Source of the DNA: a virus | Lineage: Duplodnaviria; Caudoviricetes | Direction: 5' to 3' (one strand) | DNA: 53,334 nt | Virus record (IMG/VR): IMGVR_UViG_3300010399_000010 | Span: 1 to 53,334 of that record | Shown here: positions 1-53,334 of the stretch, piece by piece | Position numbering within the stretch: the stretch's first letter is position 1 | How the letters are laid out: each line of letters opens with the position of its first letter | Translations under genes and position numbers: made by a program | Notes under the pieces: model-generated | The model's input: the letters and a program-made list of their open reading frames with translations, nothing else | The model's database searches: none | What the model was told of the DNA's origin: nothing

Positions 1-123
1 AAGGAGCGGCTCGACGCGCTGGAAGAACGGGCGCGCACCGTCGGCGGCCCGTCGTGAGCAACGGCACCAACGCCTACGTTGACGATCTGCGCGGCGCCCT
101 CACGCGACGGATCGCGCGGCTGG
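1..123. repeat. Terminal direct repeat (copy 1), circular-assembly overlap
   Basis: 1-123 is identical to 53212-53334, and the gene at 52942-53268 runs through the repeat. Confidence 0.95.
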
Positions 124-470
124 AAGTGCGAGCAGCGGAATACGGGATCGACGTGCCGCCGCATGTCCTGGAGGATCTGGAGCAGGCGCGGGCATCCCTG
201 GCCAAGATCGACACCATCCCGCCGTCCCACCACGAGCGACTGATCATGGTGGCGGTCCTGGACCTGATCAGCCAGGTGGCGGGGGTCAAGCGCGAGCTGG
301 AAGAGGGGCACAAGCGCGATGCATCCGATCGGGTGCTGCGGCAGCAGGAAACCGACGCCTACCGCGCGCATATCGAGTCCCGGCTGATGTACGTCTGGCC
401 GGCCGTAGCGGCGAACGCGAGCGCGCTGCTGCTGCTCATGTGGCTCGTCGGCCGGCGGACCCGGCTGTGA
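54..470 (+). CDS. Membrane-anchored helical protein of the lysis region
   Basis: GTGA coupling to the upstream gene, N-terminal helical hairpin (RRIARLEVRAAEYGIDVPPHVLEDLE), C-terminal hydrophobic helix. Confidence 0.7.
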   Translation: MSNGTNAYVDDLRGALTRRIARLEVRAAEYGIDVPPHVLEDLEQARASLAKIDTIPPSHHERLIMVAVLDLISQVAGVKRELEEGHKRDASDRVLRQQETDAYRAHIESRLMYVWPAVAANASALLLLMWLVGRRTRL

Positions 471-556
471 GCCGAGAGCAGACCATCCTACTCTTCCTGG
501 TCGTCGGCCTGCTGCTTTTTAGTCTGGTGATCGTCGCCATCCGCCGGCGGAAGTGA
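467..556 (+). CDS. 29-aa single-TM peptide (MSREQTILLFLVVGLLLFSLVIVAIRRRK), absent from the ORF track
   Basis: GTGA overlap with the previous stop, fills the gap, about 20 hydrophobic residues followed by RRRK. Confidence 0.65.
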   Translation: MSREQTILLFLVVGLLLFSLVIVAIRRRK

Positions 557-563
557 GGATGCT

Positions 564-812
564 ATGACTGGCGTGCGGAAGGGAACCGAATCACCAGCGC
601 GCAGGCGGGTGCGGGCGGCCTTCGAGGCCCACGGCACACTGACCCAGAAGCAACTCCGCGCGGTCCTGGGCAACACGGACAAACCGGAGACGCTCGACTA
701 TCACGTGCGGCGACTGGTCCAGGCGGGCGCCCTGATCGTCACACGCGACGCCTGGAAGGTCAGGGACGGCTCGCAGTTGCGGTATACGCTGGCGCGAAAG
801 AGGGTTCGATGA
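564..812 (+). CDS. Winged-helix DNA-binding protein
   Basis: LTQKQLRAVLG...TLDYHVRRLVQAGAL wHTH pattern; GAGGA RBS. Confidence 0.7.
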   Translation: MTGVRKGTESPARRRVRAAFEAHGTLTQKQLRAVLGNTDKPETLDYHVRRLVQAGALIVTRDAWKVRDGSQLRYTLARKRVR

Positions 813-1294
813 GGCTTACAAACTCCACGCCCCGCACCCCATTGCCGATCTCGGTCGTGCTGATCGGTGCGATTACGACCCTGGCAGTCGTGACGGTCGC
901 GGCGATGGTGGTGACCTCGGTCCTGCTGCCCGACAATCCCGCACTGGCCGAGCGGATCATTGTGTACGTCGGCGGGATTACCGCAGGACTCATGCTCCTG
1001 TTGCGTTCAGCCCAGAACGCCATCGGCCTCTATCAGGTCCATGTTGATCTCAACTCGCGCCTGACGGCCTTTATGGCTGCGCAGGCAGAGCAGGAGCGCG
1101 CGAAGGGTGTACTGGAGGGCACGGCGCTCTCCGCGCAAGGGCAGCAGGACGCGATCGTCGCAACCGCGGTTGAGGCGGCGCGCGTCGCCCGCCAGGCCGC
1201 TGAAACAGCAACAGCGGCAGCCAGCGCAGTTGCGCAGGTGGCGGCTGATGCCGCTGCCGCGTTGGCTGCCGCACATGAAAGAGCAAATCAATGA
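809..1294 (+). CDS. 2-TM membrane protein with Ala-rich coil (holin-like)
   Basis: Two hydrophobic segments, ATGA coupling, lysis-to-terminase context. Confidence 0.6.
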   Translation: MRLTNSTPRTPLPISVVLIGAITTLAVVTVAAMVVTSVLLPDNPALAERIIVYVGGITAGLMLLLRSAQNAIGLYQVHVDLNSRLTAFMAAQAEQERAKGVLEGTALSAQGQQDAIVATAVEAARVARQAAETATAAASAVAQVAADAAAALAAAHERANQ

Positions 1295-1530
1295 CACCAG
1301 CTTCTGCATTTCCTTTGCGCAAAGTCAGCTTTTCAACGATCGCCGGCCTGCTGTCCGCTCTGGTTTTCTGGGCGCTCCGGCGCTATGCGGGCGTTGAGAT
1401 CGACCAGGAGGGCGCGGTGCTGATCACGGCGCTTATCTCTGGGCTGGTCGGGTACCTCACCCCTCTGGCGCCCGGCGAGGTCGTCACGAAGCTCACGAAG
1501 GCGGGGCGGGCGCATCATGGCGGGGGGTGA
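1291..1530 (+). CDS. Holin-like 2-TM protein
   Basis: 79 aa with two TM helices and ...SGLVGYLTP, typical of small phage holins. Confidence 0.65.
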   Translation: MTPASAFPLRKVSFSTIAGLLSALVFWALRRYAGVEIDQEGAVLITALISGLVGYLTPLAPGEVVTKLTKAGRAHHGGG

Positions 1531-2170
1531 GCCTGAAAAGAAGCTCACCAATCGCGAGCGCGCCTTTGTCGAGCACTACCTGACCGGCAGAGCGCGCTGG
1601 AACGGCGCGGCGGCGGCGCGGGCGGCGGGCTACTCCACGAAGACCGCGAAGGAGCAGGCCTCTCGGCTGTTAACAAAAGTTAACGTTCAGGCGGCGATCG
1701 AGGCCCGCCTGGCCGAACTGAAGATGGGCGCCGATCAGGTGCTCGTGCTGTTGAGTGAACAGGCTGGCGGCTCCCTGGAAGACTTTCTTCGGATCGAGCG
1801 CGTGAGCTACCACCCGCGCCAAGCGGTCCCGTGCCCAACACCGGAAGATCCCAAGGCAGTTGAGTGGGTGGAGGACCCACTCCCCGTTGAGCGCCTGATC
1901 GTTGCGCTCGATTGGGAGCAGGCCCGCGATCGGGGCAAGCTCCACCTGCTCAAGGAAGTCAAATGGAATCAGTGGGGCGAGCCAGAGATCAAGGCGTACA
2001 GTTCACAGGCCGCCTTAGCGCTCCTCGCCAAGCATCACGGGTTGCTCGTCGAGCGCCACGAACACACCGGCAAGGACGGCGCACCAATCGAGATAGCGGA
2101 TGCTCGCGACCGACTCCTTAACAAGCTTACGCGCCGTGCTGCCGACGCTGAAACAGGCGGAATTGACTGA
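1517..2170 (+). CDS. terS: Terminase small subunit
   Basis: LTNRERAFVEHY...NGAAAARAAGYS.KTA..QASRLL motif and C-terminal EHTGKDGAPI. Confidence 0.93.
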   Translation: MAGGEPEKKLTNRERAFVEHYLTGRARWNGAAAARAAGYSTKTAKEQASRLLTKVNVQAAIEARLAELKMGADQVLVLLSEQAGGSLEDFLRIERVSYHPRQAVPCPTPEDPKAVEWVEDPLPVERLIVALDWEQARDRGKLHLLKEVKWNQWGEPEIKAYSSQAALALLAKHHGLLVERHEHTGKDGAPIEIADARDRLLNKLTRRAADAETGGID

Positions 2171-3488
2171 CCTCCTGGCGGATCTGGATGAGCGAACGGC
2201 ACTTACACTGCTCTACGACTGGCCACTCTGGGCCAGGGAGGAGCAACTGCCACCGCCTGGCGCCTGGTACATCTGGCTGATACTCGCGGGGCGCGGCTGG
2301 GGCAAGACCAGGACCGGCGCGGAGTTTGTCCGCTGGCGAGTGGAGACGGGTCGGGCGCACCGGATCGCCCTCATCGGGCAGACCGCTGCCGATGTGCGCG
2401 ATGTCCTGGTCGAAGGCGATTCGGGACTGCTGGCCGTCTGCCCAGCCTGGAATCGGCCCAAGTACGAACCATCAAAGCGCCGCCTGACCTGGCCGGATGG
2501 ACAGATCGCTACCACGTTCAGCGGAGATGCACCGGATCAGCTGCGCGGGCCGCAGCACGATACGGTCTGGGCCGATGAGCTGGCGAAGTGGCGCTATCCG
2601 CAAGAGGCGTGGGATAACACGGAAATGGGGCTCCGCTCGAGCAACGACCCGCGCGCGGTCGTCACGACCACGCCTCGCCCGATCCCGCTCATTCTGGCGC
2701 TCAGAGACGATCCGCAAACGGTGCGACCGACCAAAAATCTATCAACACAGCTCAATCGGGCAAATGTCTCTGAGCGGTTTATTCAGCGGGTCATCCACAA
2801 GTACGCTGGCACGCGCCTGGGCCGCCAGGAGCTGGACGCGGAGATTCTCGACGATGTACCGGGCGCGCTCTGGACCCGGAGTCTGATCGAGGCGTCGCGG
2901 GTGCGGGTAGCACCGTTGCTTACGCGGATCGTCGTTGGAGTCGACCCGCCCGGATCGGCGGATGGCGCGGAGTGCGGGATCGTGGTGAGCGGCAAGGACG
3001 CGAGCGAGCATGGCTACATCCTGGCCGACTACTCGCTCCAGGGGTCGCCGGCGGAGTGGGCAGCACAGGTGATTACGGCCTACATCCGCGAGAAAGCCGA
3101 CAAGATCGTCGCGGAGAAGAATAACGGCGGAGATATGGTCGCGCATGTGATTCGCCAGGCGACGGCGGATGTGGGTGGCATCACGATCCGGGGCGCGAAC
3201 CTTCCGGTCGAACTGGTGTGGGCCAGCCGGGGGAAGCAGACTCGCGCGGAACCGATCGCGCTCCTGTGGGAGCAGAAGCCCCCACGTGCGCACTACGTCG
3301 GGGCGCACCCGGAACTGGAAGATCAATGTTGCACCTGGGTACCGGGGGAGGACAGCCCCGATCGGATGGATGCCAAAGTTTGGGCCATGACCGAGTTGTT
3401 CCCGAATGAGGAAGCAGTCAGCGGAGCGGCCGCCGTGGGCGGCCAACGCCCCGCGCTCGCACGGGCAACTCAGCAACGGAGGCGGTGA
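2100..3488 (+). CDS. terL: Terminase large subunit (start uncertain)
   Basis: Walker A AGRGWGKT, Walker B VWADE, motif III TTTP, nuclease motifs VGVDP and SPDRMDA. Confidence 0.96.
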   Translation: MLATDSLTSLRAVLPTLKQAELTDLLADLDERTALTLLYDWPLWAREEQLPPPGAWYIWLILAGRGWGKTRTGAEFVRWRVETGRAHRIALIGQTAADVRDVLVEGDSGLLAVCPAWNRPKYEPSKRRLTWPDGQIATTFSGDAPDQLRGPQHDTVWADELAKWRYPQEAWDNTEMGLRSSNDPRAVVTTTPRPIPLILALRDDPQTVRPTKNLSTQLNRANVSERFIQRVIHKYAGTRLGRQELDAEILDDVPGALWTRSLIEASRVRVAPLLTRIVVGVDPPGSADGAECGIVVSGKDASEHGYILADYSLQGSPAEWAAQVITAYIREKADKIVAEKNNGGDMVAHVIRQATADVGGITIRGANLPVELVWASRGKQTRAEPIALLWEQKPPRAHYVGAHPELEDQCCTWVPGEDSPDRMDAKVWAMTELFPNEEAVSGAAAVGGQRPALARATQQRRR

Positions 3489-3706
3489 TGATCGAGCAAC
3501 CCGAACAAACAACCATGTACGATCCCCAACTCCGTCGCACGCTCATGCAGGCGGCAACGTCGCTCAATCGGGCAATCGAGGCGCCAGGAATCGATATGCA
3601 ACTCCAGCGGGCGCTCATCCATGCGGCGGGCGCGCTCGATCGGCGGCTCGGTCGGGGAGTGGCACTGCCGAACCGCGTCATGCGCCGGCAGAAGCGCGGC
3701 CCCTAG
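3485..3706 (+). CDS. Hypothetical protein
   Basis: GTGA-coupled to terL, with a GGAGG RBS. Confidence 0.55.
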   Translation: MMIEQPEQTTMYDPQLRRTLMQAATSLNRAIEAPGIDMQLQRALIHAAGALDRRLGRGVALPNRVMRRQKRGP

Positions 3707-3723
3707 CGGACGTTGACAGAACG

Positions 3724-3732
3724 TGCTAGAAT
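3724..3732 (+). promoter_or_regulatory. Extended -10 promoter for the RNA island
   Basis: TG-C-TAGAAT directly upstream of structured non-coding sequence. Confidence 0.5.
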
Positions 3733-3856
3733 AGGTGTGCTGATGTCGCGCAGAGCCGCGAGTGACGCGCGAGTAACGCATCAGCAGACAGGCGTGGGTG
3801 ACGCTGGCGCGGATGGTTTGAATAGTGTGAGCTATTCGCGCCGGCGCCGCAACCGA

Positions 3857-3927
3857 TGCGCTCCTCCTGGGGAGATCGGGGGCTCATAACCCTTGATGGG
3901 CGGGTTCAATTCCTGCGAGCGCTACCA
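3857..3927 (+). tRNA. Initiator-type tRNA-Met(CAT) with truncated D arm
   Basis: Acceptor TGCGCTC/GAGCGCT with a 1:72 mismatch, followed by A-CCA. Anticodon arm GGGGG-CTCATAA-CCCTT. T arm GCGGG-TTCAATT-CCTGC. Only 14 nt lie between the acceptor and anticodon stems. Confidence 0.8.
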
Positions 3928-4039
3928 ATGCCCACATTTTAACTCTTGGGTGGCGGCCCTAGTTTCCTGGCCGGTCAGGGTTGCGACGAAGCCGCCATCG
4001 AACAACTGAAGATCATCAGCGCCCCCGCTGAATAAGCTG

Positions 4040-4078
4040 CGGCGAGTTGCACCCCTCTGGGGTCGGCTCGCCGTTTTT
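4040..4078 (+). terminator. Intrinsic terminator-like hairpin just before the portal gene
   Basis: CGGCGAGTTG...CGGCTCGCCG followed by TTTTT. Confidence 0.6.
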
Positions 4079-4085
4079 GTATCCT

Positions 4086-5465
4086 ATGACCGATACGGCC
4101 ACAACCGAGAACGGCAAGGCCACGGCCCGCGACCGCGAGTATGTGGTTGGCGGCGGCTACTGGTGGTACCGCGGCCAGCAGTCGCGCGCCCTAGCCCTTC
4201 CCTGGGCGATCGACGACCTCACCCAGGACTTCGGCCCCGACCTCTACGAGCGGATGCTTGACGACAGCCAGGTGGCGGCGTGCGACATCCTGATGCGGGC
4301 TGCCATCCTTGAGGATGGGGTGACGCTCTCGCCGGCCGTGGACGAGGTGGGCGCGGACGGGTACGACCAGGCGGTGGAGTTGGTCGCGTTCTGCAATCCC
4401 GTGCTTGAGGACCTCGAAACCGCGCTTGACGATGTGTTGTGGGACATGCTGGGCAGCATGGCGCTGGGCAACCGAGTGGCGGAAATTACCTATCACCCCT
4501 TCGACCGCTCGCCGCTCCCTGGTCGGGCCGTGCTGCGCAGTCTCACCGTCAAGCCGCGCGAGTCGCTGGCCTTCGTCGTCGATAGCGCCATGCGCACGAT
4601 CGGCTTCCTCGGTCGCCAGCAGGGCGGGCCGATGGTCGCGACGGGCCAGCTCGTGGACGTGGCCACGGATACGCGGTTCATCGAGCGCCAGAAGTTCATG
4701 GTGGCGACGTGCCGCCCGGTCAACAACGACCCGCGCGGGTCATCCGACCTACGGCCCGCCTACTGGCCATGGTGGCTGAAGCAGCAGACCTGGCAAGAGT
4801 TCCTGAAGTACCTGGCGCAGTTCGCGAGCGCGATCGTCGTCGGCACGACCGCGCCGGGCGCGAGAGACGAGATCGACCCCGCGACCGGGCAGACCCTGAC
4901 CGCCCCCCAGGCCCTGCTCAAACAACTGATCGCGCTCGCGAACGGATCGGCAATCGCGGTACCACACGACACGCTGATCGATCTGCTCTTCAGTCAGGGC
5001 GAAGGCCAGGCGTTTATCAATGCGTTTGCGCTCTATGACGCGCAGATCAGGATGGCAATCACGACCCAGACGCTCGCGACGGGCGAAGGCGAGTACGCCA
5101 GCCGCGCGCAGGCGGGGGTCCACCAGGACGCACTGGACACGTTGCTCCGCCAGGCCAAGCGCGCGATCTGCCGGATGTTGCGGCGCGATGTGCTACGCAA
5201 CCTCGTGCGCTACAACTACGGCGACAAACTCGCGAGTCTCACCCCGCTGGTTAGTCTGGGCGATGTGCAGGCCGAAGACGCGGCGAAGCTGATCACCGCG
5301 TTCGCACTCGCGGGCTGGACCCTCCACCCCAGTCAACTGACGGCGGTTGACCGGCGAGTCAACGTGCCGCCGCGCGTGCTGACCGATGAGCCGGCGCCAG
5401 CGCCGGAGGATGGGCAGCAGCAAGGCGGGCAAGATCCACTCGTTGAGGAAGATGGCAATGGATGA
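4086..5465 (+). CDS. Portal protein (Mu gp29/DUF935-like)
   Basis: Position after terL; LYERMLDDSQVAAC, NDPRGSSDLRPAYWPW, YASRAQAGVH motifs. Confidence 0.88.
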   Translation: MTDTATTENGKATARDREYVVGGGYWWYRGQQSRALALPWAIDDLTQDFGPDLYERMLDDSQVAACDILMRAAILEDGVTLSPAVDEVGADGYDQAVELVAFCNPVLEDLETALDDVLWDMLGSMALGNRVAEITYHPFDRSPLPGRAVLRSLTVKPRESLAFVVDSAMRTIGFLGRQQGGPMVATGQLVDVATDTRFIERQKFMVATCRPVNNDPRGSSDLRPAYWPWWLKQQTWQEFLKYLAQFASAIVVGTTAPGARDEIDPATGQTLTAPQALLKQLIALANGSAIAVPHDTLIDLLFSQGEGQAFINAFALYDAQIRMAITTQTLATGEGEYASRAQAGVHQDALDTLLRQAKRAICRMLRRDVLRNLVRYNYGDKLASLTPLVSLGDVQAEDAAKLITAFALAGWTLHPSQLTAVDRRVNVPPRVLTDEPAPAPEDGQQQGGQDPLVEEDGNG

Positions 5466-5772
5466 GAAACAATGGGTTGTCAACCGAAACGGGCAACATC
5501 TCGTTGCTGTTCAGCACGGGTGCGGCGTGGGCGATGCGCCAGTCAACTGCTATGTGGACGAGCACCACAACTGGACGTGTCCAAATTGCGGCGCGACCTA
5601 CGGGGCGGCGTTCCCACTCCAGGAATGGCAGTCACTTCTGAATCTTGTGGGGGCAATTGAGCGAATGAACGCGGAGATATCTCATATGTCCCCCGATGAA
5701 CAACGTACATTTGAGCGTTCGTTATTTTACGAAATCCCTCGTCCGGGGGCTAAAGACGAACAAGGAGGGTGA
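5458..5772 (+). CDS. Small Zn-ribbon protein (moron-like)
   Basis: HGCG...CPNCG motif; lower GC than its neighbours. Confidence 0.55.
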   Translation: MDEKQWVVNRNGQHLVAVQHGCGVGDAPVNCYVDEHHNWTCPNCGATYGAAFPLQEWQSLLNLVGAIERMNAEISHMSPDEQRTFERSLFYEIPRPGAKDEQGG

Positions 5773-5776
5773 GTCG

Positions 5777-5980
5777 ATGTTTCAGTGGGGTGACATGCCT
5801 GGAGTCCAGATAGATCCCGAACAAATTCGCCTCAATCTTGCGTTGTTTCGCGCTCAACTGACCGAGCGGGAACGAGTGGCATTTGATGAGGTGTTTGAGC
5901 GCGAGAAGACAAGGTTTCGTGAGTGGTTTGATGGCTTCCTTCAGTCGGAACTAGCGGCACTTGGTTCGATCGAACCATGA
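5777..5980 (+). CDS. Hypothetical protein (moron-like)
   Basis: AGGAGG RBS, ATGA-coupled to the protease gene, lower GC. Confidence 0.55.
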   Translation: MFQWGDMPGVQIDPEQIRLNLALFRAQLTERERVAFDEVFEREKTRFREWFDGFLQSELAALGSIEP

Positions 5981-7431
5981 CAGGCGATCTGTACCATCTT
6001 GCGCTGTCTGTTCCCTGGTGCATCACATCCGAGGCGCTGGAGGCCATGCTCTCGATCGCCAGTCGTGAGCCGCTCCCAGACGATGAGATCGCGCGCCGGA
6101 TGCACGGCCCTACCGCGCTGGCAGCCAGGGGCGGCAAGCGCCGAGAGGACAGCGGGCGGATGACCATGCGGGGCTCCGTCGCGCACATCCCGATCGACGG
6201 GCCGATCTACCGCTACGCCGATATGTTCACCGCGGTATCGGGCGGCGTCACGACCGACAGTCTCATGCGCGATTTGAATCTGGCGCTTGACGATGCCGCC
6301 GTCGCCGCGCTCCTGTTCGCGATTGACAGCCCTGGCGGCGAGTCGACCGGCATTAACGAACTCAGCGACGCGATCTATGCCGCACGCGGGCGGAAGCCGA
6401 TCGCGGCCTACGTGGAGGGCTATGGCGCCAGCGCGGCCTATTGGATCGCCAGTGCGTGCGACTCGATCGTGGTGGACGATGGCGCCATGCTCGGCTCGAT
6501 CGGGACCGTGATCGGCGTGCCGGACCCGACCCGGCGCCCCAGTTACCGGATCGAGTTCGTGTCCTCACAATCACCCAAGAAACGCCCCGACCCGACCACC
6601 GACGCCGGGCGGGCGGAGTTCCAGCGGATTGCGGACGAGCTGACCGAGGTGTTTATCGCGAAGGTGGCCCGCAACCGCGCCCTTGACCCGCGCCAGATTC
6701 TCGCGGTCGAAGGCGGGCTGCTGATCGGTCAGGCGGCGGTTGCGGCGGGGCTGGCGGATACGGTCGGGGCGGAAGAGGGCGCGATCCGTATGTTGATGAG
6801 CGGAGCGCTCACCATGCCGAATCTGCGCACGACGCGCACGTTTGCTCTATCAGGCGCGCCCGTGCGCGCGACACAGGAGGGGTTTACTATGCCGCCAATT
6901 GATTCCAAGGGGTTTTGGTCTGGCTTCTGGGGCGGAGCGAAGGATGCGGGGATTGTTCCAGAGGCGACTGCTGAGGTCGTGCCGCCCGCGCAAGCTGTCA
7001 CCCCGTCCGTACCGACCACGCCCGATCCCCGCGCCGAGCAGATCGCCGCCGAGAACGCCGAGTTGCGTAAGCAACTGGCGCGGGTGAAAGCCGAACAGAT
7101 CCAGAAGGATGCGCAGACCTTCGCATCAGCCGAACTCGGTGCCGCCCGCGCCTACCCCGCTGAGCAGGCGGCGATCGTCGCCCTCTACAGCCGGCTCGCG
7201 GAAGTGGACGCGAGCCATCCGCGCGACGACGGGCAGCCGAGTTGCGTGGCGCTGCTGGAGGCCGCCTATCGCGCGCGACCCGCCAGCAGCATGCCGCGCG
7301 ATCTTTTGGGCGCCAGTCCGCAGGGGGTCGCGCTCACCAACGCCGCGCCGAAGGATGAGGAACTGGCGAAGGTACGGGCGGACGCGGAGGCGTTCGCCGC
7401 GCGGCAGAACGGCAGCAGCAAGAAGCGGTAG
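5977..7431 (+). CDS. S49 prohead protease fused to scaffold
   Basis: IDSPGG, ASAAYWIAS and GSIGT motifs; coiled-coil C-terminal part. Confidence 0.92.
   Translation: MTGDLYHLALSVPWCITSEALEAMLSIASREPLPDDEIARRMHGPTALAARGGKRREDSGRMTMRGSVAHIPIDGPIYRYADMFTAVSGGVTTDSLMRDLNLALDDAAVAALLFAIDSPGGESTGINELSDAIYAARGRKPIAAYVEGYGASAAYWIASACDSIVVDDGAMLGSIGTVIGVPDPTRRPSYRIEFVSSQSPKKRPDPTTDAGRAEFQRIADELTEVFIAKVARNRALDPRQILAVEGGLLIGQAAVAAGLADTVGAEEGAIRMLMSGALTMPNLRTTRTFALSGAPVRATQEGFTMPPIDSKGFWSGFWGGAKDAGIVPEATAEVVPPAQAVTPSVPTTPDPRAEQIAAENAELRKQLARVKAEQIQKDAQTFASAELGAARAYPAEQAAIVALYSRLAEVDASHPRDDGQPSCVALLEAAYRARPASSMPRDLLGASPQGVALTNAAPKDEELAKVRADAEAFAARQNGSSKKR
6889..7431 (+). CDS. Nested in-frame scaffold protein (lambda C/Nu3-like arrangement)
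   Basis: Internal AGGAGGG RBS before an in-frame ATG (MPPIDSK). Confidence 0.6.
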   Translation: MPPIDSKGFWSGFWGGAKDAGIVPEATAEVVPPAQAVTPSVPTTPDPRAEQIAAENAELRKQLARVKAEQIQKDAQTFASAELGAARAYPAEQAAIVALYSRLAEVDASHPRDDGQPSCVALLEAAYRARPASSMPRDLLGASPQGVALTNAAPKDEELAKVRADAEAFAARQNGSSKKR

Positions 7432-7439
7432 CGCGCACA

Positions 7440-7456
7440 TCCGCCACAGTGGCGGA
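7440..7456. promoter_or_regulatory. 17-bp palindrome TCCGCCACAGTGGCGGA (copy 1 of 4)
   Basis: Intergenic; matches copies at 31186, 31291 and 45798. Confidence 0.8.
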
Positions 7457-7474
7457 AATGGGAGGAACCTATCT

Positions 7475-8569
7475 ATGCCGAATACCTATGGACGGCGCGT
7501 ACTGGGCACGACCGGGATTCCCGTCTGGGTGTCTGCCGATGGCAGCCCCGAGTGGAAGGCCGGCGGCATCACGATCGACTGGGCCACGATCACCGCCGAA
7601 GTGACCGCGCGGACCCTGACCGATGGCACGATCATCGCGGCCGGAGCCAAGGGCCTGGAATTCGGGACCATCCTGTGTCAGAGGACGGTCCAGGAGGTCC
7701 AGTCTATTCAAGTGGATGCGACCGGCGGCGACTTCACGATGAGTGGCAACGCAGCGACCACCGCCGCACTGGCCTATAACGCGAGCGCGGCGACCGTGCA
7801 GGCCGCAATTCGGGCACTGGGCGGCGCCTATGCGGGCGTGGTTGTCACGAAGGTCAGGAACCGCTGGACCATCACCGAACAGGCCGGGACCGACGGCGGC
7901 ACCTTCAGCTTGCGCATCACACGCGGCGGGCAAAGCCGGCTCGTTGAGGGGATCGCCTGGGATGTCGCCTCCACCACCACGCTGGATGCGGCGATCGAGG
8001 CGCTCGACATCATCGGGACCGGCGGCGTCGCGGCGACGGGCAGCGCGGGCGGGCCGTACACACTGGTCTTCGCGCCCGCGCTGGGGGCGATCGAGGTGGA
8101 GATCGCGAACGATTTGACCAGTGACGGCGGCGTGCTGGAGGGCGGGCTGGTGCTGGCCAACCTCCAGGGCGGCGCGTATGTGATCACCTTCCCTGCGGGC
8201 GGGGGCGATGTCACGGCGCTCACGACCACCGTAACGGGACTGACCGGCGGCGCGAGTACCGCGACGGTCGCGACCCCGACCGCCGGCGCGGCCAGTGGAA
8301 CCTACGGGCCGTTCAGCAGCGCCGCGACCGATGGACGGCAGACGCTGGCGCGGGGCCGCTGCTATATCCTGAACGAGAGTTTGACCGAACTCGGCCCGGT
8401 CGGGCTCGCCACGCAAGCGACCGATCATCCGGGGGTGTTCGACGGCGGGCGGGTGTGGCGGGCGCGGCTGAACATCGGCGGCGCCAACCCAACCTCGATC
8501 GGCGGGAATGAGCCCACGGCAGCGGAATTTGAGGCGGCCTTTCCGCGCATCCAATTTGTAGACCTTTAG
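7475..8569 (+). CDS. Head decoration protein with inserted repeat domains
   Basis: Lies between the protease and MCP genes; GTYGPFSSAATDGRQT motif; two TGGxF...A.IxAL...GGxYxxxF modules. Confidence 0.78.
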   Translation: MPNTYGRRVLGTTGIPVWVSADGSPEWKAGGITIDWATITAEVTARTLTDGTIIAAGAKGLEFGTILCQRTVQEVQSIQVDATGGDFTMSGNAATTAALAYNASAATVQAAIRALGGAYAGVVVTKVRNRWTITEQAGTDGGTFSLRITRGGQSRLVEGIAWDVASTTTLDAAIEALDIIGTGGVAATGSAGGPYTLVFAPALGAIEVEIANDLTSDGGVLEGGLVLANLQGGAYVITFPAGGGDVTALTTTVTGLTGGASTATVATPTAGAASGTYGPFSSAATDGRQTLARGRCYILNESLTELGPVGLATQATDHPGVFDGGRVWRARLNIGGANPTSIGGNEPTAAEFEAAFPRIQFVDL

Positions 8570-8614
8570 TCACCGCCTCGGGGCGGGTTGCTCGCGGTCA
8601 GGAGGGCCGTACCT

Positions 8615-9751
8615 ATGGCTGAAAATCTGCGCTATCTCCAGGCGGTGCGCGTCAATACGATCATGCAGGCGCTCTCCGACGCGCGCGAACTGCCCGGCAC
8701 CCTGCCCTGGTCGTCGCGCATCGGGGATGTACCGGCGGTGGACGGTGAGATCATGGCCCGTTTCATCGGGCGGGTCCAGATTGCCGATCTGATCGCGGAT
8801 GACGCGGCGGCGGTGGTCTATCAGGCCGGCAAGTTTAATTTCGAGTCGACCGCGGTGCCGAACCTCAAGCACGGCATTGCGATGAGTCAGGAGATGCTCA
8901 ATCAACTGGCATCGCTCCAGGGCACCGTCACGAACGATATGGGCATCTTCACCGGCTACGAGCAGCGCACGATCGATAACCTGCTGCTCGGCATCCGCTG
9001 GCGCCAGGAGGCGCTGCTGATCGCGATGCTGCTCGACGGCTTCAGCTACGATCGGCTGGGCATCAAGATGGTCAATGTGTCCTGGGGCATGCCCTCGGAC
9101 CTCAAGATCACCGTGTCACCGACCTGGGATACGGCCGGCAGCGCGACCCCGGTTGATAACATCCTGGCGGCGGTCCTGATCGGCCAGACGCGCTATGGGA
9201 TTACCTTCAATCGCGTCTCCATGACCACGACCGATTTTCGGTATATGGTCGCGACGGCGGAATACCAAGCCAAAGCGAAGCAGTTTCTGCCGCCGCAACT
9301 GACCTTCTCTGACCTCTCGCTCGCGAACCTGACTCAGCAACGCGCGCTCGCGGAAGCGACCCTGGGCATGACGATCGAACTGAACGACAGTCGCTACTGG
9401 AGCGCCGCCGCGAATGGCGTACAGACCAGCGCGCCCTTCCACCCGGTCGGACAGGTCATCCTGACCAGCAGCGCGAACGACAATCAGGACAGCGTGATGG
9501 ACTTCGCCAACGGCGTCGTCACCGAGTCGATCGTCGCCGATCTGGTCGACTCCGGGATGATCGGCAACCTAGGCGGGATGCAGCGCGGCCCGCTGGCCTA
9601 TGCGACCGCCGCAAACCCGAACCTCAACCCGCCCGGCGTCGTGTATTGGGGGGTCAAGCGCGGCTTCCCCCGTAAGCACCTGCTGCAAGCCAGCGCACGC
9701 TTGACGGTTGGAACCTATGGGGACCTGATCGCGGTCGGGGAGCCGTTCTAG
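8615..9751 (+). CDS. Major capsid protein (lambda E-like)
   Basis: About 378 aa, canonical position, strong AGGAGG RBS. Confidence 0.82.
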   Translation: MAENLRYLQAVRVNTIMQALSDARELPGTLPWSSRIGDVPAVDGEIMARFIGRVQIADLIADDAAAVVYQAGKFNFESTAVPNLKHGIAMSQEMLNQLASLQGTVTNDMGIFTGYEQRTIDNLLLGIRWRQEALLIAMLLDGFSYDRLGIKMVNVSWGMPSDLKITVSPTWDTAGSATPVDNILAAVLIGQTRYGITFNRVSMTTTDFRYMVATAEYQAKAKQFLPPQLTFSDLSLANLTQQRALAEATLGMTIELNDSRYWSAAANGVQTSAPFHPVGQVILTSSANDNQDSVMDFANGVVTESIVADLVDSGMIGNLGGMQRGPLAYATAANPNLNPPGVVYWGVKRGFPRKHLLQASARLTVGTYGDLIAVGEPF

Positions 9752-9815
9752 GCTGATTGATGGAAGGGGCGCCGGGTGTGGGCAACCCCGCCCGGCTACG
9801 TGAAACGAGGGAGTA

Positions 9816-10109
9816 ATGGCAGTACTCACACGCGAACAGATGGCCGCCGTAATCGAGGGCGGCGGCAGTGTCCTCCATAACGGCGCGCTGATCACGCGGC
9901 TTGCCGATCTGCCCAGTGCGGCGGAGCTTGCGGCGGGCGATCCAGCCAAAGAGGCGGCAGCACAAGCCGCGCTCCAGGCCCAGATCGCAGCACTCCAATC
10001 CCAGGTGGATCAGCTGCAAGTCAGCCAGGTCAAGGCGCTGGCAACCGGCACCGGCACCGGCACTGAGGAACCCCCGAAAGGCCCAGCGCCCAAGGGCAGC
10101 AAGGGGTAG
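9816..10109 (+). CDS. Small virion-associated protein
   Basis: Follows the MCP gene; coiled coil. Confidence 0.6.
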   Translation: MAVLTREQMAAVIEGGGSVLHNGALITRLADLPSAAELAAGDPAKEAAAQAALQAQIAALQSQVDQLQVSQVKALATGTGTGTEEPPKGPAPKGSKG

Positions 10110-10112
10110 GCT

Positions 10113-10556
10113 ATGCCCCTCGACGCGAGCGCTTATCAGCAACTGATTATCGGCCAGGTCGGGGATGACGCGGCCGGCACGCTGGCGAGCCAAATCACGA
10201 CCCTCTGGACCGCGAACGATAATCAGACCAGCGTGCCGGTCCAGGCGCTCTACGTTCGGCGCGACGCGATCGATCTCATGCTCGCGCGGGCACGCCAGGG
10301 AGCGGACTTCACGGACCCCAACGGTACAGAGGTGAAGCTCGATCAACTGTTTGAACACCTGCTGAAGATGCGGCAAGCGGTTCAGGCCGATATCGATCGG
10401 GCGGTCGCGGCGGGCCTCGTCACGGCGGCCGGCAGCGGCGCGGTGGGTGAGCTGACCAAAACCACCCCGATCGCGGTGGACTATCCCGGACAAAGCGATC
10501 CATCGGGCCGGGTCTACCGGGGTGATCCGCTGCGACCGAGGCGGCGACGGCCATGA
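10113..10556 (+). CDS. Head-tail adaptor (putative)
   Basis: Synteny; helical; about 147 aa. Confidence 0.6.
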   Translation: MPLDASAYQQLIIGQVGDDAAGTLASQITTLWTANDNQTSVPVQALYVRRDAIDLMLARARQGADFTDPNGTEVKLDQLFEHLLKMRQAVQADIDRAVAAGLVTAAGSGAVGELTKTTPIAVDYPGQSDPSGRVYRGDPLRPRRRRP

Positions 10557-10969
10557 CCAATCCGTTTGCGATCCCTGCTGACACCGAAGCGCTGATGCGC
10601 CAGGCGACGATCGACGTGGATCTGGCGGGTCCCAAAGCCTTCGGCGTGGGTGGGGCACTCTGGACCGTGACGGGCGCACCGAGTGGCGGTGGTGGGGTCA
10701 GCGGCCCACGAACAGTGAGCGCGGGCGGAACTGTCACCGCCTACATCGTGCGTGAGGAAGCGGACAAACTGGCCGCTGCGCTCGCGGGGCAGCAGGCGCC
10801 GAGTGGCGTGTGGAAGCTCTACGCGCCGCTCACCGTAAACAATGTTGCGCAGGCCCTGACCGCCGGGATGCTCCTGACCAGTCAGGCGACACCCAGCTAC
10901 AAATTCGCGATCATGGATCTGGACACGGATGCGGGGCTCTACATTGGAACCCTGGAGGCCAGGCGATGA
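10553..10969 (+). CDS. Head closure protein (putative)
   Basis: Synteny; beta-rich; ATGA coupling. Confidence 0.55.
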   Translation: MTNPFAIPADTEALMRQATIDVDLAGPKAFGVGGALWTVTGAPSGGGGVSGPRTVSAGGTVTAYIVREEADKLAAALAGQQAPSGVWKLYAPLTVNNVAQALTAGMLLTSQATPSYKFAIMDLDTDAGLYIGTLEARR

Positions 10970-11409
10970 CCACCGATCTCTCGGACATCACACGCGGGCT
11001 GCAACGGATGCGCGAGCTGGTCATGCAGGGCGGCGCGGAGGGGCTTACCGAGGGCGCTCAGGCGATGCAAGCGGATGCGCAAGTGACCGCGCTCTACCAG
11101 GGCGTGACGGGCGCCACACGGGCCGGCACAGTCGCGTATGTGGCGGGCGCGGGGGCACCAGGGAGCGGCGCGCTGGATGCGGCAGCGGCGGCGGTACGCG
11201 AGTTGAACCCCGATCATGTGCTGGTCCAGGTGGTTGAGGCCATTGGCCCAGATGAAACAGCCGTCGTGCTGACCGTCCCGACCGACTACATCGCGGATCT
11301 CGTCACGAAAAATGCCGGCGCGCAAGACTTCCTGGGACCGACGCTCACCGCGCACGCGATGCGACTCACGGCGGCAGCGGCCAAGGGGATCGCGGGGAAG
11401 CTGCGATGA
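10966..11409 (+). CDS. Neck protein (HK97 gp10-like, putative)
   Basis: Synteny; VTGATR...DY...DFLGPTL pattern. Confidence 0.6.
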   Translation: MTTDLSDITRGLQRMRELVMQGGAEGLTEGAQAMQADAQVTALYQGVTGATRAGTVAYVAGAGAPGSGALDAAAAAVRELNPDHVLVQVVEAIGPDETAVVLTVPTDYIADLVTKNAGAQDFLGPTLTAHAMRLTAAAAKGIAGKLR

Positions 11410-11543
11410 ACACTGACGATTGATCAGGTCAAGCGCGGGCGCTCCAACCGCTAGGAAGGGATATCCATGGCAAGCACCTACTGCACCTATGAAACAAAAG
11501 CCGGAAAACTACAGATCACAAGCGAAACGCTGGAATTGCTCGC

Positions 11544-11963
11544 ATGGCTATTGACCTACAGGCGATCCAAAAAGCAGGCTTTGATCGACTCTATGACCAC
11601 GCCGCCGGCGCGAGCGTGCGGGCCGCGTTAGGCGCCGGCGCCAGCAGCATCGTGCATGCCGATCAACTCACCCTCAACACGCTGCCCGCCCGGCCGCTCT
11701 TAGCGTTCCGAGGTGGCGCGGTCGCGGGCGCGAGTATGGAGATGCGGCTGCCGACCTGGCGCTGGTGGATCTATGACGATCTCGAACAGTTGTACTGGCG
11801 GATTAACGGCGTGCTGCCGCTGATCGAGGCGGCCTATCCGCAATTCTTGAATGCGGTCTACGGCCGCGTCTTCGTCACCGATATTGGACCCGAACGACCC
11901 GATCCGGGACTCGGCAACATGCCGTGCCGCTGGGTGGCGTTCGCCTTTTCAACACGGGGGTAG
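11544..11963 (+). CDS. Tail terminator (putative)
   Basis: Immediately precedes the tail tube gene; size fits. Confidence 0.6.
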   Translation: MAIDLQAIQKAGFDRLYDHAAGASVRAALGAGASSIVHADQLTLNTLPARPLLAFRGGAVAGASMEMRLPTWRWWIYDDLEQLYWRINGVLPLIEAAYPQFLNAVYGRVFVTDIGPERPDPGLGNMPCRWVAFAFSTRG

Positions 11964-11966
11964 CAC

Positions 11967-12764
11967 ATGGCACCAGGGGACTTGTTTACCTACGAACTCA
12001 CCGATGGCAAGGTCCAGATCGCCGAGAGCGACGCGGTGACGTTCACCGACGCGGGTGATCTGGTCGGGCTGGTCGCGCACGGCCTCATCGCCGGAACGGC
12101 GGTCGCGTTCTCGTCGATCACGACCACGACCGGCATTACGACCTCCACGAAATACTATGTGATCGGGACACCCGGCGCCGACAGCTTCCAGATCGGTGCC
12201 ACCCCCGGCGGCAGCGCGGTGGTGCTGACGGGCAACGGGAGTGGCGTCATGAAGACCCTGGCCGAAATTGATTTGCTCTACGCCAATAAAATCGAGATCG
12301 AAGCGGAGGAGCAGACGATCACCTGGGCGGGCGACGGGCAGCAGCGATCGGTGTATGTCACGCGCGGCATGACCGCAACCCTTCCAACCGACTGCCTCAG
12401 TGTCGCGGCGGCGGCGCGCATTTTTAACAAAACGCCCGTCACCGCCAACCTTCCCGCCGGGCTAACCACCATGACCTACTTTGGGGAGCCGGCGGAAACG
12501 GGCGGCGTGAGTGCGGGCCTGTGGGCCGAAGGGTACGCTATCCGCCGCAATGCCATCAGTGGCGCTGAAGACCGGATCGACATGCGCCTCTGGATTATGC
12601 TGGGCACCTTGACGCTGGGCGGCGCGCCGGGGCTCGCGACTGGCGAGAAGAGCGGGCAGATGGTCTATAAGCTCGGCGCCGTCCGCTCGACCGTTGATGT
12701 CACCGGCACGGCGCTGCCGGGTGTGCCGAGTGGCGGGGCCTTTTATGCGATCGGGGAGAAGTAG
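11967..12764 (+). CDS. Major tail (tube) protein with inserted beta domain
   Basis: Synteny; insert HGLIAG.AVAF...KYYVI...DSFQIGATPGG. Confidence 0.72.
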   Translation: MAPGDLFTYELTDGKVQIAESDAVTFTDAGDLVGLVAHGLIAGTAVAFSSITTTTGITTSTKYYVIGTPGADSFQIGATPGGSAVVLTGNGSGVMKTLAEIDLLYANKIEIEAEEQTITWAGDGQQRSVYVTRGMTATLPTDCLSVAAAARIFNKTPVTANLPAGLTTMTYFGEPAETGGVSAGLWAEGYAIRRNAISGAEDRIDMRLWIMLGTLTLGGAPGLATGEKSGQMVYKLGAVRSTVDVTGTALPGVPSGGAFYAIGEK

Positions 12765-13238
12765 ATGCCACTCACGAACACTTTAACGCTCTCCGGCGGG
12801 CGCGTGGTCCAGGTCCGCATGCCCGATATGTACGAATTGCTCTCCCAGGTCGGCGTCATCCCCAGTGCCCAGCAGGCAGCGCTTATCCGCCTGCTGGAAG
12901 GGGCGGGGGCAATCGCCGCACAGGGTCTTCAGCAGCACTTCAGCGCGATGAAGGACTATTTGCTCGGCGTCTATGAGATTGCCGCGCTCTGCCTGGTTGA
13001 GCCGAGATTGAGGCTGAAAGGCGAGCCGGGACCTGGCGAGATCGGCCCGGCGGATCTCTCCCAGCAGGACCTCTGGGACATCTATAACCGCTTTTTTTGG
13101 GCCGGGCCGCCAAAGCCGGCCATTCCCGAAGGTAACAGCACCGCTCCCCCAGCCGAAAACCCTGAAGGGACTCAGGATGCTCCACCTGCTGGCAAAGGAG
13201 TACCAGACGCGGCCATCCGCCCTGCTCGGCGTGGATGA
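12765..13238 (+). CDS. Tail assembly chaperone (G-like)
   Basis: Between the tube and tape measure genes; AALCLVEPR...DL...DL motif. Confidence 0.72.
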   Translation: MPLTNTLTLSGGRVVQVRMPDMYELLSQVGVIPSAQQAALIRLLEGAGAIAAQGLQQHFSAMKDYLLGVYEIAALCLVEPRLRLKGEPGPGEIGPADLSQQDLWDIYNRFFWAGPPKPAIPEGNSTAPPAENPEGTQDAPPAGKGVPDAAIRPARRG

Positions 13239-13335
13239 TCCGCTGCTCGCCTTCGAGATTGACCAGGCGGTGCTGCTGGTCGGGCTGCATCCCGACCCGG
13301 AAAAGAAGAGGAAGCCCAAGACCTTGCGAGGCTAG
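13177..13335 (+). CDS. Tail assembly chaperone second ORF (T-like), +1 frame
   Basis: MLHLLAKEYQTRPSALLGVDDPLLAFEIDQAV...; overlaps the G-like gene and ends 3 nt before the TMP gene. Confidence 0.68.
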   Translation: MLHLLAKEYQTRPSALLGVDDPLLAFEIDQAVLLVGLHPDPEKKRKPKTLRG

Positions 13336-13338
13336 GCG

Positions 13339-16230
13339 ATGAGCGAGGGCCTGCGCGCCGGGAGCGCTTTTTCTGTCTACCGCATCAACTATAGCGCCTT
13401 CGACCAGGACGCGGCGCATATTGAGCATCGCTATGCCGAACTGGCGCGGATGGCGGACAAGCCCTTGCCCGCGCCGCGTCTCCCGTCGTCGCTCCCTGGC
13501 GGCCCTGCTGCCCCGTCCAGCCCCGATAGCGCACCACAGCTCCAGCGTGAAGCGGACGCTGCGCTGCGCCTGGCCCAATCACGGGCCAATCTCGCACGGG
13601 CGGAGGGCGATGAGACGCGGGCGCTCGCGATCCTGAATTCCGCACTTGGGCAGAATGCCCATGCGAGCGAGCGGGTGAGCCTGGCGGTGCAGACCCAGGC
13701 GGCGCGCATTGAGCATGGCACGGGTGGCTTGCAGCGGTTCGGCCAGGTTGCGGGGCAACTCGGCGGGCAGATCGGGGGGTTGGCCGGGCAGATCGGCAAT
13801 CTGGCTGGCTCACTCGGCACGATCGGTGCGGTGGGGGCGGTGGTCGGGCTCGGCCGTACGGCGCTGGAGCTGGCCCAGACGGGCGCGCAGGCACAGCGGA
13901 CGCGCGGCGCCTTTGATGACCTGGCCACCCAGGCGCATACGACCGGGAGCGCGCTGATTACTGCGCTCCGATCGGCCAGCCATGGCGAGATCAACGATCT
14001 CAATTTAGAGCTTGCCGCGAACCGCGCGAACCTGCTCGGTGTGGCGGACTCCGCAACGGAGTTCTCGCTCATGATGGAGATCGCGCGGGACCGCGCGCAG
14101 AAGATGGGGTTATCGACCGGCCAGGCGTTCGACAACCTCGTTACCGGGCTCGGTCGGGCCAGCCCGCTGATCCTGGATAACCTCGGTATTACGGTCAGCG
14201 CCGAAACCGCCAACGAAAACTACGCGCGGAGCATCGGAAAAACCGCCGCAGCGCTGACCGAGGCCGAGAAAAAGCAGGCCCTCATCAACGAGGTGCTTGC
14301 GCAAGGACGGGCGAGTTTAGCGGCGACCGGCGGCGCGGCGGATGACGCGGCGGGGAAGTTCGACCGGGCGCAAGCCTCGATCGACAATGCAAAGGCCGCA
14401 GTCGGGGGCCTGCTCGCGCTGAAGATCGCACCGTGGGCCGAAGACATCAGCCGCGTCACGAATGCCCTGATCGGCCTGGGCGACGCAGGGGCGGGCTTCC
14501 AGGGCTTTGCGCACATGAACGCGCAGGTCAACCCGCTCCTGAACAATTTGCAACTCCTGGGCAGCGGGATCGAGAGCGCCACACGCGGCCTTACAGGCAT
14601 CCCGCTCGATCTGGCCGCGCCCGTCAACGCGGCGGTCGAGTCGTACCAGAATCTGGGGAGCCTTGCCACCCAGGCGGCAGGGGGGATCGACGCGGCGGCC
14701 CAGGCCGCGCGGGGCCAGGCGGATGCGGCGCTGGCTGCTGCGTCCGGCATGGCCTACCAGAGTCGGGCGATGATCGACGCGGCCAACGCCGCTGACCTCC
14801 ACCGGGCGATTATGCTCGACGATCGCCAGGAGAACATCCAGGCCTATGAGGCCGCGCTCGGCTTTGCGTCCGCCGCCGGGCAATCCGCTGTACAAAGCCT
14901 GATTGATGCGGACGCCAAACAGGCCCAGGCCGAGCAGATCCGCATCCTTCAAGAGCAAGCCAACGAGGCGACCAACAGCTTCCTCACCCTGAACCCAACG
15001 ATCGATGCGGCGGGTATTGCCGCACTCATCGCCGCCGGCAAGCTGGACCCACTCATCGGCCAACTTGCGGCGGTTCGGATCGAGGCGGCTAAGACCGCCA
15101 ACCAGATGATTCAGTTGAATAGCACGCTGGGTGGCGGGATCGGTGCGGGCGCGAAACCCCTGGGCCGGCTGGATCATGGCGGTGGCGGGGCGCTCAGTGC
15201 CGACGCGATCGGTGAGCGCATCCGCAATATGGATCAGACCGAGCGGATCTATGCCCACTTCAGCGGTGTGGAGACGGGCGCCCGCACGCGCAGCCGTGCA
15301 ACCGGCGCGGGGCACCTCTCGGATATGCAGCAGCTCAACAATAGTTTGCTCGCCAACCAGTCAAGCTATGAGCAGAAGGCCCAGGACCTGGAGCGCCAGC
15401 ATGGCGAGAACCTGCTCCGCATCGAGCGCGACTTTCAGACCAAGAGCCTGGCGCAGCAGAGCCAGAACGAAGAAAAAAAGCGCGAAGGTCGCTACCAGTT
15501 CTACAAGTCCCTGGCCGACGCGGGCAAGGACCTGGGCGACGCTGAGGCGCAAGGGTACAGTGCGGCCTATGAGCAGGCGTTCGCGGAGAGCCAAAAGTTA
15601 GCCCAGGATGGGCAGCACAAGCTGGCCGCCGATCGGCTGGCGCTCCGGCAGCAGCAGATCCAGCAGGATATTGAGGCGGCCAAAGCCATCGCAGCGGCTG
15701 AAGCGGAAGGCGACACTAAACGGGCTGACAGTCTCAAGGCGCTGGAGGCACTGCGCAAGGACAGCCAGGCCGAAGAACTCAAGCAACTGGAAGGGCGGGG
15801 CGATGCGCTCGTCCAAGACCGCCAAAGGGCGATTGACGACGAGGCGACCCGCTATCAGGGCGCGCAGGACAGTAACGCGATTGCTGCCGAGCGCAAGGCC
15901 GATCGGGCCGTCACGGCGGCCGAGCGTGAGCAGAAGGCGATCGGGGATACCAACGCCCTGCTGGCTGAACAGCAGCGGCTCTACGGCCAGACGAGCCCAC
16001 GCGGAAGTGGCGCGGCGACCGCCACACCCGCCGCAAGCATCCCGGCGACTGGGCTGCCAGCAGGGGCTGCCGCCGCTGCTGGTGCCTTCGCCGTCTTCGA
16101 TGCGGCGGTCGTCAGTGCGATCGAGTCCCAGACGACCACACTGGGTGGCAAGCTCGACCTCCTGATCGGGCGCGTCGATGCGGTGGAGCGGGCGGTGCGC
16201 GCGAGCAAGGCGCCGGGGAGTGTCCAGTAA
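13339..16230 (+). CDS. Tape measure protein
   Basis: 963 aa, Ala/Gly-rich and helical; GLGRASPLILDNLGI...LTEAEKKQAL motif. Confidence 0.9.
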   Translation: MSEGLRAGSAFSVYRINYSAFDQDAAHIEHRYAELARMADKPLPAPRLPSSLPGGPAAPSSPDSAPQLQREADAALRLAQSRANLARAEGDETRALAILNSALGQNAHASERVSLAVQTQAARIEHGTGGLQRFGQVAGQLGGQIGGLAGQIGNLAGSLGTIGAVGAVVGLGRTALELAQTGAQAQRTRGAFDDLATQAHTTGSALITALRSASHGEINDLNLELAANRANLLGVADSATEFSLMMEIARDRAQKMGLSTGQAFDNLVTGLGRASPLILDNLGITVSAETANENYARSIGKTAAALTEAEKKQALINEVLAQGRASLAATGGAADDAAGKFDRAQASIDNAKAAVGGLLALKIAPWAEDISRVTNALIGLGDAGAGFQGFAHMNAQVNPLLNNLQLLGSGIESATRGLTGIPLDLAAPVNAAVESYQNLGSLATQAAGGIDAAAQAARGQADAALAAASGMAYQSRAMIDAANAADLHRAIMLDDRQENIQAYEAALGFASAAGQSAVQSLIDADAKQAQAEQIRILQEQANEATNSFLTLNPTIDAAGIAALIAAGKLDPLIGQLAAVRIEAAKTANQMIQLNSTLGGGIGAGAKPLGRLDHGGGGALSADAIGERIRNMDQTERIYAHFSGVETGARTRSRATGAGHLSDMQQLNNSLLANQSSYEQKAQDLERQHGENLLRIERDFQTKSLAQQSQNEEKKREGRYQFYKSLADAGKDLGDAEAQGYSAAYEQAFAESQKLAQDGQHKLAADRLALRQQQIQQDIEAAKAIAAAEAEGDTKRADSLKALEALRKDSQAEELKQLEGRGDALVQDRQRAIDDEATRYQGAQDSNAIAAERKADRAVTAAEREQKAIGDTNALLAEQQRLYGQTSPRGSGAATATPAASIPATGLPAGAAAAAGAFAVFDAAVVSAIESQTTTLGGKLDLLIGRVDAVERAVRASKAPGSVQ

Positions 16231-16610
16231 TGCCCGCCGTCACCCTCAACAGTGTCTCCTTCGCCGGCTCGGTCTTCAGCGATGAAGCAACGGTGCGCTG
16301 GGCGCCCACGAAGGTGGAGCCGCAACCGCGCAAGATCGGGGAAGTCGTCGAGGGACCAGCGGGGCAGCGCACCTGGGTGGATCGCGGGAGTAAAACCGAT
16401 TACCTGCTGACCTGGGATCAGCCCTGTCCAACCTACACGCGCGATCAGGTGCGGGCGATCTTCGATCTGACCAGCACCTTCACCGCGGTGCTGCCAGCCG
16501 GGACCCTCACCGTGCAGTGTGAGGAAACCGACTACAGCGCCGCCTATGCGTTCACGCTGCCCGATGGTCGGGAATACTGGGCCGTGACGTTGCTCGTGAG
16601 GCAGCCATGA
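16230..16610 (+). CDS. Distal tail protein (putative)
   Basis: Directly after the TMP gene; TAATG coupling. Confidence 0.6.
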   Translation: MPAVTLNSVSFAGSVFSDEATVRWAPTKVEPQPRKIGEVVEGPAGQRTWVDRGSKTDYLLTWDQPCPTYTRDQVRAIFDLTSTFTAVLPAGTLTVQCEETDYSAAYAFTLPDGREYWAVTLLVRQP

Positions 16611-18136
16611 GTATCCTCGCTGTCACCGCGCAAATTGAGGTCAAGCCGGCCGGTGCGTGGGTAGACATCACGAACGCCACGGTGCGGGGCAGCGTGCGGA
16701 TCAGCGGGGCGACCACCACCAACAGCGACAACCCGCTCGCGAGCGGTGCATCGGGCGATCTGACCGCCGATCTGGATGTCATGGTCGCGACGGGGATCAC
16801 GATCGCGTCTAGCACCCCGATTCGCATCACGTACACGACCGCGGGCAGCGCCGCGACGCGCACCTTTTTGGGCAGCGTGCGGGACAACCAGGGCAATCTC
16901 ACCACCGCGCACCTGTCGTGCGTCTCGGCCCGCGAGACGATCGCGACCACGCGCGGGTATAGTGTGGCGTTCTACCGCCGACGTGCGTTCACCCAGACGA
17001 CCACGACCAGCCAGGAAGACCCCACGGGCGTGGGCTATCAGGCGGGCCTGGGCAACTGGGGCTTCTGGCAGTCGGGCGGGCGGCCCTTGGAGCAATCGGG
17101 TAGCTACCCGGATGCGGCGTTCTACTACTCGGTCCCCCAGCACAGCCTGATCGCGCCCGAATGGTCCTGGCTCGCAGGCGAATCCTTCTGGGAGCAACTG
17201 GGGCTGCTGGCGGAAGCCTGTGGCGGTCAGGTGTATGTCGCGCGGGATGGCGTCGTGCGCTACATCCAGCCGCTCACCTATCCCAGCGGGTCAGCGCTGT
17301 TTACGTTCAGTCGGAGTGCCGCGACCTACGACCAGACCAGCAGCGGCTATTTCGGACCCGGCTCCAGCTACCGCTTCACGAGTGGGCAGAAGGCCGATCT
17401 GGTCGTCTGCCCATATGAACCGCGTGTGGCCCGCCCGCTCCAGGAGGTCGTGAGCGATGACACGGTACGCCAGGTGCCGGCGGGTGAAACGATCGAGATT
17501 ATCCTGGAGCCGAAATGGCCCTTAAAAAGCCTGCAATACGCGAGCGGTTCGGCCACTCAGCTTGACCCCAAAGCAATCGTCGCGCGCTTCTACGACGGAC
17601 AGAGCGCGCCGCAAGGAGCCAGCGGCTACACCCACACCGTGACACTGGCCGCGCAGCGCGTGACGCTCACCGTCACCAACGCGAGTAGCCGCCCGATTCA
17701 GATCACCAAGATCAAATTGAGCGGCGAGCCGATTGTCGCGGGCGAGCCGTCGAGCGTCACGGTCGGGGAGACTCCACCCGACCGCCCGCCGATCAAGCGC
17801 ACGGTCTGTGATGGCAACCCGTTCGTGCAGAGCCGGTCGCATGCGTTGTTCCTGGCCGAACTGACCCTGGCACTCCACAAGGACGAGCGGATGATTCTTA
17901 ATTTGACCGACTGCCCGCCCGATGTACTGCGGATCGAGGGCGAGACGGTCAATGTCACCTGCGCGGAGTGGGGCCTGTCTGCCGCGCCGTTCCTGATCAC
18001 GGGCCTCGATCGCGACCAGACGAACGGCCGCAACCACTATGAGGCAGTCAGCGTGGCGGGGCTGCCGGCGGATGGGGACTTTTTTATTGTCGGGTCAACG
18101 AATTACACCGGGCTGACCAAGCAGCTGATCTGGTAG
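16607..18136 (+). CDS. Tail tip/hub protein
   Basis: LGLLAEACGGQVYVARDGVVRY hub-like motif; synteny. Confidence 0.7.
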   Translation: MSILAVTAQIEVKPAGAWVDITNATVRGSVRISGATTTNSDNPLASGASGDLTADLDVMVATGITIASSTPIRITYTTAGSAATRTFLGSVRDNQGNLTTAHLSCVSARETIATTRGYSVAFYRRRAFTQTTTTSQEDPTGVGYQAGLGNWGFWQSGGRPLEQSGSYPDAAFYYSVPQHSLIAPEWSWLAGESFWEQLGLLAEACGGQVYVARDGVVRYIQPLTYPSGSALFTFSRSAATYDQTSSGYFGPGSSYRFTSGQKADLVVCPYEPRVARPLQEVVSDDTVRQVPAGETIEIILEPKWPLKSLQYASGSATQLDPKAIVARFYDGQSAPQGASGYTHTVTLAAQRVTLTVTNASSRPIQITKIKLSGEPIVAGEPSSVTVGETPPDRPPIKRTVCDGNPFVQSRSHALFLAELTLALHKDERMILNLTDCPPDVLRIEGETVNVTCAEWGLSAAPFLITGLDRDQTNGRNHYEAVSVAGLPADGDFFIVGSTNYTGLTKQLIW

Positions 18137-18143
18137 GAGTCGC

Positions 18144-19565
18144 ATGCCGTTTGCCGTTGAAACTCTCATGCCGCTGGTTGCCGGCGTTCCGCTCTCCGTC
18201 TCGCAGGTGGTGGAACTGCTCCGCCAGAACGCGATTGCGCTCGACGGCCTGGCCTACCGCGACATGCCGCTCTTTGACAGTATGGCGAGCAACCCCAGCT
18301 ACGACGCGCATCCAAGCGGGGATTTTCTGCTCGGCCGCTGGTCACTCAAGTACATCAGCGGCCTCACGAGCCTGATCGTCACCGGCACGGCCAGCGGCTC
18401 TACGGGCGGCCTCAGTATTTCCATCAATAGCGTGCTGGTGGCCAGTGTCACGCTCGCGGGTATCTGGACCGAGACGATCAGCATCGCGAGCGGCTACGGC
18501 GCGGGCGATCTGCTGCTGATCGATGTATACACCAGCGGGAACACCAACAAGACCAGTAAGATCGTGGTCCACGACATCTACGCCACGCCGCTCTCACTCA
18601 GCGGCTGGACCGCGCCGCCGACGTTCACCGGGGGGTACGCGCCGGATAAGCTCCAGATCCTCGCTGATGATTGTGACTGGCTGCACCGCCGGATGAATAT
18701 GGTGCCGATGCTGCCGACGCTCGCGCACTATTTTCGGAACGGGCGGAACGATCTGGGCAACAGCGGATCGGGCGCCGGCATCATCACGCAGTACACCGGG
18801 AGTGTGCTGCGGCCAGCCGCCAACAGCATCCTGCGGATCGCGGGCTGGGCCAATATCTTGACCAATTTGACCGAGCGGATCAAGGTCTACCTGGGTGGAA
18901 GCCTGGCCTATACGGGCACGACCTGGACCCCCGGCGGGTATGAGATCAATGTGCCTATCGATATTTCGTCGATCGCCGTGGGCACCCGCGCGGAACTGCG
19001 CATCCAGAGTGAGGTGCTCTCGGTCGCCAACAACCTGGGCGAAGACAGCCGCTATTCGTTTATCACCCTCCAGACCGAGGCGGGCGGCGCGGGCTACCCG
19101 GCCCAGACCCCGCCCGCGCCGATCCTCCCACGGCCCGCCAACACCAGCGCCACGACCCTGAACGCGGCGCTGAACGCGATCGGGGCGATGCTCACCGCGA
19201 CCAAGACCACGATCGAGGCGTCCACCGCCTTCACCCGCATCCGGGCCTGTCGGCGTGTCTACGGGTATGACCAGCATGACTGGTCGAAGTTCACCCGCGC
19301 TCACCCGCACCGCTTCAAGCGGCGGGGCGATGTGCTGGATGTGACCGGCAAGGGGCCGCTGATCCTGGGCTACGGCAATCAAATCATGGAAACGGATGAC
19401 GATGGGCATCGGACCTATGCCTACACCTTCGAGCATGAAGAGAGCCTGACCGACTCGAACCTCGTGGAGACCAAGACGATCTATCTCGACAACTTCGCGG
19501 GGCTGGAGGTCGGGATGCCCTACCACATTTTTGGCGCCGACTACGCGGCGGAAAGGCTGTTCTGA
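18144..19565 (+). CDS. Minor tail protein
   Basis: Beta-rich; in the tail module; AGGAG RBS. Confidence 0.65.
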   Translation: MPFAVETLMPLVAGVPLSVSQVVELLRQNAIALDGLAYRDMPLFDSMASNPSYDAHPSGDFLLGRWSLKYISGLTSLIVTGTASGSTGGLSISINSVLVASVTLAGIWTETISIASGYGAGDLLLIDVYTSGNTNKTSKIVVHDIYATPLSLSGWTAPPTFTGGYAPDKLQILADDCDWLHRRMNMVPMLPTLAHYFRNGRNDLGNSGSGAGIITQYTGSVLRPAANSILRIAGWANILTNLTERIKVYLGGSLAYTGTTWTPGGYEINVPIDISSIAVGTRAELRIQSEVLSVANNLGEDSRYSFITLQTEAGGAGYPAQTPPAPILPRPANTSATTLNAALNAIGAMLTATKTTIEASTAFTRIRACRRVYGYDQHDWSKFTRAHPHRFKRRGDVLDVTGKGPLILGYGNQIMETDDDGHRTYAYTFEHEESLTDSNLVETKTIYLDNFAGLEVGMPYHIFGADYAAERLF

Positions 19566-22339
19566 TGCCGGGCAAGAACCGCATCGTCAAGCAAATCAGT
19601 CTCCCCGCCCCCGTCACGGTCGGGTCGGTCGTCACCGCGCAGGCGCCCGACTTCGCCAGTCCCGCGCGCCCGCTGCCCCCCGCGCCGGAGAACCTCGTCT
19701 TAGCAACGACGGTGGAACAGAGCGCCGCGACCCCGACCGCGCGGATCAGCGCCACGTGGTCAAAGCCCACGGGCGTGCAACCGGAACGCTACACGATCCA
19801 GTGGTCGCAGGACTCCAGTTTCCCCGATAACGCGACCAACGGACAGAGCGCGGCGGGGCCAAGTAGCACAATCCCCGGCCTTCCGACCATAACACCCTAC
19901 TATGTCCATGTCGCGGCGTGGGTCAACAATGTGCAGGGCACGTGGTCAGAGACGGTCAGCATCACGACCGCGAACGACACGGTACCGGCCAGCCAGCCGA
20001 CGAGCCTTACCGGGACCTGGATCGGCACGGGCGACCTGCAACTCACGTGGGTCAACCCGCCCGAAACCAACTTTAAGGTTGTCGAGATCAAAATCTACGC
20101 CTCCAGCGGCGGGACGCTGCTCCGCACGATCGAGAGCGCGGCCGGGCGCTTCGTGTACACGGTGGCGATGAATTTGCAAGATACGGCGGGCGTGGGAGAC
20201 GCGAGTCTGTTTATTGAGGCCCGATCGCGCACGTTTAGCAACATCACGAATAACGTGAGTGTGCCGACGCTCACGACCACAAAAGGCAACCCCAACGCGC
20301 CGACGCTTACCCACTCGTGGACGAGTGACCCCGGCACGGCCGGCGCCGATCTTACCCTCACCTGGACCGCGATCAGCGATGCGCGGATCTACCGCCTGGC
20401 GCTGAATGGCGGGACCGCGCGCGAGATCGGCGGCACGACCTACACCTACCCGCTCGACCGTAATATCGCGGATAACACGACCGCTGATCCGACCATCAGC
20501 TACAGCCTGACCGCGGTAGACGGGCTGGGCCAGTCGAGTACCGCCGTCACTGGGACCGCGACCAACGCCGCCCCGCTCGCGCCTACGACCGTCACCATGA
20601 CCACCGGCGGCGTCTCGACGGTTGCGATCACGATTGCCGGCACGCCCCCCGCCGACTTTGCCAGCTACACCGTGCGCGTCCTGCTGAACGGCAGTCCGAT
20701 CGACACGCTGACCAAGAAAGAGGCGTTTTTCGTCTACCAGGCGACGGTGCCAGGGACCTACCAGATCGGTGTGAAAACGGTTGACGTGTTCGGGCAGAGC
20801 AGCAGCAGCGAGACACTCAGTAGCGCCACGCTGCTGGACTTCCTGACCACCGAGAAGCTCCGCGAAGACTCAACCTACTCCGACTCGATCGGGACCAACT
20901 TCACTCTGAGCGCAAATAAGGTGGTCCTGAAGGACGACTCGGTTGGGGGTGGGATTACCTATGCCGCATCAGCGACCGCGTATCGCTGGACCCAGATCGA
21001 GCACCCCCTCACTGAGCGCATCCGGCGTGCCTCAAATAGGTACGGCGCGGTTGGTGGGGGCGGCGCGTCATTCTACCTGGCGCTCTCACTGGACGGAAGT
21101 ACCTGGCGCTGGTTCGCCGGCACGGGCGCGGACGGCTACACGATGGTAGAGCGCGTGGACGAAGCCACAGCGCAGGCAAACGTCAGCCTGAGTACCGCGC
21201 TCGTCAACGGCTGGGTTGAGTTGCCGATCACGATTGAGGCGCGGTACGTCAAACTCTACCACCGCAATACCGGGGCGAGCTACCGGCTCGACGAGTTCTA
21301 CGCCTACACCCTCGTGGTTGCGGACATGATCCGCGCAGGCGACATTCAGACCTTGCACCTGGGCGCGGGCGCGGTGACGGCGACGAAGATCGCTGCCGGC
21401 ACCATCACAGCTACACAACTGAGCGCGACCGCGATCGACAGCATGACGATCACCGGCGCGACGATTCGCAGTGCGGCGAGCGGGGCGCGCTGGGAGGGCA
21501 ACAGCACGCGCCTGTTTGGGACTGATGGCACCACGACGCAGTGGGAGGTGCTGAATAGCACGGGGAAGCTGACGAGCGGCGGCGGAGTCGTTATACAGGA
21601 TGCTGGCGGCATTAGTATTGTTGCCACATCGTCACTGTCCGATATCCGCTCCTATAAATTCTACAAATCCGATGGGACAACCCTTCTGGGCCGGCTATCG
21701 GCGCTCGAATCGGCGTCGCCATCACACAACGTGACTCTTAATGCCGAGCCTGTCGCGGGCGACGATAGCTCACTCTCACTCAACTCATACGCCCCCAGCG
21801 GCGGAAAGACGAGCAACGTTTTCCTTCGCGCGCAAGCTGGAACCCCTTCCGCACTGATAACACTGACGAGCGATGGGACGACGCCGACTATCACCGTGAC
21901 GGCTAGCGGCGGCACGGCAATCAGTAGCGGCGGGCTCAATATGGGCTCTGCGACTGGAGCCGCGACGGGTGAGATCAAGACCAGCGGGGATGTGGTTGTC
22001 GGTACGGGCTCGGTCGCGGTCGCGGCCCTGAACGGAGTGCGCATCGCCCGCGCCGCCGACTGCTACCTCACCGCGAGCGACGGGACGCGCAGTCTGATCG
22101 CGGGCGTTGCCAGTAGCGTGGGCGGGATCGCGGGGACGCTCTCTAATCACGACTTCGCGCTTCGATCCAATAATATCGACCGAATCATACTCAAGGCCAA
22201 CGGAAACGAGGGCTTTTTCGGCAGCGGCGGCGCGGCGAAGCCGACTGTCACGGGAAGCCGGGGCGGGAATGCGGCGCTCGCGAGCTTCCTGACTGGAATC
22301 GCGAGCCTGGGGCTAATCACAGACAGCACCACAGCATAG
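19565..22339 (+). CDS. Tail fibre/host-specificity protein with FN3-like repeats
   Basis: Several P..L....W...Y.I/V FN3-like units; AVTATKIAAGTITA coil. Confidence 0.8.
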   Translation: MPGKNRIVKQISLPAPVTVGSVVTAQAPDFASPARPLPPAPENLVLATTVEQSAATPTARISATWSKPTGVQPERYTIQWSQDSSFPDNATNGQSAAGPSSTIPGLPTITPYYVHVAAWVNNVQGTWSETVSITTANDTVPASQPTSLTGTWIGTGDLQLTWVNPPETNFKVVEIKIYASSGGTLLRTIESAAGRFVYTVAMNLQDTAGVGDASLFIEARSRTFSNITNNVSVPTLTTTKGNPNAPTLTHSWTSDPGTAGADLTLTWTAISDARIYRLALNGGTAREIGGTTYTYPLDRNIADNTTADPTISYSLTAVDGLGQSSTAVTGTATNAAPLAPTTVTMTTGGVSTVAITIAGTPPADFASYTVRVLLNGSPIDTLTKKEAFFVYQATVPGTYQIGVKTVDVFGQSSSSETLSSATLLDFLTTEKLREDSTYSDSIGTNFTLSANKVVLKDDSVGGGITYAASATAYRWTQIEHPLTERIRRASNRYGAVGGGGASFYLALSLDGSTWRWFAGTGADGYTMVERVDEATAQANVSLSTALVNGWVELPITIEARYVKLYHRNTGASYRLDEFYAYTLVVADMIRAGDIQTLHLGAGAVTATKIAAGTITATQLSATAIDSMTITGATIRSAASGARWEGNSTRLFGTDGTTTQWEVLNSTGKLTSGGGVVIQDAGGISIVATSSLSDIRSYKFYKSDGTTLLGRLSALESASPSHNVTLNAEPVAGDDSSLSLNSYAPSGGKTSNVFLRAQAGTPSALITLTSDGTTPTITVTASGGTAISSGGLNMGSATGAATGEIKTSGDVVVGTGSVAVAALNGVRIARAADCYLTASDGTRSLIAGVASSVGGIAGTLSNHDFALRSNNIDRIILKANGNEGFFGSGGAAKPTVTGSRGGNAALASFLTGIASLGLITDSTTA

Positions 22340-22347
22340 GAGGAACC

Positions 22348-22617
22348 ATGGCGAACTTTGATACGACCCGCGCAAAAATTACCAGCGTCACGAATGCCGC
22401 GATCCTCGTCCAAACGATTCAGGCTACATACCGTGACGCAAAAACTGCGCAAGGCTTATTGAATCTCTACACCGCCGGATCGGACACAGTATTCAACTCG
22501 GCGGTGAATGCACTTTTCACATCGGGGGAACGATCGGAACTGGGGCAGATGCTCACACAGCTAAACAGCCTGATCAGCGATTGGGAGGCCAACCACGCCG
22601 CCGTGCTGGGGGTATAG
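22348..22617 (+). CDS. Hypothetical protein
   Basis: AGGAGG RBS. Confidence 0.65.
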   Translation: MANFDTTRAKITSVTNAAILVQTIQATYRDAKTAQGLLNLYTAGSDTVFNSAVNALFTSGERSELGQMLTQLNSLISDWEANHAAVLGV

Positions 22618-22833
22618 ATGGAACACCGGATCTATACCCGCCTGGCCGAACTGGAGCAGGCCGAACGCCAGGCTGAACTGGAACTGATCGTGATCCGCAC
22701 GGTGATCAAGGAACTCCGCGCACTCGTTCAGCCAGAGGCGCCGGTCGTGCCGGTTGAAGAACTAGTTACTGAAGTGCCAACGGAAGTAGCAAACGGAAGG
22801 GGCGCGCCCCCGGTGGACATGAATACAGGATGA
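22618..22833 (+). CDS. Small coiled-coil protein (possible fibre chaperone)
   Basis: Abuts the previous gene; heptad pattern. Confidence 0.55.
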   Translation: MEHRIYTRLAELEQAERQAELELIVIRTVIKELRALVQPEAPVVPVEELVTEVPTEVANGRGAPPVDMNTG

Positions 22834-23206
22834 ACGGCGCATCCGACTGCGCACGCGACGGCGGGGCGTAGGAGATGGTGAACGGACGATCGAGCGAGAT
22901 GTCACCCGCATAACCGTTCGTGATGTAGAGATCCGCCGTGGGATGTGCGTAGGCGCGCCAGCGACGATCGGGCGTCGGGGTCGCGGTCGGGGTTGTATCA
23001 GCGAGTGCCGCCGCCCCACTGGTCGGGAGCGGACTCGGTGTTGGTGTTACCTGGGGGAGCGCGCTCCGGCCGGCCACGATGATCACGATGTGCATGCCAG
23101 GATAGTATTCCCAGGACGATCGTGCATGGCACGGCTCAGGCATAGCAGCCAGCACCGATAGAGGCATCGCCGACAGGGCAAACAAAAGCACAAGCATGAA
23201 TCGCAT
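22766..23206 (-). CDS. Secreted Pro/Thr-linker protein with C-terminal LLLPLAL motif
   Basis: Signal peptide MRFMLVLLFALSAMPLSVLA, TPTP linkers, AAAGGA RBS. Confidence 0.6.
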   Translation of the reverse strand: MRFMLVLLFALSAMPLSVLAAMPEPCHARSSWEYYPGMHIVIIVAGRSALPQVTPTPSPLPTSGAAALADTTPTATPTPDRRWRAYAHPTADLYITNGYAGDISLDRPFTISYAPPSRAQSDAPFILYSCPPGARPFRLLLPLALQ

Positions 23207-23235
23207 AGAGGTATCCTTTCTCAAGGAGTATAACA

Positions 23236-23664
23236 ATGGACATCATTACCCGCAAGGGCTGGCTGAACTCAATCAGCCAAACCAATGAGGACATCCAATG
23301 CGGGACCGCCTACGCGGTCGTCAAGGGCTACACGAAAACGCGCGACGGCGCGAAACAGGACACAACCAATCTGGAGATCGTCGTGCAGCGGCCCGGCGCC
23401 TCAACGGTACTCGTCCAGGTGTTCGCAGATAACGACGGCTATCCCTACGCGGCGGGCGTGCCCGTCCATGTCTTCGACATCGATCCGGCCGCGCTCGGCT
23501 ATCAGATCGACGGCAAGGCCGGGCCAAGTGGGATCGGCTGGCGGTACAATGGCGATCTCGAGATCTCGGCCAATCTGCGCATCTTCAAGGAAGGCGTGGA
23601 GCGCCAGTCCTGGGTGCGCATTGTGCTGCGGGAAGGTGAGGGCGGGGTGTGGGGTGAGGTGTGA
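23236..23664 (+). CDS. Hypothetical protein
   Basis: AAGGAG RBS; ends at a hairpin. Confidence 0.65.
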   Translation: MDIITRKGWLNSISQTNEDIQCGTAYAVVKGYTKTRDGAKQDTTNLEIVVQRPGASTVLVQVFADNDGYPYAAGVPVHVFDIDPAALGYQIDGKAGPSGIGWRYNGDLEISANLRIFKEGVERQSWVRIVLREGEGGVWGEV

Positions 23665-23676
23665 GGGGAGAATCAT

Positions 23677-23703
23677 ACAGCCCCGCCTCTTTCGCGGGGC
23701 TGT
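23677..23703. terminator. Hairpin between convergent genes
   Basis: ACAGCCCCGC-ctctttc-GCGGGGCTGT. Confidence 0.6.
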
Positions 23704-23707
23704 GCTA

Positions 23708-23980
23708 CTACGACACGATCAGGATGCGAATTTCCGATCCATCCGCTTGGAGCAGCTTGATCAGCCGGTCGCGCCCGATCGATGTAATCTCCGCGCGACC
23801 CCGACCCAGATCAGCGGTCCCATCGGGGTAAACCTGGGTGACGAAGATTCCCGCGCCCGCCTTGATCGTGGCCTTTGCGACGGGACGTCCACGCCTGTCA
23901 TCCGCGCGTACCTTAGGCCGCGCCCCGCCGTTGTTGGGGCGGCTGCCGGGTTTGGAGCCGCCCCGCTTTCCTGGTGGCAT
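23708..23980 (-). CDS. Small protein with basic GG..PGSRPNNGG N-terminus
   Basis: TGATG coupling; N-terminus paralogous to 48282-48629. Confidence 0.65.
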   Translation of the reverse strand: MPPGKRGGSKPGSRPNNGGARPKVRADDRRGRPVAKATIKAGAGIFVTQVYPDGTADLGRGRAEITSIGRDRLIKLLQADGSEIRILIVS

Positions 23981-24225
23981 CAGTAGACCTCAACGCCATC
24001 TGGCGGCGTGGGGACGATCGATTCAGGAGCAACAAGTTCGCCAACCCAGCCGTTCCAGTTGGCGCGAATACTGCCCGCATCCAGAAGATGCGCGCCTTGC
24101 ATACCCGAATCCTCGACACGGAAAATCGCGCCACTATTGCGGAACTCGTAAATGGGAAGGATGACATACTCGGTTGTCTCTTGGCCGCTGTCGTCTACGA
24201 AAACCATTTCGATCGCGCCGTGCAT
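23980..24225 (-). CDS. Hypothetical protein (moron)
   Basis: First gene after a consensus promoter. Confidence 0.6.
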   Translation of the reverse strand: MHGAIEMVFVDDSGQETTEYVILPIYEFRNSGAIFRVEDSGMQGAHLLDAGSIRANWNGWVGELVAPESIVPTPPDGVEVY

Positions 24226-24264
24226 TGCTTTTGTCTTTCTGCTATCCGCTGTTCCATTGATTGA

Positions 24265-24292
24265 ATTATAGCAGATAACCAATCAATGTCAA
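24265..24292 (-). promoter_or_regulatory. Sigma70-type promoter with overlapping inverted repeat
   Basis: TTGACA-16-TATAAT; CATTGATTG...CAATCAATG. Confidence 0.8.
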
Positions 24293-24346
24293 GCGCATAT
24301 CGTCGTTTCACGATGCTGCGCTTCTCCGCATCCCCAGTACCTCAGC

Positions 24347-24412
24347 GAGCCCCTGGTCAGGCCCTCGTCAGACCCTCACCAGGGACTCGGCAGACCCTCA
24401 CGAGCCCCTCAC
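24347..24412. repeat. Six degenerate 11-bp tandem units
   Basis: gagcccctggt/caggccctcgt/cagaccctcac/cagggactcgg/cagaccctcac/gagcccctcac. Confidence 0.8.
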
Positions 24413-24413
24413 C

Positions 24414-25142
24414 TTACCCGTTCAGCAGCCGCTCCCGTCCCTCCTGGACCGCCTTCTGCACGATCGCCCGCTTGTCATCTGGTGAGCGCGGATCGGCAGC
24501 CGCGTCGGGGCAGCGCCCGTAATGCCCCCAGAGTTTGGCCGGCGTATCCGTCGCGTGGGGGCAGAACGGACAGGCGAAGGGCTTCATCTCGCGCCGGGCC
24601 TGCTGCTGGCGGGCCGCGTCGTCCGCATCGATCAGGCGGTGCGAAACGGAGGAGTGCAGGAAGACGGAGAGCAAGAGCGCCGCGACCGCTGGCACCAGTC
24701 CCTCGACCAGGGCGGGCGTACCGAAGACGATCCACTGATCGAGCGTGGGCCATACCACCTGACCCGTCTCTACGCCTCCGACAATCCCGAACATGCCCGG
24801 TAAGGCATCGCGCAAGCTGACCATGACCCCAAAGTAGGCGCTCCCCAACGAGCCGATCAGCATGAGGCTGTAGGCTAGCCAGCGCAGCGACGGGTGTTTG
24901 ACCGCCACGCCGGCGGCGCCGATGTAGAGTAGCTCGATCCCCGTCGCGCCAGCGGAACCGATGATCGGGCCGCGCGATGGTCGGTAGAACAGATAGGTCC
25001 CATAGGCCCCGACCGCCCCAAAACAGAGCGTGGCGAGCAGCAGCAGGCGTTCACCCTGGGTCATGAGTTTGGCCCACGCGATCAGGGGCCGAAGCTGCAC
25101 CAGGAACGCGGTGAGACGCTGGAAACTGAATGCCTGGATCAC
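24414..25142 (-). CDS. Multi-TM protein with C-terminal C2HC zinc finger
   Basis: About 4 hydrophobic helices; CPFC-x10-WGHYGRC. Confidence 0.78.
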   Translation of the reverse strand: MIQAFSFQRLTAFLVQLRPLIAWAKLMTQGERLLLLATLCFGAVGAYGTYLFYRPSRGPIIGSAGATGIELLYIGAAGVAVKHPSLRWLAYSLMLIGSLGSAYFGVMVSLRDALPGMFGIVGGVETGQVVWPTLDQWIVFGTPALVEGLVPAVAALLLSVFLHSSVSHRLIDADDAARQQQARREMKPFACPFCPHATDTPAKLWGHYGRCPDAAADPRSPDDKRAIVQKAVQEGRERLLNG

Positions 25143-25921
25143 GGCGTCCCCCTTTTCGGCGTTCTGGTCCAGGGCGTCACCCCGCCCGGCACGCCCAGCG
25201 CGGCCGCCGTCGCGTACACGCTGGTTGAGGTCGCGTCCAGCCGGGCCTGGATCGCCTGAACGGTCGCCGTGCCGTTGGCGGTCGGTAGCGGCGTCGCGGT
25301 CGCGGGCGCGGCGGTGGGTTGCTCCGGCGCCACGATTGGGGCCGGCACTGCGGGTGGCGGGACGGGCGCGGGCGTGGGCGGGGGCGCCAGATCCGGGAGC
25401 CCCGCTGTCTGGGCCTCCGGCACATCAGCGGCCCGCACCCACAGGCGCCCACTCCCCGCGATGTCAAGCTGGACCCAGGAGGCGCCATACACCGCCGTTG
25501 CCGTGTAGGCCCGCCCGGCCTCGATCGCCCCGATCGGCTCCCCCGCTGGCGCGGAGAAGGCCACGAGCGCGCGGGGCAAGCGGGGCAGCCCGGCGGGGGT
25601 AGGCGTGGCGGGCAGAGCCGTGGGGACCGGCAAGGGCGTCGCGGCCGGCCGGACGGGCTGGACCGGGGCAGCCGTGGCGAGCAGGGCAACGAGGAGCGCG
25701 ACCAGGACCACACCAGCGGCGGCCAGGGCGAGTTGGCGGCGCGGGCGGGACGCGACGGGGGCGGGCGGCGTCTCCACCGCTGGCGCGGGCGTGGCACCAA
25801 CGGCAGCGAGCGAGTCGGAGAGCGCGGCGGCAAAAGCCGTGCCTTCCTCCTGATCAAAACCCGGCGCGCGGATGTGGCCAGCCCCGTTGCGATCGGCGTT
25901 CGTAGGAATCCAGGATGCCAT
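25139..25921 (-). CDS. Single-TM Pro-rich protein with SH3-like domain
   Basis: TM helix, PT linkers, ATAVYGASWVQLDIAGSGRLWV. Confidence 0.72.
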   Translation of the reverse strand: MASWIPTNADRNGAGHIRAPGFDQEEGTAFAAALSDSLAAVGATPAPAVETPPAPVASRPRRQLALAAAGVVLVALLVALLATAAPVQPVRPAATPLPVPTALPATPTPAGLPRLPRALVAFSAPAGEPIGAIEAGRAYTATAVYGASWVQLDIAGSGRLWVRAADVPEAQTAGLPDLAPPPTPAPVPPPAVPAPIVAPEQPTAAPATATPLPTANGTATVQAIQARLDATSTSVYATAAALGVPGGVTPWTRTPKRGTP

Positions 25922-25923
25922 GA

Positions 25924-27174
25924 TTATGCCTCCTCACATTCTGTAAAGTAAAAGCTCCCCTTCGCGTCTTGTTCACGCCCAACCAATCCCGCCCCCTCCC
26001 ACGCCGCGATCCGATCACGTGCGGTGCGTTCCGGCTTGCCCAGAACGCCGGCTAATCTGCCCGCGCTCCACGTCCCCGGTAGTTGAGCGAGTGCCGCCTG
26101 ATACTCCGCCGCGTAGCGCGGCGCATCGCGGCGCATCGCGGCGCATCGCGGCGGGGGCGGTTCGGTGGCGACTGGTGGCGGGGTGGCGGGGATGACGGGG
26201 GCGGCGTCCTGATGCGATCTTTGCGAGTCGTTGTACAATCGCTCGCGCAATTCCCGCAACTCCTCCCGCAGTCCCGCCGCCTCTTCCTCCGACCGTCGCG
26301 CCCGCCGCATCAGCTGCTCGTCAGGCGTGACATAATCTGCCGCATCATCATCCGCAATATCCTCGACATAATCAAGGACCGGCTGGAGTTTGTCGACTCC
26401 GCTCGTCAAGAGGTTCGCGACCTGGCGGTAGCCCGCGATCAATTCCTGATCCGGCACGACCGCCAGATGCGCCTCCACGCCATACATATCCTTCCAGCTC
26501 GCCGCGATGCTGCGTAGCGCGTCCTGCTGGACCCGCGCGAAGCCTCCCAGGATGCCCGCTAGCTCGCGCCGCTGGCTGATCGTGAGGCTTGTCAGATCGG
26601 CATTGAGCAGCGTCACCGCGCGGGCGTAGGCGGCGTGCATGGCCGCCTCTTCCATCCGCATCGCCTGCTCGATCCGCCTGACATGCCGGGCCTGCTCGAT
26701 CTGCGCGATCCATTGCTCCGGCGTCACCACGGTCCAGGACAAGGCCGGCACGAACACGCCGGCAATCAGGCTGGTGATGGTCAGCCAGAGCGCCGATCCC
26801 GTGTCCTTGATATTTGACTGCACACCCCACCAGCCGAGTAGTATCTGCCCAGCATAGTAGGTCAGAAAGAAGGCCAGCCCAACGACCGCAATGTAGCCCG
26901 GTGTGGCAAACGCGGTCTTTTGCAGCAGCCGGCCGGCCGGGCTGCTGGGCAAGAGCATCGACCAGAACAGCGGCAGTACCAGGGCGTAGGCCACGACCAT
27001 CAAAAACGCTTGCAGCGCTTGCGGACTCCAGGGTGTGGCCGGCGCGAGCAGATCGACAAACAGCGAGAGCCAGAAGACCCCCGACCCAATCAGACAGAGC
27101 AGGGCAATCCAGCCCAAGGCCGATCGCCCGACCGTGGCGCGCCGTGCGCGCCCGACAGAGGACTCCGTTTCCAT
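25924..27174 (-). CDS. 4-TM + coiled-coil + C-terminal winged-HTH protein
   Basis: Four N-terminal TM helices; WSAGRLAGVLGKPERTARDRIAAWEGAGLV. Confidence 0.8.
   Translation of the reverse strand: METESSVGRARRATVGRSALGWIALLCLIGSGVFWLSLFVDLLAPATPWSPQALQAFLMVVAYALVLPLFWSMLLPSSPAGRLLQKTAFATPGYIAVVGLAFFLTYYAGQILLGWWGVQSNIKDTGSALWLTITSLIAGVFVPALSWTVVTPEQWIAQIEQARHVRRIEQAMRMEEAAMHAAYARAVTLLNADLTSLTISQRRELAGILGGFARVQQDALRSIAASWKDMYGVEAHLAVVPDQELIAGYRQVANLLTSGVDKLQPVLDYVEDIADDDAADYVTPDEQLMRRARRSEEEAAGLREELRELRERLYNDSQRSHQDAAPVIPATPPPVATEPPPPRCAAMRRDAPRYAAEYQAALAQLPGTWSAGRLAGVLGKPERTARDRIAAWEGAGLVGREQDAKGSFYFTECEEA
26117..26153. repeat. 10-bp tandem repeat (CGCGGCGCAT x3.7) inside a CDS
   Basis: Read directly from the sequence. 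Confidence 0.9.
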
Positions 27175-27289
27175 GTCTAGCCTCCACTTCCTTGCGCGGG
27201 CGTGCTATACTCGCACTGCCCGCATTGTCAGGATCAATGCTGGGCCGTTGCCCCCGGCGCTAGGACAAACGCGCGCGGGGGCGTTGTCG

Positions 27290-27484
27290 TTACTCTTCCT
27301 GTAGTTCCTCCGTCGTCGGCGCCGTCTCAACTCCGCTGTCCGATCGCCAGAGCCAGAGGCCGCTGTCAATCTCCTCGATCAGCACGCCGACTTGGCCACG
27401 CGCCGCAACGTCGCATGGCTCATCTGAGCCGGGAAAGGCGCTCTCGCTGATGCGGGCACGGTCGCCGGACCTCCATTCTTTCAC
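27290..27484 (-). CDS. Hypothetical protein
   Basis: GTGA coupling to the J-domain gene. Confidence 0.5.
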   Translation of the reverse strand: MKEWRSGDRARISESAFPGSDEPCDVAARGQVGVLIEEIDSGLWLWRSDSGVETAPTTEELQEE

Positions 27485-28038
27485 TTGCTCTTCTCCTTCC
27501 TGATATAGTCGATCGCCTCATTGAGCGCCTGCTGTGTCCCCGTTGCGCCTGTCCGATCGGGATGAAAGAGCTTCGACAGTGCGCGATACGCGGCCTCAAT
27601 GACCTCGATCGGCGCATTGTTGCGCACGTGTAAGAGCGCATATGGTCCGACGCTCACACCCGGCGGCGTCCCGCTCGGCGCGCTGGCCTGGCCTGGCGCG
27701 GGCAGTGCCGGGAATTCCTGGCGGTAGACTGCCGCGATCTCTGCCGCAAACCCGCGCGCTTCATTCAGTCGTAGCGCCTCCAAAATGAGCCAAATGACCA
27801 GCAGATTATCGACCGCGCGGGCCTGGCGCTGCATGGCGATTTGATACGCCTTGCCACGCCGGGTGTAATGCAACACGACCTTTCGCTCGTCGGGCGTCTG
27901 GTTCTGCTTCGTGCTGCTGCGCGGTGCGAGGATAGCGTCGACTCGCCAGTGCGTGACGCCGCCCCAGCGGGCGAGCTGTTCCTCAATATCGTCGAGGATG
28001 CGCGCCCAGGTCTTTTTGGTGGTGACACTGTAGGGCAT
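27481..28038 (-). CDS. Protein with C-terminal J-domain
   Basis: PYALLHV...IEAAYRALSKLFHPDR...LNEA (HPD motif). Confidence 0.85.
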   Translation of the reverse strand: MPYSVTTKKTWARILDDIEEQLARWGGVTHWRVDAILAPRSSTKQNQTPDERKVVLHYTRRGKAYQIAMQRQARAVDNLLVIWLILEALRLNEARGFAAEIAAVYRQEFPALPAPGQASAPSGTPPGVSVGPYALLHVRNNAPIEVIEAAYRALSKLFHPDRTGATGTQQALNEAIDYIRKEKSK

Positions 28039-28925
28039 TATTCATCCTCCCACGTCTCATCATCTCCGTCATCCTCCCGCGAGTCGTCATAGCTCGGCGG
28101 CGGGGGTGGCGCCGTCTCCACCGCCACGAGCAGCGCGCCGTAGCGATCGAGGTAGGCGTGGAGGTCCTTCAAATGCTCCCAACCGAACCAGTAATCATGC
28201 GGGCCTGCCACGTCGCGCGTATCGCGCACGGCCAGGCCGCTCCGGTGGAGCGAGGCCGCGTAGGTGCCCCAGTCCGCCACGAACTCTGGCGCCCAGAACC
28301 CACGGAACCGCGCGGCGTCCAGCAACCTAACCGCGGTATCCCGATCGAGCGTCGGGGTCGCGAGTATATCGCCTACGACCCATTCGTACTGGAATGGCGT
28401 GTAGTCGCTCCGATAACCCTGGCTCGGCGGCGCCACGCAGTAGCAGCCTTCGCCCTGCGTCTCACTCAGCACCAGCAGGTTGCTGCCCGTGCCCTGGCTG
28501 CTCAGAATCTCGTGCCCTGGCGGATTGGGCATCCGCAGATAAACGTGATGCCCCTTGCCGGTCTTCGCGATCGGCAAGTTCGCGGCGGCCCGCGCGAGCG
28601 CGCTGTCCAGGTGCTCAAGATCGCGGAGCCAGGCCGGCAGACAGGCCTGACATTCAAAGTCGATCATGACGAGGCCGCCGCTGACCTGACCGCCGACGAT
28701 GCCGATCCCGGCGTCACTGTCAGCGAACCAGGCGACCAGTTCCCGATCGGTCGGGAAGCGGCGGGTGTAGACGCGCCAGGGAGAGCGCTCGTCACTCGCT
28801 ATCCAAGGAAGTTGCGCCATTGGATCAAGCCGGGGATTGTACGGCAGTTTCCCGCCGCGCTCGATCGGGATGACCGAGAGGCCCGCCCGAACGTAGGCCC
28901 GCGCGATGTCAAGTAGCTCACTCAT
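28038..28925 (-). CDS. Bifunctional primase-polymerase (Prim-Pol) domain protein
   Basis: SVIPI..GGKLP, GIGIVGG.VSGGLVMIDFE, KTGKGHHVY, YCVAPPS motifs. Confidence 0.88.
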   Translation of the reverse strand: MSELLDIARAYVRAGLSVIPIERGGKLPYNPRLDPMAQLPWIASDERSPWRVYTRRFPTDRELVAWFADSDAGIGIVGGQVSGGLVMIDFECQACLPAWLRDLEHLDSALARAAANLPIAKTGKGHHVYLRMPNPPGHEILSSQGTGSNLLVLSETQGEGCYCVAPPSQGYRSDYTPFQYEWVVGDILATPTLDRDTAVRLLDAARFRGFWAPEFVADWGTYAASLHRSGLAVRDTRDVAGPHDYWFGWEHLKDLHAYLDRYGALLVAVETAPPPPPSYDDSREDDGDDETWEDE

Positions 28926-29136
28926 GGTTCGTTTCCTCCTGTAGCTGTTCAATCGTCGGGCGTGTCGCCCAACGCATCCGATCGTAATCCCGCGCTGCGA
29001 TCATCCGTGCGGCGCCTTCGGCCCAATGCGCGCTCGACCCCGGCACGATCAGATCGAGCGTGATAACATCCGGCTCGCCGTCATGCGGCGCGTAGGAGGC
29101 CAAGAGTGTCCCACGCACGCGGTAGAAGGTCGTCAC
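28918..29136 (-). CDS. Hypothetical protein
   Basis: Overlap-coupled within the operon. Confidence 0.55.
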   Translation of the reverse strand: MTTFYRVRGTLLASYAPHDGEPDVITLDLIVPGSSAHWAEGAARMIAARDYDRMRWATRPTIEQLQEETNHE

Positions 29137-29594
29137 GTGCCCCTCGTTTTCACGGCGTCGTCGTAGGCAGCCAGCGCTTCCTCAAGCGGCTTACGATGTT
29201 CAAAGAGCGGCGCGCCGAGTGCTGCCCGCGCCGCCTGGACCACCACCCGCGCGGCCGCTCGTTCGGTCAGGAGCGTCTCCCGTTCGTGTGTCAGATCAAC
29301 CGCATGCATCCAAAGCGATTGGGCACGTTCGCGCAACCCCGCAACGTAGTCGTCCAGCTCACCGCCCGCCAGTGGCCGCCTGTCGTCCTTTTCGTCGAGC
29401 GCGCGCTGGAGAGTGCGAGTGTCCTCTTGCGCCATCCGTAGCCCAACCATCGTATTGATTGCCCGGTCCCGATAGATGTGGGCCGCCGCCCTCCATACCC
29501 GCGCCCAACTCCCTCCCACCTGATCGGGTGGAAGGCCACGCAACCGCACCAACACCCAGGCTCTAAAGCGACCGGGATGGGTTAACGCCCTCAT
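29133..29594 (-). CDS. Hypothetical coiled-coil protein
   Basis: ATGA coupling; C-terminus similar to the adjacent gene. Confidence 0.6.
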   Translation of the reverse strand: MRALTHPGRFRAWVLVRLRGLPPDQVGGSWARVWRAAAHIYRDRAINTMVGLRMAQEDTRTLQRALDEKDDRRPLAGGELDDYVAGLRERAQSLWMHAVDLTHERETLLTERAAARVVVQAARAALGAPLFEHRKPLEEALAAYDDAVKTRGT

Positions 29595-29998
29595 GCCTCC
29601 CTCGCTTTCACGGCGGCGTCGTAGTCATCCATTGCCTGATCGATGTTTCCCCGATCCCGCGAGCGCACTGCGACAACCACCGCCCGCGCGGCCTCCAGTT
29701 CAGCCAGCACGAGCCGCCCGCTGTCCGTCGCGAGCGCAACATCGATGTTGCGCAGAAGCTGGACGATCCAGCCGCCCGCCACGACCGCCTCACGCACCTT
29801 CTGAAGCGCCCCCCGGATCGCCAGCCGCTCGGCGTCCACCTCGGTCAGGCGCGCGGCGAGCAGCGCCAGGCCGTCCTGTTGCGCCTGGGCCTCTAGAAGC
29901 AGCTCCAGCACCTTCTCCGGCGCGATCTCCATGATGCGCCCGCCCGCCCGCGCGCTCTCCGCTTCCTCGTGGATCGCCCGTCGCGTTTCGTCGTTCAT
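29591..29998 (-). CDS. Hypothetical coiled-coil protein
   Basis: AGGAGG upstream; coupled to the next gene. Confidence 0.6.
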   Translation of the reverse strand: MNDETRRAIHEEAESARAGGRIMEIAPEKVLELLLEAQAQQDGLALLAARLTEVDAERLAIRGALQKVREAVVAGGWIVQLLRNIDVALATDSGRLVLAELEAARAVVVAVRSRDRGNIDQAMDDYDAAVKAREA

Positions 29999-30000
29999 CC

Positions 30001-30294
30001 TTACTGTCCTCCTTGCTTCCACCGCCGCTGAACCCGCTCCAAAAGCGACGGAAACGCATACGGCCAGAGTGGGCCGCCCGCTACTGCCATCGCGAGAATG
30101 ACCGCCCGGTTGATCGGGTCGGTCCCGGCAGTCAGTCCGCACGTGAAGCCGCCATTGCGAAAGACGAGCTGTTGCTCATCCTCCTGAACTTCCAGCCCCC
30201 ACCGGCGCGCCCGCCGGGCGATCTCCGGCAGTGACACAAAGACGGTATCAGCGAGGCGCTCGGTCAACGTCTCCACGAATACGTTGGCGCTCAC
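30001..30294 (-). CDS. Hypothetical protein
   Basis: GTGA coupling with a GGAGG RBS. Confidence 0.6.
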   Translation of the reverse strand: MSANVFVETLTERLADTVFVSLPEIARRARRWGLEVQEDEQQLVFRNGGFTCGLTAGTDPINRAVILAMAVAGGPLWPYAFPSLLERVQRRWKQGGQ

Positions 30295-31706
30295 GCTGCC
30301 GCCTCCTTGATCTGTCGCTCCACCGCACTCAACCGATCCGCCAGCCGCGTATAGGTCGTGTCATCCAGGCCCGGCGCCAGGTCGTCGAGCAGTCGCCGCG
30401 CCGCCTGGATGTTCGCCGCACTCGCTGCCGCGCCAGCCGCCTCCAGCGCCGCGATCTGATCGAGGAGGTCAGGCGCGACAGATGGCGTGCGCGTGGGCGG
30501 GGACTCTACCGCGCCCGCGACCGCTTCGCGCAAGCCGAGCCAATCGAACGGGCCAGCGATCAGCTGCATGCCGATCGCGAGCCAGCAGTCGAGCGCGCGG
30601 GCCTGGTCGCGCAGTGGCGTGAGCGCGCTGAGGCTCTCGGCCAGTTGGCCAACCCTCAGCCAGTCGATCGCGCCCGCCGCCCGTGCTCTCGTCTCCCACA
30701 GCTCACACAGCCGCTCCAGCTCGTCCGCATCGCACCACGAAACACCATGCCCAGTCGGCGGCACGATGGGCAGCCGGCCGTCTGATCGCTGCTTCATATA
30801 GTTGATCGTCGCGCCGAGCCCTTCCGCGCGCTCACACACCGCCCGGAGCCGCGCCATGTCGGGATAGCTCGCGCGGGCTTCGTCTTCCTGCTGCTCCTGA
30901 AGCGCCTGGTCCCGATGCGCCAGGCAGCGCTGCTCTGCCCAGCCGGCGATGTTCTCCTTGCCGATCGATTCCTGATCGCACCCTTCGACCGCGCACATGC
31001 GCGGGGCGGTCGCTGCGCAAATGAGGCAGCGCCGGGCGGCCGTTGGCGGGGCCGGCTTGCCTTGGGTGGTCTTCTCGCACCGCGACTCCCAGTAGCCGCC
31101 GCTCTCCGCGCGTCGCCACTGATGCGACTCCAGCGCGTCGGGGTGGGTTTGACCCCAGGTCCAGGCGCCAGCAGTCGCGTCCATTTCCGCCACAGTGGCG
31201 GATTCCAGCCAGAAGGGCGGCGGCAACCCCGCCATAGGGTGTGGGTGCGGCACGCCGTTGATTGTCAGCGCGGGGGCGGGACTGTCCATTTCCGCCACTG
31301 TGGCGGATTTGCCAGTCCCCTTCGCCCGACTCACATCCGCCTTTGTGGGCGGCGTCTCCTGCTCCAAAAGCCGCTGCCGAACCTCTGGCGCGATACTCGG
31401 CTGGGCCAGTTCCCCGGCGACCGTCGCACCGATCCAGTCCGACCTGATCGCCTCAGCGAACTGCGGATCGGCCTCTGCGCGTGCGTGAATGTCGAGTAGG
31501 CGTTTCGCGGTCGACTCGCTCGTCCGGGTCGCCACAAGGAAGATCCCCCACTCGCCATGCTGCGCTTCCGCCCGCGCTTTCGCGAGCCAGGAGGCCGCCT
31601 CCAGAAGCGCGTCGCCGCTGCGCTTCTGCGCGGCAAGGTAGGACCGCGCGATGTCTTGGAGCGACCGGGAGAGGGTCGCGGGGGCTTCCAGAATGATAGC
31701 TGTCAT
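30291..31706 (-). CDS. DUF3102-like DNA-binding protein with Cys/His clusters
   Basis: LLEAASWLAKARAEAQHGEWGIFL...SESTAKRLL; two SATVAEMD repeats; C/H clusters. Confidence 0.72.
   Translation of the reverse strand: MTAIILEAPATLSRSLQDIARSYLAAQKRSGDALLEAASWLAKARAEAQHGEWGIFLVATRTSESTAKRLLDIHARAEADPQFAEAIRSDWIGATVAGELAQPSIAPEVRQRLLEQETPPTKADVSRAKGTGKSATVAEMDSPAPALTINGVPHPHPMAGLPPPFWLESATVAEMDATAGAWTWGQTHPDALESHQWRRAESGGYWESRCEKTTQGKPAPPTAARRCLICAATAPRMCAVEGCDQESIGKENIAGWAEQRCLAHRDQALQEQQEDEARASYPDMARLRAVCERAEGLGATINYMKQRSDGRLPIVPPTGHGVSWCDADELERLCELWETRARAAGAIDWLRVGQLAESLSALTPLRDQARALDCWLAIGMQLIAGPFDWLGLREAVAGAVESPPTRTPSVAPDLLDQIAALEAAGAAASAANIQAARRLLDDLAPGLDDTTYTRLADRLSAVERQIKEAAA
31186..31307. 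repeat. Two copies of the 17-bp palindrome (31186-31202, 31291-31307) inside a CDS
   Basis: TCCGCCACWGTGGCGGA, 105 bp apart. Confidence 0.9.
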
Positions 31707-32905
31707 TGATCGTTCTCCAGTGCGAAATGTGATAAAAGTGGCTGGATTGTGCCGTCGTGGTAGGTTTGTGGGATCAACTCGGTCGCGTCTGGATCGGCAT
31801 CGCTCCAGCGTTGCGGGTAGGTGCGGAGCGCGATCAACTCCCGGATGCGTGCCTCTTCTTCAGCGTTGATCAGATCGATCGGTGGTTGCTCACATGCAGC
31901 CGCGCCGTTCACCTCGGCTTGGATTGCCAGGACCTGGCCCAAAGCCCACTCGCGCGCCGCCAGGGTGAGCGGACCTTTCCGCGATGGATTCGCGCTGTGC
32001 TGGCCGTCCTTGTTTCGCTCGCCGTTCTTTTGCTTGCGATGCTTAAACAGCCGCAACTCCTCGTAGAGTGGACGCAGGCGCTTGAGTGGCGCGAGATACG
32101 ACCAGTGCGGCAGCGAGATCACATGATCAAGTGCCGTGTCCCTGGTCGCGAGCGGACAGCCGATACAGCCGGTGCGGGCGTTCATCTCCAGTGCCTCATC
32201 GCCACCGTACACGTCCGCAACCATCGCCGTAGGCAATCCCCACTGCGGCGCGTAGAACGTCAGCAGATCCCATACGTGACAGACCCGCCAGTGCAGCAGC
32301 GGCGCGAGCGTGTCAGCCACCGCCGCCGGGGTCGCCTCTTGGAACCAACCTTGCCCACACTCCGCGCCATTCTTGCCGCACGAGAGCGCGATCCGCGCAT
32401 CCCTGACCGCGCTTTCCCCCAGGCGCACGCCCGTAAGCATGAGGATTTTTTCGCCCGCCCGCTCGCGCAGTGCCTTGAGCGCGGCAACCATCGGCTCAAC
32501 CTTGAGTTGCGGCGTACACCAGCGCAACGTATTGTTGTTCGGCGGCGGCACCCCGCGACCGAGCATATAGACAAAGTAGCGATCGTCAAGCGCTGGGAGG
32601 ACCACTTGTGTGCGGATGCCGCGCTGAGAGAGTGTACCGAGCATCTGCATGGCACCGAAATGGAGCGGCGGGATCTCCTGGCGGGTATCGGCGTAGAGGG
32701 CTGTGAGCGTCTCCGGTCGCGGGATTTGCCCGCTCTCGATCAGACGCACAACGATAGCGACCTCTGCTGTGCTGTCCTTGCCGCCGCTATAGGCCATGGC
32801 CCAGTGGCGATACTCCGAACCGTAGGACAGGAGACTCTGGCGCGTGAGATCGATCGAGTCCTCAAGCGTCATCCGCTGGTCGTCGAAGAAACCGATCGTC
32901 TTCAT
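31703..32905 (-). CDS. PAPS-reductase-family (DndC-like) protein
   Basis: PP-loop SGGKDS, RWCT..LK, GVRLGES..R, RTGCIGC. Confidence 0.88.
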   Translation of the reverse strand: MKTIGFFDDQRMTLEDSIDLTRQSLLSYGSEYRHWAMAYSGGKDSTAEVAIVVRLIESGQIPRPETLTALYADTRQEIPPLHFGAMQMLGTLSQRGIRTQVVLPALDDRYFVYMLGRGVPPPNNNTLRWCTPQLKVEPMVAALKALRERAGEKILMLTGVRLGESAVRDARIALSCGKNGAECGQGWFQEATPAAVADTLAPLLHWRVCHVWDLLTFYAPQWGLPTAMVADVYGGDEALEMNARTGCIGCPLATRDTALDHVISLPHWSYLAPLKRLRPLYEELRLFKHRKQKNGERNKDGQHSANPSRKGPLTLAAREWALGQVLAIQAEVNGAAACEQPPIDLINAEEEARIRELIALRTYPQRWSDADPDATELIPQTYHDGTIQPLLSHFALENDQ

Positions 32906-33606
32906 ACAAATCGCTCCTGTACTTCTTGATCGGCCCGCCTGGCGCGGTAGCGGCGCGACCGCCACGCCTGGCTGGCGAGCTTGCGGATCATGTCGTCTTC
33001 GTAGTTTGAAAGCGGCGCGACCGCCGGCGAGCACCATGTCTGAATGCCGCCCGCGTTCGTGCGTGCGAGTTCCCACCCCGCCGCGCGGTAGATCGTCCCC
33101 TTGTGCAGCCGCGTGTCGCAGTAGGAGAGCAGCACCTTGATTTGATATGGCTCATCGGGATAGACCGGCGGGCGCGCTCGCAAGTAGTCGTAATTCACCC
33201 GCTCCAGCAGCAGCCGGATCGCGTCCGAGGCCAGGGTCGATCGCGCGACGTTCCGCCGATCGACGAACAGCGGCACGTAGCCCGTCGCAAAAAGATCGCC
33301 GCCGCGTTGCACGCGCGGGGAGAGCCACACCCGCGCGAGATTGAGCACCTCCCAGCGGTCGTACTCAGCACGGCCAGAGCGCACGTCTCTCAGCGACCCG
33401 TAGGTCAGCCGCCCGTCGTAGCACCTGGTTGCTTCGGGCCGGCCGACGATCAGGCACCCGACCGGGAAGTCGATCCCGTCCAACTCCACGAGGTAGGCCA
33501 GCGGGCTACAGCGCGAGTCGACCGGCGCGCGGAGGTAGTGGTGCTGCGCGACCTGGCGCTGCGCCCAGGCAAAGCCCTGCCTATCGGCGATGCGGAGATG
33601 GATCAT
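32902..33606 (-). CDS. Mom-like GNAT DNA-modification protein
   Basis: HHYL, GCLIVGRP, EVLNLARVW, LSYCD..HKGTIYRAAGW. Confidence 0.75.
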   Translation of the reverse strand: MIHLRIADRQGFAWAQRQVAQHHYLRAPVDSRCSPLAYLVELDGIDFPVGCLIVGRPEATRCYDGRLTYGSLRDVRSGRAEYDRWEVLNLARVWLSPRVQRGGDLFATGYVPLFVDRRNVARSTLASDAIRLLLERVNYDYLRARPPVYPDEPYQIKVLLSYCDTRLHKGTIYRAAGWELARTNAGGIQTWCSPAVAPLSNYEDDMIRKLASQAWRSRRYRARRADQEVQERFV

Positions 33607-34715
33607 AGGAGAGCCTCCATGTCGATCTGCACGCCGTTCGTGCGTGTCTCCGCGAGTGCGAGGTACGCGCCGTTCGCCTCGATCCCCAGAAAATCACGCC
33701 CGTAGCGCTCGGCGACTTTCCCAACAGTCGCAGTGCCGCTGAATGGATCGAGGATCGTGTCACCGGGTCGCGTGGAAGCCAGCACGCACGGCTCGACGAG
33801 CGCCTCTGGGAAGGTGGCGAAGTGCGCGCCGGCGTAGGGCGCGGATGGGATGCGCCAGACGGAGCGGCGGTTGCGCGTGCCGCTCCCGATGAACTCACGA
33901 TAGTAGCCGCTGAGCGCGGTCTTGGCCTCGGCGGCCAGTTTGAGCACCTCGGCGGTGTTACCGCCATGTTGGGTCGCGCGCGCCTTGTCAGTATCCGTGA
34001 TACCGGCGGACCGAATGGCAGCCATGTGTGCATCGGTGAGACCAGCCTGATCGGCCAGTTCCTCAGCGCGGCGGCGTTGCGGGCGATCGGCTTGCGCGGA
34101 TGGCTCCCCGATCGCAGCCGCATCGTAGTAGTAGCGCTCGCCAAGAGCGAGCAAAAACAAATACTCGTGTGATCGGGTTGGGCGGTCGTCGACTCGCTCC
34201 GGCATGCAGCTTGGCTTCTCCCAAATACAATCGCAGCGCAAGTACCATCCATCGGCCTGAAGCGCGAGCGCGGCCCGCCAGGGCACCCCATACAAATCCT
34301 TGTCTTTCAGCCCGGCACTGGCGCGCGGTCGTCGGGGGTAGCGCCCCGCTTCGCTCGTGTGATTTTTGTTGCCCGATCGAGCGCCCCACTTGCTCGGCTG
34401 CGCATACGAGTCGCCCAGGTTGAGCCAGAGGACCCCATCAGGTCGTAGCACGGCGCGCACGAGCCGAAAGACATGCACGAGGTGCCCGATGTAGGACAGC
34501 GGATCATCCTCCAGGCCCAGGCAGCACTCGGAGGGCGGAACCGCGACGGGCGGCACACCCGCGAGCGGGGCATAGCTGATCGCTGGCCAGCGCGTGGGCG
34601 GAATGTGATAGTCGCGAAGGCCAAAGTAAGGAGGCGAGCTAATCACGCATTGAACGCTCGCGACGGGGAGCGTGGGCAGCACATCCGTGCAGTCGCCGTG
34701 AATCAGGGTGATCAT
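33603..34715 (-). CDS. Amino (N4C/N6A) DNA methyltransferase, beta class
   Basis: SPPY near the N-terminus; HFATFP and DPFSGTAT near the C-terminus. Confidence 0.93.
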   Translation of the reverse strand: MITLIHGDCTDVLPTLPVASVQCVISSPPYFGLRDYHIPPTRWPAISYAPLAGVPPVAVPPSECCLGLEDDPLSYIGHLVHVFRLVRAVLRPDGVLWLNLGDSYAQPSKWGARSGNKNHTSEAGRYPRRPRASAGLKDKDLYGVPWRAALALQADGWYLRCDCIWEKPSCMPERVDDRPTRSHEYLFLLALGERYYYDAAAIGEPSAQADRPQRRRAEELADQAGLTDAHMAAIRSAGITDTDKARATQHGGNTAEVLKLAAEAKTALSGYYREFIGSGTRNRRSVWRIPSAPYAGAHFATFPEALVEPCVLASTRPGDTILDPFSGTATVGKVAERYGRDFLGIEANGAYLALAETRTNGVQIDMEALL

Positions 34716-34894
34716 CGCGGCACCTCGCCAGGCGCGTAGGCGTGCGACTCCGTTTCGGAGTGCTTGACCAGCACGCTCCATCTGAGTGCCGCGCTCACCC
34801 GCTCGACAATCCCCCAGCGCTCGGACTGCGGATGGTAGACAAGTTCGCTGCCCTGGAGGAGGCGCGGCTGGTCGCGGTTGATGTAGCCGATCAT
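34712..34894 (-). CDS. Hypothetical protein
   Basis: ATGA coupling at both ends. Confidence 0.55.
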   Translation of the reverse strand: MIGYINRDQPRLLQGSELVYHPQSERWGIVERVSAALRWSVLVKHSETESHAYAPGEVPR

Positions 34895-35235
34895 AAGCTC
34901 ATCTCCTGTTGCCCCGCCGCGACCTTCTTCGCCCGCCGGGTCCGGGCCGCGTTCGCGATGTGGAGCGGCAGATCGCGCGCGAGATGACAGCGACTACAGA
35001 GCGCGAGCAAATTCTCGCGCCGCACGTCTAGCTTGTCGTGCGGGTCGCCGGGGGAGCCATCCGGCTTCGCGACGCCGATGTGATGCACGCTCATCGTGCG
35101 GCGGTGCGTGTCAAAGGGCTCATCCGGCGTGCGGCACTGCATGCCGCAGTCCTCGCAGATGTAGCGGGCTTCCGCCTTGATGCGGGCGGCGATCTCGCGC
35201 CAGTCAGGGGGGTATTTCGATGGGTCCATCGGCAT
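34891..35235 (-). CDS. HNH endonuclease
   Basis: CEDC...VHH...NLLALCSRCH. Confidence 0.88.
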   Translation of the reverse strand: MPMDPSKYPPDWREIAARIKAEARYICEDCGMQCRTPDEPFDTHRRTMSVHHIGVAKPDGSPGDPHDKLDVRRENLLALCSRCHLARDLPLHIANAARTRRAKKVAAGQQEMSL

Positions 35236-35241
35236 GATCGT

Positions 35242-35601
35242 CTAACTCCTATCGCCACAAGGGTCGCGAAGCGTGGTCAACTCCGCCTCCAGCCGCGCCG
35301 CCTTCACCGCCGGTGATTCGCCGTTCGCCCACTGGACCGTGATCCGCACGGGGCGCAATCCGCGATCAGGGCGCGGCAGCAGATCGAACTCAAGATAGTT
35401 TTTCGCATCGTGCGCATCTAGGAGGCTTGCGGCCTGATCGGCGAAAATCGCCACCGCCGGTGCGACGGCCAAGAGCGTGATTCCCTCCGGTGTGGCATGC
35501 GCCTCTTTCAGGCCAAACTGTCGTAGCTCGTCACTTACGGCAGCGCGGCCCGCGCGCCAGTCGAGCCACCACCCTGCGAGCTTGTCTATCAAATGCAGCA
35601 T
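35242..35601 (-). CDS. Hypothetical protein
   Basis: AAAGGA RBS; in operon. Confidence 0.6.
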   Translation of the reverse strand: MLHLIDKLAGWWLDWRAGRAAVSDELRQFGLKEAHATPEGITLLAVAPAVAIFADQAASLLDAHDAKNYLEFDLLPRPDRGLRPVRITVQWANGESPAVKAARLEAELTTLRDPCGDRS

Positions 35602-35616
35602 TGTCTTTTGTCCTTT

Positions 35617-35931
35617 TCATTGAGGTGTTCTTGTCCACTCAGTATGGCTGGCTCCAGCCTCTGGCGGGGCCGCACTTCGGGAATCTTCGGCTGCCTCGCT
35701 CTGCTGCTCGGCAGTCCAGGCTGACGCCCAGAATTTCGCCCACCAGAGCGCGGTCCCAAGAATCTCTTCCGCCTCTCCCTGCGTCATGTCGGGCCATTCC
35801 GCGATCAGGAACAGCAGCAGGCGCGCGGCGCGAGCGTCAACGTGGTCAGCGATGACTCGGAGCGGCTGGAGCGTGAGGCACTCCGGCTGCTCAATACTCT
35901 GGATCTGTTCGTAAAACTCGCGTGGTTTCAT
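35617..35931 (-). CDS. Hypothetical protein
   Basis: ATGA coupling to the C5 MTase gene. Confidence 0.6.
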   Translation of the reverse strand: MKPREFYEQIQSIEQPECLTLQPLRVIADHVDARAARLLLFLIAEWPDMTQGEAEEILGTALWWAKFWASAWTAEQQSEAAEDSRSAAPPEAGASHTEWTRTPQ

Positions 35932-37070
35932 GGGAGACTCTCCATAATCCTTTGGGCCAGCAGGCATGGGACACCATTCCCATTGATCTCGCTGGTCAGG
36001 CCCCGGTAGCTATCCGGGACGGTCTGGAATCGGGAGAGCGCCTGCACGGTCATCCTGACCCAGCGGCCCGCAATGGAGGCGCGTGGAGGCGCGCCTCCAT
36101 TCTGTCCAGCCCGTACACTCACCGCCGGCTCGTCTTCGTACCGAATCTGCACGCCCGATCCGGCGCTGGCCGACTGGTCACTGATCAGGAAGGCCCTGGT
36201 ACATCCTTTATTGCTGCTCGTCACGGTGAAGGATGGCGCGACGGGAACGCGCCATCCTTCACCGTTCCCGCCCGCGTTCTCGCCAGAAAGGATGTAGGCG
36301 CGCATCCCCGTCTGATTGCCGTTGCTCGTGATCGTGTAGGCTGGCTCGTGGCCGTCGCGGCCATGCTGCTGATACTCATTGCCCTTATGGTCCCGGCTAA
36401 TCCCCTGGTGGAATAGGAGACTCGCGCGGAGTTCGGCGGGCAACCGCGCGAGTTGCCAGGGCGCCGGCTCGGTCGCCGGGAGCGAGTCGACCAGATCGGC
36501 GATCGCCGACAACCACCCCGCCCACGGCGCCACGCCGAGGCCACCGCCCCGCCGATGCGTTTGCATCGGCCAGCGCGGCCTCACTCGCCAGTCGCGCTGG
36601 ACGGCCAGCAGAATGAGGCGCTTGCGCGTTTGGGGCACCCCATAGTCGGCGCTGTTGAGGTGCCGATACTCGTGCGCGAAGCCCGCCCGATCGAGCGCGG
36701 CCAGGATGCGCTGGAACGACTCGAAGGTGCGATAGCCCCAGACGTTTTCTAATGAAAAACTCCGCCCCTGATGTGCTTCTATCGCCCATCCGATCGCATC
36801 CGCGACAGAGCGATCCTCCAGCGTCTCCACGCCCTGACTGGCCTGGCTGGCGTTCTTGCACGACGGACTCGCGTGCAGGTGATCGACCGGGATAAGCGAG
36901 TCGAAGTCGATCGCGCAAATGTCAGCGGTCCTGACATCCAGTCCGTTCAGGCGCGCGACCGAGGCGATCCGATCCTCGATTTCGTAGCCGTCCACATGGC
37001 GCCAGCCGGCATGACACGCACCGAGGCCGAAGAGTTCACCGCCGGAGCAGAGTGTACGAAATGTCGGCAT
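35928..37070 (-). CDS. DNA cytosine-C5 methyltransferase
   Basis: LCSGG, SPSC, ENV, YGVPQTRKR, RFQ and GNGVP motifs. Confidence 0.92.
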   Translation of the reverse strand: MPTFRTLCSGGELFGLGACHAGWRHVDGYEIEDRIASVARLNGLDVRTADICAIDFDSLIPVDHLHASPSCKNASQASQGVETLEDRSVADAIGWAIEAHQGRSFSLENVWGYRTFESFQRILAALDRAGFAHEYRHLNSADYGVPQTRKRLILLAVQRDWRVRPRWPMQTHRRGGGLGVAPWAGWLSAIADLVDSLPATEPAPWQLARLPAELRASLLFHQGISRDHKGNEYQQHGRDGHEPAYTITSNGNQTGMRAYILSGENAGGNGEGWRVPVAPSFTVTSSNKGCTRAFLISDQSASAGSGVQIRYEDEPAVSVRAGQNGGAPPRASIAGRWVRMTVQALSRFQTVPDSYRGLTSEINGNGVPCLLAQRIMESLP

Positions 37071-37146
37071 GGTGTTTCCTATGGCAACAGGACCCGCCCC
37101 GCCCACGGCGCTTGAAGTGGGGTCAGGGTCTGCATCGCTTGCTGCA

Positions 37147-37350
37147 TTATCGTTCCCTCTGTCGATACAATCGCGCGCGCTCGCGTTCGCCTTGATAGGC
37201 CGCCTGGCGGTGCGTGCGCTCGGCCTCCACCGCGGTCAGCGCTTGCCGCAGATCGCTGGCGAGTTGCGCGAGCAGCCGATCGGGCAGATCGGGGAGCGCG
37301 GCGGTGAGGCGGTCACGCCAGGCGACGAGTGCGGTCAGGATGTGGTGCAT
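37147..37350 (-). CDS. Hypothetical protein
   Basis: AGGAGG RBS. Confidence 0.6.
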   Translation of the reverse strand: MHHILTALVAWRDRLTAALPDLPDRLLAQLASDLRQALTAVEAERTHRQAAYQGERERARLYRQRER

Positions 37351-37544
37351 GGTTCCTCCTTTGTTTCTTCGCCCGTATGCGCCCGCACGGCCCGCACCAG
37401 CGCCCCATATTCCGCAGCCGTAAAGAAGCGCTTCTTCGTCGTGCGCTCCTTCTCGTCCCCTAGCCAACGACCGAGGCCGGCAGAACCGAGGATCTCCCAG
37501 GCGTGCGCGGCACGGGTGAGCTGCTCATCGGAAAAGAGCGCCAT
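37335..37544 (-). CDS. Hypothetical protein
   Basis: Fills an operon gap. Confidence 0.5.
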   Translation of the reverse strand: MALFSDEQLTRAAHAWEILGSAGLGRWLGDEKERTTKKRFFTAAEYGALVRAVRAHTGEETKEEPCTTS

Positions 37545-37545
37545 G

Positions 37546-37899
37546 TCAGGCCGCCAGCGCCAGGGGATACCCCGGCACCTGCACCGCTGGCATCCGCCTC
37601 GGTGGTGCTTCCTCAACCTCTGAGAGTCCAGCAACCTGAAGCAGCAGCCGCGCGTAGGCCAGGTCGCGTTCGGCCCGTTCAGCGGCCCGCTCGCTGCCGT
37701 ACATGATCGTCGTGTGATCGCGCCCAGACATATAGCGCCCGATCTCCACGGTCCCATAACTGTGTTCGCGTGCGGCCCACATCAAAGCCTGGCGGGCCAT
37801 GGTCAGGCGTGCTGATCTGCCGCGTTTGCCGAGTAACTCCTCTTCGCTGTAGCCGAAGACGAGCGCGGCGCGGGCAAGGAGCGTGTCAAAGCTGGTCAT
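37546..37899 (-). CDS. DnaA C-terminal-like HTH protein
   Basis: ARQALMW...EIGRYMSGRDHTTIMYG, the DnaA domain IV signature. Confidence 0.88.
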   Translation of the reverse strand: MTSFDTLLARAALVFGYSEEELLGKRGRSARLTMARQALMWAAREHSYGTVEIGRYMSGRDHTTIMYGSERAAERAERDLAYARLLLQVAGLSEVEEAPPRRMPAVQVPGYPLALAA

Positions 37900-38989
37900 C
37901 GGTATCCTCTTCTCTGCCGCGCAATTTGCGCATTTCGGCCCGGTAGCTGGTCGCGACGATCGAAACGATCCGCGCCAGCTCGTCTATCCGATCCGCGACT
38001 CGGAACTCGATCCGCTCACGCGCGACGTTACTCGTGAAGATGGTCGCGAGTTGCTGGTCATAGCGGTGCTGGACCAGTTCCAGCAGCATGGACGTGTTGT
38101 AATCGGTGCGCTGCTCCGTGCCCAGATCGTCCAGCACGAGGACCGGCACCTCCATCAGCGCCCGCACGCGCGCGGCAGCCGTGCCGTCGTCGAAGCCGTC
38201 CTTGATGAAGCGGAGTTGCGCCGGCACCCGCGCATAGATCACCTTGATGTGCCGGCGCGCCAGCGCGCCGGCGATCGCCGCCGTTAGATGGCTTTTCCCC
38301 GTCCCTGGCGTGCCGAAAAACGCCAGCCAGCGACGCGGCGCCTCAGCATACTCACACGCCGCCACATAGGCGCGCCGGATCTGGGCGCGCTGCTCTGGGA
38401 TCGCACAGCCGTGGGCTATCTCGCTGATGGGCCTATCCAGATCGAAATTGTCAAATGTACAGCGCACGAGTTGCGGTCCCAACTCCGCCTCCAGTCCTGC
38501 GAGCAACGCCGATCGGTGCGACTCGGTTCGCCCGGCTTGCTCCTCCAACTTGCACCGGCACGGGAAGAGCTTGCCAAAGTGCGGATGGCCGTAGGACACC
38601 GCCTCTTTGTAGTACCCCGCGCCACCACAGAGACAGCACCTCGGTAGCGCTGGCGGCGCGTCTTCCTCTTGCCCAAACTCCGCCATCCGCCGGAGGATCG
38701 CATCCCGAAACACATTACCAACCGCCCCATCGCCCATCTGGCCCGACCATGGCGGCAACGTCTGGGTGGTTGTGGGCAGCAGAGCTATCCCATCCGCCAG
38801 CGGCGTAGTATTCGGCGCCAGCAACGGGCGCCACCCCGCCGGACCTTCGCGGCCGGCCTGTGCCCGCAGTTCGGCCAGTTCCCGATCGCGCGCTGTATCC
38901 GCCTCGGCTGCCGCCTGCGCTCGCAGCAGTTCGGCCTGCTGGCGATTCATCCCCGCTTCCTCGATATATTCCTGAAGATCGTGTTCCAT
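37886..38989 (-). CDS. DnaC/IstB-like AAA+ helicase loader (start uncertain)
   Basis: CxxC...CxC zinc site, GTPGTGKSHL, VLVLDDLG, TSN, RVADR. Confidence 0.92.
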   Translation of the reverse strand: MEHDLQEYIEEAGMNRQQAELLRAQAAAEADTARDRELAELRAQAGREGPAGWRPLLAPNTTPLADGIALLPTTTQTLPPWSGQMGDGAVGNVFRDAILRRMAEFGQEEDAPPALPRCCLCGGAGYYKEAVSYGHPHFGKLFPCRCKLEEQAGRTESHRSALLAGLEAELGPQLVRCTFDNFDLDRPISEIAHGCAIPEQRAQIRRAYVAACEYAEAPRRWLAFFGTPGTGKSHLTAAIAGALARRHIKVIYARVPAQLRFIKDGFDDGTAAARVRALMEVPVLVLDDLGTEQRTDYNTSMLLELVQHRYDQQLATIFTSNVARERIEFRVADRIDELARIVSIVATSYRAEMRKLRGREEDTDDQL

Positions 38990-39644
38990 CTTCTAGCTCC
39001 TCAATCAAACGTCCCCCGTGACGCCAGATCCCAAACACCAGGGCGTTGCCATGGGCAGCCCGACCATCCGCTACCCGCCGCTGGCCAAACTCCAATGCCC
39101 GCGCCAGTTCGGCGGGCGTTCGGTCGGGGCAGATCCGCACGATGTCCTGGGCCAGGGGGGGGTGGGCATGGGCTGCAATCAGCGCCCGGTAGAGGTCGTT
39201 TTCCGTTTCAGCTTCAGCATACGAATCGCGCGCGCGCGCATGCTGCTCTTGCTGCTGCTTATATAAATAATCATGTACCATAGCGGGGGTGTCAGGGATC
39301 ATCTGCTGATCCTTGTTTGGAGCCTCAACAGTGCTCGTGATCGGATCATCTGCTGATCCGATCACTGAGGGATGGGCGATATCCTCTTGATCGGGCAGCG
39401 GTAGCAGCGTGAGGAGATACCCGCCCTTGCCGCCGTTCAGTGCGTCGTCCCAGGTGCGCTCCAAAAACCCATGCTCAACCAGGATCGGCATGGCCCGGCT
39501 GACCGCGCCCTCGCTGAGATTGCCCGCCTTTGCGATCTCGGCGTGGCTCATAATGCCTAGCTCACCGATCTGGAGCGTGGCATGCAAGACATCCAATACC
39601 CGGCCGGCGGCCAGCGGCAGCACAAAGGTTGCGGGGTGATTCAT
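38715..39644 (-). CDS. Replication initiator (N-terminal wHTH)
   Basis: MSHAEIAKAGNLSEGAVSRAMPILVEHGFL; upstream of the loader gene. Confidence 0.72.
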   Translation of the reverse strand: MNHPATFVLPLAAGRVLDVLHATLQIGELGIMSHAEIAKAGNLSEGAVSRAMPILVEHGFLERTWDDALNGGKGGYLLTLLPLPDQEDIAHPSVIGSADDPITSTVEAPNKDQQMIPDTPAMVHDYLYKQQQEQHARARDSYAEAETENDLYRALIAAHAHPPLAQDIVRICPDRTPAELARALEFGQRRVADGRAAHGNALVFGIWRHGGRLIEELEDGTRSSGIYRGSGDESPAGRTAASAGGSRGGYSARSGTGRTAGTGRPRRSGGVAPVAGAEYYAAGGWDSSAAHNHPDVAAMVGPDGRWGGW

Positions 39645-39907
39645 CGCGTCCCCCCGTTTTTCCTATTCACGATCACCCGTAACACCCGGATCGTGTACCC
39701 CCGCCCGATCGGCTCGCGCTCAATCTCGCGCCGCTCCTCGAGCTGCTGCATGAGCGTCGGGATGCGGCCAGGCGAGCAGCCGATCGCGGCGGCCAGCGCG
39801 CGGTGACTGACCTGGATGGAGTGCGCGCCGTCGCTGGAGCGGGCATACAATTCCGTCCTGAGACGGAAGATCGCGGCTGGGACTGTGGTATACTGTGCTT
39901 CCACCAT
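39641..39907 (-). CDS. Winged-HTH protein
   Basis: VSHRALAAAIGCSPGRIPTLMQQLEERREI; GGAGG RBS. Confidence 0.75.
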   Translation of the reverse strand: MVEAQYTTVPAAIFRLRTELYARSSDGAHSIQVSHRALAAAIGCSPGRIPTLMQQLEERREIEREPIGRGYTIRVLRVIVNRKNGGTR

Positions 39908-39969
39908 TGTTATCCTCCAATGTGTGTACAGGCGGTTGCGGTCGGGCGGTAAGGCCCCGACCGCGCCAT

Positions 39970-40215
39970 TTATTTTATGATGGTCAAATCGTCCTGGTGA
40001 TAGATCACATCGATGGACGGTAGCCACCGCCCACCTGCGACGAACGGCTGGAGCTGCACAGCCACGCGCTTCTCCGGTTCGTGGTGGCCGTTTGGCGCGT
40101 GGGGAGAGAGCCGCAGCACCACGCCGTGCTTGCCGGTCATCGTAAGAACATGCGTTCCTGGTTTCGGCGTGGGGCTATCCTCGGTCAGGCTGCCCCATGT
40201 AACGTCGCTTGACAT
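39970..40215 (-). CDS. Small SH3/KOW-like protein
   Basis: PGTHV...GKHGVVL...Y..DDL; AGGAGG RBS. Confidence 0.55.
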   Translation of the reverse strand: MSSDVTWGSLTEDSPTPKPGTHVLTMTGKHGVVLRLSPHAPNGHHEPEKRVAVQLQPFVAGGRWLPSIDVIYHQDDLTIIK

Positions 40216-40322
40216 GATTGGTGTTCCCTCCTATACTGTCAGGAGAAGCGCTGCCGCGTTTGGACCCCGACCAGCGCCCCGTTCCGTGAAGTCCCCGGCT
40301 TGTCGCTGGGGGCTTCGTTTTG
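40209..40322 (+). ncRNA. Putative antisense sRNA with its promoter and terminator
   Basis: TTGACA(40209)-17-TATACT(40232), followed by the hairpin GAAGTCCCCGGC/GCTGGGGGCTTC and GTTTT. Confidence 0.55.
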
Positions 40323-40505
40323 CGCGATCACGTCGTGGAAGATCAACCCCCTCTTTTCGCACCTCCTTCTCGCGGGTGCCTCGCCCCCGGCCCGCGCGGT
40401 TGAACCCCCTCGGAAAAGAGGATGCAACCGCCCATGCCGGCTCTTGCGAGCAGCCGTCTGAGACGTGGTATCGTTTTGGTTCGGGGGAAGGGGCCAGGCC
40501 TCAAC

Positions 40506-40709
40506 CGTTGCCGCGACCGTTGCCACGGGAAACGACAACAAGCGAAGGGGAACGACGAGCGGCGGCGCGGAGATCGTGCTATACTGCGGTGCGCGTCCCC
40601 TGACGATGGGGAACGAAACGCAGTCCGTTATAATGACAATAGCGCACTCCGCGTTGTTTTCCCCATTCTGTTGCGGCCCCCTTCCCCGATCGTTGCCGAA
40701 AACGTTGCC
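40506..40709. other. attP: attP: core 40622-40648 flanked by paired arm sites
   Basis: AGTCCGTTAT-AATGACA-ATAGCGCACT inverted repeat; CGTTGCC pairs at 40506/40518 and 40691/40703; adjacent to the int 3' end. Confidence 0.75.
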
Positions 40710-40735
40710 GCCCGATTCAAAACCGTGTAAAACCC

Positions 40736-41845
40736 CTACCCCTGGCGGCGCTTTTGATAGATCCCCTCCAGCTCGCTACTCGCTTCCGCCACCCGATCCG
40801 GTAGCGCATGCGCGTAGATCGTCGCGGTCGTCTGGGGGCTGGCATGCCGAAGGACCCCGGCGACGGTCCCGATGTCACGCCCACTCGCCAGAAGCGTTGT
40901 GGCGGCCGTGTGGCGGCAGTCGTGGAGCCGCGCCGCATTGATCCCGGCAGCCTGCGCGATCTGGCGGAAGGCCCGATAGATCGTGCTGGCGGGGCAAACC
41001 CCGCCGGTCCTGACCGAGACGAAGATATACGGGCTCTCCGCCCAACCCATCGCGCGCCGCTCGACCGCCTGGGTGCGCTTGAGTAATTCCAGGCCAGCGA
41101 TCAGGCCAGGGCCAAGGGTCAGGACGCCTGTGCTGCCGGCCTTGGGCGTAATCTCCACCCAGCGGCCCTCAATCCGCTGGAGTTGCCTTTTGATCGCCAG
41201 GGTGCCCGCAACCGGGTCAAAATCCTCCCAGTGGAGCGCCGGGATCTCACCCCGCCGGAGCCCCAAGAGCGCCAGGTGGATGGCCAGCCCGTAGCGGTGG
41301 CCAGCGGCGGCGGCGGTGAGCGCTTGGACCTCATCCGGCGTGAGCGACCGGCCCGGCGTGCGTCCCACGGTCGGGATGCGCACCTTTGCGGCCGGGTTGA
41401 GGGCAATCTCGCGCTGTTCAACGGCCAGGTCCAGCGCCTGCACCAGGATCGATTTGAGTTGCCGCACGTGGGTGGGCGCGAGCTGGCGGGCGAACTCATC
41501 AAAGACGCGCTGGATCTGCCGGGCCTGGAGGCGGGAAACGCTCGTCCCGCCCAGGCGTGGCGCGAGCTGGTTTCTACAGGCGCCCCGGTAGGACCGCAAG
41601 GTGTTCGCCGCCCGGCCCTGCTGCGCGACGACCGCCAGCCAGTCGTCAAGCAGCTCACTGAGCAAGCGCGGCCGGCTGATGACATCCTCACCGCGGTCAT
41701 GCCGTGCCCGAATTTCCGCCGCCTTGCGCTCCACATCGCGCTTCTTCTGGCCCTCGACCCGCCGCCGGATGCGCTTCCCCGCCGGATCGACTCCCAGGTC
41801 GATCCACTCGCACCACCGCCCGTCCTTCGTCGGATGTGCCGCCAT
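40736..41845 (-). CDS. int: Tyrosine integrase
   Basis: GLRRGE (R), TPK (K), HDCRH, LRH, IYAH (Y); N-terminal arm-binding domain. Confidence 0.96.
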   Translation of the reverse strand: MAAHPTKDGRWCEWIDLGVDPAGKRIRRRVEGQKKRDVERKAAEIRARHDRGEDVISRPRLLSELLDDWLAVVAQQGRAANTLRSYRGACRNQLAPRLGGTSVSRLQARQIQRVFDEFARQLAPTHVRQLKSILVQALDLAVEQREIALNPAAKVRIPTVGRTPGRSLTPDEVQALTAAAAGHRYGLAIHLALLGLRRGEIPALHWEDFDPVAGTLAIKRQLQRIEGRWVEITPKAGSTGVLTLGPGLIAGLELLKRTQAVERRAMGWAESPYIFVSVRTGGVCPASTIYRAFRQIAQAAGINAARLHDCRHTAATTLLASGRDIGTVAGVLRHASPQTTATIYAHALPDRVAEASSELEGIYQKRRQG

Positions 41846-41847
41846 TG

Positions 41848-42081
41848 TTATCGCCTCTCATTTGTGCGCGCCTGCACGTCGCGGCGCGTCTGGGCCTCAA
41901 TATAGGCCAAGAGGCTGATCCACTCAATACGAACGGCTGTGCCGATCCGCAGCACCTTGATCTCGCCGCGGAGCATCGCGGCATAGTAGTGCTTGTAGAG
42001 CGTCGCCGGGTGGATACCCAGGCGCGACGCCGCGTCACGTGGGGAGAGGTAGGGCGGATCGGCTTGTGTGGGGGGTTCCAC
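41848..42081 (-). CDS. Excisionase-like HTH protein
   Basis: YLSPRDAASRLGIHPATLY...IGTAVRI; immediately upstream of int. Confidence 0.82.
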   Translation of the reverse strand: MEPPTQADPPYLSPRDAASRLGIHPATLYKHYYAAMLRGEIKVLRIGTAVRIEWISLLAYIEAQTRRDVQARTNERR

Positions 42082-42200
42082 AGCAGCGCTTCCTATTTAC
42101 GGTATAATGTCGTAATCACCGGAGTTTAGGCGAAAACGGGACGACCAGGGTACATGTCACCGCACCGTGCTGCGAGGCACGGCATGCATGCGGTCGTGTG

Positions 42201-42413
42201 TTAGGCGGCGATCTCAGCGGGAGCTTCGATGGTCGCGGGCGGGCGCGATGGGAGCGGTGTCATGTTCACTATCCCAAAATGCTTGCGGAAGATCCGGCGG
42301 GCAACCACCGACATGCTTTCGCCTTCAGCTTCGGCGGCCTGTCGCAGTTGCTCAATGATCTCCTCGTCAAGCACGAGTTGGATGGGCGGGCGTCTACCAG
42401 TTCGGACTTTCAT
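42201..42413 (-). CDS. Ribbon-helix-helix regulator in the Cro position
   Basis: IQLVLDEEIIEQLRQAAEAEGESMSVVARRIF; AAGGAG RBS. Confidence 0.8.
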   Translation of the reverse strand: MKVRTGRRPPIQLVLDEEIIEQLRQAAEAEGESMSVVARRIFRKHFGIVNMTPLPSRPPATIEAPAEIAA

Positions 42414-42439
42414 AGAGTGATACTCCTTTCGTGTATGGA

Positions 42440-42558
42440 ATAATACCACGTATGACAAACTTTCGTCAATAGGGTACGAACCATCTTGTTACTACACCGA
42501 GTGATTGTTGAAAGGTTATGCAATGGTTGTTGACAACGATCGCGAGATACACTACCAT
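42440..42558. promoter_or_regulatory. Divergent immunity promoters/operator
   Basis: Leftward TTGACG-18-TATTAT; rightward TTGACA(42530)-17-TACCAT; TGAC-N8-GTCA at 42453-42468. Confidence 0.68.
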
Positions 42559-42582
42559 GCGCCCAGGAGAGAAGGAGCGCGT

Positions 42583-43011
42583 ATGGCCGTGCCTCCGCAA
42601 GGGGATCTGCAATGGCAGGCCCTCGCGAATTTTATTAGCGCCAAATTAGCTGAAAAGGGCTGGAGCGACTCGCGCTTGGCGAAGGAATCCGGCGTGGGCG
42701 GCGCGACGGTTTCGCGCTTACTCAAGGCGCGCCCGCAACAGATCCAACTCCAGACCTTTGTGGCGTTGGCTGGAGCGCTGGAGGTCGAACTGTGGCGGCT
42801 CTTAGAGGTCGCCGGCTACCCGATCGAACAGCCTAGTCCGCCGGCGGAAACAGATCTGCGCTTTGCCCAGCAGCTCGCTCGGCAGCTCGATTCGTTTCCT
42901 GAGTTGCGTCCGATCGTGCGCCTGCTCTTTGATCTGGATGAGGCCGATCGCCGTGCGGTGACGGCGTTTCTGAATGCCCTGGCGACTCTGCGTGACGAGG
43001 ACCGGCAATAA
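42583..43011 (+). CDS. XRE-family immunity repressor
   Basis: WSDSRLAKESGVGGATVSRLL...LAGALEV; divergent from the RHH gene. Confidence 0.88.
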   Translation: MAVPPQGDLQWQALANFISAKLAEKGWSDSRLAKESGVGGATVSRLLKARPQQIQLQTFVALAGALEVELWRLLEVAGYPIEQPSPPAETDLRFAQQLARQLDSFPELRPIVRLLFDLDEADRRAVTAFLNALATLRDEDRQ

Positions 43012-43335
43012 AGGTGTCGATCCACCAGGCGACCGTGAAGAGTCGCCCAAAGCGACTGCGATCCATTGCGCACCTCTGGCTTGGCGGCGAACTCGTTTTC
43101 GCCGCGAGCGGGGCGGCGATGCGTCACGGCCTGGCGACGGCGGGGTCAGGTCGCATCGATCGAAGGATCGAGAGCATAGCATATCCGCCGCGTCGGAGTC
43201 AAGATCGTGATAAAAGGCGCGTGCCACTCCGATCGACCGTAGCATAGCACATCCGAGCGAAAACGGAAGGGGCGGATGTCGCCATTTTGTCGCCGCTTTG
43301 TCGCCAACAAGCGGTGACGATCCAAGGGGGCCGGA

Positions 43336-44091
43336 ATGCAACGAGCGGCAGCGACAATCGGGGTCCTGGTCGTACTGGTGTTGGCGGGCCGTGTGCTGGC
43401 TCAGGCGCCCGATTGCACGGTGAGCCGGTGCATCTATTTGCCACATATTCAGGCCAATGGCCCAACTGCAACTCCCACGGCGACACCAACCGTGACAAGC
43501 ACGGCAACGCGGACGGCAACCCCGACGCGGACGGCAACACCAACCGCAACGAATACCCCGATCCCAACGTTGCCAGCGGTCAAGAACGGCGACTTCGAGT
43601 TGGGCAGCAACGGCGATTGGAGTGGGTTTGGCAACACGGCGGTAATCGCGAACACTGGATTGGGGGTGACGCCCCGATCGGGCCAGTGGGTCGCGCGGTT
43701 GGGAGCACCGAATACGCTCAGTTCGCTTGGTCAATCGTTTGTATTGCCCGCTGGTCTGTCTGCATACATGCATTTTTACTATCAGATCCGCTCAAGTGAA
43801 CCGTGTGATTTCCTACCTGACTTCGTGCGGATCAGCGTGAATAGCACAGACGTGTACACCGGCTCGCTCTGCATTGCTTTCAACACGGCCAATTGGGGGT
43901 TGTTTACCCTTGATCTGAGCAGCTACGCGGGCCAAACGGTAGATATACAATTTGTTTCCCTGAACTACTCGTCACCAGCCGCGAGTAGCTTCTATATCGA
44001 CGATGTGTCACTTGATCCAACGCCGAGTTTCTCACGCCGCACGGGCGTTCCTGGCCGGCACGGCGCGAGATCGATAGATCCGAGTTGTTAA
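43336..44091 (+). CDS. Secreted protein: signal peptide, YLPHI motif, Thr/Pro linker, CBM-like beta-sandwich
   Basis: NGDFE...DLSSYAGQTV.IQF...FYIDDVSL. Confidence 0.8.
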   Translation: MQRAAATIGVLVVLVLAGRVLAQAPDCTVSRCIYLPHIQANGPTATPTATPTVTSTATRTATPTRTATPTATNTPIPTLPAVKNGDFELGSNGDWSGFGNTAVIANTGLGVTPRSGQWVARLGAPNTLSSLGQSFVLPAGLSAYMHFYYQIRSSEPCDFLPDFVRISVNSTDVYTGSLCIAFNTANWGLFTLDLSSYAGQTVDIQFVSLNYSSPAASSFYIDDVSLDPTPSFSRRTGVPGRHGARSIDPSC

Positions 44092-44263
44092 GGTCCTGAA
44101 AGAACAGCAACCAGCGGTCAGGGACCGCGCGTAGATTCAGAGATTACATCCTGGCTTGCGCCGGTTCCTCGAAGGATAGCAACGAAGAGGGATCGGTCAG
44201 GTCACGTGGGCGCTGGCGTTCTTGGTCGGATGGACAGCGCGCCACACACATAGACATCCCCAA

Positions 44264-44524
44264 TCACACAGGAGCCAGTTCACCAATGGCTGTGTGATTG
44301 GGGATGTCTATTTCGCTTTCAATTGTACCACCATCACCAACCTGGCGATCCGTGCTTGCCTTGATAAACGCCTCGATCGCGCTTCGCGTGATCCGGCGCT
44401 CGCCCCCGACATAGGTGTAACTTAGCTTGACCCCCCCAACGCCCCGCCCCATGTACTTATAGAGAGTCTGCCGGGCGACTCTCAAATACTCCGCAGCCTC
44501 TTCAACAGTGAACAGTTGTTCCAC
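44264..44524 (-). CDS. Second excisionase-type HTH regulator
   Basis: LFTVEEAAEYLRVARQTLYKY...GGERRI; GAGGAGG RBS. Confidence 0.85.
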   Translation of the reverse strand: MEQLFTVEEAAEYLRVARQTLYKYMGRGVGGVKLSYTYVGGERRITRSAIEAFIKASTDRQVGDGGTIESEIDIPNHTAIGELAPV

Positions 44525-44556
44525 GTTCGTGTACCTCCTCGTTAGCCAGTGACGCA

Positions 44557-44644
44557 AGTATACACACATATAGGAAAGTTGTCAAGTGTATTATCGTCTT
44601 TTTACGATAAAGCCCTTGACGACAAGAGTAGACAGATGTATAAT
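44557..44644. promoter_or_regulatory. Back-to-back strong promoters
   Basis: Minus strand TTGACA-17-TATACT (44557-44585); plus strand TTGACG-17-TATAAT (44616-44644). Confidence 0.85.
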
Positions 44645-44688
44645 ACATTCAACAGATAGAGACAGATAGAAAGAAACAGGCACCCGCA

Positions 44689-44904
44689 ATGACCCGCACA
44701 CCGCACTTCACCGGCAAGCACGGCACCCGCAACTACCGCCAATGGCTGATCGACGAGCCAAAGCGCGCCATCGCCCAGGCTCGGGCCGAAGCGAACGCGA
44801 GCCAGACGCTACTAGAGAACGCGCTGGAGCGGGCGGGTGAGCTGTTCGTGGCCGGGCGGTGGAGCGAGGCCAGGGCGATGCTGGCGCTGGCGATGGAAGG
44901 GTAG
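44689..44904 (+). CDS. Hypothetical early protein
   Basis: First ORF after the promoter. Confidence 0.6.
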   Translation: MTRTPHFTGKHGTRNYRQWLIDEPKRAIAQARAEANASQTLLENALERAGELFVAGRWSEARAMLALAMEG

Positions 44905-44914
44905 ACACGAAGGC

Positions 44915-45244
44915 ATGGCAACACCGAAGATCGACACCTATTTCGCGTCGCTCCATGGGACCGACACCCGCGCCGAAGAGAAGGCGCGGCATATCGGGAA
45001 TACACCGGAACTGCTGCATGAGTTATTCCTTGATACTTTGACGCTCTGCAAGGACAACATTCGAGCGGAGTTCAAAAAGGCGCGCTTCGACTTCGAGCGA
45101 CGGGCGCTGATCAGTAAGAACATGGCGATGTACTGGCGGTTGCGTGAGGACCCGGACAAACCGGAGAGCCTGCACAACCAGCAGACATCGCTCGGATTGA
45201 TTGTTTTCTACCGCGTCGCTGATGCGTGGAGTCGACACCGATAA
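44915..45244 (+). CDS. Hypothetical protein
   Basis: In operon. Confidence 0.55.
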   Translation: MATPKIDTYFASLHGTDTRAEEKARHIGNTPELLHELFLDTLTLCKDNIRAEFKKARFDFERRALISKNMAMYWRLREDPDKPESLHNQQTSLGLIVFYRVADAWSRHR

Positions 45245-45257
45245 AGGAGCCACCCCG

Positions 45258-45791
45258 ATGCAGACCACCCTCACGATCAACGAGCCGCGACTCCAGGCCA
45301 CGGTTATCACCGTCACCGCCGAGAGCCGCGCCGAGATCCTGCTCTACACCCCGCCGGGCGAACTGGCCAACACCTGGTACGCGCTCCTCGTGGACGGTCG
45401 GTATTACCACCTCATCATGTGGAAGCACACGATCGGGAGAGCGGAGACGATCGACTCGCTCGATCGGGTGCTGGTCCAGGTCCAGCGGGCCATCGCGGCA
45501 CTCCAGCCGCCGCCCATCCCGACGCTCCTACCGCAGCGTGACATCGTGCGCGACGCCGAAAGCGGCGACTACGCGATGTACCTGGATGGCGAGCTGGTCG
45601 GGTTCGCCCGCACCGCCCACGAGGGAGAGACGACGTTGGATGAGCTGATCTACAGCCGGCTGGCGCATCGCCCGCTCACCAAAGCGGAGACGCTCGCCGC
45701 CGATATGGTGGCACGCGACCCCGATCTGCACTTTGCCCAGGCGCTCGATCTGGCGCGGGCGAAGCTCGACACGACGATGGATGCGGCGTAA
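45258..45791 (+). CDS. Hypothetical protein
   Basis: AAGGAG RBS; DYAMYLDGELVGFART motif. Confidence 0.65.
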   Translation: MQTTLTINEPRLQATVITVTAESRAEILLYTPPGELANTWYALLVDGRYYHLIMWKHTIGRAETIDSLDRVLVQVQRAIAALQPPPIPTLLPQRDIVRDAESGDYAMYLDGELVGFARTAHEGETTLDELIYSRLAHRPLTKAETLAADMVARDPDLHFAQALDLARAKLDTTMDAA

Positions 45792-45797
45792 GTCAAA

Positions 45798-45814
45798 TCC
45801 GCCACTGTGGCGGA
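45798..45814. promoter_or_regulatory. 17-bp palindrome TCCGCCACTGTGGCGGA (copy 4 of 4)
   Basis: Intergenic, next to an RBS. Confidence 0.8.
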
Positions 45815-45830
45815 ATTGGAGGGACGAGCT

Positions 45831-46130
45831 ATGATTATCATTGAACTCACCGGCGGCAGCATTGTGCTGCGGAGCGAGGCCGGCCAGGTGATTCGCGTTC
45901 CCCTGGCCGAGGCCCCGCGCCTGATCGCCAAAGCCCTGGAGGCGCTCGGTGTCTCCGGCACGCGCTATCAGCAGGGATGGCGGGCGGGTCGGGCCGTGGG
46001 CTATCAGGACGGGCTGGCGCAAGGATACGCCCAGCGCGACAGGGAATATGTCATCAGTGCCGATCGGGCGCGGCAGCAGGCGCTTGACGAGGCGCTAGAG
46101 CTGCTCGCGGAGAAGGCCAAGGCGGCGTAG
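45831..46130 (+). CDS. Hypothetical protein with GxxxG repeats
   Basis: YQQGWRAGRAVGYQDG; GGAGG RBS. Confidence 0.6.
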   Translation: MIIIELTGGSIVLRSEAGQVIRVPLAEAPRLIAKALEALGVSGTRYQQGWRAGRAVGYQDGLAQGYAQRDREYVISADRARQQALDEALELLAEKAKAA

Positions 46131-46149
46131 AACAGCAAAGGAGACGATC

Positions 46150-46359
46150 ATGGACATTCCAACAATGTACGAAAAAGCGCGGAAACTACTTCTAGAGGAA
46201 CAGCCCGCGATCTACGCTCTGGGACCACAGCACCCAGACTACCAGAAGGCACTTATCGCGATCGTCGATCGCCTGACGCGCACCAACCAGGAGGCATGGG
46301 AAGCGGCGGACAGGCGACGCCTGGCCAGGAACCAGGAATCGGGAAACCAGGAAGTGTAA
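46150..46359 (+). CDS. Hypothetical protein
   Basis: AAGGAG RBS. Confidence 0.6.
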   Translation: MDIPTMYEKARKLLLEEQPAIYALGPQHPDYQKALIAIVDRLTRTNQEAWEAADRRRLARNQESGNQEV

Positions 46360-46400
46360 GATATCCCGGCCAACCGATCCTTATGAAAGTGAGCCCCACC

Positions 46401-46847
46401 ATGACCGATCGACCCATCCCCTCCCGTAAGAACATGAGCGCCCCCGGTGCCGCCGTTCGTCCCGGCACGCGCGCGAGCGGCCCTGTCACGGCAGACGATG
46501 CGCCGGCCGACAGTGACCCGATGCAGTTTGACCAGCCGCCGGACGAGCCGCCCAGTCCACCCCGCCCGGCCCCAACCTTCACCATCCATGCACTCCTTGA
46601 CGATTTCCCGCTCGACGTGTCCTTCAGCGGCACCGCCGAGCAGCTCGCCGCCACGATCAGGCGACTCCGAGAGATCGGCGCGGTGCCACCCACACCAGCG
46701 GCGCGCCAGGCAGTTGAGGAAGAGAAACAGCGCACGGCCCCGATCTGCGAGTTCCACGGGCCGATGAAGGAAAGCACGAAGGCACCGGGGACCTGGTTCT
46801 GCACGAAGAAAATGGGCGATGGCAGCTACTGCAAGAGCAAGGCGTAA
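46401..46847 (+). CDS. Protein with C-terminal C-H-C-C zinc finger
   Basis: PICEFHGPM...WFCTKK...YCK. Confidence 0.68.
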   Translation: MTDRPIPSRKNMSAPGAAVRPGTRASGPVTADDAPADSDPMQFDQPPDEPPSPPRPAPTFTIHALLDDFPLDVSFSGTAEQLAATIRRLREIGAVPPTPAARQAVEEEKQRTAPICEFHGPMKESTKAPGTWFCTKKMGDGSYCKSKA

Positions 46848-46851
46848 CGCT

Positions 46852-47178
46852 ATGACCGATTGCGCATCTATCCGCGCCTCCGTCGCCGCCCTGCTCACCC
46901 GGCCCGGCGCGACCATCAGCGCCAGTGTGGCCTCGCATATCGCGGGCTGCGCGGTGTGTCGCGGCGCGCTCGCCCTCCTGGCGGCAGAACTGGTGCCGAT
47001 GCCGCCGGTCGTGCCGATTCTGTGTGATGACGCGGATCTGGCCGGCTTCCTGGACCTGGAGGGGGAAGCCGGCACGCTCGCGGCTGTCCAGGAGCAGCCA
47101 GGGACGTGGTGGCATCTGTGGTTGTGTGACGACTGCGCGACGGCCTACGCGCGGTTTCAGACATTGAGGGAGGCGTGA
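46852..47178 (+). CDS. Tandem zinc-binding anti-sigma (ZAS)-like protein
   Basis: Two HxxxCxxC motifs (HIAGCAVC, HLWLCDDC), each with an upstream Cys. Confidence 0.68.
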   Translation: MTDCASIRASVAALLTRPGATISASVASHIAGCAVCRGALALLAAELVPMPPVVPILCDDADLAGFLDLEGEAGTLAAVQEQPGTWWHLWLCDDCATAYARFQTLREA

Positions 47179-47180
47179 GC

Positions 47181-47564
47181 ATGGAACTTGGAACGATCGC
47201 CGATGCGCTCGGTATCGCCGGCGCACTCTTCGCCTTGCTCGCCTGGATTCAGGCGCGCGGGACCCGGCGGGACGCAGCGAAGGAGCGGGCACGCCAGCAG
47301 GAACGGATCGACCTGGCGCTACTCCTGACGAGCGCGCAAGAGCAGCGGCTACTCCCCCTGGCGCTTTCTCGGCAAGAGCTGACCCGCGCGGAAGTGCTGG
47401 GCCGGCTCGGCATGTTGCCGATGAAGGAGCTTGGGCGGCGCTTCAGTCTCTCGTATCTCGCCCGCCCAGCCTTCCTAGAGCAACTCCGCGCGGCGCAAGC
47501 GGGCGACGGCCCCGCCACGATCGTGATTCCGTGTTCGCGGCAAGAGTTCGATCAGTTCATGTGA
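47181..47564 (+). CDS. Csx23-like membrane protein (N-terminal TM + small cytoplasmic domain)
   Basis: TM helix followed by RQELTRAEVLGRLGM...RFSLSYL...EFDQF; family resemblance is from recall only. Confidence 0.55.
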   Translation: MELGTIADALGIAGALFALLAWIQARGTRRDAAKERARQQERIDLALLLTSAQEQRLLPLALSRQELTRAEVLGRLGMLPMKELGRRFSLSYLARPAFLEQLRAAQAGDGPATIVIPCSRQEFDQFM

Positions 47565-47666
47565 GGCGACGAAGCAGCCGCGCGGGCGGCGGGGGCGCGG
47601 TTTCAGTGGGCGGGGGAGTGGTTGAAAGGTGGGCTGTCCTGACCTGTCGGGAGTGGGAAGTGGGGG

Positions 47667-47702
47667 TTGCAATCTGTGATTGAACAGTGTATAATTCAAT
47701 CA
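47667..47702 (+). promoter_or_regulatory. Promoter with inverted-repeat operator
   Basis: TTGCAA-17-TATAAT; TGATTGAA-N10-TTCAATCA. Confidence 0.8.
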
Positions 47703-47732
47703 GTTAGGAAAGCAAGTGCGAAAGGCAAGAAA

Positions 47733-48005
47733 ATGGCAATCGAAGTAAAGATCCCCACCAGTGGATGGGTTCAGGAGCCGATCCCTGGCGCGCGTGACAT
47801 CCTCCGTGATCTCGGCTGCCCGCGCGCAGTTACAGAGATTGAAATCACGCCGAAAAACGGCCAGCGACGCTGGCTCTCCGTCTCGCTGGTCCAGGTCGGT
47901 AAGGAGGTCGAGATCGAAGACGCGGTGGTGTACGCCTATGCGCCCGAAGGCGGCAAGATCGAACTTGGCGGCGCGATCCACTGGGACATCCGGTTGGTGC
48001 GCTAG
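47733..48005 (+). CDS. Hypothetical protein
   Basis: First ORF after the promoter. Confidence 0.6.
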   Translation: MAIEVKIPTSGWVQEPIPGARDILRDLGCPRAVTEIEITPKNGQRRWLSVSLVQVGKEVEIEDAVVYAYAPEGGKIELGGAIHWDIRLVR

Positions 48006-48051
48006 TGCCTGAGAGGCGACGGTTGAGTGAGTAGTAAAAAGGAGTCCAGCT

Positions 48052-48285
48052 ATGCCAGTCACTTTCAACGGGGTCACAAACGAGACAGTGGATCATATCC
48101 GAGGTCGGAACGGCGAGATCGTCATTCCCGCTGGGACGCGGGTAGAGGTAGACGACACCGCGCTGCCCTGTTGGGCGCGCTATCAGGGCAAGGTCTATCG
48201 GGTTTCACTCTCTGATATGAGCAGCCACGAGGTCATGATCGATGGGGTCTATATCCCCGGTTGTGGCCCGCAGGACGAGGAATGA
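48052..48285 (+). CDS. Hypothetical protein
   Basis: AAGGAG RBS. Confidence 0.6.
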   Translation: MPVTFNGVTNETVDHIRGRNGEIVIPAGTRVEVDDTALPCWARYQGKVYRVSLSDMSSHEVMIDGVYIPGCGPQDEE

Positions 48286-48629
48286 CAGGTAACAGGCGGG
48301 GCGGCTCAACGCCAGGTAGCCGCCCCAACAACGGCGGAAAACGCGAGCCAGGGCCAGGCAAGAAGCTCGGCCCGCCGCGCCAGCGCTTCCGCCTGGCAAC
48401 CCCGGAAGAAGCGGAAGCCTTCGCCCAGCTCGCCGCCGATCTCGGTTTCCCAGACGGCCAGGCGCTCCTTGACGCCCTCACCCGCCGCTACGACGCCCAG
48501 CCCGGCCTGGTCAGGCTCGGCCTCAGAGACGCACTGCTGCCGGCGGACGAGCGCAGAGTCGCGGCGGCGATCGTTGACGAGATGCTGGCGGAGCGGGGCG
48601 CGGGGCCGCCGGGGGAGTTTGTGTTGTAG
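48282..48629 (+). CDS. Small regulator-like protein with GG..PGSRPNNGG N-terminus
   Basis: ATGA coupling; N-terminus paralogous to 23708-23980. Confidence 0.65.
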   Translation: MTGNRRGGSTPGSRPNNGGKREPGPGKKLGPPRQRFRLATPEEAEAFAQLAADLGFPDGQALLDALTRRYDAQPGLVRLGLRDALLPADERRVAAAIVDEMLAERGAGPPGEFVL

Positions 48630-48658
48630 TGCCGCCTGAGTGCGGCAAGGAGCATGAG

Positions 48659-48946
48659 ATGAACGAGATGTTGCAGCAGGCGAAGAGCGCGCTACAGCCC
48701 GTAGCGCACTTGTTTACGCCAGACCAGGCCGAGATTTACGAGAAGGTACTAGTCGTGACTGGTCGCGATCGGCGGTGCTACGATGCCTGGCGGCTCCGCC
48801 TCAACGGAAACGAGGCCGCCGGCATGGCGTTGTTTTATGCCATGCGCATGTTCTCACCCGCCGCGATCGGCGGGATATATCAGGGCTCGACGGACGAGGC
48901 GCGCGATCTGCTGGCGAGCGCGCGAGAGTGGGCGCAACGCGGATGA
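48659..48946 (+). CDS. Hypothetical protein
   Basis: AAGGAG RBS. Confidence 0.6.
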   Translation: MNEMLQQAKSALQPVAHLFTPDQAEIYEKVLVVTGRDRRCYDAWRLRLNGNEAAGMALFYAMRMFSPAAIGGIYQGSTDEARDLLASAREWAQRG

Positions 48947-48982
48947 TGACGAGTGCCGCGCGATGCGGCGAGGGGAATTGGG

Positions 48983-49309
48983 ATGAACATCAATATCTAT
49001 CAGGAGTGTCGGACAGCGGCGGAGAAACTGGAAGCGCTGGAGACGGCTCTGGGAGAGCTTCGGCGGGCTTGGGACGTGGCCCAGTCCTCGCTTGATCGCT
49101 ACGCCGTGTCGGACATGGCGGGCCGTGTCGTGCGGTGGGCGCAGCGAACGCGGGTCCCCACCGATCCGAGCGTTGATGTGACCCAGGCCGTTGCTGCTAT
49201 CCAGGCGGCGACGCGATGGCATCAGGACTGGGTTTGGGCGACGGCCTCGCCTGCTGGAAAGCAGGCGATCAATCAAACGGCTGATGAGTGGCGGTTGTCG
49301 CGCCGGTGA
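48983..49309 (+). CDS. Hypothetical protein
   Basis: GAGGGG RBS. Confidence 0.6.
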   Translation: MNINIYQECRTAAEKLEALETALGELRRAWDVAQSSLDRYAVSDMAGRVVRWAQRTRVPTDPSVDVTQAVAAIQAATRWHQDWVWATASPAGKQAINQTADEWRLSRR

Positions 49310-49334
49310 GTCCAGCTACGGGGGAGTTTGTGCT

Positions 49335-49662
49335 GTGAGCGCACCTGTCGGTATCCTCCGCTGGGACGCGCGGAGTCGCCAACTGACCATCTCCGAGCTT
49401 ACTGGCGGGGCTCGGCTACCCCCACCAACTCGTGATCGAGCGCGTGGGGGATGGCGGCCTGATCCTCTATCAGGTGGGCGATCCGCGCATCTCGCCAGGC
49501 GCAAAGATCCGCAAGGTCAACTATCCGCAGCGGGCCAAGCCGCGCCTGTCGATCGGGGAAGAGGCGGCAGTCGCGCTGGGACTGATGGGCGGGCGCTACC
49601 AGGCGCGCGTTGAGCGCGGCGCGATCGTCGCGGTGGTGTGGCGGGAAAATGAGCCGTCCTGA
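49335..49662 (+). pseudogene. Probable frameshifted gene
   Basis: GGGGAG RBS and GTG at 49335; the protein-like reading switches to the +1 frame near 49390. Confidence 0.45.
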
Positions 49663-49697
49663 CCTGTTATGGACGGGCGAGCGGGCCAGTTTTGGTA

Positions 49698-49726
49698 TTG
49701 ACAAAACCTAACATTGCCTGTATAAT
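49698..49726 (+). promoter_or_regulatory. Perfect sigma70 consensus promoter
   Basis: TTGACA-17-TATAAT. Confidence 0.88.
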
Positions 49727-49768
49727 GCTCAGTATAGGAATTGATAAAAGCAAACAAGGAGCAAGGCA

Positions 49769-50467
49769 ATGAAACCAGCAGTTGAGATGAGCATTGAGGA
49801 ATGGATCGCCTTTGCTGCCGAGCGGTACGGCGTTTCGGCAGAACTGGTGCGCCAGTTTGAGGTGCATGAGAACGTCCCGCAACTGGTCAAGGATCTGCGG
49901 GCGCAGGGCGTGGCCTATGACCACAATTTCGAGAGCATTGCCTGGAATCGCTGGGGCAATCGCCAACGCGCGGTAAAGCACGCGGCGCGCAATGCCCAGC
50001 AGCAACAGGCCCAGCAGATCAGTGATGCGGAACTGACACCGTACCTGCGCGAGAACGGCTACTACAGTGAGGCGGCAATCATGCAGGCTGCCGGTCTGGA
50101 CAGTAATACCTCGCTCTTCTTCGCCATCTTTGGCGACGGCGACCACGCCGACAACCCCGACGCACCTCCAGCGCCCTACCGCGTGCTGCTGGATGCGGCC
50201 CGCCAGCGAAACGCTGCCCGCGACGCGGCGAAAGAGCAGGAGGCAGAGGAGGAGGCCCGCGCGTTGGTGCAACAGGCGGAACCGTGGAGTCGCGCGGTGT
50301 GGGACCGCCTGGTCGAACTCCGCTTCGCGACGCGCCACACCGAGGATGGCGGTGAGCGCGGATACCGATCCGCATCCTACGCCCTGACCGAACGGGGTGA
50401 GCAACTCCTTGATCCAAACTATCGCGCCCCTGGCTTGTATAGCGATCAGGCGGGTATCGATGGCTAA
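49769..50467 (+). CDS. Hypothetical protein with C-terminal wing-like motif
   Basis: AAGGAG RBS; WDRLVELRFA...YALTERGEQLL. Confidence 0.68.
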   Translation: MKPAVEMSIEEWIAFAAERYGVSAELVRQFEVHENVPQLVKDLRAQGVAYDHNFESIAWNRWGNRQRAVKHAARNAQQQQAQQISDAELTPYLRENGYYSEAAIMQAAGLDSNTSLFFAIFGDGDHADNPDAPPAPYRVLLDAARQRNAARDAAKEQEAEEEARALVQQAEPWSRAVWDRLVELRFATRHTEDGGERGYRSASYALTERGEQLLDPNYRAPGLYSDQAGIDG

Positions 50468-50699
50468 AGAGAAATCGAAGCGAGGCGGCCTCCGCATCAA
50501 GAACCCTGGAGGCCGCCCGCCCAAGTCGCTGACGGATCGCAAGGCGTGGAAGGACAAGATCGCGATCCGCATCTCGATCAAGGCGGCGGCGCAACTCCAG
50601 CAATTGATGCTGCGGCAAATCGATGGGGTACACTCTCCAGATGAAATGATTGAGCATCTGATCGGAGAGGAAATCAAACGTGGCCCTCAAAAAGACTGA
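50460..50699 (+). CDS. Basic-arm + RHH-like regulator
   Basis: RGGLRIKNPGGRPPK...IAIRISIKAAAQLQQL. Confidence 0.6.
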   Translation: MAKEKSKRGGLRIKNPGGRPPKSLTDRKAWKDKIAIRISIKAAAQLQQLMLRQIDGVHSPDEMIEHLIGEEIKRGPQKD

Positions 50700-50940
50700 C
50701 CCCTGGTACGTTCCGCTCCCTGACAGCCGCTCCGACCTGGAGGCGAATCGCCGCTATGCCCGCGCGGTGCGACTCTCTGAGATGCGCGAGTACATCGCTC
50801 GCGTGGAGCGGATGGATGGTCGGACACAGGCACACTATGCCGATGGGGTCGCTTACCGGCGGGGGTGTCTGGAGCGGTGGCAAGACTACCTGGATGGAAA
50901 GATCGAGAGTCCGACCGGACGACGGATGAAGGCTGAATGA
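50680..50940 (+). CDS. Hypothetical protein
   Basis: GAGG RBS; overlapping neighbours. Confidence 0.55.
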   Translation: MALKKTDPWYVPLPDSRSDLEANRRYARAVRLSEMREYIARVERMDGRTQAHYADGVAYRRGCLERWQDYLDGKIESPTGRRMKAE

Positions 50941-51254
50941 ACCTCCTGATTGACTCGCCCGCCCTCTCCGCCCTACGCCTCAACCGCCTGGCGCGCGGCC
51001 GGGTCTACTACCTCGCTGAACCGCCGATCCTCGGTATCCTGGTCGTGCGCTGGGAGGCGCGGCTCCAAGACATCGCCGGCCTGGTCGTGGATGCCAGCCT
51101 GGGCTACGAGCCCGGTGTCGAGGGCTGGTGCGCGACGGGGTACGCGGGACACAATCACGGGAAAGCCACGCTCTACCGGGTGGTCGATGGGGCAGCCGAG
51201 ACGACCTTGAGCGCGGTGCTGGCGGTGTGGCGTGGGCGCTACCCGATGCGGTAG
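50937..51254 (+). CDS. Hypothetical protein
   Basis: ATGA coupling. Confidence 0.55.
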   Translation: MNLLIDSPALSALRLNRLARGRVYYLAEPPILGILVVRWEARLQDIAGLVVDASLGYEPGVEGWCATGYAGHNHGKATLYRVVDGAAETTLSAVLAVWRGRYPMR

Positions 51255-51440
51255 CTTTGAAAGGAGACATGGGATGAGCGTTCAGTGGGGGCAGCAGCGG
51301 ACTATCACGCCCGCGCCCACATCGCGCGGCTGCACGAGAAATACAGAATCGGGCGGCAGTTTGGGGGGTCCTGGCTACTCAGACAGGGGGACATCGAGCG
51401 GTACCCCCCAGATCAGAAGTATCGTCAAAAGGAGATGGCT

Positions 51441-51737
51441 ATGGATAGATCAGCGCTACATCAGCAACTTTTGCAGGTGACGACAGAGGTTATCCCGATG
51501 CGTCTGGCGATCAAGCTCGCCCCGGTAGAACTGGTAGCGCACGTGATCCGCGTGCGCTGGCCGATGACCATGGACGAGGCCCGCGCGCAGAACCGCCAGG
51601 GCTGGACGCTCGCGCACTATGCTGAGGAGAACGGCAAGGTCTTCTCCTCCAGCGATGCCGTCTACAGCGAGAGTTCGTTGCGCCAGGCATACGATCTGGC
51701 GCAACAGTGGGTAGGTTCCCTCAACCCTCATCCCTAA
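51441..51737 (+). CDS. Hypothetical protein (in-frame HTH-like remnant upstream)
   Basis: AAGGAG RBS at 51429. Confidence 0.55.
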   Translation: MDRSALHQQLLQVTTEVIPMRLAIKLAPVELVAHVIRVRWPMTMDEARAQNRQGWTLAHYAEENGKVFSSSDAVYSESSLRQAYDLAQQWVGSLNPHP

Positions 51738-51738
51738 C

Positions 51739-51795
51739 CCCCAGGCCCCGCCAGCGCGAACGTGTGCGGCTCTTCGCCGGCGGGGCCTGGGTTTC
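51739..51795 (+). terminator. Long GC hairpin ending the accessory operon
   Basis: CCCAGGCCCCGCC...GGCGGGGCCTGGG followed by TTT. Confidence 0.6.
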
Positions 51796-51834
51796 TGCTA
51801 TGATACCATAGGCTCCTACGATAGTCCTGCGTGG

Positions 51835-51863
51835 TTGACATAGCGAACATCTATCGCTATACT
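51835..51863 (+). promoter_or_regulatory. Late-arm promoter with spacer palindrome
   Basis: TTGACA-17-TATACT; ATAGCGA-N7-TCGCTAT. Confidence 0.8.
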
Positions 51864-51921
51864 GAGAACGTGCGGCCCGGCGGGTTGAAAGACCCGACAG
51901 CGACCTATGGAGCCGGGCGCC

Positions 51922-52608
51922 ATGACCCTCACGATCGACACCACGAGTCACCGCAGCCCCAACCACAGCGATCGATTAGGCGCCGATATCGATATGCTGA
52001 TCCTCCACACGGGAGAGGGCACGAAGGCGTCGGACCTCGCAACCCTCCTCAATAATCGCGTTCCGATCGAGGATCGTGTTTCCTCACACTACTATGTCGA
52101 TCGTGCGGGCAACGTCTACGAACTAGTCGATCCTCGGTTTGCCGCCTGGCACGCGGGGGCATCCTCCTGGTTGGGCCGGGGGAGCGCGAGTATCCGCGAT
52201 CACAGCATTGGGATCGAAACTGAGCATAAGCGCGGTCAGACGTGGCCCGCCGTGCAGCGTGAGGCGCTGCGGCAACTCTGCCTGCTGCTGATCGAACGCT
52301 ACGACATCCCGCAACGGATGGTGGCCGCGCACCGCTGGATTGCACCTGGCCGCAAGCCTGATCCGACCGATTGGTTGGATGAGGAGTTGCACGCCTGGAT
52401 CGCGGCACTCTACTCCGGCCGCAACCGGCTTGGGCCGCGCAAGGTGCTGGGCTTGCCGATTTATCAGCGCCAGAGTGGGAATGGACCGATCGCGGGCTAC
52501 CTTGGCCCGAACGATCCCATTGAGATCGATATGATCTATCCGGCGGATGGGACCGCGCACTTGAGGGATTCGCGCGGCTTCGTGCATCTGGATGGTTTGG
52601 AGGGGTAA
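51922..52608 (+). CDS. Endolysin, N-acetylmuramoyl-L-alanine amidase (Amidase_2) with SH3-like tail
   Basis: ILHTG, SSHYYV, AWHAG, SIGIE, H..IAPGRKPDP motifs. Confidence 0.93.
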   Translation: MTLTIDTTSHRSPNHSDRLGADIDMLILHTGEGTKASDLATLLNNRVPIEDRVSSHYYVDRAGNVYELVDPRFAAWHAGASSWLGRGSASIRDHSIGIETEHKRGQTWPAVQREALRQLCLLLIERYDIPQRMVAAHRWIAPGRKPDPTDWLDEELHAWIAALYSGRNRLGPRKVLGLPIYQRQSGNGPIAGYLGPNDPIEIDMIYPADGTAHLRDSRGFVHLDGLEG

Positions 52609-52610
52609 TC

Positions 52611-52871
52611 ATGGAAGGACTTACGGAAGGTCGCATCGTCCATTATGTGCTGCCCGATGGTCCACACGCCGGCGAACACCGGCCGGCGATGGTAGTCAAG
52701 GTGTGGCGGCAAGGGGACGGCTCGCCGCCCGCGAACGGGTATGCCAACCTTCAGGTGTTCGTGGACGGGACAAACGACTACCCCAAGTACAATGGTTCGG
52801 TGTGGGTCACATCGGTCGAATACTCCGAGGTGCCAGTGGCGCGCACCTGGCACTGGATCGAAAAGGCATAG
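52611..52871 (+). CDS. Conserved small phage protein (GRIVHY...TWHW type)
   Basis: Recognisable motif; GGAGG RBS. Confidence 0.72.
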   Translation: MEGLTEGRIVHYVLPDGPHAGEHRPAMVVKVWRQGDGSPPANGYANLQVFVDGTNDYPKYNGSVWVTSVEYSEVPVARTWHWIEKA

Positions 52872-52941
52872 CGGGGAGCCGAGCCGCGACGGGCCGCGCC
52901 AACGACCCGCCGCGTACACACCGCGTGGAGGCGCGGCATGC

Positions 52942-53268
52942 ATGGACATTCTACCGGATGATCAGGGTAGCACATCTGCGCTAGGTGTTGACGCGATTAC
53001 CGCACTCACGACCGAGATCGGGGCGCGGATCGCGGGGCTTTTGCACCTCGTCATTCGGCGGGCCGCATCAAGCGCGGCGGATGATGCGATTACGGAACTC
53101 ACGACCGAGATCGCGCAGCTCATCGCGGATCTGCTGGCGCTCATCATTGGCCGTGCAGCCTCACAGTCCGCATCCGCCGTGGTCTTTGTTGCTGACGACC
53201 TGACCGAAGTCAAGGAGCGGCTCGACGCGCTGGAAGAACGGGCGCGCACCGTCGGCGGCCCGTCGTGA
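52942..53268 (+). CDS. Helical protein with an internal 31-aa duplication
   Basis: DAITALTTEI.../DAITELTTEI... 93 bp apart; coiled-coil end. Confidence 0.65.
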   Translation: MDILPDDQGSTSALGVDAITALTTEIGARIAGLLHLVIRRAASSAADDAITELTTEIAQLIADLLALIIGRAASQSASAVVFVADDLTEVKERLDALEERARTVGGPS

Positions 53269-53334
53269 GCAACGGCACCAACGCCTACGTTGACGATCTG
53301 CGCGGCGCCCTCACGCGACGGATCGCGCGGCTGG
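53212..53334. repeat. Terminal direct repeat (copy 2)
   Basis: Identical to 1-123. Confidence 0.95.

What the first reader, a model, noticed from the sequence alone, without database searches (positions are those of the whole stretch)
47181..47564. Orphan Csx23-like cyclic-oligoadenylate-binding membrane protein in a phage with no CRISPR locus
Seen: 127 aa with one N-terminal TM helix and R-QEL-TRAEVLG-x-LGM...RFSLSYL...EFDQF, in the early accessory region; no cas genes or array in the window. From recall, unverified: this matches the architecture and RxxF(S/T)R-type motif of Csx23, a cA4-binding type III CRISPR membrane effector. Inference: a captured host effector reused as a cOA sponge or dominant-negative anti-CRISPR, or as a prophage add-on defence that plugs into host Cas10 signalling.
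Basis: partly seen in the sequence, partly recalled or inferred. Interest (0 to 1): 0.78.

Follow-up and report, generated by a model that had tools for sequence, protein, structure and literature searches.

The report
Lone Csx23 CRISPR effector on phage
A complete temperate phage genome carries, with no other CRISPR gene, an intact copy of Csx23, the membrane protein that bacteria use to sense the CRISPR alarm molecule cA4, so the phage probably plugs into or interferes with its host's CRISPR signalling.

Summary
ORF 47181-47564 (+) encodes 127 aa with one N-terminal membrane helix and a Csx23-type C-terminal domain. It matches the PADLOC Csx23 profile at E=1.9e-22 and PDB 8qjk, the V. cholerae Csx23 domain with cA4, at E=8.1e-6. 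The AF2 model (pLDDT 97.6) has that entry as its only Foldseek hit (TM 0.87). The published cA4-contact residues R95/R110/F111 align with R69/R87/F88. A homotetramer is predicted (0.74 against 0.00 for controls).

The window is a whole 53-kb temperate siphovirus-like genome with terminal repeats. No cas gene, cyclase or array was found in it.

Cellular homologues lie beside type III CRISPR genes in 23 of 41 loci. Two other phage contigs carry copies. The three phage copies group together in the tree (94/88) and show purifying selection (dN/dS about 0.2).

Family membership is secure. The role is inferred. The leading reading (0.4) is a stand-alone cA4-gated effector fed by the host's Cas10. 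The main rival (0.25) is an anti-CRISPR decoy.

This is a new variant of a known kind, of moderate to high interest.

The parts
47181..47564 (+). csx23-like gene (127 aa plus stop codon)
   Evidence: for the ORF. PADLOC Csx23 PDLC01550 E=1.9e-22, residues 18-126 against profile positions 2-100 of 102. PDB 8qjk_A E=8.1e-6. AF2 pLDDT 97.6. Foldseek 8qjk_A E=5.1e-6, TM 0.87.
47193..47255 (+). Single transmembrane helix (about residues 5-25) with the small-residue motif GIAGALFALLAW. It continues as a basic stalk helix to residue 39.
   Evidence: Hydropathy peak of 1.92 for residues 5-23. AF2 helix 2-39. Residues 3-32 lie in the predicted tetramer interface. A15, F17, A18, A21 and W22 are invariant in the 19-sequence alignment.
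47301..47561 (+). Cytoplasmic Csx23 C-terminal (ligand-binding) domain, residues 41-127
   Evidence: The secondary-structure order E42-49, E54-63, H69-77, H91-107, E112-118, H120-124 matches the published description of the Csx23 C-terminal domain. Aligned with 8qjk over residues 46-126.
47385..47387 (+). Codon of R69, the counterpart of V. cholerae Csx23 R95 (contacts the cA4 phosphate; R95A abolishes binding). E71 is the counterpart of E97.
   Evidence: Alignment. Paper sections read. R69 is invariant in the 88-sequence alignment. R69 and E71 touch across subunits in the tetramer model.
47439..47444 (+). Codons of R87 and F88, the counterparts of R110 and F111, which sandwich the adenine on the lid loop
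   Evidence: Alignment. Paper sections. R87 is at least 90% conserved in the 88 sequences. R87 is invariant in all three smaller alignments; F88 is invariant in the 12- and 7-sequence alignments and nearly invariant (at least 90%) in the 19-sequence one.
47166..47173 (+). Shine-Dalgarno-like GAGGGAGG, 7 nt before the ATG. The upstream ORF's stop codon is at 47176-47178.
   Evidence: Read directly.
46852..47178 (+). Upstream neighbour, a small Cys/His protein with an HxxxCxxC motif, ending 2 nt before the csx23 ATG. It is not conserved beside csx23 in the other phages.
   Evidence: No Pfam hit. The nearest ESM Atlas clusters are 'zinc-finger' and zf-HC2 clusters, mostly from Chloroflexota, with scores 0.93 and 0.90; this is a lead only. 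No homologue was found in L044 or L043.
44616..44644 (+). Promoter-like site (TTGACG-17-TATAAT, 11 of 12), divergent from one at 44585-44557 (-). It is the probable start of the closely packed operon 44689-47564, of which csx23 is the last gene.
   Evidence: 5 sites found against 1.3 expected in the region, and none lies between 44644 and csx23. This is a consensus match only.
47667..47695 (+). Promoter-like site (TTGCAA-17-TATAAT) about 100 nt after the csx23 stop codon, marking the start of the next transcription unit
   Evidence: It shares the upstream word GTCCTGACCTGT with the 12-of-12 promoter at 49698.

Best explanation
The gene encodes a genuine, intact Csx23-family protein. Four copies assemble through their single N-terminal membrane helices into a tetramer. 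The four cytoplasmic C-terminal domains then enclose one molecule of cyclic tetra-adenylate (cA4), held by R69 (phosphate) and R87/F88 (adenine). Ligand binding perturbs the membrane bundle and arrests or depolarises the cell, as described for V. cholerae Csx23.

The phage has no Cas10, so the signal must come from a type III CRISPR system of the host, which is probably a member of Chloroflexota. The most likely role is a stand-alone add-on effector. In a cell that carries this temperate phage, any invader detected by the host's Cas10 would also trigger the phage's Csx23, which would serve superinfection exclusion or conflict between mobile elements.

What is shown: family membership, fold, conserved ligand residues, purifying selection, and the absence of cas genes. 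What is inferred: cA4 as the ligand, membrane action, dependence on host Cas10, and the benefit to a lysogen.
For: Homology and fold
- PADLOC Csx23 E=1.9e-22.
- PDB 8qjk E=8.1e-6.
- It is the only Foldseek PDB hit at E<=1e-3 among 346 matches at E<=10: TM 0.87, rmsd 2.1 A.

Ligand residues: R95, E97, R110 and F111 of the solved protein align with R69, E71, R87 and F88 (paper sections).

Tetramer: score 0.74 against a best control of 0.00. The mark was reached by 20 of 30 solved homo-pairs and 1 of 23 single chains. The runs agree in at least 92% of their contacts, and pLDDT is at least 82. The interface includes residues 3-32 and an R69-E71 contact. A like tetramer has been solved, so this pass may reflect likeness.

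The membrane domain is essential for Csx23 immunity (paper). Here it is retained, and it is as conserved relative to the C-terminal domain as in CRISPR-linked cellular homologues: 15 pairs in the phage clade gave z from -0.84 to +2.0 against 171 cellular pairs.

Selection: dN/dS between the window copy and the L044 copy is 0.21 overall, 0.36 for the membrane helix plus stalk and 0.15 for the C-terminal domain.

Cellular homologues: 23 of 41 loci have type III Cas7 or Cas10 within 10 kb, and 28 of 41 have some CRISPR marker.

The phage is temperate in make-up, with an integrase, an excisionase-like HTH gene and a Cro/CI-type HTH gene.

Precedent: the characterised Csx23 is itself encoded on a prophage, and its authors suggest a role in conflict between mobile elements (Discussion).

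Host side: Cas10 was found in 74 of 401 sampled Chloroflexota genomes, one of which (G268) is unpublished.
Against: - No binding or expression data exist.
- The gene is the last of a closely packed operon that starts at a near-consensus promoter in a divergent switch-like region. That looks more like an early lytic unit than a lysogen-expressed moron, and it has no promoter-like site of its own.
- The host is unknown. None of the 41 genome loci belongs to the phage clade, so no integrated copy was seen.
- A host with type III CRISPR normally already has effectors, so the added benefit may be small.
- The ligand is inferred. Many cellular homologues sit beside fused-Cas7 type III-D genes, and one type III-D2 complex makes SAM-AMP rather than cOA.
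- The protein has one membrane helix per subunit, against two in the studied protein.
Confidence: 0.4

Rival explanations
1. Anti-CRISPR decoy. The protein is made early in infection as a membrane-anchored tetramer that has lost toxicity. It either soaks up cA4 and starves the host's effectors, or it co-assembles with a host Csx23 and poisons it (dominant negative).
For: - It lies in a probable early operon with a strong ribosome-binding site.
- All ligand residues are kept.
- The isolated C-terminal domain of Csx23 is monomeric without cA4, while the full-length protein is a pre-formed tetramer. A decoy would therefore also need its membrane helix.
- Viruses are known to appropriate a cA4 sensor domain as an anti-CRISPR: AcrIII-2, a viral SAVED domain (abstract). 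Viral ring nucleases are also known (passages).
- The phage carries other likely anti-restriction genes: two DNA methyltransferases and a Mom-family hit.
Against: - Four subunits bind one cA4, and Csx23 has no ring-nuclease activity. A membrane-bound sponge would have to be very abundant, whereas the two named type III anti-CRISPRs seen in the papers read here (AcrIII-1, AcrIII-2) are enzymes.
- In AcrIII-2 only the SAVED sensor domain was appropriated. Here the membrane part is kept under the same constraint as in cellular effectors.
- The phage clade is at most about 55% identical to any cellular homologue found, which is poor mimicry for co-assembly.
- No HTH (Aca-like) gene lies next to it.
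Confidence: 0.25
2. Phage eavesdropping, or an 'escape hatch'. The phage uses an intact cA4-gated depolariser during its own lytic cycle. When the host's type III system raises the alarm, membrane depolarisation fires the holin early and releases whatever progeny are already assembled.
For: - The effector architecture is intact and the gene is probably expressed in the lytic cycle.
- cA4 binding perturbs the membrane domain of Csx23.
- That holins fire on loss of membrane potential is established phage biology; this point is recalled, not from a call.
Against: - This is purely inferential.
- The gene is not near the lysis genes.
- Its authors could not show a permeability change for Csx23.
- Early lysis yields few progeny.
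Confidence: 0.1
3. The protein responds to a different nucleotide or a different source. Examples are SAM-AMP-type signals, a CBASS-like product, or an unrecognised phage-encoded cyclase. In that case it is not tied to cA4 or to type III CRISPR.
For: - One type III-D2 complex makes SAM-AMP rather than cOA, and fused-Cas7 type III-D genes flank several homologues.
- A well-supported clade of 7 homologues from small-genome MAGs has no CRISPR marker nearby, and no convincing Cas10 was found in those genomes.
- Many phage ORFs have no known family.
Against: - The three residues that contact cA4 and the four-fold assembly that fits cA4 are conserved.
- No cyclase family was found among the 73 phage ORFs scanned with Pfam.
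- 29 of 41 homologue-bearing genomes have a Cas10 match by at least one of three searches.
Confidence: 0.1
4. Passenger gene. It was picked up from a host CRISPR locus and currently has no role for the phage.
For: - It is rare. With the patterns used, only this record and one other (L043) were found among 2.9 million IMG/VR contigs. There was no match in 50,697 GenBank phage records or 72,556 plasmids.
- It sits at different places in related phages.
Against: - dN/dS is about 0.2 between two phage copies whose tail proteins are only 33-39% identical.
- All family-conserved residues are kept.
- The three phage copies group together (UFboot/SH-aLRT 94/88; 93% of 200 bootstrap trees).
- The gene has a good ribosome-binding site and is tightly coupled to the gene before it.
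Confidence: 0.1

Closest known systems
Csx23 of Vibrio cholerae HE-45 (PDB 8QJK; Gruschow et al. 2024, PMC11014256; sections 21, 23, 24, 25 and 27 read)
   Same: - N-terminal membrane domain plus a C-terminal domain of about 90 aa with the same fold (TM 0.87, 29% identity).
- The same cA4-contact residues.
- A predicted tetramer.
- Also carried by a phage.
   Different: - One membrane helix per subunit instead of two, and 127 aa against about 159 aa.
- The Vibrio gene lies inside a complete prophage-borne type III-B locus with Cas10. Here the phage carries the effector alone.
- The best profile match is the PADLOC model labelled as type III-D associated.
AcrIII-2, a viral SAVED domain taken from CalpL (PMC12751052; abstract and outline seen)
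   Same: A virus-borne copy of a cA4-sensing module from a type III effector, carried without cas genes.
   Different: AcrIII-2 is soluble, lacks the effector domain and degrades cA4. The present protein keeps its effector (membrane) part, and the Csx23 fold showed no ring-nuclease activity.
AcrIII-1/Crn2 and other phage-borne ring nucleases (PMC12409355; passages seen)
   Same: Phage genes aimed at cA4 signalling.
   Different: An unrelated fold that works catalytically. That survey of 28,114 phage genomes looked for ring nucleases only, not for Csx23.
Cam1, Cap1 and Chp1, the CARF-type membrane effectors (PMC12642688, passages seen; the abstract of 10.64898/2026.08.05.743128 seen in a listing)
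   Same: Tetrameric, cA4-gated membrane effectors. Cap1 also binds one cA4 at the centre of the tetramer.
   Different: Their sensor domain is CARF-like, not the Csx23 fold. They are encoded in cellular CRISPR loci.
Virus-borne mini-CRISPR arrays (PMC6858448; listing and start of the abstract seen)
   Same: A solitary CRISPR component on a virus that must rely on the host's Cas machinery and is proposed to act in conflicts between viruses.
   Different: The borrowed part there is the guide array, not a signal-activated effector.

Membership tests
Csx23 protein family (homology) | Significant match to Csx23 profiles over the whole profile | tested here: met
   PDLC01550 E=1.9e-22, profile positions 2-100 of 102. 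PDLC01072 E=8.2e-10.
Csx23 protein family (homology) | C-terminal domain with the Csx23 fold: two strands, two helices, a third strand and a short C-terminal helix | tested here: met
   AF2 pLDDT 97.6. Foldseek 8qjk_A E=5.1e-6, TM 0.87, rmsd 2.1 A, and the only hit at E<=1e-3.
Csx23 protein family (homology) | cA4-contact residues R95, R110 and F111 (or Tyr), plus the E97 partner | tested here: met
   These correspond to R69, R87, F88 and E71 by the alignment. Their roles come from the paper. R69 is invariant, and R87 and E71 are at least 90% conserved, in 88 sequences.
Csx23 protein family (homology) | N-terminal membrane-spanning domain | tested here: met
   One hydrophobic helix, residues 5-25, followed by a basic flank. 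This is one helix where the studied protein has two.
Csx23 protein family (homology) | Homotetramer | tested here: met
   Prediction only: 0.74 against a best control of 0.00. A like complex has been solved, so the pass may reflect likeness.
Csx23 protein family (homology) | Specific binding of cA4 and cA4-dependent perturbation of the membrane domain | not testable with these tools
   Needs purified protein. cA4 is not among the ligands offered by complex prediction.
Type III CRISPR ancillary effector (gene within a cas10 locus) | Encoded beside Cas10, type III Cas7 genes or a CRISPR array | tested here: not met
   No cas gene, cyclase or array was found in the complete 53-kb phage genome. 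The feature is met by cellular homologues in 23 of 41 loci. The phage copy is therefore an orphan member of the protein family, not part of a CRISPR locus.
Anti-CRISPR of type III (AcrIII-like sponge or ring nuclease) | Virus-encoded binder or degrader of cOA that lacks a toxic effector part | tested here: inconclusive
   It is virus-encoded and its binding residues are kept. However, the membrane (effector) part is retained under normal constraint. Ring-nuclease activity could not be tested, and the studied Csx23 has none.
Anti-CRISPR of type III (AcrIII-like sponge or ring nuclease) | Inhibits cA4-activated effectors | not testable with these tools
   Needs co-expression or in vitro assays.

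The most novel reading that the evidence does not exclude
The phage listens in on its host's CRISPR alarm. Its own intact cA4-gated Csx23, made during lytic growth, depolarises the membrane as soon as the host's Cas10 signals. That fires the holin and releases progeny before the host's abortive response takes hold. This would be a virus using a captured immune effector as a sensor for its own decision.
Probability: 0.1. Interest if true: 0.9.

Novelty: new variant of a known kind. Interest (0 to 1): 0.6.

Why it matters
Type III CRISPR signalling is known to be attacked by viral enzymes that destroy cA4, and whole type III systems are known on prophages. I found no report of a virus that carries only the signal receptor and effector, with no means of making the signal. 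The searches were 'Csx23' (29 papers, listing only, of which four were read in part), cA4/sponge/phage-encoded and orphan/CARF/viral genomes. Supplementary tables of the Csx23 and effector-survey papers could not be seen and may list such cases.

Whichever role is true, the protein would show that the second messenger is a shared channel that mobile elements can tap. The candidate roles are an add-on weapon fed by the host's Cas10, a decoy receptor, or an eavesdropping switch.

The protein is small, models with high confidence and has clear point mutants (R69A, R87A), so the alternatives can be separated by simple co-expression assays.

The single-helix form, a four-helix membrane bundle, may also be a simpler system for asking how Csx23 acts on membranes, which its discoverers left open.

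Tried and rejected
- Pfam, PHROGs and NCBIfam gave nothing significant for the protein.
- BFVD viral structures: 0 matches at E<=1e-3.
- GenBank phages and PLSDB plasmids: no tblastn match.
- IMG/VR scans. The first alignment gave a poor pattern and no relative. Two alignments had no usable conserved stretch. Smaller alignments found only one other viral contig.
- RNA evidence: only one DNA run holds the stretch, a soil metagenome that is probably the source. No RNA holder is listed.
- Host by CRISPR spacer: none of the matches of 18 to 47 nt between the phage and the 45 fetched loci (L002-L046) is a spacer hit (7 matches in all).
- Host by prophage: a portal homologue at 41% identity in 1 of 401 sampled Chloroflexota genomes. 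No csx23 or Cas10 was found in that genome. This is a weak pointer only.
- Operators shared between the two divergent regulatory regions, which might have timed expression: none found.
- A conserved partner gene: the upstream zinc-finger-like ORF is not next to csx23 in L043 or L044.
- The second Cas10 model (PDLC01293) also rings in control genomes that I recall as lacking type III systems. Its hits restricted to the N-terminal HD region were therefore discounted; this is my judgement.
- Chance ORF: rejected by the E-values and the codon-position GC.

Full report
**Observation.** The ATG is at 47181, the stop codon ends at 47564, and the product is 127 aa. A GAGGGAGG ribosome-binding site sits 7 nt upstream, and the preceding ORF stops 2 nt before the ATG. 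GC by codon position (0.74/0.48/0.78) is that of a real gene in this 64.5% GC genome. There is one hydrophobic segment, at residues 5-25, followed by a basic stretch. The quoted motifs are all present.

**What the window is.** It is a complete virus record of 53,334 bp with 123-bp direct terminal repeats. It encodes:
- large terminase, portal, head protease, major head protein and tape measure;
- small terminase and an amidase;
- a tyrosine integrase, Prim-Pol, a DnaC/IstB-like ATPase, two DNA methyltransferases and a PAPS-reductase-like protein;
- excisionase-type and Cro/CI-type HTH proteins.

It is therefore a temperate siphovirus-like phage. No cas gene, nucleotide cyclase or ring nuclease turned up among the 73 ORFs scanned with Pfam, the 53 scanned with PADLOC or the 10 scanned with PHROGs. 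No CRISPR-like repeat array was found. Rfam found nothing.

**What the protein is.**
- PADLOC's Csx23 model matches over its whole length (E=1.9e-22, 77 bits). A second Csx23 model matches at 8e-10.
- Against PDB sequences, the only significant hit is 8qjk, the cytoplasmic domain of V. cholerae Csx23 with cA4 (E=8.1e-6).
- An AF2 model built on 88 homologues has pLDDT 97.6. It shows a long helix (residues 2-39) followed by strand-strand-helix-helix-strand-helix, which is the order described for the solved domain.
- Foldseek returns 8qjk_A as the only hit at E<=1e-3: E=5.1e-6, TM 0.87 normalised to the target, rmsd 2.1 A, 29% identity.

[quoted passage not shown] By the alignment, these residues are R69, R87, F88 and E71 here. 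R69 is invariant in 88 family members, and R87 and E71 are at least 90% conserved.

Four copies are predicted to assemble with a score of 0.74, against a best control of 0.00.
- The mark was reached by 20 of 30 solved homo-pairs and 1 of 23 single chains.
- The runs agree in at least 92% of their contacts, and pLDDT is at least 82.
- The interface includes the membrane helices (residues 3-32) and an R69-E71 contact.
- A similar tetramer has been solved, so this shows likeness rather than proof.

The main architectural difference from the studied protein is one membrane helix per subunit instead of two.

**The family elsewhere.** An exhaustive search found 282 representative homologues at E<=1e-3, of which 147 are at E<=1e-10. 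A scan of one genome per species gave 41 loci in many phyla, with Chloroflexota the most frequent among the closest.
- PADLOC on 10 large neighbouring ORFs identified type III-D Cas7 fusions (3), Cas10 (2) and RT-Cas1 (1). One further ORF matched only a TPR-repeat model, and three matched nothing.
- Profiles grown from these seeds in the sandbox found type III Cas7 or Cas10 within 10 kb in 23 of 41 loci. Any CRISPR marker, including Cas1 or an array, was present in 28 of 41 loci. The other 13 have none, and 4 of those 13 are contigs of at most 2.4 kb.
- Counting whole genomes, 29 of 41 have a Cas10 match by at least one of three searches.

The family is therefore linked to type III CRISPR, as the paper says.

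**Other phage copies.** L044 is a 12,969-bp metagenome contig with a copy that is 63% identical. It also encodes homologues of two tail proteins of the window (33-39% identity) and of ORF 25924-27174 (27%), so it comes from a related phage. There, csx23 is the third gene of a different overlapping operon.

L043 is an IMG/VR contig with 52.7% GC and a copy that is 40% identical. It has an SNF2 helicase, an HTH_17 protein and a GpA-type terminase, and shares nothing else with the window.

In a maximum-likelihood tree of 59 rows, the three phage copies fall in one group of 7 (UFboot/SH-aLRT 94/88; 93% of 200 bootstrap trees). Three fragments, L018, L030 and L040, were dropped, and the bootstrap had not fully settled. 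An inner group of 6 has support 96/90. The contexts of the other four rows (P0002, P0005, P0021, P0022) are unknown. None of the 41 genome loci falls in this group.

Between the window copy and the L044 copy, dN/dS is 0.21 (dS 1.6, near saturation), with 0.36 for the helix plus stalk and 0.15 for the C-terminal domain. The membrane segment is as conserved relative to the C-terminal domain as in CRISPR-linked cellular homologues: 15 pairs gave z from -0.84 to +2.0 against a fit to 171 cellular pairs. Ten rows that were fragmentary, long-branched or lacked an aligned N-terminus were left out of that comparison.

No copy was found in 50,697 GenBank phage records or 72,556 plasmids, and no similar fold was found in BFVD.

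**Context in the window.** Promoter-like sites are enriched in this region, with 5 found against 1.3 expected. A divergent pair at 44557-44644 heads an HTH_17 gene on one side and, on the other, a closely packed run of small genes from 44689 to 47564 that ends with csx23. The next promoter-like site follows about 100 nt after the stop codon. This looks like an early operon at a genetic switch, but these are consensus matches only, and no RNA data exist.

The upstream neighbour resembles zf-HC2 zinc-finger proteins of Chloroflexota. This is an Atlas lead with scores 0.93 and 0.90, and the gene is not conserved beside csx23 in the other phages.

**Host.** The host is probably a member of Chloroflexota, on three weak grounds: the closest cellular homologues, a portal homologue in 1 of 401 sampled genomes and the Atlas neighbours. 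Cas10 was found in 74 of 401 sampled Chloroflexota genomes with one model at E<=1e-10; one of the 74, G268, is unpublished.

**Interpretation.** Membership of the Csx23 protein family is secure. The phage cannot make the signal itself as far as these scans show, so the protein must depend on a host Cas10.

My leading reading (0.4) is an intact cA4-gated membrane effector carried as a stand-alone add-on. It would serve the phage as a prophage weapon against superinfecting elements. This agrees with four points:
- the retained and constrained membrane part, which is essential for Csx23 function;
- purifying selection in a phage lineage;
- the temperate gene set;
- the authors' own view of the prophage-borne Vibrio system as a tool of conflict between mobile elements.

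Against it stand the early-operon context, the lack of any evidence for expression in lysogens, and the small added value in a host that already has effectors.

The main rival (0.25) is an anti-CRISPR decoy or dominant negative. It is favoured by the gene's position and by the AcrIII-2 precedent. It is weakened by the 4:1 stoichiometry without turnover and by the absence of any sign that the effector part has decayed.

Less likely readings are a phage-side 'escape hatch' (0.1), a different ligand or source (0.1) and a passenger gene (0.1). The different-ligand reading rests on the finding that a type III-D2 complex makes SAM-AMP.

**Limits.**
- Promoters, the tetramer and the ligand are predictions.

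Noticed in passing
L015, L022, L023, L026, L027, L028, L029 (csx23 at, for example, L029:9920-10348): A strongly supported clade (SH-aLRT 98 in the quick tree) of 7 Csx23 homologues from small-genome MAGs: 3 Saccharibacteria, 1 Kaiserbacteria, 1 Elusimicrobia and 2 others of 0.7-1.0 Mb. None has a CRISPR marker within 10 kb, and no convincing Cas10 was found in these genomes. In 4 of the 7, a divergently oriented TrmB-type HTH regulator lies upstream. This is a second kind of orphan Csx23 whose signal source is unknown.
   Followed up: partly
window 7441-7455, 31187-31201, 31292-31306, 45799-45813: The perfect 15-bp palindrome CCGCCAC[A/T]GTGGCGG occurs 4 times against 0.02 expected. Two copies lie in intergenic spacers just upstream of a ribosome-binding site, and one of these is inside the csx23 operon, between 45791 and the next gene. 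It could be a regulatory hairpin or a protein-binding site. No T-run follows it on the + strand.
   Followed up: partly
window 47636-47647 and 49656-49667: The promoter-like sites at 47667 and 49698 (the latter 12 of 12 to consensus) share the upstream word GTCCTGACCTGT, 31 and 42 nt before their -35 boxes. This suggests a common regulator for these two units that does not act on the csx23 operon promoter.
   Followed up: no
window 43336-44091 (+): A 251-aa protein with a signal-peptide-like N-terminus, a Thr/Pro-rich linker and a weak MAM-like domain hit (E=8.5e-4, below the Pfam cutoff). It lies between the Cro/CI-type HTH gene (42505-43011) and the HTH_17 gene, and is a candidate lysogenic-conversion gene.
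   Followed up: no
window 31703-37106 (-): A cluster of likely DNA-modification genes: a PAPS-reductase-like protein (457 aa), an N6/N4 methyltransferase and a C5 methyltransferase. A Mom-family hit lies somewhere among the 53 ORFs. Together they suggest an anti-restriction arsenal.
   Followed up: no
window 15951-16041 (-): ARAGORN calls a 91-nt tRNA-Lys(CTT) on the strand opposite the tape-measure gene (13339-16230). Its place inside a long ORF and its odd length suggest a false positive.
   Followed up: no
L030:10007-10276, L018:7212-7439: In two MAGs (Ca. Trichofilum and an unclassified bacterium) the csx23 homologue is only an open frame of 75-89 aa, so it is possibly truncated or frameshifted.
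   Followed up: no
L044:1013-3479 and window 24414-27174 (-): In the related phage, csx23 follows homologues of the window's membrane-protein pair (416 aa plus a Pro/Ala-rich protein of about 260 aa). In the window, the third position of that operon is held instead by a multi-helix membrane protein with a C-terminal Cys cluster (24414-25142). This looks like a variable membrane-protein cassette.
   Followed up: no
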